Source: Balanoglossus misakiensis (taxonomy: Eukaryota; Animalia; Hemichordata). From it: DNA of 64,000 nt. Positions 1 to 64,000 of the stretch are shown one piece after another. A program made the translations under genes and the position numbers. Under the pieces are notes generated by a model that saw nothing but the letters and a program-made list of their open reading frames with translations, ran no database searches and had not been told where the DNA came from. Location of the stretch: assembly GCA_040954595.2 (NCBI GenBank), contig CM082583.2, positions 2,923,060-2,987,059 of the forward strand. The letters are read 5' to 3'. Every line of letters starts with the position of its first letter. Position 1 is the stretch's first letter.

Positions 1-1351
1 ATGCATAGGAACAAAATAAACAAATGGGGTGTGTGATACTGGTAATTTGTAAATATAGATATTTAATATATATAAGACTTTTCCCCCCTAAACTATGGAC
101 AATTCCTAATGAAAATCTTCAGCCTCAATCCATAAACCCAGTTTACAGGAATAGTAATATCCTTAATATAGCCATGTAATGCTTCTGACCCTGCAGAAAA
201 AATTGACAAAAATTAATCCTCTTTCAGAAAGTCCAAATTACAGTGGAGGCCCCATAACAAACTATCAGATGTACTTTCAAATCATTTATCTTATAATTCT
301 CTAGTTCTACATGGTGACAAAATATTACCCTCAAAATATACCCTTAATAAGACAATGAAATCACACAGCAGGTTTCCTTTTAAAAAATACTGCAGTGTAC
401 CAAATCCAAGTTTGTTCATAGTTTTTGACATTATTTTGTCATAAATCTTCAGACAAATTATTTCTAACTTCAAAATAATTCTAGTCCAAAATCGGAAATC
501 TACATATATATATTAACATTGTTCGCTGGCTGAGAGTGTGGACATCAAAATAAGGCATGTATCTTCTAAAACTGTTGTAATAGCGATAATGTAGCAAATG
601 AGTGACAGAACTTTGAACTCCATGAAGCAGAAAAAAATTACTAGACAAACTAGACAGAATCTAAGGCAAATTTGATCGCATCCTAAGTTGTCTGAGTTTT
701 ATAACTTTGACACTGAAAGACATGGCAGTGAAAAAACATTTACATGTAGACTAGCTAATTACCTGGTATTTTAGACATTTTAAAAACATCAAAAAGTGTA
801 CGTGTGTTCAGATGTACATATTGTGTGATGTCTGTAAATGAGCATTTGAAAAGTATTCACAACAATCATTTTACCCTCTTACTCTAATCGAATCAAAATA
901 CTGTATACTCAGAAATTGTATTACTCCACTTTTTGCCTTTGATTATGTTGCCATGGCAATGTGGGTGAAGGGATGGGAATATGGCGAACGATGACAGGAT
1001 AAGTGACAAGGCACAGAAAATCCTTTAAATGTATGAATCAAAAGTTCATGTCCCATTTTAAAAATCCCCATGTTGATAAAACTGGACTGCATGATATGGG
1101 AGTGAGCAGATCCAACGTCTGCAACAACCAGACCACTGCATTTGCAATTCTACCAATGAAATTCATTATCTAGGCAGCCTTATGCATGAGCAGGGTTGTA
1201 TTTAAAGGACTATTGGATTGACTTTGTTCTCTTTCCTGGAACCATAAAAATCTATAAATATATTACTATCAGAAAAAAACACTGACTGGAACACTGCTTA
1301 TGGCTGATAAAGATTACATGCCATAGTTAACATTTGAGGCAAATTATGATC

Positions 1352-1480
1352 ACATATTGCCTGGGCTATAGCACCTGTTTATTACTCTCAAGGGACTGTG
1401 AGTCATCACAACAGCATGCTATATCCACGGAGGGCACAGGCCAAATACATATCATATCATGAGGGTAGCAATACGCCTTT
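1352..1480. repeat. Degenerate copy of the 24308 hairpin element, downstream of the MCTP stop (probable 3' UTR)
   Basis: tattgcctgg..ctatagcacctgtttattactctcaagggactgtgag..catgctatatcc resembles the reverse complement of ~24380-24469. Confidence 0.55.
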
Positions 1481-1798
1481 TCAAAGAAGATTAAATATTA
1501 TTTATTTATTGCACTTATGTAAAAATCTGAAATAATTACTGTACCCCCACTTGCAAGGATGTCAACTATCTATTTTAAAGACGACACAAATAAATATATA
1601 GATTTATTCTTATAAATTACTCTCCTCAAAGGTTGCAGATAAATAATTTTTTCCATAATTGTATAAATACAATAAATAATGAACTCTTTGAATTTCATGT
1701 GAAAGGAGCTATCTTGAAACTTAAACCAACTAACTCTGGTAAAACCCTAATGTCGTCACTGGACATATTATGTATAGAAAACTGGAGGTGTGTGAGGG

Positions 1799-1870
1799 TT
1801 AAGACATTTTCTTCTTCTTGGCAGCCAAGATACTAGCTGGTATGTCAGGACGTAATTCTCGATACATTGA
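1799..1870 (-). CDS. MCTP1: MCTP exon 21 (last coding exon)
   Basis: tttgcag acceptor, [23 protein letters not shown] then TAA at 1801-1799. Confidence 0.92.
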   Translation of the reverse strand, partial: SMYRELRPDIPASILAAKKKKMS

Positions 1871-4800
1871 CTGCAAATAAAAGACAACAAGACTCAAATT
1901 AATGTACATGTATTTATAACATTTTGTGTATTAGTCAGCTACAAAGTTTGATGGTTGAATCCTTCACAAAATCCAAAGGGAAAGCCAGTACAAAGAAAAT
2001 CATGTGTCAATGATAAGGCATAAGCATAATATTTTTTCCACACAACATTTGATTCGTGTTGCTGTCAATAAATTCTTTAGCATCTGCTGTCCATTACAAT
2101 CTTGACGCCCATCCCTTGTTGCATTGCTTACATTCAAGAGTCATGTGATATTAACATGAACAATCCATTCTTTCATCAAAAACAGTTTTCACACTCATCA
2201 TTTCAACTTCAGGCCATTTTCAAACAAAATTCAGCTTTAATTTATCAGTATAAACTTTAAGATAACGAACACATGCCTAAAGTAATTGCATGTGTCAGAA
2301 ATTCAACACTGCCTTGTAGACTTTCAAGAATCATTCAAGGACTTCTCCAATCTTGACAATTTAGCAACAAGCTTTAACATGACATATAATATTGACTTCT
2401 GATTTTCAGCATTTTATTATGAATATTTTTTCTTTATTCTAGGATGTTCTAGCGTCTTAAATAATAAACAATATCTAATTAGTAATCACATCAATATCAC
2501 AAAATAAATAATCGTGAAGTGGTAACAGCCCAGCTAACCCTAACCCTGATGACATGAATTTCTGTGTATAGGATTATAAATTGCACCTGAAGTAGAATCA
2601 TGTGGTTTATTTCCAAAACATGCATCAAATGTTGGTATTTTTGTGCACAAACGACTTGTACATTAATTAAGACTTACCAATTCATCATCGGATGGAACTC
2701 TGGATAAGTAATCCAACAGTTCATTGTTGTCAATGTAATGAGGATTTCGCAGCTTCTTGGTGAATTTGTTACAACCTACAGAATAAACAAGAATTACTTT
2801 AAAACCATCTTGTCTTGTCACACCATATATTTTGGTCAATACCAAAAATTATGTGATAAAGTTTATTCCATGTTATCTAGCCTGGAATGTGTATATGTAC
2901 ATGTATGTACATGTACATGTACATGTATATGCATTGGTATATCTCCTATAAGTCCTCCTCTCCCTCCCTCCCTCCCTTCTCCCTCCCTGGCAACAACTAA
3001 GCTGTATTACAGGCACACTAGATACTTACCCCAGGCTAAGATCAAATATCTCAGAGGTATGTTGTATAGGACCACCGTACCAATACACAAAACTGTGATT
3101 AGTAACCATGCCAACCAGGGAACTGTCCAATTAAATGTACTAATTGATAGAAAAACAAACAGCAATTAATGTAATCAGTACTTAATTATGCATCTATTAA
3201 TCACCAGAAGTAATTGCTCTGAAATACATATATGGGAATTATGATTGCAAGATGTGGCCAATGTGACATTAAATGCCAGAATAGCACATCCCACGGACAG
3301 GCAATCCAATAAATACTTTGCTTTATCGCCCGCTCACACGAATCGTTGGCTCGACCACAGTCTGGACCTTGGCGGGCGAGGATTGCAAAGCAAAAAAAAG
3401 TTTTCTAATGACAGCTGTATTTAATACTGTTGTGTTGGGCCTTAGAATAACTATGACAATCCATGAATAGAATCACATTGTCAATGAACAATAATTTGAC
3501 AATTCAGAGTAAAACATACCGGTACAAACTGACAGGACATATACATAAGGAGTATGTACGAGTCCCAAAAACCTAATCTGGGACCGCAAACTGAGACTCC
3601 CAGTTTACCAAAAATGAAGTCTGGGACCAGTCCCCGATTACTACTGGTCCCAGATCATGGTTTTTTAGGTCCCATGGGACCTTATGAAATCTGTGGTGTA
3701 TGGATGGATGGATGTATGTCCGTCCACATCAAAAACTTCAATACTGCTTGGCCCAGTGCATGGTTGTACGGTATTTTTGTGTTACATCTTATGGTATGCA
3801 ACTCTATGTGTTTCAACAATCACCTCACATCAGTTCCTGAGACGCCATGCCAAGAGATGACCTCCATACGCGGCAGGTCACAGCCCCAAATAAAAAACCT
3901 GATTTACACACTCATCATCACAGAATATACTCACTTTGCAACACGTTCACCCATAGCAGCAGCATCACCAAGTCCATTTTGTACTTGTAAACAGACTTCT
4001 TGTATCTGTTGCAATTTTTCCTTGAAGCTCTTCTTCTCTTCAGGTTGCTATGGAAACAAAACAAACGTTTTTTTGTCACAATATATTAAGTACAATAGCT
4101 TAAGTTGCCTCATCAGTGCAATTTGTATCCATTATATCATATTCCTAATGGTAATTTTGGAAAACTGGACTGCACAGCAACACAAATCCTTTACTTTCAT
4201 GTAAAATGTGGAAGTAGAGTTTTTTTGTATTTGTTATTCAGTCTCATGGTAAGGATTTGTGATAACTTTGACAGGCTCGCTTTTGCTGCAAACAAAAAAA
4301 GTGATTCATGTGAAATTGTTATAAAAAAGAAGTAGAGCAAGAATAGTGAACATTTACCACATGTGAAGAAATGTTTGAACTGTGCCTGATTTCAGATATC
4401 ACAGGACAGACCTTCATTTCTGGTTTAATGTTTTCCCCTACATTGCAATCATTACTGAACCCTTACATTATTTTGGTGTGAAAAGAACTCCTGTAAACAG
4501 TATTTTCTGTACTTTACCAGGTGAAAAAGAACAGAATAGAAAAACAGAAAATAGAATACATGTACATTGTTTGGTTGAAACTGTTTGCTTTTCATGTCAA
4601 CTTTCCACTTATAAATTTGCATCTTAGAAAGAATTTAGAAGACGCTGATGACAGACTGCTTTATTTCAAGTCTGTCACAACATTGCATCTAATATTAGTT
4701 ACAGGTTGTATCATGTAATGCACATCGACACAAAGAACAAAGTGTGATGATACAAGATGGCTGGAACAAACCAGGTGCAATGCGTGGCGCATTTTGATTG

Positions 4801-7800
4801 GACAAAAATAAGGTTTATTAGTTGGTGCATCTAATAATGTCATCTTACATACCTTTTTCTGTAAGATGCATAGTTAGCATTGAAGGAAACAGGGAACAAA
4901 AAGTTATTACTGACCATAACATTACAGAAAGAAATATATTGCTACTATAATAAGGTTTATAGATATATGTGCACTATGAGATTTAGTAATACTAGATATA
5001 TTAGAAGATGTTGAATTTCAAGCATAGAAGGCGTCAGAGTAAAGAGTGTCTGTAAATTTCTAATTATCTACCGGTATACATAATCACTCCATGGTTAATA
5101 TCAACGAATGAGAATATTTAAAATAGATCTCACTGAAAGAGTTCAACATTTATTCCGGCTGATTACATTATATTAACTTAAATAGCCATGTCATATGTTT
5201 GTTACTATCAGAATGTAAAACTGCGAATTTGATTTGTATAGTCATGGCCAGCCAAGGACATGTACCGGTACATGTAGCATACAGCTTGTCAACGTATGGT
5301 CAGGTATTTAAAGCTGGCTTGCAGTGCAGAAATAGAACTCAACTGGTCTTTTACATGAAATCCAAATGATCTAAACTTGCCTGTGGACTAGCAAGAAATA
5401 CTAATCGTGCAATTGTTATTAAGCAGAGGGAAGATCAGACTCTGACTGTTACCTCAAATATTTCATGGGATTATCTATATTTACTATATAATTATAACTT
5501 GGATATTACCGGTAGTTTTAGTTTATTATGACATGAGGTATATGTTTCATGCATATACCATGAAAAAGAATAACCCCAGCCGATATGGACTAACATTGTC
5601 AGTGTTTTGTGCATGACAGCCTTAGAAAATGTGTCTTACAACCTTGCATGAGTTCGGATTATAATCAACGTGGTCATAGTTGTGGGTTTGCTGATGATGC
5701 AAGCATGTAACTTTTTAAGGCCTAGTTCTAATTCACAATTGTGATCACTTGAACATCCACTGAGCTCTGGCAATATGTAGATATAGATAGTAGGGTGACT
5801 TGAAATGTTGATTATTCAAATCAGAAAATTTAGCCAATCATTCAATTATTGTTGTATGTAATATCAATCCAACATCAACAAACAAGAAGTCAAGGTCACA
5901 GGGTAAAAGAATATCATTCCCATGATTCCATTACTTTTGTGAGATTCCTAATTTGTGAAATATCTGGAAATTTAACAGATGTCTGACTCTTTGTTTAACT
6001 ACAAAAATGACAAAGAGTGTGTAGGTAATAATGGGTTCCACAGTATCAACACTTTCGCCCAAACTGATGTATCATCACTTTGTGTGAATTCATTCCTATT
6101 TCCCTCATTCAGTCCAAGTATTATAAGCATTGAAATAAAAACTGGTGCTCATACAACAGTACATTAAAGTGTATTTCTTGGGATATAGCAATACCCTGAA
6201 ATGTGGCTACCAACAACTGTGCACATGTACCACAGACAAGTCTGTGTATAATATAAAGGGTTATTCTACGTTTGGCAACAAACAATGGAGATGATATTGA
6301 TGCTATATTTGAAAGGTTGTGTTCAAAACAGAAATGGCAGTCTGACGATAGCAATCTGTAAAATGACATTTAAATTTGAGCATGGTATAAAATATCATGG
6401 CTTTTTCACAATCAGTTCTTTTCTTGTCAGTGGAAGAAGGCTTTTTTGGAGTGGATTAAAAACAATTGTCTGAGAAACAAATGTTTTCGTTCAAAACTTA
6501 CAGAAGGATACAGTTGGTATGGTTTTCATTTTGGGATTATGAACCTTTCAGTATAATTGGTAACTATGTTACACCCATTCTAACTCTGAGTGCATCACAG
6601 TTTTGTTAGGGATTCAATACTTTAATAGAACATGAAAACAACTTGATTTTGTCTGAGATCTTTTAGTTAAACAAGCAATGTGCAGAGAAAACTCAGTTTG
6701 ACTCAGAAAGACTGGAATTTATTAGCATGCAATGAAAAAAAGAAAATAACAGATAGGTGTGTGCAGACAGACATCAAATAGGAAACAATATAGAGCTTTT
6801 AAATCATAGAAAGTTCAACCTAGGTGGATTGTCCTATTGCGTATCATCTACACTATAATTTAAAACTACTTCATATTCCTGTAAACAAATAAATAAATGG
6901 TATGTTTGAAAATATGAAATGTCTCTGCCTTCAATGTTACCTTGGATTTCTTGTCTGGCTCAGGTTCTTCATCCTCCTCATCTTCACTGTCTTCATATGG
7001 CTGTAAAATCAATATTTTATTTCTGTTAGCTCTAAGCCTTGATCATCTTGGCTCCAGCTATCAGCATGTTTTAGATTTATGGTCTTTTTTTCTGTAACAC
7101 ATTACGTACTAAAAGTATAATTTATACAGCCCATCTACTTAATTACATAGCCTTTCACCTCCAGTTCCCTATAATAGAGGTCCAACCTTACCATAGAAAA
7201 CAATAGGTTTGGAGTGAACCATGGTGGTGAAAGAGTTAATGTTGTGGTCTACTCTAAATTGAAAATATTGTCATTTTCCTGATTTATATATTATGTTGTA
7301 TATCAATAACTTTTTCAGTTAGAGGGTCCAAAATATTGAATATTGTGGAAAATGCTAAGTCAGCACATTTTTTCGCACTCCTAATGCTATAGTTTTCTTT
7401 TGGTGAGAGTATGTGAACAGCTCTATCAAAAAAACATGTGGATATAGTTTTTTTCTTTATATAATTTCATAATACTCCTCTTTAAGCACTTTTTGTGAAA
7501 ATTTCAAGAAAGTGACAATATTCTAACACTGCTTACTCAAAATTCTACATGTCATAAAGGCTATGAAATGTGATACTCATATTCTGCATATGTGGGTAAT
7601 CCACTACTTTAATGTGCAGTGTAGTGTAGTGCAGTGCAGTGCAGTGCAGTGTAGTGTAGTGTAGTGTAGTGCAGTGCAGTGTAGTGTAGTGTAGTGTAGT
7701 GTAGTGTAGTGCAGTGCAGTGTAGTGCAGTGCAGTGCAGTGTAGTGTAGTGCAGTGCAGTGCAGTGCAGTGCAGTGTAGTGTAGTGTAGTGTAGTGTAGT

Positions 7801-10800
7801 GTAGTGTAGTGTAGTGTAGTGCAGTGCAGTGCAGTGCAGTGCAGTGCAGTGCAGTGCAGTGCAGTGCAGTGCAGTGCAGTGCAGTGCAGTGCAGTGTAGT
7901 GTAGTGTAGTGTAGTGTAGTGTAGTGTAGTGTAGTGTAGTGTAGTGCAGTGCAGTGCAGTGCAGTGTAGTGTAGTGCAGTGCAGTGCAGTGTAGTGTAGT
8001 GCAGTGCAGTGCAGTGCAGTGCAGTGTAGTGTAGTGCAGTGCAGTGCAGTGCAGTGTAGTGCAGTGCAGTGTAGTGTAGTGTAGTGTAGTGTAGTGTAGT
8101 GTAGTGTAGTGTAGTGCAGTGCATCATATTGCTCTCCAAATAACATAGTCTGGTTTGATGATAACCCATCTTTTGTTTGATGCCACTGGCCAGTAAAGAA
8201 TAGAAAAACTAGCTGTCCCCTTGATAAAAAAAATTAACTTTTCAGCATAAATAAAATGGAAAAAAATCGACAGTAATGCCAATAATGCAATAATTGAAGC
8301 CACCACTGACAGTATAAAAACAGGTGTAACTTACGTCATCATCACTGGCTTTCATGAGTCCACCAACAACACTATACACGATGTAGTTTTTCAAGAACAG
8401 AATAATCAGACCTATTGGTGCCATGTATAACTCAAACATCAACACTCCAAGGATGAAACCCTATAAACAGATGAAAACTGCCATATTAATACAAGACTAT
8501 AGAAAAAAAAATAATTGAAAGAGAAATGTAAAATCCCCCTAGATACTAGATGAAAAGACATTATCCTTATTCAAACATGAAGTGTTTGCGGAAGTCTCCA
8601 GGTCAAGAAGGACTGACTGAGTCAAACGACAGACCCTGGAGTGAAAGGGAAAAACGACTGCAGCTGTTTGTTTGTAGCAGCGTCTGCAGTAATCCCCCTA
8701 ATCCCCTAATCCGCCCATAAACATGATAAACATCGCCAGAGAGACCCCCATCCAATCCTTTCTTGTAGTTTGACGCGATCTGCAAGATGTGACTTATGCA
8801 AATTATCTGATCACGAAAACCTCATAAATGTACTAAAATGAAGACACTTACTCCAAATGCACATGCACTTCTGCCTTTGTTTTCCCAGTCAAAACAGCTC
8901 CTCATTAACTTTCCTGCCTCCATAGCACCCATGGCTAATTTCTTGACTCGGTTGATGTTGCGCATCAAGATCTGTATAAAAGGAACCACACAACAATTTT
9001 ATCTAGACTATGTGATGTGTATTGAATAGTCTACAATGGGGATGGTGTTTGTACTGCCGGCCACATACTAAGTACCCATATCGCATCTCCGGTTCCCACA
9101 AAGCTAATTGAAAGGGATCAGTGTGTACAACTACCACCGTTAATACAAAAACATGATTGCTTGGTTGTTGTTCTGTATGTTCAGCGAATCGGATTCAAAG
9201 AAATTGTTACAGCAACAGCTGCAAATATTGGCCCAAAAATACAATATTGCAGATTTTGTCAGAATGTGAATACATCTGACTTATAAAATTACCCCTAAGT
9301 GACCTGTGTAACAAATGTCAACACTGTCATTGTTTCTGAAAAGAAGCCAATAATTCCTGGACAACCTACGAAGGACAGGGGCAGACATGAATCAACAATG
9401 TCCGATAAGCTCTGACAGTTTCGCTAAAAAGTGTGGTCAAAGAAAGAACGTGTATGCATATTTTGGGCTCTTTAAATTTCAGTCAGTTCAGGTGACATGT
9501 AGCTTGTTTGATTTGCTACCTGATTTTGATGAATTTTCATACTTTGAAAACACTGGTAGTAGTGGAGCGGCAAAACCCCAATTTTCATATCGATTACGCA
9601 TTTTGTGATAAAAGCACCAAACTTGACTCAGATGTATGGTAATGTGTACTAAATAAATTCAGATAGCGAGCCACTAAATATCTGTTGAATAGTTTCCATG
9701 GCAACCATTTTTTTTCAAAATGGCCGCTAATACAGATAATCTCACCTGTAAAACATCAAAATAAATTCAGATTACAATATTTGAAACAAGAAACTATGGA
9801 AAGAATGATTTGCAATATAATTATGGTTATTAAACTACTTATAAGGGTAAATAAGGGATCAAAACACAATTTAAAGGCGCAACTTTCAATCCCTGGTATG
9901 AAATGTTCCGCACAAGGAGTACATTCGGTTGTATTCTCACATAATATGCACAGTCTGTACTGTTTTATATCCACCATCAACATCAGTTGCTGAGTATAAA
10001 TCTTCATACATTATAAGTTTTCATCCATTCAAGATCAAATGAACACGATGCAGAAATACTTTATAAATTAAATCAAATGTTTTACCTTTCTGGAGAATTT
10101 CTGTGAATCTGGTATGTACTTCGGTTCTCGGGGATTAAATGAGCGAATAGCTGCCTTGACCTGTGTGCAAAGACAATTAGTGCAATTGTAACAACACTAT
10201 ATGTATATTATTATAACAATCCACTTTTTCAATTTGAAAACTAGTCAATTTTTCAACAGAAAACCTGATTTTACTTTCCTTTGAGATATCAAAAATGAGT
10301 AAATCTGATGGGCAAAATTTGAATGAAAATGTCAGTTTGCAACTTGCATATAACAATTATCCAACAACGAAAACCAATGCATTCTGACAACGACATTACA
10401 ATGTGACGATTGATTAACTTGCTACGTGAAAATGGCAAAGTGAATAACTTTTTTTAAATTTAAAAAAGTACAAATACATGGAATCAAAACAAATAGCTGG
10501 AGGCAGTTTGATATACAAGTGAAACATCCTTGGTAACAAAAAGTGTCCATAAAAGAGATATCCCAATTGGATTCTTCAGATAATCTTTGCACAAACACTA
10601 TCAACAATGTTCTGTCACATGTTCAGCATTTACCAGAAAAGGAATAAAAGCTTTGGATACATTTGTTGAGTCACTGATCCAGAACTACTTTTGATTGAAT
10701 TGAAAGATGTTATCCTTGAAGATTTAAAATTCTCCAGTTGATAAAAGAATCCAGGAATGACATTCAAACAATAAGAGGATAAACTAACAGTAAGTTGCAA

Positions 10801-13800
10801 ATTTCAATGCATAAGTATTCAGGCAAGAGAGGAGCAAGCAGACGTCTACTCACAGGGTTATAGATGAGATCCATTTCTAACACAATAGCACCTTTAGCAC
10901 GACCTCTCAGTTTCTTGTCTTTCAATGTATACCATCTCCTCTCACCATTTTTGATCTGAAGATGAACAGAATTCATTAATATCCCAAAGTTCACAAAATA
11001 AAAGCATTTCTCCATAAAAGCGATGCTTAATTTTATTACTCAATCAAAGCATGTCAAACCATAGATACCTACAAAATCAGTAATAAAATTAATATGACAT
11101 GGAAATCATTAATTAACATTTTCAATGTCTTGTAAGATAAAAATAGCATCTAAACTAATTGGATGGAGAAAATTCAAACAACACACAAAATATCAATATA
11201 CTCCATCCACTTAACCAAAACGAATACGACGGGAACTATTTTATGAAAACTGCACACATTGTATACAAATCAAGCACTGTTTGTTGTATTTTAGGAGAAT
11301 CATAATTTTATCATTATCAACAAATGAACATATGCAGAACTTTTGGTTTTGGGGCGACACTGTCATTCATGCATATTGGAGATGTGTTTGTGGGTAAACT
11401 CCATCAAAACAATAACAGACTCAGTGCACAAGCGTGGCACGACGACTGCTTCACTTGAAGCAACAATCTGAGACAGTCCCTAAGCAAAATAAAACCAGAG
11501 ACATTTCTGAAATCCGTACATGCTGGATAACCAAGTTGCCATTTACAGGGGTACTTTCCACAAATAACATCTGGTATTCCAGACAACACAAACAACATAT
11601 TACCGGTATAAAAGTACAACTTACTCTTAGCAGTGGAATTGCAACTTTGCCCAGGAATTCTAAACTCTTATTTCTGTCTTCATCATACACTGTCACTTCT
11701 AACACTTCATGAATGTCCTTGACATTGCTACAAAAGTAGAAACAGATACACTCTTAAAATGCTATATACTCTGTGAAATAGCTTACTAAGATACAACAGA
11801 CCATGTGAATCTACAAGTACACGAACCATGCGGAATATGACTATAATATAAGATTATTCACAAAATACCAGGATTTATGTACATCGTATAGTGAAGGTAT
11901 TGTCCGAGACGGACAAAACACTACCAAAGCGTACGATTTCGCATCTTGGGTCACCAATAATTTAGTTTAATTAAAACTGTGTACTTCTTATATAAATTTA
12001 GTCAGAGTAGGGTGTAATATAATTATAGTTTACATAGAACAGCTGTGAGGTCAAAACCTGTCCGTAACCATGGTGTTATGCGACTGCGTCCTCATTTGAA
12101 TAATTATTGTATTCTGATACCGCGAATTATTGTATTACAGAACTCCATAGGGTACAGCAGTAGATCATTAATACAGGAAAATGCATATAGAATATATTTT
12201 CATGTTGTTATAAAATCAAAATCCAGGTTAGTGCTAATATAGGTAGAATATTAGATCTTCTATTTTCAAATTCTACATTTTGATATAAAATTCGTATTTT
12301 TTATATTTATAATGTTATATAATTTCTGTCTGTTCATGTGACTGCAATCTGTACCATAAATCTCAGAAACAGCTTTTCTGTTTCGAAGCAAATTTGGAGG
12401 CCAGGTATTGACTTGAGATGGTCAGACCTATTAATTTTGGCAGGTGTGGATGCATTGAATGAAGTTATTAAAGATCAAAATTTTTCTGAGAATGGTTTGT
12501 CTATAGGGATCACAATGACAGTATATCAGCGTATAGAGAGAATTGCCAAATTTGATGACACAATAGTACATGTAACTTGAACTGTTCTTACTTAGAAACA
12601 ATATATTTTTACATAAATGGACAGAAATAAAGGAAGAAGTTGCACTCTAGGGAATCATGGGAAAATGCACACACATTCAGACACACAGACAGACAGACAT
12701 TGGTACAACACACAATGGATATACATGTACCAATGGTAAAACGTCATGTTTGGAGAACTATGACCTATAAACAGCAAACGTATAGAGCATTTTACATTGA
12801 TCATGATGTCTATTGATGAGCTTTTCAGAGTGTGACAGAATGGGTCAAAGTTCATCAATAGACAAGCGACTGTAAAACCCAGCTGACTCTGCAAGAGGTT
12901 TTCATTGTGAAGCAGCTGTGGTAGATATATACTCACAAAGTAAACACTTTGCCCCATTCTGGATTTAAGGTTTTATAAATGGTCTGAGTTTGCAGTCTGG
13001 CATTGACCAATTCTAACACACACAGTGGATCACTCTTGCCTGTTGCAGTAAATAAACATGGGAAAGTAAAGTATTAAAATGGAATGTCTACTTTGTTTGA
13101 ATATAATTAGTCAATAAATGAACTGCAAAAAAAAATTTCCTCATGAAAATTAAATACATCCCAGTTAACTACTTTTAAATTGTTATACACATCAAAAATA
13201 TTTTCAAGTCAAAATAAATTACAAAATTCATATCAATGCAAAATTGAAAAAAGGATGATGTGCCAGGGTATTCATACATTTTATATCTATGGTAAAATGA
13301 TGCTGTCTTCAAATACTGAATATCAAAATATAAAAGACAAACAACTTAAATGAAAGTCAAACAGTGGCAGACAAGTGCACAAGACATAAAATATTTATAT
13401 ATATATACATGTACCATGATTTACTAGACAGGATTAAGAGTTTGTAAGTAGCAAATATTGAGACATAGTTTACCTCCAATATCTGCAGATGTCAACCCTT
13501 GTGCTTTGATTACTGGAAAATAAACCAAGAAAGAAATGATAACAATAAATAACATTATAACTATACTGGTATGCAGTATTTGCATATAATTGACACCTGT
13601 GAGTAGCAAAATTTTGCCATGGGATATGAAAATTCTTTATTACACTAAACTATAGTTAATATACATAGCATACTACATGTATTGCTGAAACTCTTTCATA
13701 GCACTATGCCAGCAATGCATAAAACCTACAGTTCTGTTTTGCTTAATCGTTGAGGGATGCAATAAAAGACCTTGCGGCGAAAGCAAACAGCTGTGAAAGA

Positions 13801-16800
13801 ATCCAACTTGTGCAACATTACTCCAGTATAATGTCAAAAATATCTGACCTTTGACCTGAAGCCAACCAACATCCCATCCTTTGATGCCTTTTAAGGAGTT
13901 CTTGAGACCCTGTTTTGAAAAAAATCTTGTTGCAATATTAAAGAGATTAAAGGACAAAAAGTTCCATTCAACTTATCTGGCTATGAATGTCTTCACAATG
14001 AAAGTAGTATGAGGTCACCCGAGGTCACATGATCATCATAAAGGACAAACAAACATCATATCTGAACAAACAACCGTTATACCTTTAACCATATTTATAC
14101 CATTTTTTCAATAATTTTTCATAACTTAAACAGTCACTGGTAATTCATTTACAATTTCATATACATGTACTGTGTAATTCAATTTTGTATGACTCTCCAA
14201 AAGTGATCACTTTTCGACATATCTGAGGAAAATTTGAATATTTTCTGTTAAAACCACTGACAGGATTTGGGAGATGGCAATAGTTTTTCTTCTGTTCAAG
14301 GAACCTTGTAAAAGATAGCTCTGACTTACATATTTCTGAACAAGTGCAGTTCGTGCTGCTGGATCTAATTTGTATGAGGCCATGTCAGATACAGTCTCAC
14401 TTCCAGCAGTTCCTGATATAGTCAGCAGGAAAATGACAATACCAGCATCATCTTCTAATTCTGCATCAATGGTGTGAGTTTTCTCCTTGTCCAATGCATT
14501 CAAATCAACTGTACATCTATTAGATGGAAATTTTATTTCACGTTAGAAACATTGATCAATTTATACTTCCAATCCCCAGAACTTGTTCAAGTGGGTGAAT
14601 TAGGCAACTAGCATGGTCCTTACTTGATTTTAGAAAATTGACCAGGGTACAACAAGCTAGGACATTTTCATTGGATGACTCAGACAAGTGCAGTACGTAT
14701 CACACTCAGCAGGGAAAACAGACTGCAATATCAACACAGCTGAGTTGTAGATGAACTTTTGAGACAAACTTCAAATTGCTATGTTTTCCTGGGAGAGTTC
14801 ATGAGCCAATAACGTGATGTTTTATACCTGCCCATCAAGTCGTCCTTGGAACCAACATCATGATCAAATACTGAAACCTCCAAGACTGAACTTTGATCTT
14901 CAAACCAATACAAATCAAACTGTTCTCTCCATTTAGGATTTGTAGTTCTTGCCAGAGTCTGAAAATAGGAATTTAAAAAAATTAATGACAGCCAACAGAA
15001 GAAGACTACCTGTAGAAGTATTCCTGGACATGTTGAACACAACAGCATCCATCAGTAGCTACAGGCAATCGGTCAAAAGCAAACACAGATACAAACACAA
15101 TACTGCTGCAATATATGATACAAGTCTGGACAAATTGCATAGGCAATACATTATTCTAAATAATTATTCTCAAGTCACAATGGAGACAAGTTGGAGATAT
15201 TGCTAAAACCCAATCTGATTAAAATCAGATGTAGTGTACTGGACATTCGAGAACAAAACAGCTACAAATCAGAATAAAGGTCGAGCCAACCCCATACGTG
15301 ATTTTAATCAGATTGGCCAAAACCAACTTTTATGGGGGTCACAAAGGAACCATTAAGACGGTCCTGAAGCGTCTCAGATCAAATACTTGTGTAAATTATT
15401 ATGTGTGAACGGTTTAAGTGGTCCTGAAACATCTCAGATTTGAGACAGCTTTGCCGGTCAGACCTGAGCCAGTGTAAGTAAGGATTAACACCTCTCCGCA
15501 ACCCATTGTCTATGGGACCGAGTCTCAGCGCCTATACACAAACTTTGTGTGTGTGGACACAACGAGACTCAAAGGATTCATGCTCTGTGTTTACCATAGA
15601 CAAATAGTTTCTCAAATTTTACCCCTGTGTGAACCTGGTATTTTATTACATAGTGTGAAAACCCTACAGGCTTTTCCACCCACTACTTCTGTGATGACAA
15701 TCCCAGAGCATCTAATATGCACTCAGTGTGTCTGGCAAGTTTTTAATTGTTTGCTGTTTGAACAAGCATTCTTGCTGGAGATGAATTGGTGGATGGGGAA
15801 TGGAATCCCCATAAAAGCTGATTAAGTTAGCCTTGGTGGAATATCACAGCTGAGCACACCTATGGCATTCACACAGGGACCATTGAAAATAAAACATTTC
15901 TGAAACGTTTCAGCTCAAATACTGGCATAAATTATTATCTGTGAATCAGGTTTAAATGGTACTGGACTGTTTCAGATTTGAGACACTTTGCAAAAATGCA
16001 AAATAGTGCCTCTGAAATGTTTCTAATTTTACCCAGTGTGAACATGGTATATGTTAAATATCTGTTATAACCACAAAATAATTTTGTTTGATTCCTTAAA
16101 AGGGATACTATAATTGACCAAACGCAGTACAACATTTGAAAGTGAAAGTACTTCACTGTACTTGTGCAAATTACAGTAATTACAAGAAGACATAGTGACA
16201 ATAAAAGATCAATTAAATTGATTTTCACTGGACTTACCTTGCTCTTATATTTCTGATTTCCCAGACGGAACTTGACATAAGGATCACTGGTTCCGGCTTC
16301 ATCCATAGCAATCAGATTCTTTCCTTCCAGGAGGGTAATGGTGACAACTCCACTCCATGACTGGGTTTTCACTTTCTTTCCAGATGCTGACATTTGACCT
16401 TTTCTGGCAAGATACTGCAAGTCAAAGTCAAAACACAAAATTCACATGACTGTCGATCTAATTTATCGGTTTTTATATTTTTAGCAAAATATGAGAAAAA
16501 GTTTAAGGCTTTAATTTTACAAGGTGCATACTACCTTAAAACGAAAGTATCACTAAAGTTAAAAACCTGGTTCATCAGTGTTTTATCAATTTTACAGTCA
16601 CCATTCTACATTCTACAGAAAACCAAAATAAGACTTCGGCTATAGCCTATAGGGATTGTGGGAAGATATAGTTGCACAACAAATTGACAAAATAAGCACA
16701 AATAAATGTTGATTTTTCCATGAAAATCATGGTCTGAAGAGATATTCCCAGCCATTTTCACAATTAACCCTGATGACAATAATATTTTGAACAATTCACT

Positions 16801-19800
16801 GGTGGCATCCAGGTAATTCTTCACCGAAAAGGGTACCACTTACATGCTCACTTAGAAAGGGTACTTTATTTGGTTGTGACATTGTTTTACAGCAAACATC
16901 ATTGAAACATTCATCTGCAAGTTAATTCCCTTATTTCAACACTAGCGATTGCGGACTAGGAACGGAGGAAGTAATTGCGATAATATTTTAAATCTTGAAA
17001 ATTTTCAGCAGAGGGGACTAGACAAGACCCCGAATAATGGGCTTTTCAACAAAGTCTGAGTGCTGTAAGAGAAAATATTTGTTCCCTAACGATGTATTTT
17101 AATCCTAGCCCAAATTTAAGTAACCAACAACAAGAGTACAGACAGACTCAATATTAATTAAGCACAACATACACCATATTATAATAATATTTATAGGTTA
17201 TAAACACAACACTGGTTCGTTGTTTCATGAAAAAAAATTCTCTAGAAATTTGAACAAAATTTGCATCTATAGTTGTCAATATCAATAGTCTCCATATATT
17301 ATTATTACTAATACATGTATATCCATGTTTCTGTTAGTTTTCTTCTTCATTGTCATAGTAACTACAAATGAAATATGCTCATGCACAAGATAGTCTTTCT
17401 AACTTAGAAATTTGCACTTTACAGTCAGGTCAGTCAGTCTTGCATGGAAACACAGAAGTATGAGATTCAGAAATGAACTGCGTATAGAAAAGTAATAACA
17501 TGCATCAATTATTTGCGTATTATGGTGTCATCTCTGTATGTTTTTGTGCGGTTTGGTTACCAGGTCAGGTCACTTGACTATCCTAATCCTTTGGAGCTAA
17601 TACATTTGTATTGCAAATAATGACCTCATCCATAAAATCTGGCATTTCAAAGAAATAACAAATTTTTGGTCATAGATTGTCTTTTACTAAGTGACAATCA
17701 CTACTCACTCCCCAAATACAACAAATTTTACCTATTTTTTGCACCAGGTGTTTTGATTGAAATGCCAAATGTGGCCGTTAAAAGGCCTGAATTTCAGAGA
17801 CTGCACAACTATCATGAAATCACGAACACATCTTGCACGGCAGCTATAAGTGAGCAGGGCTATCTTTTTGTAATTATAACGACTGCTTGTATTATAGGTA
17901 GGAAAATGTAGTTATTCAAACGAATCATTTCCTACTCACATCCCATGCTTTAACAATGCCCTAGAGACTATCAGAGACTAGATAGATATCTGTCTTTTAT
18001 ATTATGTACATCAAATTCATGCACCACAGTTTAGTTGCATTTCTGGGCGCTCTCACAAATCTAAATGAAACAATTATTTTTATTATTTGATTCTCATTCC
18101 TCACGATCAATTTCAACCGGACATGACCATTGAATACATTTCACTGACTGAAATATTACCTTATTTTGTATCGTGTTATCAGACGTTTTCTTGTTAATTT
18201 TTGGTTCACCACCCAAGTAGAAATAGTGACCTGCGACATACAAACCTTACCAATACTGTTGGGGCCTTTTCAAGGTAACATTAATCATAGAAAATTTAAA
18301 AGGACATTTTTTTGATTATTTCTGTTGAAAAAGAGGCAAGGTTATCACCAGCTGTGAACGGGGATACAATAATGAACACATAACAGTTGTGTCGGCGTGA
18401 CAACCTGAACCGAGGACATTTTCCCATCATCATCAATCAGGGATATAAAAACAACCAGCTCAAAACTATAGCACCTGAAAAATTTCTAAATTGCTAAACA
18501 CAAGGTGTGTCTTTCTTTCACAGCTACTAATTTAAATACAATTAACTATTACACTATTAAGAGAAAAAGGGTATTGCTATTTTGCAGCAGACGTACGTAC
18601 ACACAAGCTGCTACACATAGTCGCTAATATGAAGATTAATGAAACAATACCAAAAACCTACTGACTGACTGCTGCATAACATTCATTAGTAAAAATTATT
18701 TTTCACCCGGACTAAATCATAAGATGATTGTGTAAGACAATTAGACTTACCATACAGAGAGGAGCTATAACATATGAAGCCATGCAAATGTCAGCTACAT
18801 CGTTGTCTACAGTTCAACACACACGATGCACTGTATTATTACGTATGCAGAAACTCATTAAATATTTATTTCTGTGTCAGCACACTGGCGGACATCAGAG
18901 TTGGTCAGAAAATTATCCACAAAAAGTGTGTGGCAAGTAAAATTGGACTTTTTTTACAAAGTTTTATCATTAACGAACCAAATTTTCTGATCTTTGTTTC
19001 ATTATGGATAAAAGACAGTGGTCAATTTAAATCTATATTTATACTGGTAGGTTAAAAAATCTGGTGCTTTTGTCAATTAAGGATACGACCTACGACCTAA
19101 GAAATTCACAACGAAATAAACGTTTCTCTTTAATTATCGAGCTCAGAATCTGCTAAAAGTATATATTTTCTGATATTTTCTGAATGCTTAGATATACAGG
19201 AAAATTTGTGTTACTTCAGTGTGAGAATACAACCATCATGTGACAAGCAATTTAAATAACCTTCCAAAACACAGTTTTCTCGATGTTTTATGTTAAAGCC
19301 TTGAGATGTCTGGCTCAAATTTGTGTGAATGCAAGCTGTTGTTGTAACTATCATACAAAGTGTGTCTTGGATTTTTTTTAACCCCTTTGACATGGGTTTC
19401 TGACATGAAAACTTTCGGGACCATGAATTTACCCTAGTCTATCGCCTTTAAGATTTTGCTATGAAAAAAACTAAGCAAGGTAAAAGAAATCCCAGAGACA
19501 CTTCTTTCGATCATTGTGATGCCAAAATGCTGGGGCAAATTTCAATAGCCTAGGATGAACACAGAAGTATACACTACAGGTGCAGCCAAAGACAGTGACC
19601 CTCTTCACACTCTGCTAATGAGAAAGGTGTACAACTTTTTTGACACTTGATCAGGGTAGAGGACAAAAAATTGACTCCAGAAAATGTTGACATTTGTGTA
19701 TCATGTTACCTGTTGATGCGACCGACCACGACATGCAGTCATTTATAAACAATCTGAGAAATTTGAAGCAAAAATGAAAAAAATCAATGATTTCTTAGGT

Positions 19801-21085
19801 CGCTTCTGAAGCCAAGGAGGAGTACTACCGGCCTACAACAAGAAGCATCATACAAAGCAGAAATTTGCAAATATTGCATATTACGGCATATACTAAGTTG
19901 CAAACAAAACCTTCCATCACACAAATGCAAGAACAGCTAGAGATGGCTGGAACCTATACATAGTTTTCAATTATTTTAGGAAACATCTCTTTATATTAGT
20001 GTAAGGAGGGAAAAACAAATAAATTATTTTGTTTTGTTTTGTTTTGTTTTATGAACACTTACAGATAACACTTACACATAATACTTTCCACATCCAAATT
20101 TGCATCTAAAAAAACAAAACTGAAACTTACCGCTTCTTTTTCTTCTTGTGTTTTGGGGATCAGTTTAAAATCAATCACAAGATGACCCAATTTTTCATGT
20201 TTTGTTCCTTCAGTTAATTTCAACTTCATGTTCTTCAGCCTAAAAAAGACAATATACAAAACACAGAATCACTGAATGCTCACCGTTTAAACAGAAGCAA
20301 AACAGAAATTTCAATATTTTTGAGTATTTTCACCAACTGTATCAAGAATATGACATGCAAAACAGAAACAGACACTACACCATAATTATAGTATTCATAT
20401 GTGACATGCATTGTTCCAGATCTTAAGGCGATACCGGAGGATTCAAAGCGTGCCTTGGTTGCTATCGCTGGCAATGTTCCAAATCATGAAAACTTTGCAT
20501 TTAATTCATTTTGGAAATTAACCTTACAAACCATTGCTTAGCAATTTAAATCCTTCAATATAGCCCTTAAAATGTGTATTTACCTCATTTTGCTAAATTT
20601 TACCAAGACTAGAGAGAGAGAAAGAAAGAAAGATAGAGAGAGAGAGAGATTGTATCTAAATATAATTTCAAATTATTTAGAAAATCATAAACAAATTTGC
20701 CTTTATAAAGTACCAAATTATCCCCTCATAGCAAAAAGGTATACCGGTACATGTATTTTCAAATCAATAATATTAATAATAATAACACATTATTACATAA
20801 TACATCTCAATGTGCTTTCACAATTATTATCCCAGGTCATTGAACCTAGTTTTTTCCATTCAAACAACAGCTCACAAGTGCAGCCGTTATATCAGCGCAG
20901 CAGAGCTAGTCAAACACATTGCAATCTCCGTCCTACCAGGTACCCATCACTCCTTGGTAGGGAGATAGCAATGACAAGTAAAGTGCCTTGCTCAAGGACA
21001 CAACACCAAAGCCAAACTACTGGACTATGATGCTCTCTCTATATTCTCATAATACAGTATGAGCAGAAATACTTTGGAGCTGCAT

Positions 21086-21118
<33 letters not shown>

Positions 21119-24100
21119 GAATGTTTTGTAATGTGCCTAATCTCTGATAATCAGAGCTCGAGGCATGATTTCCACAGATTTTTAGCAAATTCCACTCAAG
21201 TTGGTTTTGTCTCAGACTGACACTTAGTACAGGAACTTCATCTTAGTGAGAAACTTTGACTAAATACCTCTCTTGGCAAGTCAAATCTTGGTAAAGTCTA
21301 CCTGACTAATAGAATCTCACACTCCTAGGGACCTGGGATCATATTTCTCACACGAGTTGGGGATTTTCTGTCCCACACGAGCCGCAAGGTCCTTGGTGTG
21401 TGAGATTCTATTTCTCACACGATCACAAATTAGCCTATTTCGTAGTAAAACATTGAATAAATGACTCTGGAACTGTCGTCTGACAAGTTGTAGTCTCTGT
21501 CCGTATAATACACATCGCGCCATTGGATAACATTGAAGGCATATTGACCTTAACTTTGGTGAATGCAAATGAGGGCAATGCCAGCACTCCATAAAATAAA
21601 TTACACAAACTATTTTTTGGAACTTCATGATGAGAACACTATTTGAACCACATGTAGAAAGTAAAAAAAAACAAAAAAACATGCTATAACAACATCACTT
21701 GTGTCAGCTGTCTTGTAGTATGTTTAATATGCATATGCACAATTTGAACTGAAGAGGGCGCATTGAATGAAACACCAATACACAATGCAGTAGACTGAAC
21801 TTTGTACATTTGGACACAACAAACTCAAAGAATGAATTCTGAAGTGTATATTAACGGTATACGGTCACGGACACCTATGCAAATTTAACTACAGTTACCA
21901 TGGCAAATTGAGATAGTTAATCACAGATTTTCAGTGGGTGGCACACGCTAAAAAAAGAGCACCATCATATGTTCTATAGAACGCTCAAATACGCCATTTC
22001 AGCCATATATGGGCGTATGTAAATTGGAGGTGACAATCTGACCTTTAAGCACAACTATTGCTAGTGCCTCTGAAACAATTTGTCACTTTCCCTGGGTCTG
22101 AACACGTTGTCTTTTCTAAAACCTAAAAAAACTTCCCTCAGCACGGGCCAAATTAATCACCTCTCAAATTTTCAAGTTAACTTTATACACAGAGTACCGG
22201 TACAACAAAACAAATCTTTATATATATTATTGATGAAATATTTACAACTGGAATTAAATGCCAATTAAATTTTGCTTGTTGAGATATTCACCAATTAAAA
22301 AAGTATCAAATTATTGGTTATGAGTAAATTACATACAGTACAAGTGCATGTATAATTTATGAAAATGTACAGTTTGTAGCCTGGGACACCATCACTTTGA
22401 TGAGAAATATAGGTTTGGAAAAAACAAAATCCCTCACAGCCTGCCCTGGATCAATCAAGTAATGAATATCAACTCCAGTATAAAGGTCATAAGTCTTGCA
22501 TTATGAATTTTGTTCTGTCTAATTTGCGCATTAATGTTGTCAAGGGTGTGCATTTGCATATGTTTTTACTCATTACTGGCTGCTGGTTAGACATTCAGAG
22601 CAGTTGTGTTCAAAAATAAAGTGTACTGTCTCAAACAGTCCGTAGCAATTACCAGCAAAAAGATACGGGTGGCCCATCCATCTCAATCAGCTCAAAATGA
22701 CACACATTTGTATTAATATAGGATTATGCTAAAAATACTTGCAATGAATGTGCAACTTACTTATTAGCCGGTAGTTTGTTGAGATCCATACTTGCAGAAC
22801 CCATGGAGTCATCATTGGCAGCTCTATCGTAATCATAAACTTTGATAGACAAAGCATCATTGATGTTTTCCACTGGAATAGTGAAACTCTCATCCCATCG
22901 TGGATTCAAGTTCTTGTATATGATGCGACTCTTGTAGAGTTGTTTGTTACCGATCTTGAACTTCACATAAGGGTCACTTGTCCCTGCAAGACATACAGAC
23001 ATGCAATTTGATGTCAATCTGCAAGTTTGACAATAATTAAGACTCCAATCATTAAAGGTATACGATCACCTATGAAAATTAAGCTGCAGTTACCATGACA
23101 AATTGAGAAGTAGCCAATCACAGATTTTCAGTGGGTGGCACACGCGAAAAAAAGAGTGCCACATGTGTTCTTTAGAACACTCAGATACGCCATTTCAGCC
23201 ATATATGGACGTATGTAAATTGGAGGTGACCGTATACCTTTAACCTCATTTCCATAATTGACGGCGATTCACAAGAATCATGGTGCGGCTGGCAATTACA
23301 CAAACACAACAGGACAAGTCAGAGTCTAGTCATATGATTTTCCTTGCGCCAAAAATGGCAGTAACGTATACATGTATACACATAGACAAAATCAGAGGCT
23401 GTTTGCTTATTACAATATGGAAAGTCCTTTGCCATGTATGCAATTGTATGTGCTGGCCTGCAGAGAGCAGAAATTGGAATAAATACAAACCAAAGCCACA
23501 GTTTATTGTTTTACACATTACATTCAGCTATGCTCAGTCTGTGATTATGAATTTCCACCAACATTTACAGAAGTTTCTACTTGTGTGCAGAAAGTTGGCT
23601 GCATTCTGGACATCAGAATTGTTTGTCACTTTTTTTCATACATGCAGATTAGTAAAATCATGTTTGAGAGAATATGTCCACATTCAACGCCAATACTCCA
23701 CAGAAATCTCATTTTTAACAAACAGAAGTTCATTAGGCAAACTAATGTCAGGTCATATTGAAACAATGGAAGTGAAAAAAGTCAAATGTGAAGAAGAAAA
23801 AATTGAATTAGTTCATGTTCTAACTACAAAGACATATTGACCTCAAGAAGTCATGAAATACAGTTCTCATATCTGGCAAAAACTGCTATGTATACACTAC
23901 CTTCATAAGAATGCAGGTCATAGTCAAATGTAAAACCACTAGAATCCATGAGTGTCTCCAGATGCTTAATAAATGAAAAATTTTTATAACCACTAATATC
24001 CATATAAAAAATCTCTTCCTTGAAACATAGCATAAGTACATGTACATTAATACTGACTACTCCATTTTTGTAAAAAAAAATGTCATAATGAAATACTGAT

Positions 24101-27100
24101 CAAGCGCAGCAGATATGTTGGCACCACAGACATTGTACATTGTTATGCAATTAGGCCAAACAACCATACCAGTAGATTTATTAATCAGAAATCTTTAGCT
24201 GATGTACAATGTATAATGACTAATTTGATAGTTACGTGGCAGCTAGGCCATAAAGCGGCCACTCAGCAACTTACTTATAAATATGCAGTGAAGGTTCATA
24301 TTGAACACCTATTGCCTGGCCATGAGGGCCATAGCAGCCGTTTTTACCCCCTCGTGACTGTGAGTTACCAGAATCATACGGCCTCCGGAAATAGCATGTG
24401 ATTCTAGTAAGATCACAGCCCCTCGGGCGTAATAAACACCTGCTATGGCCCTCATGGCCAGGCAATAGGCGTCATTATAAGACACCTACATTTGTACTGC
24501 TGTAACCTAAGGAGTTCCGTAATACAATAATTGTCCGCATCAGAATACAATAAGTATGCAAATGAGGATGCAGATATGTCACAAAGTTGACACCACAGAC
24601 ATTGCACATTGTTAATGTTATGCATACCAGCAGATTTATTAATCAGAAATCTTTAGCTGATGTACAACATATAATGACTAATTTGATAGTTACGTGGCAC
24701 AAAGTGGCCACTCAGAAACTATATGGCAATGCAGTGAAGGTTCATACATAATATTATTATACACCTACTGCTAAGGAGTTCCGTAACACAATAATTCTCC
24801 TATCAGAATACAATAAGTACATGCAAATGAGGACGCGGAATCCAATAACACATTGGTTATTGGACTCGGGTTTCCATAGTTTGACCCTTGACCTCTGAGT
24901 TTTGCCCAATTCACATTTTTGGATATTTGGCTACTGACAAGTTCATTTGAACAAAACTCGCATCTACAGTCCAGCCTGCATTACTCTGTAATCTTCATAA
25001 ATTTATTTCACAAAGAACTTGTATCATTCCCTTTGCAGAACACCTGACGAAATTTTCAGATGAAATGTTGCGCTCAAATAAAGAAAACAGTGATAACCAG
25101 AACACAGTATGCAATGGGACCTAAAAAGTGGTCGTTATTAAAGGGAAGCGGTCGTCGCACCGTGTGGGTTTCCCCCTGGATGAGAATATGTCTTCCCATA
25201 CCAGCACAAACCTCAATGCAGTCGCCACGACCTACTAGAATCTAAGTTGCTGTCATGCCCAGTAATGTTTATAAACAAACAAACGCGGTGTGACAACTGC
25301 TTCACTTTAAACTAAGATGTTGGTGAACCAAGATGCAAAATAAGTCAAATCCTCAATGAAATTTCTGCTGAAGGAATCTGTGAACAAGTGCGTTCATTGC
25401 AGAAGATCCAGAACAAGCTCAGTGGAATAAAACGTCACGCGCAAACATCAGCAGCTCAGCATCACCTGATGCACGAGGTCAAGGTGCGTTCCAAATGCAA
25501 ATTACTTCATGGCAGTATCTCAAAACTAGCAAGTTCGATAGCGACAAATGTATCCTTTATCATTCTTTAAGGTTGTCCGTAAAAAGGTGTATAATACTAT
25601 TATTTAAATACATCCGCTATACGTTGTACTCGGACATGAATCCCAATATTTCGCGAATAACCTTGTAATATGCATGAGAATAGACATGTCCTCTTTGGTC
25701 GCAATTTTGCATTTATTGGTGCTGCCATGTTTTAGTTTAACCGTAAATGTCAGGCACAAGGTCAAAACAAATGAAAGGTGTTCTTTTTTACCTCGCCATA
25801 TATATAATTAGATATCATTGCCAATTACCCTATTAACTTTATTTTTTACCTTGACACTACAAAAGATGGCCTTCTCATTACCCTGCAAACATAGCATCAA
25901 GGACACTGGGGTCCCATTTGAGGATTACACAGAAATAGGTGTACACCAGAATAAAAATCGCACGTGACATGGGCAAACAGATATGACCTAACCATATATA
26001 AATATGGAAATGTAAAAAAAATTAACAAGGAACATAACCAATACACTGTCCTGTATCATGGCAGTCTTACGAACAGCGCTAGAAAATTATCTGTACAAAC
26101 GCACATGACAAGAATTCCAGTCGCCACATCTTCACTTTAGTTTGATAATGGGCTGCAGAGGAAACTAGCTTTCAAGTTTGATTATCCACGATCTTTCCTC
26201 AGTTTGCAATGAGCCAGTAATTTTTTTTCCATTCATTGTTAACAACAGCTGTTCATACCTCATGACAACAATGGTTAATAATCAAGGCACATAATGATCA
26301 TGACAAATGATACAAAGGGATTTAAAGCTCATTTTGGTCATTCACAACTATTGAGTTGCCATCAATCATTCACGACTGCATCACATCTGCACCCTCCAAC
26401 AACTCCTACAAGAAGCTGCAACACTATTTAGTGTTACACCTCACTGATAGCAACTGTCATAACGCCAACTGTCAGTGACTGTTGGAATTTATGAGAACTG
26501 CAATTCGAACAGCTGACATTAACTTCTTCAATCTGGCAGAACAACTTCATCTGCACCATTTATTCAAAACCACATTTTTGCATCAAAGACTTGAGAGATG
26601 CCACAAGACCATACAAAACTGAGCACCTTGTCTTCACTTTGCTGTGGTAAGTTTACTTGAAGCGGGGCCCATATTTATACATGTTAAGTACATGTATTTA
26701 GATAATAGACTTTTGGTCTGTGCACAGAACTCTTTATTGATTGGGAAACAAAAAGTGAACAATTTGAAGGCTCAGATGTGCACAACCTAGCTATGCCTCT
26801 TCGAGAAGTGTTCCGATAATAATTTTTTTCATGCGAGATAAACACAATTTATCCACAAGATATCGTGCAAAATTTGGCAAAAGCAGCATTTTCAATATTC
26901 ACCCTGTAGGTGCTACAATTGTTGCCCCTAAACGCTAAAACCTAGCGGCAACAGTTCTCGATCAACACAGCTGCAAACAGAAGACTTCTGGTACCGGTCG
27001 GGGTAGTATTAGAACGGACAGATAAGAATTAAGGCTTAGAGTTGCTGTGGCACACATGTGGCACAACCCAAAAGACCACAGGCAGTGTGCTCGTACTGTT

Positions 27101-30100
27101 TAATACTATAATACTAGCACTGCCTTAGCACATTCCTATAAAGTACATTTGTAGCTCTTTCATACGAGCTCAGTATTGAGGCAACTCAAGCAGGTGTCAA
27201 TATGTAAAATCATTCTGTGTGTGAGCAGAGACTAAAATATTTGCATTTAAATGCTGGCATAAGTGAGGAGGAATTATTAGTGCCATGCCAGCAAGTTGGG
27301 ATTGTTCTGTTGGGGGGGGGGGGAGGGTGCTGGCACTGCCTGTAAAGGCTGCTCGTATTATACGCCAACATATATGTAGCATGTAACATCCATACTTGAT
27401 GAAAAAATTGCTGGCGGTCTAACTAAAAATTTGCCACAGCCAAAAACGCCCGAAAATAAAAAGTCGTGTAAAAATGTTCTTTGGAGATAACGATGCAGTG
27501 AAATACGAGAACGTGAAAATTAATAGTCGCATAACAGTTGCCACTTTTGATATCGCGAACATTTCCCCTTTTTACAACTTATACAGGTATAGGCCTGCAC
27601 CATTAAATCTACATGTATTCCCAAACGTTTGTCTCTATTCCAGGTATAATTAGATTTGGTTTGTGATGTAGAGTCAAGTCTTGAACAAGTTGTTATGTAT
27701 TTATAAGCCTTGCATTATTTTTTTAAAAGACTCACAAGCCTTTTGCAGTATATGCATCTGTACCTCCACAATAAATAGCATGCATCACGCTGCCAAAAAT
27801 AGATTTAAAAATAAACCGAAAATCTCATTAATTCTTCTAACGGATGATGAATTAACACATACATACATACACATATAGATACAGACACATGACATAGAGA
27901 GAGATAATAGGCATTGAATCCTACATTCATACCATCTTGTACTTGTACTTTATATCAAGGGTTCAAATAAAATTAAGGTACTGGTAAGGACAAGAGTGTT
28001 GTAATTTATCAGTGGTATTTTAAATGCAAAATGATAAATTGCATCACTCACAGCATGCAGTCTGGCTTTGCTATAATTATACCATACTAGTATGTTACAA
28101 TATCATGTTGAATTTTCTCAATACTTTTTATCGTATGATAATGAGCAACAAAGCCACTGTAGCATGTATAAAATTGGCTACATTTTACATTAAAAAGTTT
28201 ACATGCAAAAAGGTACCAGTATTTAACTTTCACACTTGTTTGGCAGTTGGCAAAATGTATTTATGACAAATCCAAACTGGGTGTGGCTGGGTATCAAATG
28301 ATAACTGGGGCATTAATTTGAATAACTGAATCATAAAATGAGCTCAAATATTTGAATATTAAATTTGTGAAACCTTGCCATGTCAATATCATAAACTACT
28401 AATTGATTCATTTTTTTTTCAGAGAAAATAGATGAAAAATCACTCACATTTCAACCGTCAAAATTGCAGTTAATCACATTTTAACAAAATTAAATTTACA
28501 GATGATTTGAAAATAAAACTGGCTTACTTCATTTTAATATTAGTACTCCATATGGGTGTGAGGTAAAATAGCTCAGTAGTCTACTTAACATCAAATGGGA
28601 AATGTATTTAACTGAAATCCGGTATCATATTATGTTTATAGACCTGTCACAGCCATACAGTTTTCTTAAAACTCAATTCTGATTATTTTGTAATTATCAA
28701 TTAATTAATATGCTATATTACAGTGATATATTTCCATCCTACCAAACTGCAATATACGTGACAGAAATATTACAATTATTACTTCTTGCACAGTATATAG
28801 TAGTTCTCTGTAACCATATGCAGCAATAATATTTCTATTCAATCACATCTGTTTCTCTGAAAATGAACCCTAGAATATATGTTCATTATTGCTGACCGGA
28901 TGTTACTCCATACACTGTCAGACATTTTCTCATTGTGCCAGACTATTTTCAGGAACAGTTAATTTTCTGTTGACAAGTGACACCCTTAATCCAATATCAT
29001 GGAACTAAATCTTGTAGAGTCCACAACCTTTAGTTTCATAAACCCTCAAACAGCTAACCACAAAGTTTTCAAGTAACACTGTACACTAGTGCTAATGCTA
29101 ACAAGACAATGAATTAAAGATGTAAGAGTCAATACAGTGGTCGCATGACATGCATTTTTTCAGACATTGTAACAATCAAGTTTTAACTCAATTTTGCAAA
29201 ATGCTGTATGGTAGCAATTCATGCACTGACAGGGCTTGCTAACATTTTTTAAAACCATTTCTCAACTTTTCTTTATATCCTTTGTTTTTTTTTTCGGGTG
29301 CAATTTCAGAAAAAGGACTTGTATCATCATAAAAGCTGATTGGAAGCTCAGAGGAAAAATTGGCCTTACATGTACCGTACAATGTGGCAATTTTTTTCTG
29401 CCGACATGGGGTACATGTACATGTAACTACCACACATGACAATTTTTCTTAATATATATATATATCAGGGTTTTACATCACTTTTTACTTTTGGGAGTCC
29501 CTGGGACTCCTAGTGTTGAAAAATGGGGGTCCTACATCAAATCATGGGGGTCCCAATTTATTTCATCAGAATATTTTATCATTTTATCAATGCTGGAAAT
29601 TAGAAAATCCTTCTGTGAATGGGCAACGGTTGTAAGAATCAATACCAATCCAAATCATAAAATGATATTGTCTACAAGATATAGGGAGTAATTCCAAGAT
29701 CAACTGTAGTATGGCTAGGGGTCCCATCTTGAACATCACCTTATGAGTGACCCTTTGACCTAAAGCATATAATATGGAGAATACCAGTACATGTACTCTC
29801 AACTTGGTCTTCTTAAAGTCTTATTCGAGAAATTTGCAGCTGAATCTATATTTAAAGTTTAAGTTCAGGGTTTTCAACAAAACTAAGACTGCTGGTACTC
29901 ATGGACGGAGTTGGTTTCAGAGCAATAGGAGTCACGGTAGTTCACTGCTTGCACACAGCAAAGTGCGATATAGGCGTGATATCGCAGTGTAACTTATAAT
30001 TCCCAAGAGGGTGACAGCGTGTGCGTAAACTGTATCAAATTCAACAATAAACCAAGTTTGCTACAAGTTTCCTGTATCGATTACAGGTCATAAGGTCATT

Positions 30101-33100
30101 AACTGTTTAATTGACTCTCTGTGTACGCGTACACCCATTAGATATCAGGAAACGCGCAACAAGGGTCTCAACAACAGACATATTTCATGCGTCCCAAGGG
30201 ACGCATGGTTTAGTTTTTGACGGGTCCCACGCCCAGTTTTGTGCGTAAAGGACGCAGAAATGCGCGTCATGTAAAACCCTGTATATGCAAGACAATAAAC
30301 AGGGAGCTTTTCAGAAATGTTGAACAACTTGCAATAAATTTAAGCAATAACCCCCGCAACAGGCGGGTGTACGCGAGATTTGGGTACAATTCGAGACATA
30401 CTAGCACGAGTCGTCAGGCGAGTGCTATATGGAGCGAATTGTACCCAAATCGAGTGTATACCCGACTGAGGCGGGGGTTATTGCTATTATATTATATCAA
30501 CAATTGTTTTTGTGGCATATCAGTGTCATTTTCTTACCGAAACGGCGTCAGAAAGAGAAATTACGATCGTGAACCAACATGGCGACGACAAATGTAAACA
30601 CGAGCGGCCCGGGATCGAGCATTAAACATGAAGCAGACGACAAAAAGTGACAAGACGGGCATCGCGCGTGGCAAAGTGACAAATATTTCCACAGAGCATT
30701 TCCAAAACAAAACGTCCGTTAATTTAACAGTATTTTTATTTTATTTATTAGGTTTAAATACACGTCACTGTGGTTTAACCGCACATTTTTGCTGCCGTAT
30801 GCTAGTTCAGGGGCCCGTTTTAGCAGTGCATTATTGAGTATTTTAGCATCGCTGGATTGAGCTCTCGTCCAATCAGAATTGCGGACGGTAGCATGATATG
30901 ATATAATAACATTTCTAAGAACACAACAAACAGTATAGTTAAAACAAGTGGAATGTTTTAATGCTTATCTACAATGGTTAAGACTGTCTCATTCACAAAA
31001 TCTGGTCATGTTCTCTGCTGTGCAATTGTGCCCTCTAGCAGAACACACAGTCAGCACTGTGAAACTCTCTGGCTTCTCAGATGCTAGAACATGAACATTT
31101 TTAATTGAATGTACTCAACAGATTTCATCATCAATTCCTTCTGCCATTTTCTTGAAATGTCAAAAATACAAATTAAAATTTGAATATTACTAGATGTAGA
31201 CCAAAAAGTTTTTTATCATTTCACCATTGAAATGAAATACTTTTGTCCCTACTCTTAAATAATGTCATTTTTGTTGGAATATACTATTCTTATAACATTA
31301 CCTACGACATTTAAAATTCACAAGCAAACATTAAAACATTTGCTGGTATTTGTCATTAGCCTTAAGTTAAAGGGAATGGGTCGAGGCGCCGGCTGTGTAG
31401 GTGTCCCCCTTGATGAGAATATGCCCCCCCCCCCCCCATACCAGTGCAAACCCCACTGTGGAAGAAATTTTAATTTGGGGGATTCTTCTTCTTCATGGCA
31501 TGTTTTAAACAATTCTACAACAATTTAGTATCAAACATCTGTCAATTCATCCATAGTATTACACCATGTCAAATTTCAAGAGCATCATTTTGAATATAAC
31601 TCGTCTCTATTGCTATCACTAAAAATATCAATTCATTTCAAGATGTACATCATTATGCTACTACTTACAGCTTCATATTATAATCAACATACATTTTGTC
31701 ATTTTGCCTAACATAAACCATTTCTGTACTTCAGATGCTCAATTTATGGGCATCATAATTAACCATGGCAAATTGCAAAATGCGTTAATCAATTATTAGA
31801 ATAAGTTAATTAAATGCAATGTGTCACATTTCACTACATGTACAGTGCCATCAAAAAGAAAAGTCTACTGCCAGCGGAACTAAACATATTGGGTATATTA
31901 AAGCCTGCACCCCTATTTCCCTATATAGAGGTCCAACTATACCATAGAAAACAAAGTGTTTGGACCAAACCATAGTGGAGAAAGGGCTAATCCTGTGGAA
32001 AATGATTACTATCAGTTCAATGAGTCAGATGGGGGGGGGGGGGGGGGGAAGACCACACTGTTATTTAATTCACACGAATTTACATTTTATTGAATTGCTC
32101 AGTATACAACAGAGTGCAACATACTACTTCATCATACACTGTCAGAACTGTTGCAGTCCATTTAGTCCTTTGAATAGAAACATTTCAATAGTATAATCAC
32201 ACTTACAGAGAATACCCGTAAGTGTATCTTTGAAGTACTATTAAATAAAATGTCCTCACATGATTTGTGATGGATCATTTTGGCGCATGCATTCTTGATG
32301 CACTTGCACGGTGTTGGACGCTCAATGCACCACTTTGTGGACGTCACATGCGCGTGTCGCGGAGCGATATGTAGAACCCGAGAAATCATCAGCTACTTAT
32401 GAGAAACAACTATGAACAGACTCTTATCCAAAGAAAAATGAAACTTTGGAGATTGTATGTGATAAAATGAGTTGATCAAATAGCTTGAAAAAATTCCTTG
32501 CTACGTACTTCGCTTATTAAGCGTGGTGGTGTACTGCAAGGCAAGGGGCCTTGGACTGTACCATATTTTCTGGTGGCCAAGATTAGCATTGAGGTTTAAT
32601 AGGGTTGAATTGTTGAGTCACAGTTTTTTTGACAGAAACTGTTGGGGATCCTTGAAACCAGCCGAAAGGGGACGCATACAATTAGTCAAATTAATATAAA
32701 TAACAAAATCAATATAAATCACCTATAATTTTCTAAAGCATTATGACCAATAATCCGTGTGCTGCCTATTTTTTGATAATTTTCACAATTTCAGTTCTTT
32801 CATTAGAACAAATTCCAATCTTGTCTACGATATGTAGTCTATAGAACACACACACATGTAGAAGGGAGCTAGGGCTGTTTTGACATAGACCATGTATGAC
32901 TGGTCAGTTTCGTGTATGCAAAACCTACACTCGTCAGAAACTGTTGCCTCATAATATATATCCAGGCAGTGTAAACAGCTTCTATTTTGCATATATGCAA
33001 ATGACTATCATTAGATGACATTACAATATTGTGTCCTTGATGACTGTTGTCTACATTAAATAGTATGCCCTTATATTTGTGATATCAAAAACAAGTAGAC

Positions 33101-36100
33101 AGTAAACAAATAACAAGAAATGGATGAAAACTAAAAATGAATTTGCCAAATATGTTGGCAAATTGACTGATCCATAGCCTAGTGTAATGGCTATATAAAA
33201 CAGTCTCTCCCATCGCAAAAATATGACAATATCGATAAAATTGAATATACAATGAGACTCAGCTCTCCATATTTAATGAGCGAAATTATAGTTGGGCGAA
33301 ATCCCATTGTTCCAAGGCATAAATTAAAAATAAAGAAATATTTACCTATATTTTTTTAAAACATACCTGTGTTTAAAACCTTAAATGTGCTTTAAATGGT
33401 AAATTTTTAGAACACCCCTGGGCCCTGTTGGTCCATTATTCCACCTGCTACCTTAAAGTTAGGGTCCTATCGTAAAGTTGTGGTCTTTGTGAATGGCACA
33501 TGCAACATGTAATGGAATTGCCATATCAAATGATTCCGTCAATTGGTCAAACAGACACAAGTGCTTTCTGTGGACAATTTTACTGCAGATTACACACGAA
33601 ATTAGCTGCATTACAAATCAGGATTTCCTTTAGATTCTACTTCAGATAGCTACTTCATAATGAAATATTAAAAAAAATATAAAATTGCAAAGTATCAAAA
33701 TATAGTGGATATATTTTGGGTACATCCTAAGTTTACTTGAACAATGTGATAAACCAACATCACACTTTTGGCAATAAGTATAAAACTCTCACTAAAATTA
33801 TTAAAAAAAATATAAAATTGCAAAGTATCAAAATATAGTGGATATATTTTGGGTACATCCTAAGTTTACTTGAACAATGTGATAAACCAACATCACACTT
33901 TTGGCAATAAGTATAAAACTCTCACTAAAAATAGAAAATTGTAGACCTTACCACAAAATGTCCAAAGGTCAATGGGGTCACCCAACCACAGTTAATTTAG
34001 CTAGCAGCTGTTCTGCAGTGGATATGAACACATTCTAACAGATCATAAATTAATTATAGTCTTACCTAAACAATTAATTTCTATTTTACAGATACTAATA
34101 GGAGTATTTCAAAATTCTAAGCCAGAAGTAGAGATGAATGTAATTAGAAGATGTTATGACCAACCTGATTTGTCTCTGATGGCCAGGTCCTTTCCTTCGC
34201 GCAGAATCACTTCTAACAGGAAGAATGGAAATTGCTGGAGATTGACTTTACCCTGCAATCACATTAGAGAAGATTCTTAGTTTTAAAAAAAGATCATGGG
34301 TCATCGTCAAAGCTGTGAAATTTTGCCATGTGGCAGCAGTGTTTCATTTAGATTCACCCTCACCCGCTAGCAATTTGTCAGGGGGGGGGGACCAGTGCCC
34401 TATAAAGTAATGTCACTCACACATTGGAGATATTACAGTCCCCTTTGCCAGAGTGGAATCCCCCCTCAAATATTCTGGCAAAGTGGGACATGTCCCCCCT
34501 GTTGATGCCATCCTGTGGCAGTAATATGTTTCAACAGAACAGATTGTTTGATGACCTGTCATTTCTACCCAACATTCATATCCCTGCCAACACTACCATT
34601 TATTGTTCTGTTTATCATAACACAATATATAGAACACAGAACTGACAATTATTTTCTTAAATTCTTCAGTCCATTCTGCCTTTAACTAGTAAATTAATGT
34701 CATGTTTTACAAATCTAAATCTATCATCAAAAATACACAATTTCCACATAAATTTTGTTATATAAAGCGACAGTGTATCACCTGTTTTTCCAACAGCACC
34801 CTGGTATACTGGTTTGAAAGCCTATTTTTAGCATTGTCTGTTTATCTTCAATGTTTATCATACAATGGAAATGATGGATAATTTAACTGTACAAAATGAT
34901 CAAACAAATTCAAAATATCCAATGAACATAACAGAAACTGCACATTATTCTTTCTTTTGCATCCCAAACTATACTATTTTATCGGTCCAATAATTCCAAA
35001 ATAATAAAACATTATCAATTAACCTTGTTTAATTAATCTGTCGTGTGACCTGCATAATATTTATTCTTGATTGAGCTCATCACCATTTCGGATAAAATAA
35101 CATTTGTAAGTTTTTTAAAAATTAGTAAAAACCAATAGTTTTTGTGTGGAATATTTGTCAATGAGCAATAATCTGTTTCAGTACGCACATATATTTAGCC
35201 GACTCTCACATCATAAATCGTAAACCATATAGCAGATGCTAATATTCTAACAATGTTAAATTTAGCAAATTCTACCAGGCACTGTTAGGTCAATCTGCAT
35301 AATGTACATTTACATGTATACTACTATTGTACAAAAATGACAGATAATTAACAGTTTTATATGTTTACAACCACTTTTTTGTTGTTCATGAAATATATTA
35401 ATTAATGAATAATAAAAAAAAGTATGTTTTTTTGAGATAATGTCAATTTCTTTTTTTTAAAAGCTATTATTACTAACAGTTACCTCTTGTGTGGTACTGG
35501 TTGGACTGATGGGAGGACTGGTCGAGGGACTTTGGCTGTCAAGCGACAAACTTTGTGGTCTGGTGGAACCATTTTGCCCTCCTGCTGTCTCGTTAGCGGT
35601 TAACTTTGGAAGATCCGAATCACTGAAACCGATTTGCTCATCCCTTCGTTTTTGAGCTGCTTCAAAAAGCGAGTCAAACTCCCGATCTGGGGAGTCCAAG
35701 TCATTGGAGTCAGCAGCATCGTTGATTTCTGGCTGACTTAACGTCAGTCTGGGATCGGCACCATTGCTCTTGTTCTTGTCTTTACTTCCCCACTTTTTGG
35801 GTTTTGCCCTCCGTTTGAAGCTATTCCATAACTTCTTCCTCTTATTGACAGCAGTTTCCGAAGTTTCTTGTGTGTCTATCACTTCGTCATCTGCGTCACC
35901 CGGAGAAACTGTGAACAGTGAATACAACACATATCATTTTGTCGTCTACAACAAAAAAATTATAGAATGGCCGCCAACAATTTCGGGGAATTGTTTGCTG
36001 AATAATGTGAACTGAACTGAAGCATATGCGCAAACCCGGCAGTCGTAGTCGTATAAACATCGAGTGCCATTTATTATCAATGGAAAGTGCGCTACACACC

Positions 36101-37111
36101 CGACACAGTTCAGTACGGTCACATGCAACAAGTTGTCAATCCTCTTGTACGTGTATGCAGTTTGTTAGAAATCTGGTAAACTTGTGTGCACAGTTACCAT
36201 ATTGATCGATGATGGTACTGACATATTTAGAACCATACAAACTGCCAGTGATACACATGACGTCATGTAATATACTCTATGAGCTTGTGACCACCTGTAC
36301 ACACGATTACCAGACTCAGGAAGCTAAATGTTTCAATGACAGTACAATTACACAATCCTGGTAATCGCGACAGAGCCATCTATAAACGCAATAAATTAAA
36401 CACGAGTTTTAAACAACTTAAATCAGCTATCAGCAAACCGATTATGACACCTTACGTTCTTCCGACGACATTTCGGCAGCTTTGCAGTGGAGTTGATGAG
36501 GTGACAATCGCTTCGCTATAGATGTCACACCTTTCTACCATCAAATGTTTTCAATGTCCTGTCACGTCCTGCTCCCCATCTGCGCAGTCCAAGTGCGCAT
36601 ATGCCACGGGCTATTCCAATTAAACAAAGGGGTTCCGCGTTTCTACGTCGTTTTACCGAGTAAGTTTATATCGGGGTAGAAACCATATGGAATGGAGCAA
36701 GTCCTTGAATTATAATAAGTTTTGCATAGTCCATCGCTTTATGAAATTTTAGTGACAATATTGCCACTTGCTGTGCTGATATGTAGCTTAACAACATCAA
36801 CCTGGAAAAGTAACCCCCTCTTCGGCCAGAACTATTGAAAGTACCAACCAGCAGAATAAAACTGGGATAATTTTAGCCTGTGATATCGGCCCGGGGTCTT
36901 TTACACTTACCATTTTTGACGTTGGCAAATTTTTTTCTCGACAACAAAAATATCATCGCAAACGTTTTCTAAAATTCTTCTCCGACTTACCATTTCCATC
37001 TTTCTCGATTTCGTCATATTCGTGGTCATCAGCAATCGATCCTGTGGGCGTATCTTTAGGTACTGGATGGATGGGAGCACAACATACGACCGAACGAGAT
37101 CGAGATGCCAT
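1799..37111 (-). CDS. MCTP1: Multiple C2 and transmembrane domain-containing protein (MCTP1/2-like), whole spliced gene, 21 coding exons, 2643 nt, 880 aa
   Basis: 21 GT-AG exons join in phase into one ORF: low-complexity N-terminus, three C2 domains with acidic Ca-ligand loops (RDKSGTSDPY..YDYD..NDD; [17 protein letters not shown]; ADIGGKSDPL..YDED..LEF), hydrophobic segments, acidic linker, and the MCTP-type C-terminus [14 protein letters not shown]. Confidence 0.95.
2678..2775 (-). CDS. MCTP1: MCTP exon 20
   Basis: [33 protein letters not shown]; tag/gtaagt; phase 1 to 0. Confidence 0.96.
3030..3139 (-). CDS. MCTP1: MCTP exon 19 (second membrane segment)
   Basis: [36 protein letters not shown]; tag/gtaagt; phase 2 to 1. 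Confidence 0.96.
3661..3900 (+). mobile_element. Probable partial HINE/DINE-1-like element of a second family
   Basis: T-run then taggtcccatgggacct hairpin then (GGAT)n/GTCC microsatellite, the usual 5' layout of Helentron-associated elements; 3' end not identified. Confidence 0.4.
3935..4047 (-). CDS. MCTP1: MCTP exon 18
   Basis: [37 protein letters not shown]; tag/gtgagt; phase 0 to 2. Confidence 0.95.
4853..4858 (-). CDS. MCTP1: Candidate 6-nt microexon (Lys-Lys) of MCTP, not counted in the 21 exons
   Basis: Minus strand reads tttttgttccctgtttccttcaatgctaactatgcatcttacag AAAAAG gtatgt; frame-preserving in a phase 0 intron. Confidence 0.55.
6941..7000 (-). CDS. MCTP1: MCTP exon 17 (acidic linker)
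   Basis: [20 protein letters not shown]; ttacag/gtaaca; phase 0 to 0. Confidence 0.92.
7157..7240 (+). repeat. Dispersed repeat fragment, second copy at ~31908-31991
   Basis: Both loci share ttccctata(a)tagaggtccaac..taccatagaaaacaa...tttgga...aaccat.gtgg.gaaag.g.taat. Confidence 0.7.
7614..8122. repeat. Compound pentanucleotide microsatellite (GCAGT/GTAGT)n, about 100 units
   Basis: Directly visible; lies in MCTP intron 16. Confidence 0.98.
8335..8460 (-). CDS. MCTP1: MCTP exon 16 (first membrane segment)
   Basis: [28 protein letters not shown]...SDDD; tag/gtaagt; phase 0 to 0. Confidence 0.95.
8852..8971 (-). CDS. MCTP1: MCTP exon 15
   Basis: [12 protein letters not shown]...[16 protein letters not shown]; cag/gtaagt; phase 0 to 0. 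Confidence 0.95.
10086..10160 (-). CDS. MCTP1: MCTP exon 14
   Basis: [25 protein letters not shown]; cag/gtaaa; phase 0 to 0. Confidence 0.94.
10854..10955 (-). CDS. MCTP1: MCTP exon 13 (end of C2C)
   Basis: [34 protein letters not shown]; cag/gtgagt; phase 0 to 0. Confidence 0.96.
11625..11727 (-). CDS. MCTP1: MCTP exon 12 (C2C)
   Basis: [34 protein letters not shown]; tag/gtaagt; phase 2 to 0. Confidence 0.96.
12040..12152 (-). repeat. Dispersed repeat, related copies at ~24505-24570 and ~24772-24890
   Basis: Reverse complement ggagttctgtaatacaataattcgcggtatcagaatacaataa..caaatgaggacgc matches the 24.5-24.9 kb copies. Confidence 0.7.
12937..13039 (-). CDS. MCTP1: MCTP exon 11 (C2C)
   Basis: [34 protein letters not shown]; cag/gtgagt; phase 1 to 2. 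Confidence 0.96.
13474..13512 (-). CDS. MCTP1: MCTP exon 10 (39 nt, C2C)
   Basis: [13 protein letters not shown]; ttccag/gtaaac; phase 1 to 1. Confidence 0.92.
13849..13909 (-). CDS. MCTP1: MCTP exon 9
   Basis: [20 protein letters not shown]; cag/gtcaga; phase 0 to 1. Confidence 0.92.
14330..14516 (-). CDS. MCTP1: MCTP exon 8 (end of C2B, linker)
   Basis: [14 protein letters not shown]...LLTISG...VQKY; gtaagt donor; phase 2 to 0. Confidence 0.95.
14828..14958 (-). CDS. MCTP1: MCTP exon 7 (C2B)
   Basis: [17 protein letters not shown]...[14 protein letters not shown]; phase 0 to 2. Confidence 0.96.
15210..15316. repeat. Small MITE-like inverted repeat
   Basis: Perfect 18-bp inverted repeat ccaatctgattaaaatca (15210-15227) / tgattttaatcagattgg (15299-15316). 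Confidence 0.7.
15335..15665 (+). mobile_element. Non-autonomous DNA transposon (possibly PIF/Harbinger-like), same family as 49426-50008
   Basis: 15335-15535 aligns by eye with the reverse complement of ~49800-50008 (ccattaagacgg...gcgtctcagatca...gccggtcagacc...acacctctccgcaacccattgtc); superfamily is a guess from gggtcaca-type termini. Confidence 0.6.
16238..16414 (-). CDS. MCTP1: MCTP exon 6 (start of C2B)
   Basis: YLARKG...[40 protein letters not shown]; phase 0 to 0. Confidence 0.96.
20131..20239 (-). CDS. MCTP1: MCTP exon 5 (end of C2A)
   Basis: tttttag acceptor, LKNMKLKL...[11 protein letters not shown], gtaagt donor; phase 2 to 0. Confidence 0.93.
21308..21412. repeat. Fold-back hairpin element
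   Basis: aatagaatctcacactcctagggacct pairs almost perfectly with aggtccttggtgtgtgagattctatt. Confidence 0.75.
21855..22044 (+). mobile_element. Kolobok-like MITE, copy 1 (degenerate)
   Basis: Flanked by TTAA on both sides; internal sequence matches 23056-23239. Confidence 0.65.
22761..22983 (-). CDS. MCTP1: MCTP exon 4 (C2A core, [12 protein letters not shown]...LPAN)
   Basis: C2 motifs SDPYV, LNPRWDE, VYDYD; ag/gtaagt; phase 1 to 2. Confidence 0.96.
23056..23239 (+). mobile_element. Kolobok-like MITE, copy 2
   Basis: TTAA|aggtatacgatcacct ... aggtgaccgtatacct|TTAA: 16-bp TIR with one mismatch, TTAA duplication and AG..CT termini (RR..YY ends fit Kolobok rather than piggyBac). Confidence 0.75.
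24109..24836 (+). repeat. Diverged tandem duplication (copies start 24109 and 24570); copy 1 contains a hairpin at 24308-24469
   Basis: Shared text caccacagacattg...agatttattaatcagaaatctttagctgatgtacaa...gtgaaggttcata; perfect 30-bp inverted repeat cctattgcctggccatgagggccatagcag only in copy 1. Confidence 0.85.
30343..30908. mobile_element. Palindromic non-autonomous element, possibly Crypton-like
   Basis: About 65-bp-arm imperfect hairpin at 30343-30485, then ttattatatca paired with a distal tgatataataa (30899-30909) near ccaatcag. Family assignment is recalled resemblance only. Confidence 0.55.
33666..33931 (+). repeat. 133-bp tandem duplication, two apparently identical copies
   Basis: tattaaaaaaaatataaaattgcaaag...ctctcactaaaa starts at 33666 and 33799. 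Confidence 0.95.
34165..34252 (-). CDS. MCTP1: MCTP exon 3 ([29 protein letters not shown], start of C2A)
   Basis: ttgcag acceptor, CAG|gttggt donor, phase 0 to 1, C2 first strand and loop. Confidence 0.92.
35484..35908 (-). CDS. MCTP1: MCTP exon 2 (Ser/Asp-rich N-terminal region)
   Basis: ttcacag acceptor, 425 nt open, GAG|gtaact donor, phase 1 to 0. Confidence 0.85.
36255..36268. promoter_or_regulatory. Perfect CRE palindrome in MCTP intron 1
   Basis: acatgacgtcatgt, a 14-bp palindrome around TGACGTCA in the CpG-rich 5' region; function unproven. Confidence 0.3.
36991..37111 (-). CDS. MCTP1: MCTP exon 1 ([13 protein letters not shown]...EKDGN)
   Basis: ATG at 37111, G|gtaagt donor, phase 1 matches exon 2; no conserved domain, so less certain. 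Confidence 0.65.
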
Positions 37112-37748
37112 ATTCGTATACCACCAGTGCACGACAAAACGCAAATTGCTAAATATAGTTTCTTGAACGTGCATAAACCATTGGAATTCCTAAATAACAT
37201 TTTAGTTTCTCTTTACATTAGCCTTGGAATCGGAAAGATCGTCCCTGTGGGCCTGTTGTTCATAATTTTGAAGAAAGAAGCCCAGGGAAATGAATATTTT
37301 ATATTTCGTAAAAAAAATATACCGTCACTTTTACGTATTTTATGTTTTATAGGTAATTACACAAAAATTGTTGTAATCTATCCTGACGTGGTGGAGTATA
37401 GAGTGAAACTCACTGCCCAGGAAAACAAAAACATCAGTTTGTGACGTTGCGAGTTAGATCAGTTGCATTGTAATTAAAACTTTGACGTCTCCTCTCTATT
37501 GAAATATATATGAAATTTCATGAACAAATTTGATAATTACGGGCCCAAGCCAAGCCAGGCTTGGGCCCGTATTGGTTTCGTTGGAATTTTTAGGGCCCAA
37601 GCGCACGCAAGCGCTTGGGCCCTATTGGTTTCGTTGGGGTTTTTTAGGGCCCAAGCGCACGCAAGCGCTTGGGCCCTATTGGTTTCGTTGGGGTTTTTTA
37701 GGGCCCAAGCCCAGCAGGCTTGGGCCCTATTGGTATTACTGGCTTTTT

Positions 37749-39916
37749 TAGGGCCCAAGCCCAGCAGGCTTGGGCCCTATTGGTATTACTGGGGTTTTTC
37801 TTCTACTTCTTCTTCTTCTTCTTCTTGTGTCGTTTTTTTGTCCACCTAGATCGTGAAAACGGCTGAACCTACAAATCTCACATTTGGCACAATGGTGCAG
37901 GCCTATGAGAGCTGGTGCAGTACACTTGTGAATGTGTAATGAGTCATGTGACCTGATGACCATATATGGGCAAAAATTTTAATTTGGCCTAATTTGCATA
38001 TGAATGGAGATATCAAAATTCTGTTCAGATGCTTTGTGGACCATATGGCCAGGGTTCTACATGCCAAATGTCAAGGCCATAAGCCATGTCAATTTTGAGA
38101 AGAAGATTTTTAAGTATTATTTTCCATATTTTTCGCTCAAGCCATGGGCCTATACTTTACATAGTTAAGCTATTACCACAGATTATTTTGGATAAATATA
38201 CATACATATCTCAAAATCTGTTTGGCCGATCAATTCCAAAGTTGCTGTGCAGCTAGCCTAGCATTTGTCAATCATTTTAAGCGAAAAAAAATATATGAAA
38301 AATCAACCGATTTTTTTATATTAATTTTTTTATTAAATGTATACCTTTACTTATAGCTCCATAGTTAAGCTATGTCCACGTCTTATTGTGGAATTCTGGT
38401 CTGTGCAATGGTCCTGTAAAGTGACTGTCTATTGGCCAGTGAGCAGAATGGGACCAAAATAAAAGGCAAAATTTTGGGCTCACCTGTAACACCTGCTTAA
38501 CTCATTTATTATGTGCATACCTAATTCTGGGCTAACTAAGAGGGCTAGAGGTTTCGTTCTTGTGGGACATGGACCAGTATAGGGTCAAAATTTCTTGCCC
38601 AAATTTTGGGTGACCTCAGGTGACCTTTGACCTACTTTCCTATATCTCGGCATCCAGAGCAGGTACAGACTTGGCGTTTGGAGGGTTGGGACTAAAATTG
38701 AAAAGCCGAAATGGGGGTCACCTGCGACACCTGCATATCTCATTAATTATGTGCATACCTAATTCCAGGCTAACCAATAGGGCTATAGGTTTGGTTTTTG
38801 TTGAACATGGACCAGTATAGGGTCAACATTTCTTGCCCAAATTTTGTATGACCTCAGGTGACCTTTGACCTACTTTACGATATCTTGGCATCCAGAGCAG
38901 GTACAGACTTGGCGTTTGGAGGGCTGGGACTAAAATTGAAAAGCCGAAATGGGGGTCACCTGTGACACCTGCATATCTCATTAATTATGTGCATACCTAA
39001 TTCCAGGCTAACCAATAGGGCTATAGGTTTGGTTTTTGTTGAACATGGACCAGTATAGGGTCAAAATTTCTTGCCCAAATTTTGTATGACCTCAGGTGAC
39101 CTTTGACCTACTTTACCATATCTTGGCATCCAGAGCAGGTACAGACTTGGCGTTTGGAGGGTTGGGACTAAAATTGAAAAGCCGAAATGGGGGTCACCTG
39201 TGACACCTGCATATCTCATTAATTATGTGCATACCTAATTCCAGGCTAACCAATAGGGCTATAGGTTTGGTTTTTGTTGAACATGGACCAGTATAGGGTC
39301 AAAATTTCTTGCCCAAATTTTGTATGACCTCAGGTGACCTTTGACCTACTTTACCATATCTTGGCATCCAGAGCAGGTACAGACTTGGCGTTTGGAGGGT
39401 TGGGACTAAAATTGAAAAGCCGAAATGGGGGTCACCTGTGACACCTGCATATCTCATTAATTATGTGCATACCTAATTCCAGGCTAACCAATAGGGCTAT
39501 AGGTTTGGTTTTTGTTGAACATGGACCAGTATAGGGTCAAAATTTCTTGCCCAAATTTTGTATGACCTCAGGTGACCTTTGACCTACTTTACCATATCTT
39601 GGCATCCAGAGCAGGTACAGACTTGGCGTTTGGAGGGTTGGGACTAAAATTGAAAAGACAAAATTTGGGGTCACATGTGACACCTGCATATCTCATTAAT
39701 TATGTGCATACCTAATTCCAGGCTAACCAATAGGGCTATAGGTTTGGTTTTTGTCGGACATGGACTAGTATAGGGTCAAAATTTCTTGCCCAAATTTTTG
39801 CATGACCTCAGGTGACCTTTGACATATTTTTCCAAATCCAGAGCAGATATGCTTATTGCTATGTTGCTATGTGCTATGTTGGCTTGGGCCCGCTATTGCT
39901 GCTTGCAGCTATATTT
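37749..39916 (+). mobile_element. HINE family A, copy 1 (innermost, uninterrupted)
   Basis: 5' subTIR hairpin, (CTT)n microsatellite, core, about six 238-bp tandem units, 3' subTIR at 39881-39891 and stem-loop gctgcttgcagc. Confidence 0.88.
38450..39830 (+). repeat. 238-bp tandem array inside HINE A1
   Basis: tgacctttga recurs at 38621, 38859, 39097, 39335, 39573 and 39813; related units occur in all other bodies. Confidence 0.95.
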
Positions 39917-41565
39917 CTTCTACTTCTTCTTCTTCTTCTTCTTGTGTCGTTTTTTTGTCCAGCTAGATCTGGAGAACGGCTGAACCTACCAATTTCAAAC
40001 TTAGTACAATGGTGCAGGCCAATGAGAGCTGGTGCAGTACCCTCGTGAATGTTTAATTAGTCACGTGACCTGATGACCATATATGGGCAAAATTTTCAAA
40101 TCGCCCTAATTTGCATATGAATTGAGATATCAAAATTCTGTTCAGATACTTTGTGGACCATATGGCCAGGGTTCTACATGCCAAATGTCAAGGCCATAGG
40201 CCATGTCAATTTTGAGGAGAAGATTTTTAAGTATTATTTTCCATATTTTTCGCCCAAGCCATCGGCCTATACTTTACATAGTAAAGCTATGACCACATAT
40301 TATTTTGGATAAATATGCATACATATCTCAAAATCTGTTAGGCCGATCATCTCCAACTTTGGTGTGCAGCTAGTCTAGCATTTGTCAATAATTTTAAGCG
40401 AAAAAAAATAATATGAAAAATCGACCGATTTTTTTATATTAATTTTTTTATTAAATTTATACATTTACTTATACCTCTATGGTTTAGCTATGTCCATGTC
40501 TTATTGTGGAATTCTGGTCTGTGCAATAGTCCTGTAAAGTGACTGTCTATTGGTCAGTGAGCACAATAGCACCAAAATAAAAGGCACGATTTTAGGCTCA
40601 CCTGTAACACCTGCTTAACTCATTAATTATGTGCATACCTAATTCTGGGCTAACTAAGAGGGCTAGAGGTTTCGTTCTTGTGGGACATGGGCCAGTATAG
40701 GGTCAACATTTCTTGCCCAAATTTTGGGTGACCCCAGGTGACCTTTGACCTACTTTCCTATATCTCGGCATCCAGAGCAGGTACATACTTGGCGTTTGGA
40801 GGGTTGGGACTAAAGTTGAAAAGCCAAAAAGGGGGTCACCTGTGACACCTGCATATCTCATTAATTATGTGCATACCTAATTCAAGGCTAACCAATAGGG
40901 CAATAGGTTTGGTTTTTGTTGAACATGGACCTGTTTAGGGTCAAAATGTCTTGCCCAAATTTTGTATGACCTCAGGTGACCTTTGACCTACTTAACCAGA
41001 TCTTGGCATCCAGAGCAGGTACAGACTTGGCGTTTGGAGCGTTGGGACTAAAATTGAAGAGGCAAAATTGGGGGTCACCTGTGACACCTGCCTACATCAT
41101 TAATTATGTGCATACCTAATTCCAGGCTAACCAATAGGGCTATAGGTTTGGTTTTTGTTGAACGTGGACCAGTATAGGGTCAAAATTTATTGCCCAAATT
41201 TTGCATGACCTCAGGTGACCTTTGACCTACTTTACCATATCTTGGCATCCAGAGCAGATACAGAATTGGCGTTTAGATGGTTGGGACTAAAATTAAAAAG
41301 CCAAATTGGGGGGTCACCTGTGACACCTGCCTACCTCATTAATTATGTGCATACCTAATTCCAGGCTAACCAATAGGGCTATAGGTTTGGTTTTTGATGA
41401 ACATGGACCAGTATAGGGTCAAAATTTCTCGCCCAAATTTTGCATGACCTCAGGTGACCTTTGACCTACTTTTCCATATCTTGGCATCCAGAGCAGATAT
41501 GCTTATTGCTATGTTGCTATGTGCTATGTTGGCTTGGGCCCGCCATTGCTGCTTGCAGCTATATT
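39917..41565 (+). mobile_element. HINE family A, copy 2 body and 3' end (head at 37699)
   Basis: Resumes with cttctacttcttc exactly as copy 1 does after its head; about four 238-bp units; same 3' end. Confidence 0.88.
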
Positions 41566-42987
41566 CTTTCTTTCTTTTTTCTTGTGTCAATTTCTTCGGC
41601 CAACGAGATCTCTGAAACTACTGCAGGTACACTTCTCAAACTTGATACAGTGGTCAAGGTCAATGAGTAGATGTGCAGTGACTTGTGAATAATTAATTAG
41701 TCACGTGACCTGGCGGCCATATTGGATTTTCTGAAAAAATTCAAATCTCAGATCTCAGAAACTACAAGTCAGATCGACTTCAAATTTGGCATGCAGGTAG
41801 ACTACCTTCTACCCATCATTTTTGTAATTGGAAATTTTGCTGTCAATGTTGCAGTTTTTTTGCTACAATTTTTTTTCTGAAATCTGGCTTAAATTTCAAA
41901 AATCTTCTTCTCCAGAACCAGTGATAACCGAGACACGGGGTTTGGGGTATGTGGTCACCTAACTGATGTCTATCAAGTTTGCGAAGATCATTGTGATTGG
42001 TCAAAGATTATGGCGGCCATATTGGATTTTAGAAAAACCATTGTTAAACTCCAAAAATCTTCCTCTCCAGAACGGGCGATGACTGAGTCGCAAGATTCGG
42101 GGAGTATGGTCACTACACTGATGTCTATCAAGTTTGCAAAGAGCATTGTGATTGGTCGAAGATTATGGCGGCCATATTGGATTTTGTAAAAAGCAGTGAA
42201 AAATTGAAATTCCTTTTTCTAGTCTAAAAATTGATAGCATACAAATTCTTTTTATGGATATCAATCGTCATGTGACTAAAATATGTCACAATTTTTTGGC
42301 GATTTTTCACATGACCTTTGACCTACTTATCACGCGTTATTATTTCTGCATATCTAATTCCAGGCTAACCTATAGGGCTAGACGTTTGGTTTTTGATGAA
42401 TGTGGATTAGTGTGTGATCAAAATATTTTGCTACTTTTCATGACCCCTTTGACCTCTGCTGACCTCATTAATTATGTGCATAGCTAATTACAGGCGAACC
42501 AATAGAGCTAGAGGTTTGGTTTTTGTTGGACACAGACCAGTATGGGATCAAAATTTTTTGCCCAAATGTTGCGTGACCTCTGGTGACCTTTGACCTACTT
42601 TCGCATATCTCAGCATCCAGAGCAGATACAGCCATGGCATTTGGTAGGATGGGACCAAAATGTAAAGCCACATTTTTGGGTCACCTATGACACCTGCTGA
42701 CCTCATTAAATATGCACATACCTAATTACAGGCGAACCAATAGAGCTAGAGTTTTGGTTTTTGTTGGACATGGACCAGTATGGGTCAAAAAAAAATTGCC
42801 CAAATGTTGGGTGACCTCAGGTGACCTTTGACCTACTTCACCCTATTTAAGCAGCAAAAATACACACGTCCTTGTTATGTCATGAGATAATACATCCGAT
42901 AGAAAATTCTGTTTCTTCTCATTCATACTGTGCATATATAATTCAAGATCAGCGCTTGGGCCCGACAATGCTGCTCGCAGCTTTAAT
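41566..42987 (+). mobile_element. HINE family B, copy 1 body and 3' end (head at 37645)
   Basis: 3' subTIR gcgcttgggccc is complementary to gggcccaagcgc of heads 37591/37645; stem-loop gctgctcgcagc. Confidence 0.88.
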
Positions 42988-44399
42988 CTTTCTTTCTTTT
43001 TTCTTGTGTCAATTTCTTCGGCCAACGAGATCTCTGAAACTACTGCAGGTACACTTCTCAAACTTGCTACAGTGGTCAAGGTCAATGAGTAGATGTGCAG
43101 TGACTTGTGAATAATTAATTAGTCACGTGACCTGGCGGCCATATTGGATTTTCTGAAAAAATTCAAATCTCAGATCTCAGAAACTACAAGTCAGATCTAC
43201 TTCAAATTTGGCATGCAGGTAGACTACCTTCTACCCATCATTTTTGTAATTGGAAATTTTGCTGTCAATGTTGCAGTTTTTTTGCTACAATTTTTTTTCT
43301 GAAATCTGGCTTAAATTTCAAAAATCTTCTTCTCCAGAACCAGTGATAACCGAGACACGGGGTTTGGGCTATGTGGTCACCTAACTGATGTCTATCAAGT
43401 TTGCGAAGATCATTGTGATTGGTCGAAGATTATGGCGGCCATATTGGATTTTCGAAAAACCATAGTTAAACTCCAAAAATCTTCTTCTCCAGAACGGGCG
43501 ATGACTGAGTCGCAAGATTCGGGGAGTATGGTCACTACACTGATGTCTATTTAGTTTGCAAAGAGCATTGTGATTGGTCGAAGATTATGGCGGCCATATT
43601 GGATTTTGTAAAAAGCAGTGAAAAATTGAAATTCCTTTTTCTAGTCTAAAAATTGATAGCATACAAATTCTTTTTATGGATATCAATCGTCATGTGACTA
43701 AAATATGTTACAATTTTTTGGCGATTTTTCACATGACCTTTGACCTACTTATCACGCGTTATTATTTCTGCATATCTAATTCCAGGCTAACCTATAGGGC
43801 TAGACGTTTGGTTTTTGATGAATGTGGATTAGTGTGTGGTCAAAATATTTTGCTACTTTTCATGACCCCTTTGACCTCTGCTGACCTCATTAATTATGTG
43901 CATAGCTAATTAAAGGCGAACCAATAGAGCTAGAGGTTTGGTTTTTGTTGGACAAAGACCAGTATGGGATCAAAATTTTTTGCCCAAATGTTGCGTGACC
44001 TCTGGTGACCTTTGACCTACTTTCGCATATCTCAGCATCCAGAGCAGATACAGCCATGGCATTTGGTAGGATGGGACCAAAATGTAAAGCCACATTTTTG
44101 GGTCACCTGTGACACCTGCTGACCTCATTAAATATGCACATGCCTAATTACAGGCGAACCAATAGAGCTAGAGTTTTGGTTTTTGTTGGACATGGACCAG
44201 TATGGGTAAAAAAAATTGCCCAAATGTTGGGTGACCTTAGGTGACCTTTCACCTACTTTCAGCAGCAAAAATACACACATCCTTGTTATGTCATGAGATA
44301 ATACATCCGATAGAAAATTCTGTTTCTTCTCATTCATACTGTGCATATATAATTCAAGATCAGCGCTTGGGCCCGACAATGCTGCTCGCAGCTTTAATT
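42988..44399 (+). mobile_element. HINE family B, copy 2 body and 3' end (head at 37591)
   Basis: Near-identical to 41566-42987. Confidence 0.88.
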
Positions 44400-45811
44400 C
44401 TTTCTTTATTCTTATGTCAATCTTTGCTCTCCTAGATCTCTGAAACGGCTACAGGTACACTTCTCAAACTTGCTACAGTGGTCAAGGTCAATGAGTAGAT
44501 GTGCAGTGGCTTGTGAATATTTAATTAGTCACGTGACCTGGCGGCCATATTGGATTTTCTGAAAATGTTTAAATGGCTTCTTCTCAAAAACCACAGGGCC
44601 AATCAAGTTCAAATTTGGTGTATGGTACACATGTCCTCTGCCCTTCAAAAATTGACAATAAAATCCTGAGCGGTCACGTGACCTTGGCCGCCATATTGGA
44701 TTTTCGAAAAAGTACAGTAAAATCTTCAAAAATCTTCTTCTCCAGAACCGGCAATAACCGAGTCATGGGATTTAGGGTATGACATCACCTAACTGATGTC
44801 TATCAAGTTTGCGAAGAGCGTTGTGATTGGTCGAAGATTATGGCGGCCATATTGGATTTTGTAAAAACCAGTGAAAATTAAGAAATCATTTTTCTAGTCT
44901 AAAAATAGATAGCATACAAATTCTTTTTGTTGATATGAGTCGTCATATGACTAGAATATGTTGCAAATTTTTTGGCAATTTTCACATGACCTTTGACCTA
45001 CTTTTTTAAGAACCTGCATATATGCATATATAGCTCATACTACCTGTTCTAAATGTACCAGAGTTCTGATTTTTGTGCACATTGGTATCATCCCTGCCAG
45101 GACCTACCCCAAATATTTTGGTAATTTTGGCAATGACCTTTGACCTACTTTTGACACATCGTTTTTTCTGCATATCTAATTCCAGGCTAACCAATAGGGC
45201 TATAAGTTTGGTTTTTGATGTATGTGGATTTGTATGTGATCAAATAATTTTGCTACTTTTCGTGACCCCTTTGACCTCTGCTGACCTCATTAAATATGCA
45301 CATACCTAATTACAGATGAACCAATAGACCTAGAGGTTTTGTTTTTTTTATACATGGACCTTTATGGTGTCAAAATATTTTGCCCAAATGTTGGGTGACC
45401 TCGGGTGACCTTTGACCTACTTTTGCATATCTCGACATCCACAGCAGATACAGCCTTGGCGTTTGGAGGTATGGGGCCATAATGAAAAGCCAAAGTTTTG
45501 GGTCACCTGTGACACCTGCTTAACTCATTATTTATGTGTATACCTAATTCCGGGCTAACCAAAAGGGCTAGAGGTCTGGTTTTTGTTGGACATGGACCAC
45601 TATGGGTCAAAATTTTCTGCCCAAATTGTGGGTGACCTCTGGGTGACCTTTGACCTACTTAACACTATATCAACACCAAACATAGATATAACCTTGATAT
45701 TTCATGGGATAAAACACAGCATTATGTTTCTACTCATTAATTATGTGCATTTCTAATAATCAGACCAGATAATAGAGCTTGGGCCCGGACAATGCTGCTT
45801 GCAGCTTTAAT

Positions 45812-48065
45812 TACGGGCCCAAGCCAAGCCAGGCTTGGGCCCGTATTGGTTTCGTTGGAATTTTTAGGGCCCAAGCGCACGCAAGCGCTTGGGCCCTATT
45901 GGTTTCGTTGGGGTTTTTAGGGCCCAAGCGCATACCAGCGCTTGGGCCCTATTGGTTTCGTTGGGGTTTTTCTGTCTTTCCTTCTTTCTTCTTTCTTCTT
46001 TCTTCTTCTTTCTTTATTCTTGTGTCAATTCTTTGTCGCTCTAGATCTCAGACACCACTGCAGGTACACTTCTCAAACTTGCTACAGTGGTCAAGGTCAA
46101 TGAGTAGATGTGCATTGAACCCTTGAATTTTTAATTAGTCACGTGACCTGGCGGCCATATTAGATTTTCTGAAAAAATGCAAATCTCAGATCTCAGAAAC
46201 TACAAGTCAGATCGACTTCAAACTTGGTGTGCAGGTAGTCTACCTTCTACCCATCATTTTTGTAATTGGATATTTTGCTGTCAATGTTGCAGTTTTTTTG
46301 CTACAGTTGTTTTTCTGAAATCTGGTCAAAATTTCAAAAATCTTCTTCTCCAGAACCGGCGATAACCGAGTCACGCGGTTTGGGGTATGTGGTCACCAAA
46401 CTGAGGTCTATCAAGTTTGCGAAGATCATTGTGATTGGTCGAAGATTATGGCGGCCATATTGGATTTTCGAAAAACCCTAGTAAAATTTCAAAAATCTTC
46501 TTCTCAAGAACCGGCGATAACCGAGTCACAAGATTTGGTGTGTGTGGTCATTAAACAGATGTCTATCAAGTTTGCGAAGATCATTGTGATTGGTCGAAGA
46601 TTTTGGCGGCCATATTGGATTTTGTGAACAACGATTAAAAAGTAAAAATTCTGTTTCTAGCCTAAAAATTGATAGCACAGAAATTCTTTTTATGGATATG
46701 AATCATCATATGACAAGAATAAGCTATAAATATTTTGGTAATTTTGGCAATGACCTTTGACCTACTTTTGACGCATCATTTTTCTGCATATCTAATTCCA
46801 GGCTAACCAATAGGGCTATAAGTTTGGTTTTTGATGTATGTGGTTTTGTATGTGATCAAAAATTTTTGCTACTTTTCATGACCCCTTTGACCTCTGCTGA
46901 CCTCATTAAATATGCGCATACCTAATTACAGATGAACCAAATGACCTAGAGGTTTGTTTTTTTCTGGACATGGATCAGTATGGGGTCAAAATATTTTGCC
47001 CAAATGTTGGATGACCTCGGGTGACCTTTGACCTACTTTTGCATATCTCGACATCCACAGCAGATACAGCCTTGGCGTTTGGAGGTATGGGGCCATAATG
47101 AAAAGCCAAAGTTTTGGGTCACCTGTGACACCTGCTTAACTCATTAAGTATGCGCATACCTAATTACAGACGAACTAATAGATCTAGAGTTTTTGTTTTT
47201 TTTGGACATGGACCAGTATTTGGTCAAAGAATTTTGGGTGACCTCAGTGACCTTTTACCTACTTTCTCATATCTTGGCATCCACTGCAGGTACAGGCTTA
47301 GCATTTGGAGGGATGGAACACCTCACCGAATCCCACAATTTACCCCATTAATTATTCGCATATATAATTCCAAGCGAACCAATAGGGCTAGAGGTGTGTT
47401 TTTGTTGAATTCAAAAGTTTTTGCCCAAATTTTGGATGAACTGAGGTGACTTTTAACCTACTTTACCATATCTCGGCACCAACAGTAGCTACAGCCTTGT
47501 CCTTTCGAGGGATGGGATCAAAATTAAAAGGCAAATTTTGGGGTCACCTGTGACACCTGCTTGACTCATTAATTACGTGCATACCTGATTCCAGGCCTAC
47601 CAAATGGAATAGAGGTCTGGTTTTTGTTGAACATGGACCAATATGGGGTCACAATCTTTTGCCAAAATTTAGGGTGACCTGACCTGACCTTTACAGGAGT
47701 TACATCCTTTGTTTTTTGAGGGATGGGACAAAAATGAAAAGCTAAATTTTTGGTTAATCTGTGACACCTTCTTAACCTCATTAATTATGCACATACCTAA
47801 TTCCAGGCTAACCAACACAGCTAGCAGTTCCATTTCAGTTGGGCATGGACCAGTATGGCATCAAAATATTTTGGAGCAATTTTTTTGTGAACTTTGACCT
47901 AATTTTACAAATCTCGGCATCCAGGGCAGATACCGCTTTACTCATGTTGTCGGACACCTTACCACATTAAATTTTACGCTGACCAATAGTGGCAGAAGGG
48001 AAGCTGGGACCAGTATGGGACCAAATTTTTGACAAATTTTTGGGTAACCTTGGGATGACCTTTTA
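45812..48065 (+). mobile_element. Second stack: three HINE/Helentron heads (45812, 45865, 45918) and body D with decaying ~240-bp units; no 3' end in the window
   Basis: Heads 45812 and 45865 match heads 37538 and 37591; third head is a new variant (loop cataccag); body shares sequence with bodies B and C. Confidence 0.85.
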
Positions 48066-49425
48066 GTTTTCATTATCGTGATATGTTGAAACACTTAATG
48101 CGTTCTTATACTTCACCTCCTTATTTTGCCTACAACAAATAGTATCCTTAAAAATAAGAGGGCTTACATGTTTTGTGTTTTGGATCTCCACTAGTATGTG
48201 ACAACATTATTTGAGAAATATTTGTGTATTAGACCTTCAAGTTTTCTTTATCTTGGTATCCGGAAAATCTACCAAACCAGATATATTGTACAGAGTACAG
48301 AGAGACATGAAAGTCAGACGTGGACATTTTGTTTTAAGTGGTCAGCGACCTATAATGTAGACTAAAATAAAGAGATGACTACAGTAAAAGGCTTATGTTA
48401 AAAAGCAATGATTCAACTTACAGGTTTATCTGAAGCACATAAAACAAATGGTTGACATCAGTTGAGGTTGGTTTTTGTTATTGCAAGAAACTAAACAAAC
48501 ACAGATTACAATTGTTCACAGTTTTAAGCAATTATATCCAGCTGACAATGGCCAAGTATAATAATAACTAATAATAATAACTAAATAATAAGTTCAGACA
48601 CCATTTAATTTCTGAAAAAGAGGATTAGTGAAATTAAGTTAGCATCTTTCTAAATTGTTTGAACATCCATTTGATACAGTGCATATTTAACACGACAAAT
48701 ACTTAAGAACATATATGTATTATGAGGACATATCTAGTATACAACAAAGCAAATCTGACCTTGACAAAAGTCTACTTGAATTTTAAAATACAGTTCAGCA
48801 TATCCATTAAGACATTTCTTGTTGTGCACAATTTTAGAAAATCAAACGGGACATAGCATTGACAGAAATAGTCATTAAACGTAATCTGACAACTTGATTG
48901 TGTACAAGCCTTAATTGCAGATCATTTGTTAAAGGTACAAAGTAGCTTTTGTTTGCCCTTTTTGATATCATTCAAGAATACAGAGAGTACCTGCATTAAG
49001 TCACTGACTGTGCAATATGCTGTCAGTGCATAACCTAAAAAGGGGTCAGTAAATACCCCTTTGCTGTAAGTAAAGTTGTGATTTTGTGTGTGATACGAAA
49101 TGAATACCTGTACCAAAGTACGTTTCCTTTTGACAAATAACATTGCCATGGCATTGTACATGGCAGTTATACATGAAAGAATACTACACTCTGAGATCTC
49201 ATGCCAAGATCCATGTGGTCTAAATAGTTTGCAACACTGGCTATATATTCAAATACATGGATAAAAGTTTAGCACACAGTGGAAAACTGGGTGGACATCA
49301 TAAATTATTTATGTGAATGTTCAATCTTGTATGTTGATATACAAGCATAGTTCACCAGTACAGTACTGTACTGGTAAACACAGAGCATTAATCCTTTAAG
49401 TCGCTGCACACACACACAGTTTATT

Positions 49426-50008
49426 AGGCTGTTCACAATACTCAGAACGGGTCTGGCCGACCTTTGTCCGGACAATTTTTGTCCCAGTTGAATGGGTTGG
49501 TTTGTATCCTACTCTGGTCCGACTCTGGTCCCACTACGGTGTGTGTGGACACGTTTTGTCCGAATCTGGTCCCAGATTGACATAATAGTGTAGTCCATCG
49601 TTTGACAATGAAGAAAATCGTATGAACAACCATTAGAGGACCAACATGGTTCTGCTTTATAAGGTGAAAGGTTGGCGAGACACCACTGGCCAGGACTGTG
49701 CCAATCACAATGTGAACGGGGACTAAAGATTAGCTTGTCTTGTCACAATCATCAGTGACACGTTTTGCCCGGCCATGGGCCCAGATGTGAACCCACCATA
49801 AGTAGGGGCGCTGAGGCTTAGTCCCATGGACAATGGGTTGCGGAGAGGTGTTACAGTAATTCTTTACACCGGCTCCGGTCTGACCGGCAAATGCTGTCTC
49901 AAATCTAAGCAATTTCAGAACCACTAAACACTGTCCACACCTGATTCTTTAAGATGGTATCTGATCTGAGACGCTTCAGAACCGTCTTAATGGTGTGTAT
50001 GTGACCCT
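49426..50008 (-). mobile_element. Non-autonomous DNA transposon (possibly PIF/Harbinger-like), same family as 15335
   Basis: GC-richer block with imperfect termini aggctgttcacaatac / gtatgtgaccct and homology to 15335-15535. Confidence 0.55.
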
Positions 50009-50359
50009 ATACAGTTTACAGTGTTTCAATAAGTCAAACAACAGGTCCAGTTTTGAATATTAAGTCAACACAAAATGAAAATACATAATTATTTGATTGA
50101 AACCATTCTTGATAATACAAATGACAATTTCAAATCATGTTATAAAATAACTATCTTGACTCAAAATTGGCTATTTACATGGAATACCAAACATCAAGAA
50201 ACTTATTTCAGAATAAAAAGTACAACTTAAATTATTTCTATTACTCTCATAATGCAGGCAAATATCTTTACTGTAATAAAAAATCATCCAGTACAATAAG
50301 TTGTTCAAAATACAGTATTTCATGTTTCTTTTTACAAAATGCAATATATACGCTATACC

Positions 50360-50603
50360 ACACAGTATTAAAAGCAGGTGAATTATGTACATGTACTCAA
50401 TATTGCATACCATATGATCATACAAACAAATGTACACACAGAAGTGAATACCCCATGGTGTAGCAATAAAATTGTTAAATTACACAGTATTAAAAGCAGG
50501 TGAATTATGTACATGTACTCAATATTGCATACCATATGATCATACAAACAAATTTACACACAGAAGTGAATACCCCATGGTGTAGCAATAAAATTGTTAA
50601 ATT
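50360..50603 (+). repeat. 122-bp tandem duplication
   Basis: cacagtattaaaagcagg...aaaattgttaaatt at 50361 and 50483. Confidence 0.95.
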
Positions 50604-50691
50604 GTAATTATATCATACCAAGCAGCAATGTAAATTGTTCTAAAATACTTTTTATATTTAACATAGATTTTATATATACATAGAAAATGAC

Positions 50692-50757
50692 TACATACAT
50701 ACATACATACATACATACATACATACATACATACATACATACATACATGCCTGCATG

Positions 50758-50795
<38 letters not shown>
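50692..50795. repeat. (TACA)n and (CA)n microsatellites
   Basis: Directly visible. Confidence 0.95.
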
Positions 50796-51047
50796 TGCAT
50801 ATACACATGTACATATGTTACAAATGTACATATGCCAGTGCATACATGACAAAGACATACAGACAGATATAACATTATGACAGCCAGGCAGCCTGTCTTA
50901 AATTACTCAATCCTTCGCCTGAGTTTATCTTCAGACAGACAGACAGACAGACAACTCACTAAGGCGTGTAGACAACCTAGTCTTAATTACCCTGTCCTCC
51001 CCCAGAGTTTATATCTTTTTCTGAAAGTTAAATCACAACATGTTAGA

Positions 51048-54000
51048 CAAATTATTTGCAGTTGGTGTATCGCTACCTTATCGTAACCTTATCAAAAGCA
51101 ATCTGGTGGTCAATATTATTTTGCGGTAAGGTAAATACATGTTATGTAAAATGTTGATGTCAGCTTTCTCAGATTATATCATAAGGCAGTTGAACGACAT
51201 GCACACACTATTGCTACAGATCCCGACTACCCACTTTAAAAATTCTTTTAAAATCTCCAATTATGGACATGCTACAGAGATCAATTTAACAGGAAACAAT
51301 TCCTTTGGAAAATACTTTTCCCAACAGCTATATCTATTTTAAATTCAAGTTTCATCCTTTTTTAGTTTTATCCAGTGCTGCAGATGTGCTTTTCATCATG
51401 TTGTCTTATTTGTGTATATACATTGTTATCAAAATGTCATTTATCCTGAATTTATAACTGATTGATGAGCCTCATGAAGACAAGTTTCACAGCTATTGTT
51501 GACAATTAAGTATTTGAATTGATTTAACATAGGAGCCAGTATAAGAACATTTAACCTCTTGCTGGGTAGTTTTGTTTTTATCTAGTCTCACTCCCAGACC
51601 TCATCGCTGTGCACCATAGTGTGCTACTGGCAGTATGACCAGGCAAGGAGCGCAGCGACAAGCACAAGTCGCCCGCCAAATCAGATCACTTGCCCGGTCA
51701 TGTCCTACCACCAGAAGCACACACTTTGCCCTGGTGAAGCAACAAGGTCTGGTACCATCACTCAGCTTTTCCGTAACAAAGGCCATTATTAAATCATGTA
51801 CGTGAATGAGGTTTTTCCTCGTGACGGGTTATATCTTTATTTTTCTAATAACACTTATGTTATTTCAAAACACAACTCTAAATTAATATTTTGATCCTTA
51901 TTGCTTCATGAAAGCTAAAGTATTTTGGTACAACATTTACCGTCACACTTTCTATTCCTTTCTCAGACACAAGATCAATCAATTTATTAGCTTCTGTAGT
52001 TAATTTGCTTCAAATTATTTGCAGTTGGTGTATCGCTACCTTATCGTAACCTTATCAAAAGCAATCTGGTGGTCAATATTATTTTGCGGTAAGGTAAATA
52101 CATGTTATGTAAAATGATGATGTCAGCTTTCTCAGATTATATCATAAGGCAGTTGAACGACATGCACACACTATTGCTACAGATCCCGACTACCCACTTT
52201 AAAAATTCTTTTAAAATCTCCAATTATGGACATGCTACAGAGATCAATTTAACAGGAAACAATTCCTTTGGAAAATACTTTTGCCAACAGCTATATCTAT
52301 TTTAAATTCAAGTTTCATCCTTTTTTAGTTTTATCCAGTGCTGCAGATGTGCTTTTCATCATGTTGTCTTATTTGTGTATATACATTGTTATCAAAATGT
52401 CATTTATCCTGAATTTATAACTGATTGATGAGCCTCATGAAGACAAGTTTCACAGCTATTGTTGACAATTAAGTATTTGAATTGATTTAACATAGGAGCC
52501 AGTATAAGAACATTTAACCTCTTGCTGGGTAGTCTTGTTTTTATCTAGTCTCACTCCCAGACCTCATCGCTGTGCACCATAGTGTGCTACTGGCAGTATG
52601 ACCAGGCAAGGAGCGCAGCGACAAGCACAAGTCGCCCGCCAAATCAGATCACTTGCCCGGTCATGTCCTACCACCAGAAGCACACACTTTGCCCTGGTGA
52701 AGCAACAAGGTCTGGTACCATCACTCAGCTTTTCCGTAACAAAGGCCATTATTAAATCATGTACGTGAATGAGGTTTTTCCTCGTGACGGGTTATATCTT
52801 TATTTTTCTAATAACACTTATGTTATTTCAAAACACAACTCTAAATTAATATTTTGATCCTTATTGCTTCATGAAAGCTAAAGTATTTTGGTACAACATT
52901 TACCGTCACACTTTCTATTCCTTTCTCAGACACAAGATCAATCAATTTATTAGCTTCTGTAGTTAATTTGCTTCAAATTATTTGCAGTTGGTGTATCGCT
53001 ACCTTATCGTAACCTTATCAAAAGCAATCTGGTGGTCAATATTATTTTGCGGTAAGGTAAATACATGTTATGTAAAATGATGATGTCAGCTTTCTCAGAT
53101 TATATCATAAGGCAGTTGAACGACATGCACACACTATTGCTACAGATCCCGACTACCCACTTTAAAAATTCTTTTAAAATCTCCAATTATGGACATGCTA
53201 CAGAGATCAATTTAACAGGAAACAATTCCTTTGGAAAATACTTTTGCCAACAGCTATATCTATTTTAAATTCAAGTTTCATCCTTTTTTAGTTTTATCCA
53301 GTGCTGCAGATGTGCTTTTCATCATGTTGTCTTATTTGTGTATATACATTGTTATCAAAATGTCATTTATCCTGAATTTATAACTGATTGATGAGCCTCA
53401 TGAAGACAAGTTTCACAGCTATTGTTGACAATTAAGTATTTGAATTGATTTAACATAGGAGCCAGTATAAGAACATTTAACCTCTTGCTGGGTAGTCTTG
53501 TTTTTATCTAGTCTCACTCCCAGACCTCATCGCTGTGCACTATAGTGTGCTACTGGCAGTATGACCAGGCAAGGAGCGCAGCGACAAGCACAAGTCGCCC
53601 GCCAAATCAGATCACTTGCCCGGTCATGTCCTACCACCAGAAGCACACACTTTGCCCTGGTGAAGCAACAAGGTCTGGTACCATCACTCAGCTTTTCCGT
53701 AACAAAGGCCATTATTAAATCATGTACGTGAATGAGGTTTTTCCTCGTGACGGGTTATATCTTTATTTTTCTAATAACACTTATGTTATTTCAAAACACA
53801 ACTCTAAATTAATATTTTGATCCTTATTGCTTCATGAAAGCTAAAGTATTTTGGTACAACATTTACCGTCACACTTTCTATTCCTTTCTCAGACACAAGA
53901 TCAATCAATTTATTAGCTTCTGTAGTTAATTTGCTTCAAATTATTTGCAGTTGGTGTATCGCTACCTTATCGTAACCTTATCAAAAGCAATCTGGTGGTC

Positions 54001-54905
54001 AATATTATTTTGCGGTAAGGTAAATACATGTTATGTAAAATGATGATGTCAGCTTTCTCAGATTATATCATAAGGCAGTTGAACGACATGCACACACTAT
54101 TGCTACAGATCCCGACTACCCACTTTAAAAATTCTTTTAAAATCTCCAATTATGGACATGCTACAGAGATCAATTTAACAGGAAACAATTCCTTTGGAAA
54201 ATACTTTTGCCAACAGCTATATCTATTTTAAATTCAAGTTTCATCCTTTTTTAGTTTTATCCAGTGCTGCAGATGTGCTTTTCATCATGTTGTCTTATTT
54301 GTGTATATACATTGTTATCAAAATGTCATTTATCCTGAATTTATAACTGATTGATGAGCCTCATGAAGACAAGTTTCACAGCTATTGTTGACAATTAAGT
54401 ATTTGAATTGATTTAACATAGGAGCCAGTATAAGAACATTTAACCTCTTGCTGGGTAGTTTTGTTTTTATCTAGTCTCACTCCCAGACCTCATCGCTGTG
54501 CACTATAGTGTGCTACTGGCAGTATGACCAGGCAAGGAGCGCAGCGACAAGCACAAGTCGCCCGCCAAATCAGATCACTTGCCCGGTCATGTCCTACCAC
54601 CAGAAGCACACACTTTGCCCTGGTGAAGCAACAAGGTCTGGTACCATCACTCAGCTTTTCCGTAACAAAGGCCGTTATTGAATCATGTACCTGAATAAGG
54701 TTATTCCTCGCGGTGGGTTATATCTTTATTTTTCTAATCACACTGATTTTATTTCAAAACACAAGTCTAAATAATTATATTTTGATGCTTATTGCTTCAT
54801 GAAAGCTGAAGTATTTTGGTACCACATTTACTGTCACATATTTTATTCCTTTCACATACACATGATCAATCAATGTATTAGCTTCTGTAGTTGGTTCGCT
54901 AACAA
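51048..54905. repeat. 963-bp tandem array, four units, overlapping the 3' end of the Helentron ORF
   Basis: caaattatttgcagttgg starts at 51048, 52011, 52974, 53937; units nearly identical; the ORF track repeats with the same period. Confidence 0.97.
54725..54730 (-). terminator. Candidate polyadenylation signal of the Helentron transcript
   Basis: AATAAA on the minus strand about 45 nt after the TAA; a second at 54748-54753. Confidence 0.45.
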
Positions 54906-57900
54906 ATTGTCTGAAACCATGATCTTCCATGAACTTTACAAGTGATGACCGGGACAAGATATCTTCATTGAAATCACCCATGATCAGTTTGCCTCCTGGG
55001 TATTTTTCCATTGCTTTCACCAAACAAACCAAACTTTTTTTGAATACCTCTGCTTTGTATGATGGTGGTCTATAAACTACAGCTACTGTAACATTGATTT
55101 TAGTGACATAAAATGAAATACATTCCAAATTACACACACCCAAATGCAAAATTTCAAAATCATTACATAGTTTGCTATAGACTCCAACACCACCCCGCTG
55201 TTGCAACTGTAGACTTGATGTATTTCTATCAAATTGATTGTAGGATTGAGATCGTGGTTGGTGATTGAATTCAAATCCGCTCAATTGCAAATTACAATGT
55301 GTTCCTTTTTCAGATAACCAAGTTTCCGTCAAACAAATGAAGTCTGCTTCCAAATATTCACTGTCATTGCAAATATCTTTAATGTGATTGACAAGTCCCT
55401 CCACATTATGCAATACAAATGAGCATGTATAATTACTGTGTTCTTTCTGAGTACACTTGGGGAGAAATTTTGGCATTGTTTCCAGGGCTTCTTGGACCTT
55501 TTCATTGCAATATATGGATGATTTGTTAAAGTCATTAATAATGAGACCATCTAATGTTGTCACCCGACTCAATGCCACATATGCCTGTCCTGGTGCAAAC
55601 ATCTTCTTTAAACTGACAACAGCTTTATCAACTGTCAATCCCTGTACCTTATGCACTGTACATGCCCAAGCTAGTTTTAAAGGAAACTGCCTCCTAATAC
55701 CACCATTACTTGCAACAGACATTTCCTGAGGTTCTATAGGGGTACTGTTTACTGGAAGGTCAGATATAGTTATAGGCTTCTTTTTACGCAATCCTTGGCC
55801 AACTTTCTCATTATCAAATACAACATAAATGGCAGCTGGGAATTTTTCATTTGGTTTTACTGCAATGTGACATACTGTCCCAAAAACGCCATTCACCAAA
55901 CCATCAGCCACATCAATGTTATGCGTCAATTGGACTCGTGCACCAACAGCTAGAGTAAGAGTCTTTGGCAAAGTTGTCCTGAACACTTTGACATGGTGAC
56001 CTTCCTTTTTTTCTAGTCGTCCACTTTTAGGATTTCTGCTAAAATCTTCTGCTTCAATACACACAGGATCAGAACATTGAGAATGAAGCATTTCAACATT
56101 AGAGCTATTAACCTCTGCATTTGTAGCAAAAACATGCATTGCCTCAGATGTTTCACCAGTAACACACTTTTGTAACATTGCCACATCACCAGCATTTAGT
56201 GTGTCCCCCTTTTTGTGAACTCTTACTCGATTTAATGCCTCTGCAAATGCACAGTCTTTCTGTCTCATTATTTCAGTTAATTCTACCATACTGAAATTGT
56301 CATTCCACAGATTGACGGATTCACGGTCTATGCACAGTGGACTTGCTTTTACAGGCGGGAGTTGATAAAAATCACCCACAGCAATAACACACACATTCCC
56401 AAATGGTGACTCAGCCGATGACTGTTTGATTTGTCGCAGTCTTCCATGAACATAGTACAGTAACTTTTTGTCTACCATAGAAATCTCATCTATTATCAAA
56501 ATTTGAAGGTTACCAAACTTGCAACGAAGAGTATTGAGCTTTTCTTCACGCAGTGGCTGATATGGCAGCTTTGAGTCAACAGCTATGGAGAATATATGAT
56601 GGAGAGTTGTTCCTTGTATATTAAACGCTGCTACTCCTGTTGGTGCAGTTAAAGCAATTGAAATTCCATCAACATCTGGCATTGCACGAGCTAGAATTCG
56701 TTTGGCTTCATGATATATGCTTTTGATTAAGTGACTTTTTCCAGTACCAGCACCACCAGTGACAAACAAATAAAAGGGTTCTGGATTCTTGCCATTGCTT
56801 TTGTCCAAACACCACTTCCTGACAGTGTAAAACACTTCTGCTTGTTTCTTGTTCAAAGATCTACACATTGCTTCAACCTCATATTTCTTCATTGAATTTG
56901 AAAGTTCTACATGGCAATCATCACCTTTAGGTTTTTTTACCAAGTCCGGAATATCACTGTCATCCACTGGATCATCATCACAGCACTTTTTACCTTCTTC
57001 AATGCATTCCAATCGTTCTAATTCATTTTCTGGACATATTTGAGCCCATGCATCTTCAAGATGGCCATTCTCATCAAGAAATTGTCCAGCTGCATCAATA
57101 GCATCAGCCTCTGTTTCAAATAATGCTTTATTGGCATCTACAATCATTTTAACCTTTTCTAAAGAAGCAGTGCCACATTTCACTGCACCAAGACAATAAA
57201 AATCCTCAAACGATTCAAATCCACTAGGTTTCAGTTGTGATTCCGTACGATATGGGAGAAACAGTTGTAATATACTGCCATAGTGCTTTTCTGGACATTT
57301 GGTAACAGAAAATCTAGCATATCTAACAACAGCACCATCACTTATAGATCTTTTCTGCATGTAACCAACATCATTTTTCAACTTCACTATTGGACTGTGG
57401 CGTTTTTCATTACTCACATTTTTCATTTCTGATTTTGAAACCACTCTGTATTCAGAACAAAATTTTGCAAGACACATGTTGTCAAAATCTACCCCATTTG
57501 GTCTGTTCTTGTACCTGTCTACAATGCTATTCATCCATATCTCTTCCTCATCTAAATCACCACCTTTCATTTTCTTCTGAATTGCAGCTAATGGCAGACT
57601 CATTTTAATTTGATTTTCTCCTGTTGGAATAAACTGAACTTTTCGTGATGATTGTTTCAGTTTCAAACCACATACCCTATAAACAGCTTCCTGGGCACTT
57701 ATTTCCCTGTTGTGCAGATATACACCACCTAACTCTTTCATGGCAGACTTTGCATCCATATTTCCTTCTTTGTTAGCCTCTTTCTGTGCATGTTCCAAGA
57801 GTAAACCCATTTCTCTTTCGGCCTTAGAGATGTATGACACAATGTACACAACACAGGCATAAGCATCCACCACAAACTGAATGTCCATGTTTGCATTCCA

Positions 57901-60900
57901 GCAACGGAGAAGGTTGGTATTATATTGGTTCACCCAAACATCACTTGGCTCACGTTTTAGAACTACACTTGTCTTCTTTGCCAAAATTGCATTTGCTTGT
58001 TCAAACATCTCCTGAGATATGCCAACTGCATTGAACAAATCATCAATAGTATCAATTTGTTTCTCTTTATCACACAGGCATGTCCACACTCGTTCTAAAA
58101 TTTGTCTAGCCTTCTTCTGAACCAATACTGTATCATCCAACTCAAGCAAACTATTTTCAAATTCACTCTCCAGCGATGTAGACATTTGATCATCCTTACA
58201 CTGATCGTCATCTGTTACCTCTATTCCGGTATCTATGCTGACAGATGGGTGGCATATAAAGGTTTTGTTTGAAGGAGGTCGGGGGAAGTTGAATCGACAT
58301 GTAGTACCCTTTTTCTTGCAAGATTTTGAATGCCTTGAGCTGTGTTTCTGGACTGTTTTCACAATCTCATGCAGTACCTCATCCTCCTCTATAGAAGGCA
58401 TTTCACATGTTACATATCTGTCAACAAACTCAACAACATCCTCATCAGAATCTTTGTCCACTTTTGGTGCATTTTCAACCCAAAACAAACAGTGAGTGTG
58501 TGGTGATCCACGCTGCTGAAACTCAACTCGATAAAAATAATCTTTGATCTTCCCAATAGGACTAGCTGGTGACATTATTACCTCATTCAAGAAACAATGG
58601 AATCTATGATCAAACATTCTTGCTGCTGTTACAGGATTTCGTCTCAGGATACCACATTTCTCACACCAATCGAGATCCTCAGCATTACGTGTATCACCTT
58701 CTTCACGTAGGATAGTCTCAATTACTTCTTTCCATCTTAAGTCAGCAGCAGAAAATGAACAGAACCATGTCGGTATACCTAACTGTCTGATCATTGCAAA
58801 AATATCTTTCTGTGTAGCTTGCCAATAAGGAGGAGTTCCTCGTACTGGTTTTAGAAACTTGTAGCCTTCATCACACTTCAATATCTCTCTCAAAGAATCC
58901 CCATCAGTCAGAACATCAGATGTCACCTTTTTGCCACAAGCGTTGGCAGTTCCTTTTCTCAAAGCGATTGAAACATTTGATACAACCTGGTCAAGTTCTG
59001 AACGATATTGTGCATAAAATATGTAGTCTGTGCTTTTTGCAAACCTGTTACTTGCATTCATGAGGCGACTCTGCAGGTATCGTCCTATTGTTATCTTAAC
59101 CTCTCGATCATCGTGAAATGTTGGTGATCCAGTTGGGAATATCACAGGAAAGCACTTAGCTTCATTGAACTTCTCCATCAACACTCTAACAGGTTTATTA
59201 TCCTCGCCAGGAGCAACACAAGCGATATCATCAAAGTGATAATCAAGAATATCCTGACCAATGTCAACTGGTTGAAAGCATGTGTCCATGAATATTCCAT
59301 TAGTATCTCCATCAGGCTCATTTCCATTTTCTGTGTCTGATGCTACATCATTGCCTTCAGTATCTAACAATTTTTCCTCAGTGTTTTCATTACTTTCACC
59401 ATTAGATTTTTCTTCAGTCTTTTCAAGAGTATTTTCCCAAGTGAGATTGAATTTGACATCATTATACCACTTGTTATTTTTCTGTAGGTATTCCAGTGCA
59501 TTTTGAATGTGTCCTTTGTTTACAAATTGATACTGATAACAACCTTTGTAACTTAATTTCCGCTTTAATTTCACCTTTATCATCTGGTCATCCAATTCAC
59601 CTCTAGGCAAAATACTTGTGGCCTTTTCTATATTAGACGGGACACACACAACAGGTCCGTGAACACCATTTTGTCCACCTCTTGGTAGTGCCATCATTTT
59701 CATGAAAGGAATATGCAGTGCAATTAAATGTTGCTCTAAAGAATTCAGACATTTTAATTCATCAGGGATTGGTTTGACATCAAGATTGTTTGCAGCAGCT
59801 TGAACAGGCATCTCTGCACGCAAGAGTTTGCTATGACATGTGTGACAAATCCATAATTTACTGGCTGCACTGCTCTTAAGGGGACAATCAACAATACATA
59901 ATTCACTACAGTTGTGTACATACTCTTGTGTTATGCATTTGTTGGCATTCATTTCACAGAGACCTCCCTTAGAGACATAGTTATCCATCTTACAAACAAT
60001 TACCTGTTTTCTAAAAAGTCGCCGGTGACAAACTGAACATACACAATTTGGCCCAACTGAAATCTGATTCCGGAAATCAATTATAACACGCTCTATATTT
60101 CCCTTTTCAATCTTTGTCACTTTCCTCTCAGTACGTCTTCTCTGCAGTACAGTTTGTTTATAAACGTGATCCTGTTGGTAACGTTCCAAACATTTTTTTT
60201 TGGTCCAGTTTTGAAACTCTTCATCTCTGTTATACTTGTCAAGAAATTGTGCTGCATTCTGACTTTTTTTGTGTTCTCGGAACTTCTGATCGTTTTGGAA
60301 CTTGTCAGCAAATACTGCTGCAGTCTGTCTCTTCTTTTGTTCTCGAAACTCCAGATCTTTTTTGTACTTATGAACACATTGTGCTGCACTCTGTCTCTTC
60401 TTTTGTTCTCGGAATGTCTGATCTTTTTTGTACTTGTCAACACATTGTGCTGCACTCTGTCTCTTCTTTAGTTCTCGGAATGTCTGATCTTTTTTGTACT
60501 TGTCAACACATTGTCTCTTCTTTTGTTCTCGGAAAGTCTGATCTTTTGTGTACTTGTCAACACATTGTGCTGCACTCTGTCTCTTCTTTTGTTCTCGGAA
60601 TGTCTGATCTTTTTTGTACTTGTCAACACATTGTCTCTTCTTTTGTTCTCGGAAAGTCTGATCTTTTTTGTACTTGTCAACACATAGTGCTGCATTCTGT
60701 CTCTTCTTTTGTTCTCGGAATGTCTGATCTTTTTTGTACTTGTCAACACATTGTCTCTTCTTTTGTTCTCGGAAAGTCTCATCTTTTTTGTACTTGTCAA
60801 CACATTGTCTCTTCTTTTGTTCTCGGAATGTCTGATCTTTTTTGTACTTGTCAACACATTGTGCTGCACTCTCACTCTTCTTGTGCTCTCTGTATAGTGG

Positions 60901-62478
60901 AACTTTTTCATATTTTGCCAAACATTGTTCTGCACATACAGTTTTCTGTACTTCACGATATACTAGGTCATGATCATATCTTCCTGCAAGTCTACGTTTT
61001 TTGTTCTCTCTATACAGTACATCTTCATGATATCTCTTTCTACTATCCGATTTTATGTTGTCTCTATATTCAGAATTAGTCTGATAGCGTTCATATTGTT
61101 TAGATGCTTTAGAGCTCTTCAGACTACTGGGTACATTTAATTCATTCAATTTACCTCTTTCACTTTCATACTTTTCACGCCTGAGTTTCTTTTTCAACCG
61201 TTCACCAATGGCTCTACCGCGTTTCTTATTTCGTACTGGTGCGAAACACTGTGTTCCAAAAACGTCATCCAAATGGAACTCTTTTTTCAAACCAATTTGT
61301 TTTGAACACTCATTGTCTGTCACACCCATGCATTCTCCAGTTACATTTTCAATAGGGACAACTTCATTGCAATCAATGTGTGTACAATGACAGTTTTCCA
61401 ACTGTGGTGTCTTCACACACTCAACTACTTCATAATGGTTTCTATTGCGATGGTTCAGGTATATACCAACACCTCTATCAACATTGTTTTTATTGATTAT
61501 ATTACATGAATGTTTCCACCAACTATCGAAACTGTACACGAAAATATTTACATTGAAGAGATTTGTAGTGGCAAGGATTTCAGTTTCTGTAGCCCATGTT
61601 CCGAGATGATCCATTCTGGACTTTGCAATGTAATCAGCAACTGATGTATATCCATCTAACCGTACCCAGCCTGAATAAACTTCCTCATTGGCTTTCAAGT
61701 GATTCACAATGGCCGTTCGAATAACTCCGTGATTTCGCTCAGTCCCACTTATACAATATGACAAGGACCTAAAAAAACAGTTCCCATCACCAATAATTGA
61801 CTTGTAATTACATGGGTCTCCAATTGTTACACTTCCAAGTTTATTGAAAATATCAATATTATTTTTATCTACAATGTCAAATTTGCAACACAGCTGTTCA
61901 CATACATCAAAAGTTAGTGGAGAGAACGAATATACGCTGTCCCCTGTTCCACTACCAATATATAGGTCATCCGATGAATCATTGTCAAGACTATGTTCTT
62001 GCAGAATTTCATTACTTCCTTCAGTCTTATCAACACTTTGATTTTCAGTCTCAAATATCTCATTGTTGACTTTTGTACTTTCATTTTCTCTGTCACTTTT
62101 TCTGATTTTATCCATATTCCTGTTTTTAGAGAGGGCAGGCCCCTCTTTGAATTCATTTCTATTCCTGTTTTTAGAGAGGGCAGGCCCCTCTTTGTATTCA
62201 TTTCTATTCCTGTTTTTAGAGAGGGCAGGCCCCTCTTTGTATTCATTTCTATTCCTGTTTTTAGAGAGGGCAGGCCCCTCTTTGAATTCATTTCTATTCC
62301 TGTTTTTAGAGAGGGCAGGCCCCTCTTTGTATTCATTTCTATTCCTGTTTTTAGAGAGGGCAGGCCCCTCTTTGTGCTCTATAGCTATCCTGTTTTTCAA
62401 GAGGACAGGATCCTCAGACACAACAGTATCTTCATTCTTCTGACTCCTCTTCTTCCTCCAGTATCTACTGCGTGGCAT
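54775..62478 (-). CDS. Helentron (Helitron2-like) polyprotein: OTU protease, repeats, Cys/His cluster, HUH Rep, Pif1 helicase, APE-type endonuclease; 2567 aa
   Basis: Uninterrupted ORF; first ATG at 62478. OTU GDGNCFFR (61777-61791)...HYEVV; CSVC...CHTC; Rep motifs TWFCSFS, VEFQQRGSPHTH (HUH at 58492-58500), YIVSYISK; helicase GGAGTGKS (56734-56757), IIDEISMV, GDFYQLPPV, HKVQGLT, YVALSRV; endonuclease NVEGL, LTETWL, YRPP, GDFN, IDH. Confidence 0.96.
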   Translation of the reverse strand: MPRSRYWRKKRSQKNEDTVVSEDPVLLKNRIAIEHKEGPALSKNRNRNEYKEGPALSKNRNRNEFKEGPALSKNRNRNEYKEGPALSKNRNRNEYKEGPALSKNRNRNEFKEGPALSKNRNMDKIRKSDRENESTKVNNEIFETENQSVDKTEGSNEILQEHSLDNDSSDDLYIGSGTGDSVYSFSPLTFDVCEQLCCKFDIVDKNNIDIFNKLGSVTIGDPCNYKSIIGDGNCFFRSLSYCISGTERNHGVIRTAIVNHLKANEEVYSGWVRLDGYTSVADYIAKSRMDHLGTWATETEILATTNLFNVNIFVYSFDSWWKHSCNIINKNNVDRGVGIYLNHRNRNHYEVVECVKTPQLENCHCTHIDCNEVVPIENVTGECMGVTDNECSKQIGLKKEFHLDDVFGTQCFAPVRNKKRGRAIGERLKKKLRREKYESERGKLNELNVPSSLKSSKASKQYERYQTNSEYRDNIKSDSRKRYHEDVLYRENKKRRLAGRYDHDLVYREVQKTVCAEQCLAKYEKVPLYREHKKSESAAQCVDKYKKDQTFREQKKRQCVDKYKKDETFREQKKRQCVDKYKKDQTFREQKKRQNAALCVDKYKKDQTFREQKKRQCVDKYKKDQTFREQKKRQSAAQCVDKYTKDQTFREQKKRQCVDKYKKDQTFRELKKRQSAAQCVDKYKKDQTFREQKKRQSAAQCVHKYKKDLEFREQKKRQTAAVFADKFQNDQKFREHKKSQNAAQFLDKYNRDEEFQNWTKKKCLERYQQDHVYKQTVLQRRRTERKVTKIEKGNIERVIIDFRNQISVGPNCVCSVCHRRLFRKQVIVCKMDNYVSKGGLCEMNANKCITQEYVHNCSELCIVDCPLKSSAASKLWICHTCHSKLLRAEMPVQAAANNLDVKPIPDELKCLNSLEQHLIALHIPFMKMMALPRGGQNGVHGPVVCVPSNIEKATSILPRGELDDQMIKVKLKRKLSYKGCYQYQFVNKGHIQNALEYLQKNNKWYNDVKFNLTWENTLEKTEEKSNGESNENTEEKLLDTEGNDVASDTENGNEPDGDTNGIFMDTCFQPVDIGQDILDYHFDDIACVAPGEDNKPVRVLMEKFNEAKCFPVIFPTGSPTFHDDREVKITIGRYLQSRLMNASNRFAKSTDYIFYAQYRSELDQVVSNVSIALRKGTANACGKKVTSDVLTDGDSLREILKCDEGYKFLKPVRGTPPYWQATQKDIFAMIRQLGIPTWFCSFSAADLRWKEVIETILREEGDTRNAEDLDWCEKCGILRRNPVTAARMFDHRFHCFLNEVIMSPASPIGKIKDYFYRVEFQQRGSPHTHCLFWVENAPKVDKDSDEDVVEFVDRYVTCEMPSIEEDEVLHEIVKTVQKHSSRHSKSCKKKGTTCRFNFPRPPSNKTFICHPSVSIDTGIEVTDDDQCKDDQMSTSLESEFENSLLELDDTVLVQKKARQILERVWTCLCDKEKQIDTIDDLFNAVGISQEMFEQANAILAKKTSVVLKREPSDVWVNQYNTNLLRCWNANMDIQFVVDAYACVVYIVSYISKAEREMGLLLEHAQKEANKEGNMDAKSAMKELGGVYLHNREISAQEAVYRVCGLKLKQSSRKVQFIPTGENQIKMSLPLAAIQKKMKGGDLDEEEIWMNSIVDRYKNRPNGVDFDNMCLAKFCSEYRVVSKSEMKNVSNEKRHSPIVKLKNDVGYMQKRSISDGAVVRYARFSVTKCPEKHYGSILQLFLPYRTESQLKPSGFESFEDFYCLGAVKCGTASLEKVKMIVDANKALFETEADAIDAAGQFLDENGHLEDAWAQICPENELERLECIEEGKKCCDDDPVDDSDIPDLVKKPKGDDCHVELSNSMKKYEVEAMCRSLNKKQAEVFYTVRKWCLDKSNGKNPEPFYLFVTGGAGTGKSHLIKSIYHEAKRILARAMPDVDGISIALTAPTGVAAFNIQGTTLHHIFSIAVDSKLPYQPLREEKLNTLRCKFGNLQILIIDEISMVDKKLLYYVHGRLRQIKQSSAESPFGNVCVIAVGDFYQLPPVKASPLCIDRESVNLWNDNFSMVELTEIMRQKDCAFAEALNRVRVHKKGDTLNAGDVAMLQKCVTGETSEAMHVFATNAEVNSSNVEMLHSQCSDPVCIEAEDFSRNPKSGRLEKKEGHHVKVFRTTLPKTLTLAVGARVQLTHNIDVADGLVNGVFGTVCHIAVKPNEKFPAAIYVVFDNEKVGQGLRKKKPITISDLPVNSTPIEPQEMSVASNGGIRRQFPLKLAWACTVHKVQGLTVDKAVVSLKKMFAPGQAYVALSRVTTLDGLIINDFNKSSIYCNEKVQEALETMPKFLPKCTQKEHSNYTCSFVLHNVEGLVNHIKDICNDSEYLEADFICLTETWLSEKGTHCNLQLSGFEFNHQPRSQSYNQFDRNTSSLQLQQRGGVGVYSKLCNDFEILHLGVCNLECISFYVTKINVTVAVVYRPPSYKAEVFKKSLVCLVKAMEKYPGGKLIMGDFNEDILSRSSLVKFMEDHGFRQFVSEPTTEANTLIDHVYVKGIKYVTVNVVPKYFSFHEAISIKI
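60250..60861 (-). repeat. Coding tandem repeat, 54/66-bp units (QCVDKYKKDQTFREQKKR with or without QSAA)
   Basis: About nine near-identical units plus degenerate flanking units in the ORF translation. Confidence 0.95.
62115..62375 (-). repeat. Coding tandem repeat, 45-bp x6 (E[YF]KEGPALSKNRNRN)
   Basis: tattcctgtttttagagagggcaggcccctctttg recurs every 45 bp. Confidence 0.97.
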
Positions 62479-62869
62479 CTGGAACAAAGCAAATATACTG
62501 TCTAGTTAGGTTTTTACTATCCTTTCACCACCAGACTTCGGATAACCTTCTCATCAAATCACATCACTAGTGATTATAACCAGTAAAAAGCAGTGGAACT
62601 TTTAACAGACAGAAGTGATTTATAGAAACTAAGTCCGAACAAGGTTGTAATTCAACAGCAACACATAATACACACATATCCCCATGCCTGTATACAAATA
62701 GACACATATACACACAAAGTATCACAGACACACTTTTTTTCTGCTGGAACACAGGATAAGGCTTAAATCCTAACCCCTGTATGACTTAACATTCTGGCAT
62801 TCACATTAGAATGTGCTCAGACAAATCTCAGATCTGAGTGAAATTTTCTTTAAAAATAATTTCCACTAT

Positions 62870-63632
62870 TTAGCAATATCAAGTCCAAGTACGATAGGCA
62901 TACATGTATGAATTTGCACAGACATAAACAAATACACGGACACCCCAACATCCACCATGTACAACCAAATAAGGCTTCAGACCTGACCCTGAATGACCCG
63001 ACATTTTCCCATTTACGTTGCAATGTACTCAGCCAAATCTGAATAAAATTTCACTTCAAAACCATTTCCACCAGTTAGCAATATCAAGTCCAAGTCTGAT
63101 AGGCATACATGTATGAATTTGCACACACATAAACAAATACACGGACACCAAAACATCCACCGTGTACAACCAAATAAGGCTTCAGACCTGACCCTGAATG
63201 ACCCGACATTTTCCCATTTACGTTGCAATGTACTCAGACAAATGTGAATAAAATTTCACTTCAAAACCATTTCTACCAGTTAGCAATATCAAGTCCAAGT
63301 ACGATAGGCATACATGTATGAATTTGCACACACATAAACAAATACACGGACACCCCAACATCCACCGTGTGCAACCAAATAAGGCTTCAGACCTGACCCT
63401 GAATGACCCGACATTTTCCCATTTACGTTGCAATGTACTCAGCCAAATCTGAATAAAATTTCACTTCAAAACCATTTCCACCAACTAGCAATATCAAGTC
63501 CAAGTACGATAGGCATACATGTATGAATTTGCACACACATAAACAAATACACGGACACCCCAACATCCACCATGTACAACCAAATAAGGCTTCAGACCTG
63601 ACCCTGAATGACCCGACATTTTCTCATTTTCA
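62870..63632. repeat. 205-bp tandem array, about 3.7 units, upstream of the Helentron ORF
   Basis: tagcaatatcaagtccaagt at 62871, 63076, 63281, 63486. Confidence 0.96.
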
Positions 63633-64000
63633 TTATGCACTCATACGAATCACAAACGATTGTTATAGACCTGATTTACACTTAACAATTTAATATACAA
63701 GTTCAATAACAAGGCAGGGATATCAAGAAACATACATCATACCAATGTTTTATTGAAGCCACTGTTGTAAGAAACGGCACTATCCAATGGTCTTAACACC
63801 ACATAGCACAATGATTGTTCTGCACATACAAGTCCCTTCCTTTCTGATGTATTCAATAAACACCATTTCTATGAACTATTCTAATATGTTTTTGTTCCAT
63901 CACCCCTGAATAACAAATTCAAAGAAATGGGCTAGTGCTTTTACATGTTAACAGACGGTGCATGGAAGTGGACAATCATCCTATCTGATATTAAACCACA

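Follow-up and report, generated by a model that had tools for sequence, protein, structure and literature searches.

A five-deep nest of Helentron-type elements in Balanoglossus misakiensis hints at self-insertion at a fixed site

Organization of the locus

We analyzed a 64,000-nt stretch of the Balanoglossus misakiensis genome (hereafter the window), in which five small noncoding elements lie one within another in a common orientation, each inserted into the short 5' segment (head) of its host, about 50 bases from the host's front end. The five heads and five headless bodies reported in a preliminary description are real, and the coordinates agree to a few bases; a second stack of heads directly 3' of the last tail had been missed. 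In the list below, heads start at their first non-T base and tails end at their last non-T base.

37537..37538, + strand: TT, left boundary of the whole inserted block; empty-allele contigs depart from the window sequence here
37539..37591, + strand: head X, with 5' subTIR hairpin, spacer and T5 target run; partner body c (by divergence and a contig joint of 45865 to 44391)
37592..37645, + strand: outer head B; partner body b2 (by comparison, folding and divergence)
37646..37699, + strand: inner head B, identical to outer B; partner body b1 (by comparison and divergence)
37700..37749, + strand: outer head A, with two differences from inner A; partner body a2 (by comparison and divergence)
37750..39913, + strand: innermost uninterrupted element A-a1, 2164 nt, with head, (TTC)n, core, 5.7 copies of a 238-bp repeat, 3' subTIR (39882-39891) and short palindrome
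39917..41563, + strand: headless body a2 and tail, with 3.8 copies of a 239-bp repeat and subTIR at 41532-41541
41566..42986, + strand: headless body b1 and tail, subTIR at 42954-42963
42988..44397, + strand: headless body b2 and tail, subTIR at 44365-44374; 98.7% identical to b1
44400..45810, + strand: headless body c and tail, closing the five-deep nest; subTIR at 45777-45786
45813..45971, + strand: second head stack X, B, B', directly 3' of the c tail; its X and B match those of the first stack
45972..48270, + strand: body d, with a b-like start (92% identity to b over the first 300 nt) and 238-type units decaying stepwise to about 48270; no tail
47119..49000, + strand: distal d and the DNA beyond, multicopy; single contigs of run X1 with 0-1 differences, at depth 406-504 compared with 39-41 for the left flank

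Bodies a1 and a2 are 92.8% identical, b and c 84%, and a versus b or c 75-77%. No ORF of at least 120 aa was found within 37538-48300, and Rfam gave no match across 36000-49000.

On the right side, X and B of the second stack are identical to those of the first over 54/54 and 53/53 aligned letters. The whole window thus holds eight heads and five tails, the second stack contributing three heads and one long body (d) with no tail in the window. It is not a plain rolling-circle concatemer of the nest, because its third head (B') and its body differ. The DNA to the right of body d was likewise rejected as unique flank, given a depth about ten times that of the flank, and 47119..49000 probably belongs to a longer mobile unit rather than to host flank.

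Terminal structures and class of the elements

One 10-mer serves both as the 3' subTIR and as the inner arm in all heads. It occurs 21 times in the window, always within 37541-45949, against 0.02 copies expected from 100 shuffles, and both arms are present in 8/8 heads. When three heads were folded, all three gave hairpins of 13-14 bp (z -4.5 to -5.9); three tails gave at most a short, nonsignificant stem-loop (z -0.8 to +1.5). A short palindrome can be seen by inspection in the a and c tails but does not form in the b tail, and its folding was no better than that of shuffles. The 5' end is followed by a microsatellite of (TTC)n or CTTT tracts and by central repeats of 238/239 bp and 155 bp, and the 3' subTIR is complementary to the 5' subTIR over 11-12 bp in the five mirror-order pairs, compared with 11-13 bp in HINE/DINE-1 elements.

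The HINE/DINE-1 anatomy that the preliminary description had assigned to these elements was borne out for the 5' subTIR hairpin, microsatellite, tandem repeats, 3' subTIR and insertion between T residues without duplication at the inner junctions; of the 3' stem-loop, only the short, nonsignificant form above remains. Published HINE/DINE-1 elements, including the oyster Cg_HINE, combine a 5' subTIR and nearby inverted repeat, microsatellite, central tandem repeats, 3' subTIR and short palindrome with T-flanked ends of variable T number, no duplication and no coding capacity (PMC4067079, PMC7492417). The nest differs from them in placing five copies at one site in mirror order, and the available passages of those papers contain no fixed-site self-nesting.

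Two other classes were considered. The ends are T-flanked subTIR structures, as opposed to those of canonical Helitrons (HLE1: 5' TC, 3' CTRR, insertion between A and T). MITEs move by cut and paste, carry terminal repeats and duplicate their target, whereas here the repeats are subterminal and asymmetric, and duplication is absent at 4/4 inner junctions. On the best reading, the elements are nonautonomous Helentron-type (HLE2/HINE) elements that insert into themselves at a fixed site, likely one imitating their own 3' terminus. In the window, an intact Helentron ORF occupies 54775-62505, in reverse orientation. No termini or repeats shared with the nest elements were found near it, a profile of 15 repeat units gave no link to the repeats beside it, and no convincing HLE2-like terminus was found in 47900-52100 or 62400-64000; the ends of the ORF-bearing element may lie outside the window.

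Pairing of heads and bodies

The preliminary description proposed a mirror, last-in-first-out order of heads and bodies on the basis of subTIR complementarity. The order holds, but that reasoning does not select it: mirror order scores 57, yet 28 of the 120 possible pairings score at least 57, and the match of head X is longer to the A tails (14 bp) than to the c tail (11 bp). What does single it out is the congruence between head and body divergence, which places mirror order among the best two of 120 assignments (r = 0.959), whereas the best non-mirror type order reaches r = 0.484 and the forward order 0.281. We also confirmed the earlier claim that body a2 resumes with the microsatellite start seen after the innermost A head.

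These data bear on the idea that heads multiplied independently of body-plus-tail units, through slippage or unequal exchange, or that head-only mini-elements inserted in tandem, with count and order matching by chance. The identity of the two B heads, the 98.7% likeness of b1 and b2 and the second stack of three heads without a tail all speak for such an account. It is nevertheless most improbable: independent duplications would have to yield both equal counts and a mirror order shared by 2 of 120 assignments, neighboring bodies fall into three subfamilies that differ by 16-25%, and b1 lacks four of the private changes of b2.

Contig evidence for an inserted block

We then turned to contigs from two runs, X1 and X2, of one sample, possibly the window's own source. 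An empty allele at the left-boundary TT was present in both: a 943-nt contig of X1 (depth 38.9) matches 37311-37538 and continues with 715 unaligned letters, while a 799-nt contig of X2 (depth 114.3) aligns to 37457-37538 and runs 713 letters further. The left flank shows two alleles at position 37503, at depths of 23 and 20, as a heterozygous insertion would give. The same empty-site contigs would be expected if the block had been attached to the flank, or pieced together, by the assembler; moreover, the nest is not covered end to end by any contig, and a bridge from the flank to head X is absent from the 16 pieces listed (of 851). Such a misjoin is nonetheless very unlikely, considering that all copies differ mutually (1.3-25%), that the break coincides precisely with the expected TT, that an assembler has no reason to create mirror order, that the two flank alleles have the depths just given and that three contigs contain the junction of c tail to X head.

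Other contigs show the elements outside the nest. Un-nested X heads are followed by microsatellite or by body starts of the b/c/d kind. Some contigs link head X to the start of a body of c or b/c/d type, and a joint with the c start itself is among them (depth 2917 in X2). Stacked-head variants absent from the window were also detected, namely X with T6 (X1 depth 1041, one contig) and A with T7 (depth 680, one contig), together with X followed by B' and A followed by another head type; these window-absent variants reach about 4-27 times the flank depth (39-41), in single contigs. Going by the gap call, the T6 and T7 length variants would represent head-to-head junctions. Summed contig depth over the bodies was 1e4-4e5, and heads also occur with other flanks, indicating a high-copy, dispersed family. 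A third run, X3, gave no matching contig, which does not prove absence.

Insertion site

At 4/4 inner junctions, the sequence reads T5-6, element, T1-3 and then C, and the two uninterrupted heads read T5 followed directly by C; T-runs alone stand on both sides of the inserts, without target duplication. All six head-to-head junctions in the window (6/6) lie at a T-run ending 22-23 nt past the 10-mer, and the element's 3' end lies 22-24 nt past the 10-mer in each tail. Each element carries 13-23 runs of T5+ or A5+, and the head run was used in 4/4 inner insertions (about 1e-5 if all runs were equal). Together with the pairing data, these junctions make it highly probable that the nest was built by insertion.

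How the site was chosen is less firmly indicated. We lean toward a subTIR-guided ruler, by which a rolling-circle transposase would have placed each copy in a T-run about 50 bases inside the host's front end, at a site mimicking the element's own 3' end. RepHel supplied in trans would bind the 10-mer on a resident head and nick the head T-run at its usual distance from that motif; through HUH strand transfer, the newcomer's 5' end would then become linked to the host head and its tail to the host body, fixing orientation. If an outer head later served as the start of a transposition that stopped at the first terminator, the outcome would be an element with several heads and a single body, like X-B-B'-d. 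Several observations count against the ruler: no RepHel is tied to the nest ends, inner tails were targeted in 0/4 cases despite a geometry similar to that of the heads, the match between head and tail spacings is no closer than 1-3 nt, and the sole tail-to-head junction lies 26 nt from the 10-mer.

The site might also have been chosen without a protein ruler, if the strong head hairpin exposes single-stranded DNA beside the T-run and pyrimidine tract and so meets the Helentron preference for T-rich targets. The very stable head hairpins and the sparing of inner tails, which have the 10-mer without a strong hairpin, agree with this, as do the T-rich target preference and the proposed endonuclease nick in poly-T (PMC4067079). 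We consider it rather unlikely, as the spacing match with the 3' end (22-23 versus 22-24 nt) would then be a coincidence and the T-run does not abut the hairpin, being 17-18 nt away from its base.

Returning to the ruler, a broader proposal can be advanced tentatively, at somewhat short of even confidence: these Helentrons may be site-specific self-targeting elements whose transposase finds its own 10-base motif in a resident head and integrates 22-23 bases downstream, as at its own 3' end. Copies would then act as polarized landing pads on which ordered nests build up and from which multi-head chimeras leave, and the window would hold both precursor and product. If true, the ruler suggests that integration could be programmed to a short motif in a fixed orientation, and the equal head and tail spacing supplies a concrete, testable rule for how the transposase cuts and joins. 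In the published work available, target choice and end recognition by HLE2 elements are still hypothetical, whereas the canonical Helitron Helraiser has a reconstituted system.

Order of arrival

Last-in-first-out self-insertion, as first proposed, is supported by the divergence congruence, by clean resumption from T-run to C at 4/4 inner junctions and by the contigs that join head X to body starts. The accompanying claim that the heads form an ordered record of insertions was not supported: an inner nest built beforehand might jump as one piece into a solo host, and b1 and b2 show no age gradient (9 and 8 private changes, respectively). We compared the two at seven sites at which b2 disagrees with 88% or more of the X1 depth: b1 has the majority letter at 4/7, which rules it out as a direct copy of the present b2, and shares b2's minority letter at 2/7. 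Bracket order need not be chronological order.

The nest could be real but assembled from prebuilt blocks, for example an A-in-A unit moved into a solo B, so that depth would not follow arrival and the outer shells may be later hosts. If all head runs were equal targets, the chance of strict nesting would be 1 in 24, inner a1/a2 are more diverged than outer b1/b2, and the X-B double head recurs unchanged at 45813; these points, like the missing age gradient, speak for prebuilt blocks. Bypass of a 3' end has been shown for Helraiser (PMC4778049), and a moving nested unit has been proposed in maize (PMC3288121). Against this, inner terminators must be bypassed, a1 and a2 may be separate subfamilies, and only the innermost head keeps an intact T5/C-pyrimidine site, which would explain strict nesting without bypass. 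Assembly from blocks is compatible with the best explanation, insertion into the host's head, and we regard it as possible though doubtful.

A multi-head array without matching tails, which the preliminary description had named as evidence against nesting, does lie next door at 45813, as X-B-B'-d. This array fits the published first-terminator model and does not undo the first nest.

Relation to published elements

The closest parallel is with FoHeli of Fusarium, an HLE2-type element with up to five stacked short 5' ends, in which the multiple 5' termini were ascribed to self-insertion and a subsequent excision that used the first 3' end (PMC5148889, PMC13342296); X-B-B'-d resembles such a product. 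The preliminary description named no account of ordered self-nesting for this group, yet multiple 5' termini credited to self-insertion are on record in these papers. In their available text, multi-head copies have a single 3' terminus, the duplicated lengths vary (31, 65, 73 and 85 nt) and the nest is hypothetical. Here, by contrast, all five levels of the nest survive, the bodies match their heads by subfamily and a single insertion site was used; the intact stack is the intermediate that the Fusarium work postulated for elements with multiple 5' ends, and it hints at a fixed targeting rule.

More distant likenesses exist. Maize helitrons have multiple termini, proposed to derive from nested elements, but are canonical Helitrons, and the passages on them concern mainly multiple 3' ends (PMC3288121); Xenopus HelenXT233 has two left ends, LTS1 and LTS2, each marking a different subfamily (PMC11417382); the available passages on either describe no ordered fixed-site nest. 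MITE multimers of rice and maize consist of small nonautonomous elements with frequent self-insertion by independent events, and the source passages mention neither polarity nor a fixed site (PMC5172404).

Searches for further cases gave little. The HELIANO supplements held no match for the motif or family name. The text of eight supplementary files of PMC5148889, in which a nest drawn in a figure would be missed, likewise gave no match, and the text of 12 of 15 files of PMC13342296, figures excluded, held only a legend on multiple 5' termini. A metagenome scan for stacked heads returned five loci, all unrelated repeats without the tail motif; head patterns were absent from viral contigs (X-type and A/B-type) and prokaryote genomes, and a RepHel segment had no relative in viral contigs.

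For annotation, the locus carries a warning that arrays of 50-bp heads and headless bodies are parts of nests and not satellites. The inserted block begins 427 bp upstream of a predicted start codon and, being absent from another allele, may constitute a regulatory polymorphism.

Architecture and order of the nest

Our analysis very probably points to a real nest of non-autonomous Helentron-type elements, made by site-fixed self-insertion. As the preliminary description had it, to within a few bases, five heads (5' units of about 50 bp, types X, B, B, A, A in that order) are present at 37539-37799, followed by five bodies (a1, a2, b1, b2, c) with one tail each (tail ends 39913, 41563, 42986, 44397 and 45810). 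A 10-mer common to the 3' subTIR and the head arm occurs 21 times in the window (0.02 expected), every copy within 37541-45949. The a-group bodies are 92.8% alike and the b/c/d group 84-99% (d being the body after a second head stack), with ~76% between the groups. In their anatomy the elements agree with HINE/DINE-1 as described in PMC4067079 and PMC7492417. That assignment held for most defining features, including hairpins of 13-14 bp in 3/3 heads folded (z about -5). For the 3' stem-loop, the three tails folded were no more stable than shuffles.

The in-silico excision proposed in the preliminary description removed the elements from the innermost outward, with own lengths, listed from the outermost element to the innermost, of 1466, 1465, 1477, 1700 and 2164 nt. 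At 4/4 inner junctions the insert was flanked by T-runs only, with 5-6 T ahead of it and 1-3 behind, and the host sequence restarted cleanly at C, as in the two uninterrupted heads.

We then considered whether the order is a mirror, i.e., X-c, B-b2, B-b1, A-a2 and A-a1 (innermost). SubTIR complementarity, on which this had originally been based in part, left the question undecided: the mirror pairing scored 57, 28 of the 120 pairings scored at least 57, and head X matched A tails over 14 bp vs 11 bp with the c tail. In an independent test, head distances were correlated with body distances (first 300 nt) for all 120 assignments. The mirror order was within the top 2 (r 0.959), compared to 0.484 for the best assignment of another type order and 0.281 for the forward order, which decides for the mirror.

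The head array had also been taken as an ordered record of insertions, a reading that comparison of b1 with b2 did not support. With d as outgroup, 9 of their 19 differing sites were private to b1, 8 to b2, and 2 were not assignable. At seven sites b2 disagrees with a letter that makes up at least 88% of the depth in sequencing run X1; of these, b1 carried the majority letter at four, b2's letter at two and a third letter at one (majority letters from 14 of the 40 rows listed). On these sequences b1 and b2 look like near-contemporary separate copies, and nest depth cannot yet be read as time order.

A proposed spacing rule for self-insertion

The 10-mer of the 3' subTIR recurs on the same strand in every head, where it forms the inner arm. 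It lies 22, 22, 23, 23 and 24 nt before the tail ends and 22-23 nt before the end of the head T-run, where 6/6 head-to-head junctions are located. Each element has 13-23 runs of T5+/A5+, and under equal use 4/4 insertions in one run would have a probability of about 1e-5. A RepHel bound at the 10-mer may treat a resident head like a 3' end and nick it; HUH strand transfer of the kind established for Helraiser (PMC4778049) would then place the newcomer in fixed orientation. On balance we lean slightly towards a testable rule of insertion at a set distance from the 10-mer. Strict nesting, with a chance of 1 in 24 if every head run were an equal target, suggests that either the innermost T5|C (T-run then C) is the sole good target or nests assembled beforehand are mobilised whole.

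Self-insertion has precedents in the HLE2 group. PMC5148889 describes FoHeli copies with multiple 5' termini, for which it proposes self-insertion and then an excision that stops at the first 3' end, and PMC13342296 describes a copy with five 5' termini. Related cases occur in maize (PMC3288121) and Xenopus (PMC11417382), and MITE multimers (PMC5172404) are an older analogue. In the text of open-access papers and 12 of the 15 supplement files of one of them, neither an intact nest with mirror order at a fixed site nor a rule of equal head and tail spacing was described. The nest is of value as a preserved intermediate beside a likely multi-head product, with a testable candidate targeting rule.

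Second stack and autonomous Helentron

A second head stack, X, B, B' at 45813-45971, had been missed; its X and B heads correspond to the ones in the first stack. After it comes a single body, d, with repeat units that degenerate as far as about 48270 and with no tail found within the window. Near-exact contigs cover 47119-48810 at a depth of 406-504 in X1, ~ten times flank, and the stack therefore probably heads a longer multi-copy unit. Separately, a direct link from a c-type tail to a B' head (window joint 45813 to 45917) is present in contigs of X1 (depth 221) and X2 (depth 714), from either tail-to-head tandems elsewhere or a different allele.

54775-62505, minus strand, intact 2576-aa Helentron ORF (OTU, DUF6570, Rep, PIF1 helicase, endonuclease)

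No termini of this ORF were detected in the window, and none in common with the nest elements. It could be a separate family; that it is the reversed ORF of a long X-B-B'-d unit is the less likely reading, and we doubt it. The ORF has 45-bp and 54/66-bp coding repeats, with 205-bp repeats upstream (62859-63629). About four tandem copies at 51048-54908 (period about 963 bp, 96.5-98.8% alike) consist of the ORF end and the DNA after it.

Evidence from sequencing runs

Runs X1 and X2 are two contig sets of one sample that contain the flank and, as they may be the window's own source, are not independent. Left-flank depth was 39-41 in X1 and 114-150 in X2. In both, a contig matches up to TT at 37537-37538 and then continues for ~715 letters unaligned to the window; judged by where the match ends, this is an allele without the block, and we infer a heterozygous insertion. 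No contig in the runs spans either stretch and no flank-to-head-X bridge was seen among 16 of 851 pieces listed, so the block-bearing allele lacks confirmation from them.

Several of the 12 loose ends listed, out of 50, had X heads running into a microsatellite or into a body start of b/c/d type, an X head leading into B', an A head abutting a different head type, an A tail preceding an A head, a c tail preceding X, and heads with other flanks. Among the 12 rows listed out of 120, one joint places the end of an X head 11 other letters away from the beginning of body c (depth 2917 in X2). Heads with T-runs differing in length from the window's reached single-contig depths of 1041 and 680 (X1) and 1723 and 555 (X2), and probably represent head-to-head junctions at other loci. 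A B-type variant had a summed depth of 17471 across 4 contigs in X1. Because depth is not copy number, single-contig ratios of ~4-27 times flank are rough.

Host gene and other repeats

Beside the nest lies a C2-domain gene (Pfam C2; nearest solved chains synaptotagmins), which we take to be MCTP-like:

36991-37111, minus strand, exon
35457-35933, minus strand, exon
16235-16405, minus strand, exon

The first coding exon is predicted to begin at 37111 and the insertion site is 427 bp away from it, which places the block in a likely promoter; another allele lacks the block. An unrelated ~200-bp interspersed repeat occurs inverted at 49807-50007 and 15336-15532 (81% alike), and the window has these other tandem repeats:

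7614-8123, 5-bp x 102
33666-33930, 133-bp x 2
50360-50603, 122-bp x 2
50692-50801, (TACA)n

Follow-up and report, generated by a model that had tools for sequence, protein, structure and literature searches.

In the accessible parts of the published accounts, HINE/DINE-1-like elements (Thomas et al. 2014, PMC4067079) and the oyster Cg_HINEs (PMC7492417) carry a 5' subTIR folded into a hairpin, a microsatellite, central tandem repeats, a 3' subTIR and a stem-loop; they enter T-rich targets without duplication and bear terminal T. What these accounts describe is clustering and a preference for T or TT, whereas the family studied here has repeatedly entered its own members at a single internal point. 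In the FoHeli elements of Fusarium oxysporum (Helitron2), the first 31, 65, 73 or 85 nt are repeated and self-insertion near the 5' end has been proposed (PMC5148889), as has later movement of the composites; up to five 5' ends have been reported (PMC13342296). Similarly, nesting of family members has been proposed in maize as the origin of multiple ends (PMC3288121), 17.6% of helA having several 5' ends; unlike the elements studied here, helA are canonical Helitrons, and the accessible text describes no fixed insertion point for them. Finally, the Paramecium Helitrons resemble the present elements as rolling-circle elements with a narrow, strand-specific simple-repeat target, but they form a separate clade and target a host repeat instead of their own 5' end (PMC13085455).

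Here, we describe a well-supported nested stack with a non-random internal target in the hemichordate Balanoglossus misakiensis, a variant form of the known Helitron2/Helentron self-insertion. As in FoHeli, short 5' ends are stacked, with five and three heads in two clusters. In contrast to FoHeli, where several heads share one 3' end and where, in the accessible text, the nested precursor is only proposed, the first cluster has five tails, and five bodies with their tails, from three subfamilies, are preserved around one site. Our search of the literature outside subscription journals found no animal for which an intact bracket stack of several subfamilies at a single fixed point is described.

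The window, by which we mean the whole stretch of 64,000 nt that was analysed (GCA_040954595.2, CM082583.2, positions 2,923,060-2,987,059, forward strand), is AT-rich eukaryotic DNA with C2-domain exons scattered on its minus strand. A 5-bp repeat is present in 102 copies at 7614-8123. Searching the window with both hairpin arms located eight heads and five tails, all within 37541-45949 (Table 1). In the first cluster (37538-45812), five 5' heads in the order C, B, B, A, A are followed by five headless bodies in mirror order (A, A, B, B, C); every body has a C/T microsatellite at its start and a subTIR, a small stem-loop and 1-3 T at its end. The two A bodies are 93.6% identical and the two B bodies 97.8%, while the fifth body (C) is about 80% like the B bodies.

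Table 1. Positions of the nested elements and of the Helentron frame in the window
Feature	Positions	Strand	Details
Head 1, subfamily C, outer left boundary	37538..37591	+	14-bp-stem hairpin 37538-37571, spacer, T-run 37587-37591 holding B2
Head 2, B	37591..37645	+	hairpin 37591-37624; T-run 37640-37645 holding B3
Head 3, B, identical to head 2	37645..37699	+	T-run 37694-37699 holding A4
Head 4, A, spacer variant ending in C	37699..37749	+	hairpin 37699-37729; T-run 37744-37749 holding A5
Innermost A element, uninterrupted	37749..39916	+	head 5, intact T-run 37795-37799, (TTC)n microsatellite
A4 headless body	39917..41565	+	microsatellite first, 3.8 x 239-bp repeats, tail 41533, 2 T
B3 headless body	41566..42987	+	(CTTT)-type microsatellite, 2 x 155-bp repeats, tail 42955, 1 T
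B2 headless body	42988..44399	+	97.8% like B3; tail 44366, 2 T
Outer C headless body	44400..45812	+	tail 45778; TT joins tail directly to next C head
Second cluster, heads C, B, B'	45812..45971	+	occupied T-runs end 45865, 45918; intact run 45967-45971
Lone body after second cluster	45972..48063	+	87% like B over first 1.3 kb; fades out without tail
Helentron transposase frame, uninterrupted, 2567 aa	54775..62478	-	OTU, Rep, PIF1 helicase, AP-endonuclease-like

By the structural definition given in the accessible parts of four reports (PMC4067079, PMC7492417, PMC11417382, PMC3630058), the nested elements are HINEs, i.e. non-autonomous Helentrons. Their 5' subTIR and an adjoining inverted repeat form a hairpin with a 13-14 bp stem; the computed folding energies range from -16.8 to -18.9 kcal/mol and lie below all 300 shuffles in the three heads tested (head 1, -18.8 kcal/mol against -13.0 for the best of 300 shuffles). 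The 3' subTIR, found about 30 nt from the end in five of five tails, is perfectly complementary to the 5' subTIR over 10-14 bp and is followed by a stem-loop, which in the A and C tails has a 4-bp core and is weak (-3 to -5 kcal/mol); the B tail folds differently. A (TTC)n or (TTTC)n microsatellite lies near the 5' end, and arrays of 155-bp or 238-bp repeats occupy the centre; the innermost A element, for example, has 5.7 copies of a 238-bp repeat, a 3' subTIR at 39883, a small 3' stem-loop and 3 T. Insertion is at TT or T-rich sites without duplication, as seen in the T counts of four of four pairs and in an empty allele at the TT of 37537-37538 (both described below). The elements appear to have no coding capacity, the longest stop-to-stop frame in 37500-48100 being 116 aa.

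The stack almost certainly arose by true nested insertion. An earlier note on this DNA, made from its letters alone, had placed six junctions in one and the same T-run of the element. A T-run followed by a new head does stand at 37591, 37645, 37699, 37749, 45865 and 45918, and the spacer quoted in that note precedes the T-run at all six; only four of the junctions, however, are two-sided. These belong to the first cluster, where matching downstream halves (tails 39883, 41533, 42955 and 44366, with the outer tail at 45778) bear out the proposal that both ends of the host element stay intact. The position just before the C/T microsatellite was also correctly seen, as the unoccupied heads (37795-37799 and 45967-45971) have their T-run joined to the microsatellite. 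The T-runs start 16-18 nt past the gggccc arm of the hairpin, which is 14-15 nt past the folded stem; the occupied runs hold 5-6 T, and the predicted cut lies about 15-21 nt beyond the stem.

The T residues at the two-sided junctions can be accounted for. We took the T at tail-to-head joins (A, 3; B, 2) and the length of the intact head T-runs (C, 5; B, 5; A with the C-type spacer, 6) from public contigs of other samples, with 1-11 contigs for each value. The T on the left plus the T on the right minus the element's own T then gives 5, 5, 5 and 6, which equals the intact host run in four of four pairs. Such counts are those of a clean insertion without target duplication and would not be predicted by slippage; since T-runs themselves slip, the match is supportive and no proof. 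The two B insertions divide the host run as 5+2 and 6+1, and must thus have used different cuts within it. Pairing of the ends agrees with the bracket order in B (heads pair best with B tails, 12 against 10 bp) and in A (11 against 10 bp). The exception is head 1, which pairs over 14 bp with the A tails and over 11 bp with the C tail assigned to it; its assignment to C is by position, by the matching numbers of heads and bodies, and by C-tail-to-C-head joins in three contigs among the matches listed. The pairing itself (37538-37551 with 39878-39892 and 41528-41542) is an observation in its own right, as the A heads pair over only 11 bp with these tails. Subfamily A may be a chimera or may retain an ancestral repeat.

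An alignment of the unique 5' parts of the two A elements, A1 and A2 (INDEPENDENCE), shows 54 differences over 676 positions and, in addition, 5 gap columns; the 238-bp repeat is present in 5.7 and 3.8 copies, respectively. In line with the independent arrivals suggested earlier from such differences, they came from different donors, since both spacer variants are common in the sample with the predicted empty allele at this site (at spacer position 37743, G makes up 136,336 of 188,068 depth units in run X1). B2 and B3 are closer, with 20 differing positions, 2 gaps and identical heads; whatever the identity of their donors, the bracket shape still needs an insertion. Two lines of thought were dropped. 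The shared orientation of the inserts adds no evidence, since a target on the T strand already fixes orientation, and homologous recombination between a circle and a resident element predicts head-to-tail tandems instead of brackets.

The T-run is not the only recurrent kind of junction, contrary to what had been proposed. At 45811-45812 a C tail is joined directly to a C head, and tails make up five of the nine listed contexts before heads in the contigs of other samples. These contigs repeat tail-to-head joins for A, B and C, mostly matched by subfamily, and such joins may come from rolling-circle tandems or from circles, or may mark the terminal T as another preferred site.

The second cluster is less complete. 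A scan of the window allowing up to 2 mismatches found no tail for it; three heads are followed by one body, and two outer bodies are missing from the window. Without their downstream halves, the joins at 45865 and 45918 cannot count as verified two-sided insertions. Moreover, 37537-37639 and 45811-45913 are identical over 103 nt, and the six junctions are therefore at most five distinct ones. To judge from this identity, the first two heads of the second cluster may be a copy of heads 1 and 2. In sum, four junctions are verified, one more is distinct and one-sided, and one is a possible duplicate. The tailless body at 45972-48063 and the two absent outer bodies may be explained by a deletion, by truncation of a copy, or by a long element that extends beyond the window. 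No support was found for a long element that opens with the third head and encloses the reversed Helentron frame: the flanks of that frame share no repeats with the nested family, and no tail was found in the window.

Part of the region is present in five public runs from two studies. Four were compared with the window and three of them again on the heads, run X5 serving in the first comparison only and run X3 (share 0.14) being left out. Low-complexity stretches were excluded from the read comparison, and depth there carries no meaning; the results come from the best 15 of 143 joints, 18 of 79 loose ends and 23 of 1270 pieces. In sample S1 (runs X1 and X2), 57-58% of words are present and the left flank has 0-1 differences over about 300 bp. 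Two contigs (X1 record 2, 799 bp; X2 record 9, 943 bp) match the flank, depart from the window at 37538, at the TT of 37537-37538, and continue at flank depth for about 715 letters that are unplaced elsewhere among the matches listed. Read from these contigs, the sample has a predicted empty allele, seen at its left boundary, with 37538 as the predicted first base of head 1; the outer insertion is thus likely polymorphic. The summed contig depth of the heads exceeds that of the flank more than 1000-fold, which makes the family very abundant. Pattern scans for heads and tails in metagenome_contigs, viral_contigs and genome_contigs gave 0 matches.

The same contigs contain head-to-head joins that are absent from the window, namely C to C (depth 140, with 38 letters on a side) and B to C (depth 3875, with 21 letters on a side; depth 9 in X2). 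The G-type A spacer precedes a head in both S1 runs. Variant joins have 4-8 other letters, one of them at depth 723 against a flank depth of 39, and an 89-bp B-to-B variant has 8 other letters; organism B contributes two short A-to-A contigs. At least 31 matched letters on both sides are found only in the C-to-C joint and in one 89-bp record, and the remaining head-to-head contigs, including both from organism B, are to be taken as hints. Among nine listed contexts before a head, assigned by eye, five are tails, two are head spacers, two are other DNA and none is the interior of a body; among the best 15 of 143 joints, one ends at a head start, leaving from a head T-run.

Is the head T-run hit more often than its abundance predicts? 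Very probably it is. Besides the head run, 15, 22, 22 and 12 runs of at least 5 T or A are present in the four host bodies, in line with the earlier remark that other T-runs are plentiful. If insertion were proportional to such runs, four matches on the head run would have p = 9e-6; a TTTT^Y motif as the null gives 1e-5 and TT steps give 3e-8, all of which speaks against a simple preference for TT or T-runs, as had been claimed. Because the site was picked after the data were seen, the first hit can be set free, giving p = 1.5e-4; for cross-subfamily events only, again with the first free, p = 0.043, or 0.002 with the unverified B' join added. No head word (up to 1 mismatch) was found inside any of 6 bodies. 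A rule of entry at the first TT after the hairpin was discarded, as the spacer contains three TT steps closer to the hairpin that were not entered.

Several observations bear on what guides this choice. A T6 run lying 9 nt inside the B microsatellite and followed by CTT is unused in two of two B hosts, which favours position, and a T7 run 33 nt into the A microsatellite is unused in the one A host. The older, occupied heads keep their hairpin, spacer and 5-6 T, and none was hit again (1/24 by our own arithmetic, if heads were equal). This hints that the downstream pyrimidine tract is also needed, or that stacks were pre-assembled; the hairpin alone may be insufficient. We thus lean slightly towards a two-part site, made of the resident 5' end and the step from T-run to microsatellite, with the resident 5' end as the main guide. 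Recruitment by the resident hairpin had been put forward earlier; the unused T6 in both B hosts speaks against the microsatellite alone as the guide, but hairpin and microsatellite flank the same run, and are confounded, in every copy.

How such a site might work can be sketched. The perfect, GC-rich hairpin of a resident copy could bind the transposase or extrude, and the DNA could melt where purines give way to pyrimidines as the microsatellite starts. Once engaged at the resident 5' end, a Helentron transposase would open or nick the adjacent T-run, and an incoming circle or strand would be joined within the exposed T. The newest head would be preferred because it alone has its T-run still joined to the microsatellite. 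Some multi-head units were probably copied later as a block, which would explain the second cluster. As far as the accessible texts go, HUH nucleases use single-stranded DNA as substrate, and Helraiser donors undergo a left-end nick and peeling, are reused and form circles (PMC5876387, PMC4778049); the absence of local hopping reported for Helraiser (PMC4778049) counts against local self-targeting. It is tempting to extend the proposal to a general rule by which Helentron/Helitron2 transposases land on a resident 5' hairpin and integrate about 15-20 nt behind it, since the Fusarium 31-nt repeat ends, by our own arithmetic on the accessible data of PMC5148889, 15 nt past a 16-nt hairpin. We regard this extension as tentative and rather doubtful; in the same source the repeats of 65, 73 and 85 nt show that the Fusarium site is not a single one.

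Among the alternatives, the one that survives best keeps the insertions real and site-biased but makes the T-run joined to the C/T microsatellite the guide, either by melting easily or by suiting the endonuclease, with the hairpin as a bystander. It fits well with every insertion having entered the newest head, in which alone T-run and microsatellite were still joined (chance 1/24), and with the scarcity of the motif, a T-run of at least 4 followed by CTT occurring 0-1 times per body. There is also some precedent in the accessible literature: a title cited in PMC4067079 has helitron-like elements disrupting (GAAA)n microsatellites, and Paramecium Helitrons are proposed to enter telomeric repeats (PMC13085455). 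It does not, however, account for the unused T6 of the B hosts, which is likewise followed by CTT, or for the unused T7 of the A host. Moreover, the microsatellite of A differs from that of B and C while the distance to the hairpin is constant, and outer insertions lie at plain TT (the flank at 37538 and two contig flanks). We therefore consider a guide in the microsatellite unlikely, and prefer the two-part site led by the resident 5' end.

A second alternative assumes one or two rare insertions that were amplified as mobile multi-head composites, following the Fusarium model, so that the recurrence is mostly shared ancestry. The repetition of heads 1 and 2 at the start of the second cluster, the identity of heads 2 and 3 and the likeness of B2 to B3 would all follow from copying, as would a second cluster with several heads and one body. 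The outer head is missing from the empty allele, as if the stack had come at once. Two head-to-head joins run far deeper than the flank (about 19 and 26-34 times, bearing in mind that depth is no copy number), which suggests copying of a few composites and not many events, and the high-depth contigs, too short to reach flanks, suggest multi-head units at different loci. Against this, at least 5 distinct host/guest pairs are present in the window and more in the contigs, and the T splits differ between insertions. Unless four tails were bypassed, copying would leave many heads to a single body instead of five bodies that match; indeed, mobility of the whole composite would require the bypass of four inner tails. 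Each link, besides, still requires an insertion at the same spot. Amplification as the main source of the recurrence is accordingly quite improbable to us, and repeated insertion at the head T-run remains the preferred reading.

The remaining two alternatives fare worse. A scheme without insertions, in which a 54-bp head unit slipped and the bodies multiplied by unequal crossing-over, could appeal to the heads forming a 54-bp tandem array and to bodies that share repeats at 80-98%; it is contradicted by the complementary T counts across each pair, by the numbers of heads and bodies, which match in each subfamily and mirror each other in order, and by contigs in which the A and B subfamilies are kept apart, for heads and bodies alike, and we think it very improbable. 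Least credible is a plain TT or T-run preference of a very abundant family with a chance pile-up at this locus, which draws on a head depth that makes nests bound to occur and on the taste of HINEs for T-rich sites in the accessible reports (PMC4067079, PMC7492417), but which faces p values of 1e-5 to 3e-8 for four hits, given landing in the host, with the odds of landing extra.

The window also holds a candidate enzyme. The frame at 54775-62478 has OTU, Rep, PIF1 and exonuclease-endonuclease-phosphatase domains, with PF14214, PF05970, PF03372 and PF02338 above cut-off, and, judged from these domains and its uninterrupted length, is a predicted complete Helentron transposase; a 467-aa part of it has no relative in viral_contigs. 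Neither strand beside the frame carries a terminus or repeat of the nested family within the window, which ends 1.5 kb upstream of the frame, and the repeats flanking the frame share nothing with that family. This protein may thus be the wrong enzyme for the nicking assay proposed earlier: it is a candidate partner only, pointing to a potentially active Helentron in the genome. A clear pair of its own subTIRs with a 3' stem-loop was not found in 45800-64000, and one end of this Helentron likely lies outside the window. Several repeats surround it. About four near-identical copies of a 963-bp unit lie past the frame (51048-54908; the first three 99.6-99.7% alike), 3.8 copies of a 205-bp unit lie before it (62859-63629), and the frame itself contains 45-bp and 54/66-bp coding repeats. 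On the minus strand at 50875-51016, two related modules of about 60 nt have (GTCT)5 between them and more microsatellite after (alignment score 57, best of 1000 shuffles 47); a second family of rolling-circle elements, perhaps that of the Helentron itself, may have its ends stacked here.

On the left of the stack, an ATG at 37111 on the minus strand opens a 40-codon frame that ends at a GTAAGT donor site (36985-37111). This is likely a first coding exon, perhaps of a multi-C2-domain gene further left. The stack would then sit in a likely promoter, some 430 bp upstream of this exon, and another allele lacks it.

The locus preserves a nested precursor of the kind from which, in the accessible text of the Fusarium and maize papers, multiple 5' ends are only proposed to have arisen. 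Its hairpin, 15-nt spacer, T5 and microsatellite amount to a minimal test substrate, at a time when biochemistry has been called for on the role of the Helentron endonuclease domain and on target choice (PMC4067079, accessible part). An annotation would break such stacks up into a 54-bp minisatellite and a set of truncated bodies. The accumulation of these elements in repeat blocks and the origin of chimeric subfamilies would be easier to understand with a fixed self-target. Moreover, if the rule of landing on a resident 5' end is true, host genes would be spared and both ends of the host element kept, multi-head composites would record the order of arrival, and 55 nt of DNA would serve as an address for rolling-circle integration.

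Follow-up and report, generated by a model that had tools for sequence, protein, structure and literature searches.

The window, a stretch of 64,000 nucleotides, is AT-rich DNA of animal type with a host gene in exons at its left. Eight heads and five tails within it have in common the subTIR GGGCCCAAGC. Each head is built of a hairpin, a TATTGG spacer and a T-run, in that order, and each tail of the reverse-complement subTIR, a GCTGC..GCAGC stem-loop and then TATAT or TTTAAT. Five heads and all five tails belong to a closed nest, stack 1; three heads follow it as stack 2, and a reversed RepHel open reading frame lies further to the right.

Nested heads and tails

The heads of stack 1 (37538..37799, plus strand; starts spanning 37538-37749) are ordered C, B, B, A, A, with C at 37538 and B at 37591 and 37645. 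All are closed in mirror order by the tails A, A, B, B, C (at 39882, 41532, 42954, 44365 and 45777), which belong to the bodies A1, A2, B1, B2 and C on the same strand (37800..45811), the last tail ending at 45811. Type B was assigned by sequence through a 12-bp match, and A and C were assigned partly by position because the A tail also matches the C head. The bodies are non-autonomous HINEs with internal repeats of 238 bp and 155 bp. In keeping with the definition of that class, elements A, B and C possess paired subTIRs, a head/tail match of 11-12 bp, a 5' inverted repeat, a 3' stem-loop and TTC/TTTC runs as microsatellite, and lack coding sequence. B1 and B2 are 98.6% alike (1.4% differing); A1 and A2 differ at 6.7%. 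Removal of each inner element rejoined the T-run and the microsatellite without a repeat and hence, as judged by in-silico excision within the window rather than from an independent empty site, without target duplication.

The position of the nested elements is uniform. Each of the six (6/6) resides in the first T-run of its host, 50-54 nt from the host 5' end and in the same orientation, although each host body offers 8-20 other runs of at least five T on that strand. By hand calculation, treating five events as independent, placement exclusively in the first T-run would arise by chance at most about once in 100,000 cases. Such placement is what the self-insertion model proposed for Fusarium implies.

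Stack 2 consists of three perfect 14-bp-stem hairpins beginning exactly at 45812, 45865 and 45918. Head C (45812..45864, plus strand) adjoins tail C of stack 1 with zero bases between and is identical to the head at 37538 (0/48 differences); head B (45865..45917, plus strand) is identical to those at 37591 and 37645 (0/48). Across the stacks, H1 thus equals H6 and H2 equals H7. Head D (45918..45971, plus strand), the putative 5' end of an autonomous element, differs from the B heads at 3/48 positions. The initial annotation had described these three heads as lacking a tail up to 64000, and our pattern and mismatch scans agree. The window contains 21 perfect copies of GCTTGGGCCC, every one within 37541-45949; to the right of 45949 there were none at 0-1 mismatch and four at 2 mismatches. 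The tail stem-loop pattern was found on neither strand from 45972 to 64000, and 37000-64000 contained no Rfam match. A hairpin/MFE scan is too insensitive to exclude a foreign terminus, the known tails scoring only -2.5 to -4.9 kcal/mol. The occurrence of CCATGGGCCC at 49773 was considered as a tail and ruled out, no stem-loop following it. Unclosed heads need not have tails, copies with multiple 5' ends and a single 3' end being in print; the initial annotation did not raise this point.

The RepHel gene and its probable link to head D

Behind head D lies the left arm of the element (45972..48060, plus strand), comprising a TTTC microsatellite, a 155-bp dimer, a body that is first B-like and then C-like, and decayed 238-bp repeats. 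The layout of B is kept across the first ~700 nt, with 84-95% identity by block. In alignment columns 760-1260, D agrees with C at 48 sites and with B at 23, while B and C agree at 16. The 238-bp repeats drop to ~70% identity and end near 48060. Block identities and site counts therefore bear out the earlier description of body D as B-like at its start and C-like further on. The interval 48065-54775, previously called unique, is so only in part. The non-coding DNA at 48061..51047 harbours a dispersed repeat (~49372-50007), a 122-bp dimer and a TACA/CA microsatellite, and is followed by a 963-bp array of four units (51048..54908) that takes in the last ~45 codons of the ORF and its 3' flank. 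Three of these units differ at 1-4 bases, and the ORF-bearing unit at 28-30, nearly all of them in its right ~240 bp.

The ORF occupies 54775-62487 on the minus strand and is stop-free over 2570 aa. It encodes OTU, DUF6570, Helitron_like_N, PIF1 and Exo_endo_phos domains (an OTU-DUF6570-Rep-Pif1-EN architecture), all of which were matched, so that the intact Rep-helicase ORF reported earlier on the opposite strand is upheld. Rep and Pif1 are fused (PF14214, E 2e-30; PF05970, E 2e-26), with Walker A and B present. The C-terminal AP endonuclease (PF03372, E 1e-7, aa 2360-2551) has its motifs conserved in the alignment. DUF6570 (PF20209, E 6e-21), a marker of HLE2 (PMC11417382), and OTU (PF02338, E 9e-6) both lie upstream of Rep. 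HUH motif 2, FYRVEFQQRGSPHTH at aa 1318, is preceded by F/Y-x-R and contains G-S-P, the combination by which Helentrons are recognised (PMC4067079). The HUH, Walker, EN and OTU motifs are intact and the catalytic motifs conserved. OTU activity in transposons has been called experimentally uncharted (PMC9741609). The first ATG, at 62478, directly follows the splice-acceptor-like TTGTTCCAG, which suggests an exon further to the right. Upstream of the ORF, a 205-bp array of 3.8 units (62756..63651) would fall inside the right arm of the element.

Among the best 120 of 782 relatives, the closest to the ORF protein (59-60% over residues 800-2570) come from Haliotis, Myxine and Saccoglossus, fish proteins reach about 48-60%, and the clade occurs widely in fish and marine invertebrates. 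A 26-row tree without outgroup placed the ORF protein (P0001), weakly, with rows from hagfish and marine invertebrates. The ORF-bearing element is a Helentron under the criteria set by Thomas et al. (PMC4067079) and HELIANO (PMC11417382), as applied to the predicted protein. A canonical Helitron (HLE1: 5' TC, 3' CTRR, GLP in motif 2 and no EN) was ruled out because GSP, EN, DUF6570 and subTIR-type ends are present.

The connection between head D and the ORF was assessed with public contigs from three runs (X1, X2 and X3) of one sample, possibly the window's own. The intervals compared were 46650-50350 and 54910-60200, and no read or contig spans from head to ORF; contig depth, as the tool itself warns, does not equal copy number, and the comparisons of depth have no single-copy baseline behind them. 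In X1, six of eight listed records match from 47294 to 49977 with 0-1 differences at a depth of 440-504, which stays flat through the 48065 junction as well as the decayed repeats on one side and the embedded repeat on the other. Two contig variants cover 47970-48163 and bridge the junction, one exactly (depth 440) and one with 11 differences in 194 (depth 189), indicating that the junction is internal to the unit at more than one locus. Thus, the sequences support a single unit, found at more than one locus, that comprises head D, its body and the DNA beyond 48065. X1 depth at variant sites in 48-50 kb was 633-755. Over 54910-60200, X1 records with 1-11 differences have single-record depths of 520-950, not far from that range, and three X1 records over the ORF with 87-89% identity (depth 74-96) hint at several copies of the ORF family. 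Summed X1 depth averaged about 2560 over the ORF vs about 970 over 48014-49253 (~2.6x), which points to more relatives of the ORF than of the D arm. X2 depth is uneven (468-3671 for near-exact records) and X3 barely covers the ORF.

In most Helentrons the ORF reads from head to tail (PMC4067079). That orientation, taken as the rule, would speak against joining head D to the ORF, an argument that Helitron-1_DR offsets. In the RepHel alignment of Bao and Jurka (PMC3627910), counted by eye, P0001 agrees with Helitron-1_DR at 113/137 and 52/75 positions and with Helitron-2_DR at 70/137 and 29/75; these authors name two elements as reversed, Helitron-1_DR among them. Since the nearest named protein is likewise reversed, the orientation of the ORF is no objection to the link. 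Taking contigs, contig depth and this orientation together, we consider it probable that head 45918 is the 5' end of the ORF-bearing autonomous Helentron. The initial annotation had proposed as much; its claim gains from the multi-locus unit reaching past 48065, while the final step to the ORF is inferential.

Proposed origin of the second stack

The explanation that best accounts for the locus as a whole, to which we assign a probability of about 0.7, combines insertion of a Helitron-1_DR-type Helentron into a B head, a tandem dimer and mobilisation at the family level. The Helentron would exceed 18 kb, carry its RepHel gene in reverse and have its 5' end at head 45918. It would have entered a resident B element at the T-run that follows the head, and its other end, a GGGCCC-type tail, would lie beyond the right edge of the window. 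In keeping with the Helentron family literature, from which rolling-circle transposition and T|T targeting are taken, the A, B, C and D elements would copy by that route, entering TTTT|T/C sites without duplicating the target. An incoming copy would probably be steered to the nearest T-run, ~52 nt downstream, by RepHel attached to the 5' hairpin of a resident element, and each insertion would push the body and tail of the host rightward. The two outer heads of stack 2, C[B, may belong to the second unit of a tandem C[B]-C[B] dimer that was later filled separately. This is the simplest reading of the pair because its heads are identical to the outer pair of stack 1 and the tail-head joint is gapless. 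Such a dimer would place a B body and tail, and then a C body and tail, after the tail of D. We rate this complete order to the right of the window as somewhat better than an even prospect, and no higher because autonomous Helitron2 copies with multiple heads and a single tail have been published.

It had also been proposed that D is the source of families B and C and that its enzyme built the nest. D is 84-95% similar to B or C and mosaic, whereas B1 and B2 are 98.6% alike; D would therefore not be a recent direct template of either family. The claim of a source is weakened, and by sequence comparison D is more probably a sister or recombinant instead. No match to the tail-proximal sequence of B or C was found in 48066-64000. 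As the innermost element, D would be the youngest and last arrival and could not have built the outer layers from here, and X1 contains a second RepHel relative, ~85% identical to the ORF, at similar depth. The role of builder can thus be retained for the family but not for this copy: A, B and C are probably mobilised in trans, by way of their shared subTIR, by the RepHel family and not by D itself.

The best-surviving alternative, itself unlikely, is that the C, B and D heads form one composite element running from head C to the tail of D, with a single tail and no B or C body, which would have inserted where stack 1 ends in TAAT|T. There are precedents: FoHeli copies with repeated 5' ends (the first 31-85 nt) move as units (PMC5148889), 2/14 and 8/15 long FoHeli1 copies in two strains bear 2-5 5' termini (PMC13342296), and the autonomous HelenXT233 has two left termini (PMC11417382). 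Both C heads are moreover preceded by TAAT, making a tail end a plausible target. Stack 1, however, is wholly closed (five heads, five tails), and the composite would require the coincidence of carrying exactly the outer C,B pair of stack 1 and landing on a C tail.

A second alternative, which we regard as improbable, divides the interval between two elements: D would be a non-autonomous HINE of ~4.5 kb or longer, split somewhere in 50350-51048 by another Helentron that inserted in the usual orientation and has its own, different ends. The break interval lies outside the two intervals compared with contigs, the usual orientation would place a 3' end within it (PMC4067079), and reversed ORFs are modeled as nested composites in Fig. 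8 of the Fusarium study (PMC5148889). The summed X1 depth, higher over the ORF than over the D arm, also fits two elements, but the per-record depths are alike on both sides. Furthermore, the nearest named relative is itself reversed, and, with 595 further loose ends beyond the listing, those listed for 48065-50350 mark just the borders of the embedded dispersed repeat. Finally, a segmental duplication or assembly composite rather than a mobile unit seems highly improbable: the window is repeat-rich and the depths lack a single-copy baseline, but exact-match contigs bridge the 48065 junction, the divergence of B1/B2 (1.4%) and A1/A2 (6.7%) shows that they are not collapsed copies, and the ORF is intact.

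Returning to the insertion of the Helentron into a B head, we put forward more tentatively the idea that the locus is a complete fossil of head-targeted self-insertion, in which the transposase homes on the 5' hairpins of its relatives and the intact driver is the latest arrival. If so, an assay of target choice could draw on the enzyme, a precise target and the sequences of both ends, and the role of the endonuclease domain in an animal Helentron would be open to direct assay.

Relatives and comparison with known systems

Searches for relatives began from both protein and termini. P0001 alone had no match among viral contigs, a protein alignment used as query gave only ~30% helicase-domain matches there, and the head and tail patterns gave 0. 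Among metagenome contigs the alignment recovered 79 loci, none close, with the GGGCCC subTIR motif in 0/45 screened. The tail pattern recovered five loci in genome contigs, three of them chance-like and two (L160 and L161) animal-like with a true tail; neither the ORF nor a head was found at any of the five (0/5). GGGCCC was absent from two published supplements searched for these termini, and a third (12/14 files) held 28 matches in one sequence file, of which the two passages shown were unrelated. In X1, the depth of B/C-like sequence is ~1000x that of D-specific DNA. If our reading is right, an abundant HINE group would be tied to an intact candidate driver, a link left unresolved for the oyster HINEs (PMC7492417); the full nested intermediate of the Fusarium multi-head Helitron2 model would be on display, and its target site would be defined well enough for testing.

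Earlier publications already describe the element type, the reversed ORF and stacked heads. Helentrons and HINE/DINE-1 elements (PMC4067079), together with Cg_HINE (PMC7492417), share with the present elements a 5' subTIR with inverted repeat, a microsatellite, central tandem repeats, a 3' subTIR with stem-loop and a T-rich target without duplication, and Helentrons additionally the Rep motif 2 with FYR and GSP, EN and OTU (PMC4067079). Published HINEs are 84-99.9% deletion derivatives of their partner, whereas D is a mosaic of B and C. The ORF has the minority orientation among Helentrons, as does that of Helentron-Da-40. The closest RepHel in the alignment (the 113/137 positions being in the Rep core) is that of Helitron-1_DR, a zebrafish Helitron2/Helentron whose RepHel is also reversed relative to its 5' hairpin and its 3' ATIR and hairpin (PMC3627910). 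This likeness concerns protein and ORF orientation, and unnamed proteins from Haliotis, Saccoglossus and Myxine are closer; the portion of PMC3627910 consulted makes no mention of nesting.

Short 5' ends stacked as direct repeats on autonomous HLE2 elements are known from Fusarium FoHeli1 (PMC5148889, PMC13342296) and Xenopus HelenXT233 (PMC11417382), both hosts of multi-head, single-tail Helitron2 copies. Such stacks, of up to five ends in FoHeli1 (PMC13342296), have been ascribed to self-insertion, and the Fusarium paper draws a two-layer nest as its model. In the portions of the literature consulted, including PMC7492417 and PMC6431247, we found no five-deep nest with all tails in mirror order. 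FoHeli1 and HelenXT233 carry several heads and one tail, whereas stack 1 retains every body and tail in mirror order. By analogy, stack 1 may represent the un-transposed intermediate of the Fusarium model, five deep and in an animal.

Host gene beside the nest

Left of the nest of stacked Helentron and HINE elements lies a host gene on the minus strand, with exons at 37111-36992, 35457-35910 and 16231-16350, one of which encodes a C2 domain (PF00168). Its product may resemble MCTP proteins. Its first ATG appears to be at 37111, and the start of the nest lies approximately 430 bp upstream of this codon, in a likely promoter region. Two short foldback (MITE-like) inverted repeats (24305-24472 and 30343-30485) reside within its introns.

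Repeats associated with the Helentron and elsewhere

The stop-free RepHel ORF contains in-frame tandem repeats of 54/66 bp (60213-60935) and 45 bp (62115-62415), encoding peptide repeats rich in K/Q/E. Four copies of a 963-bp unit, comprising the C-terminal codons of the ORF together with its 3' flank, form an array at 51048-54908. The inner units are near-identical while the ORF-bearing edge is ~87% alike, a divergence pattern that would fit an old duplication with later, recent expansion. The putative autonomous Helentron, of which D would be the 5' part, also harbours a dispersed repeat (~49372-50007), to which a fragment at 15336-15532 is 81% alike. In one public sequencing run (X1), the depth of the window's version of this repeat equalled that of D; the element therefore probably acquired it before D spread. 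A (GTGCA)n microsatellite of 102 copies occupies 7614-8123.

Tail motifs and insertion sites

The nest tail motif was also observed in two MAGs classed as bacterial, where the surrounding DNA looks animal-like: at L160:10001-10029 and at L161:2498-2525, the latter identical to tail A2 at 28/29 positions. Host contamination is the likely origin of this DNA.

TAAT precedes both C heads (5' hairpins), at the junctions 37529-37538 and 45803-45812, and TTTT precedes the heads of A, B and D. FoHeli1/2 are described as inserting after TNAT (PMC5148889).
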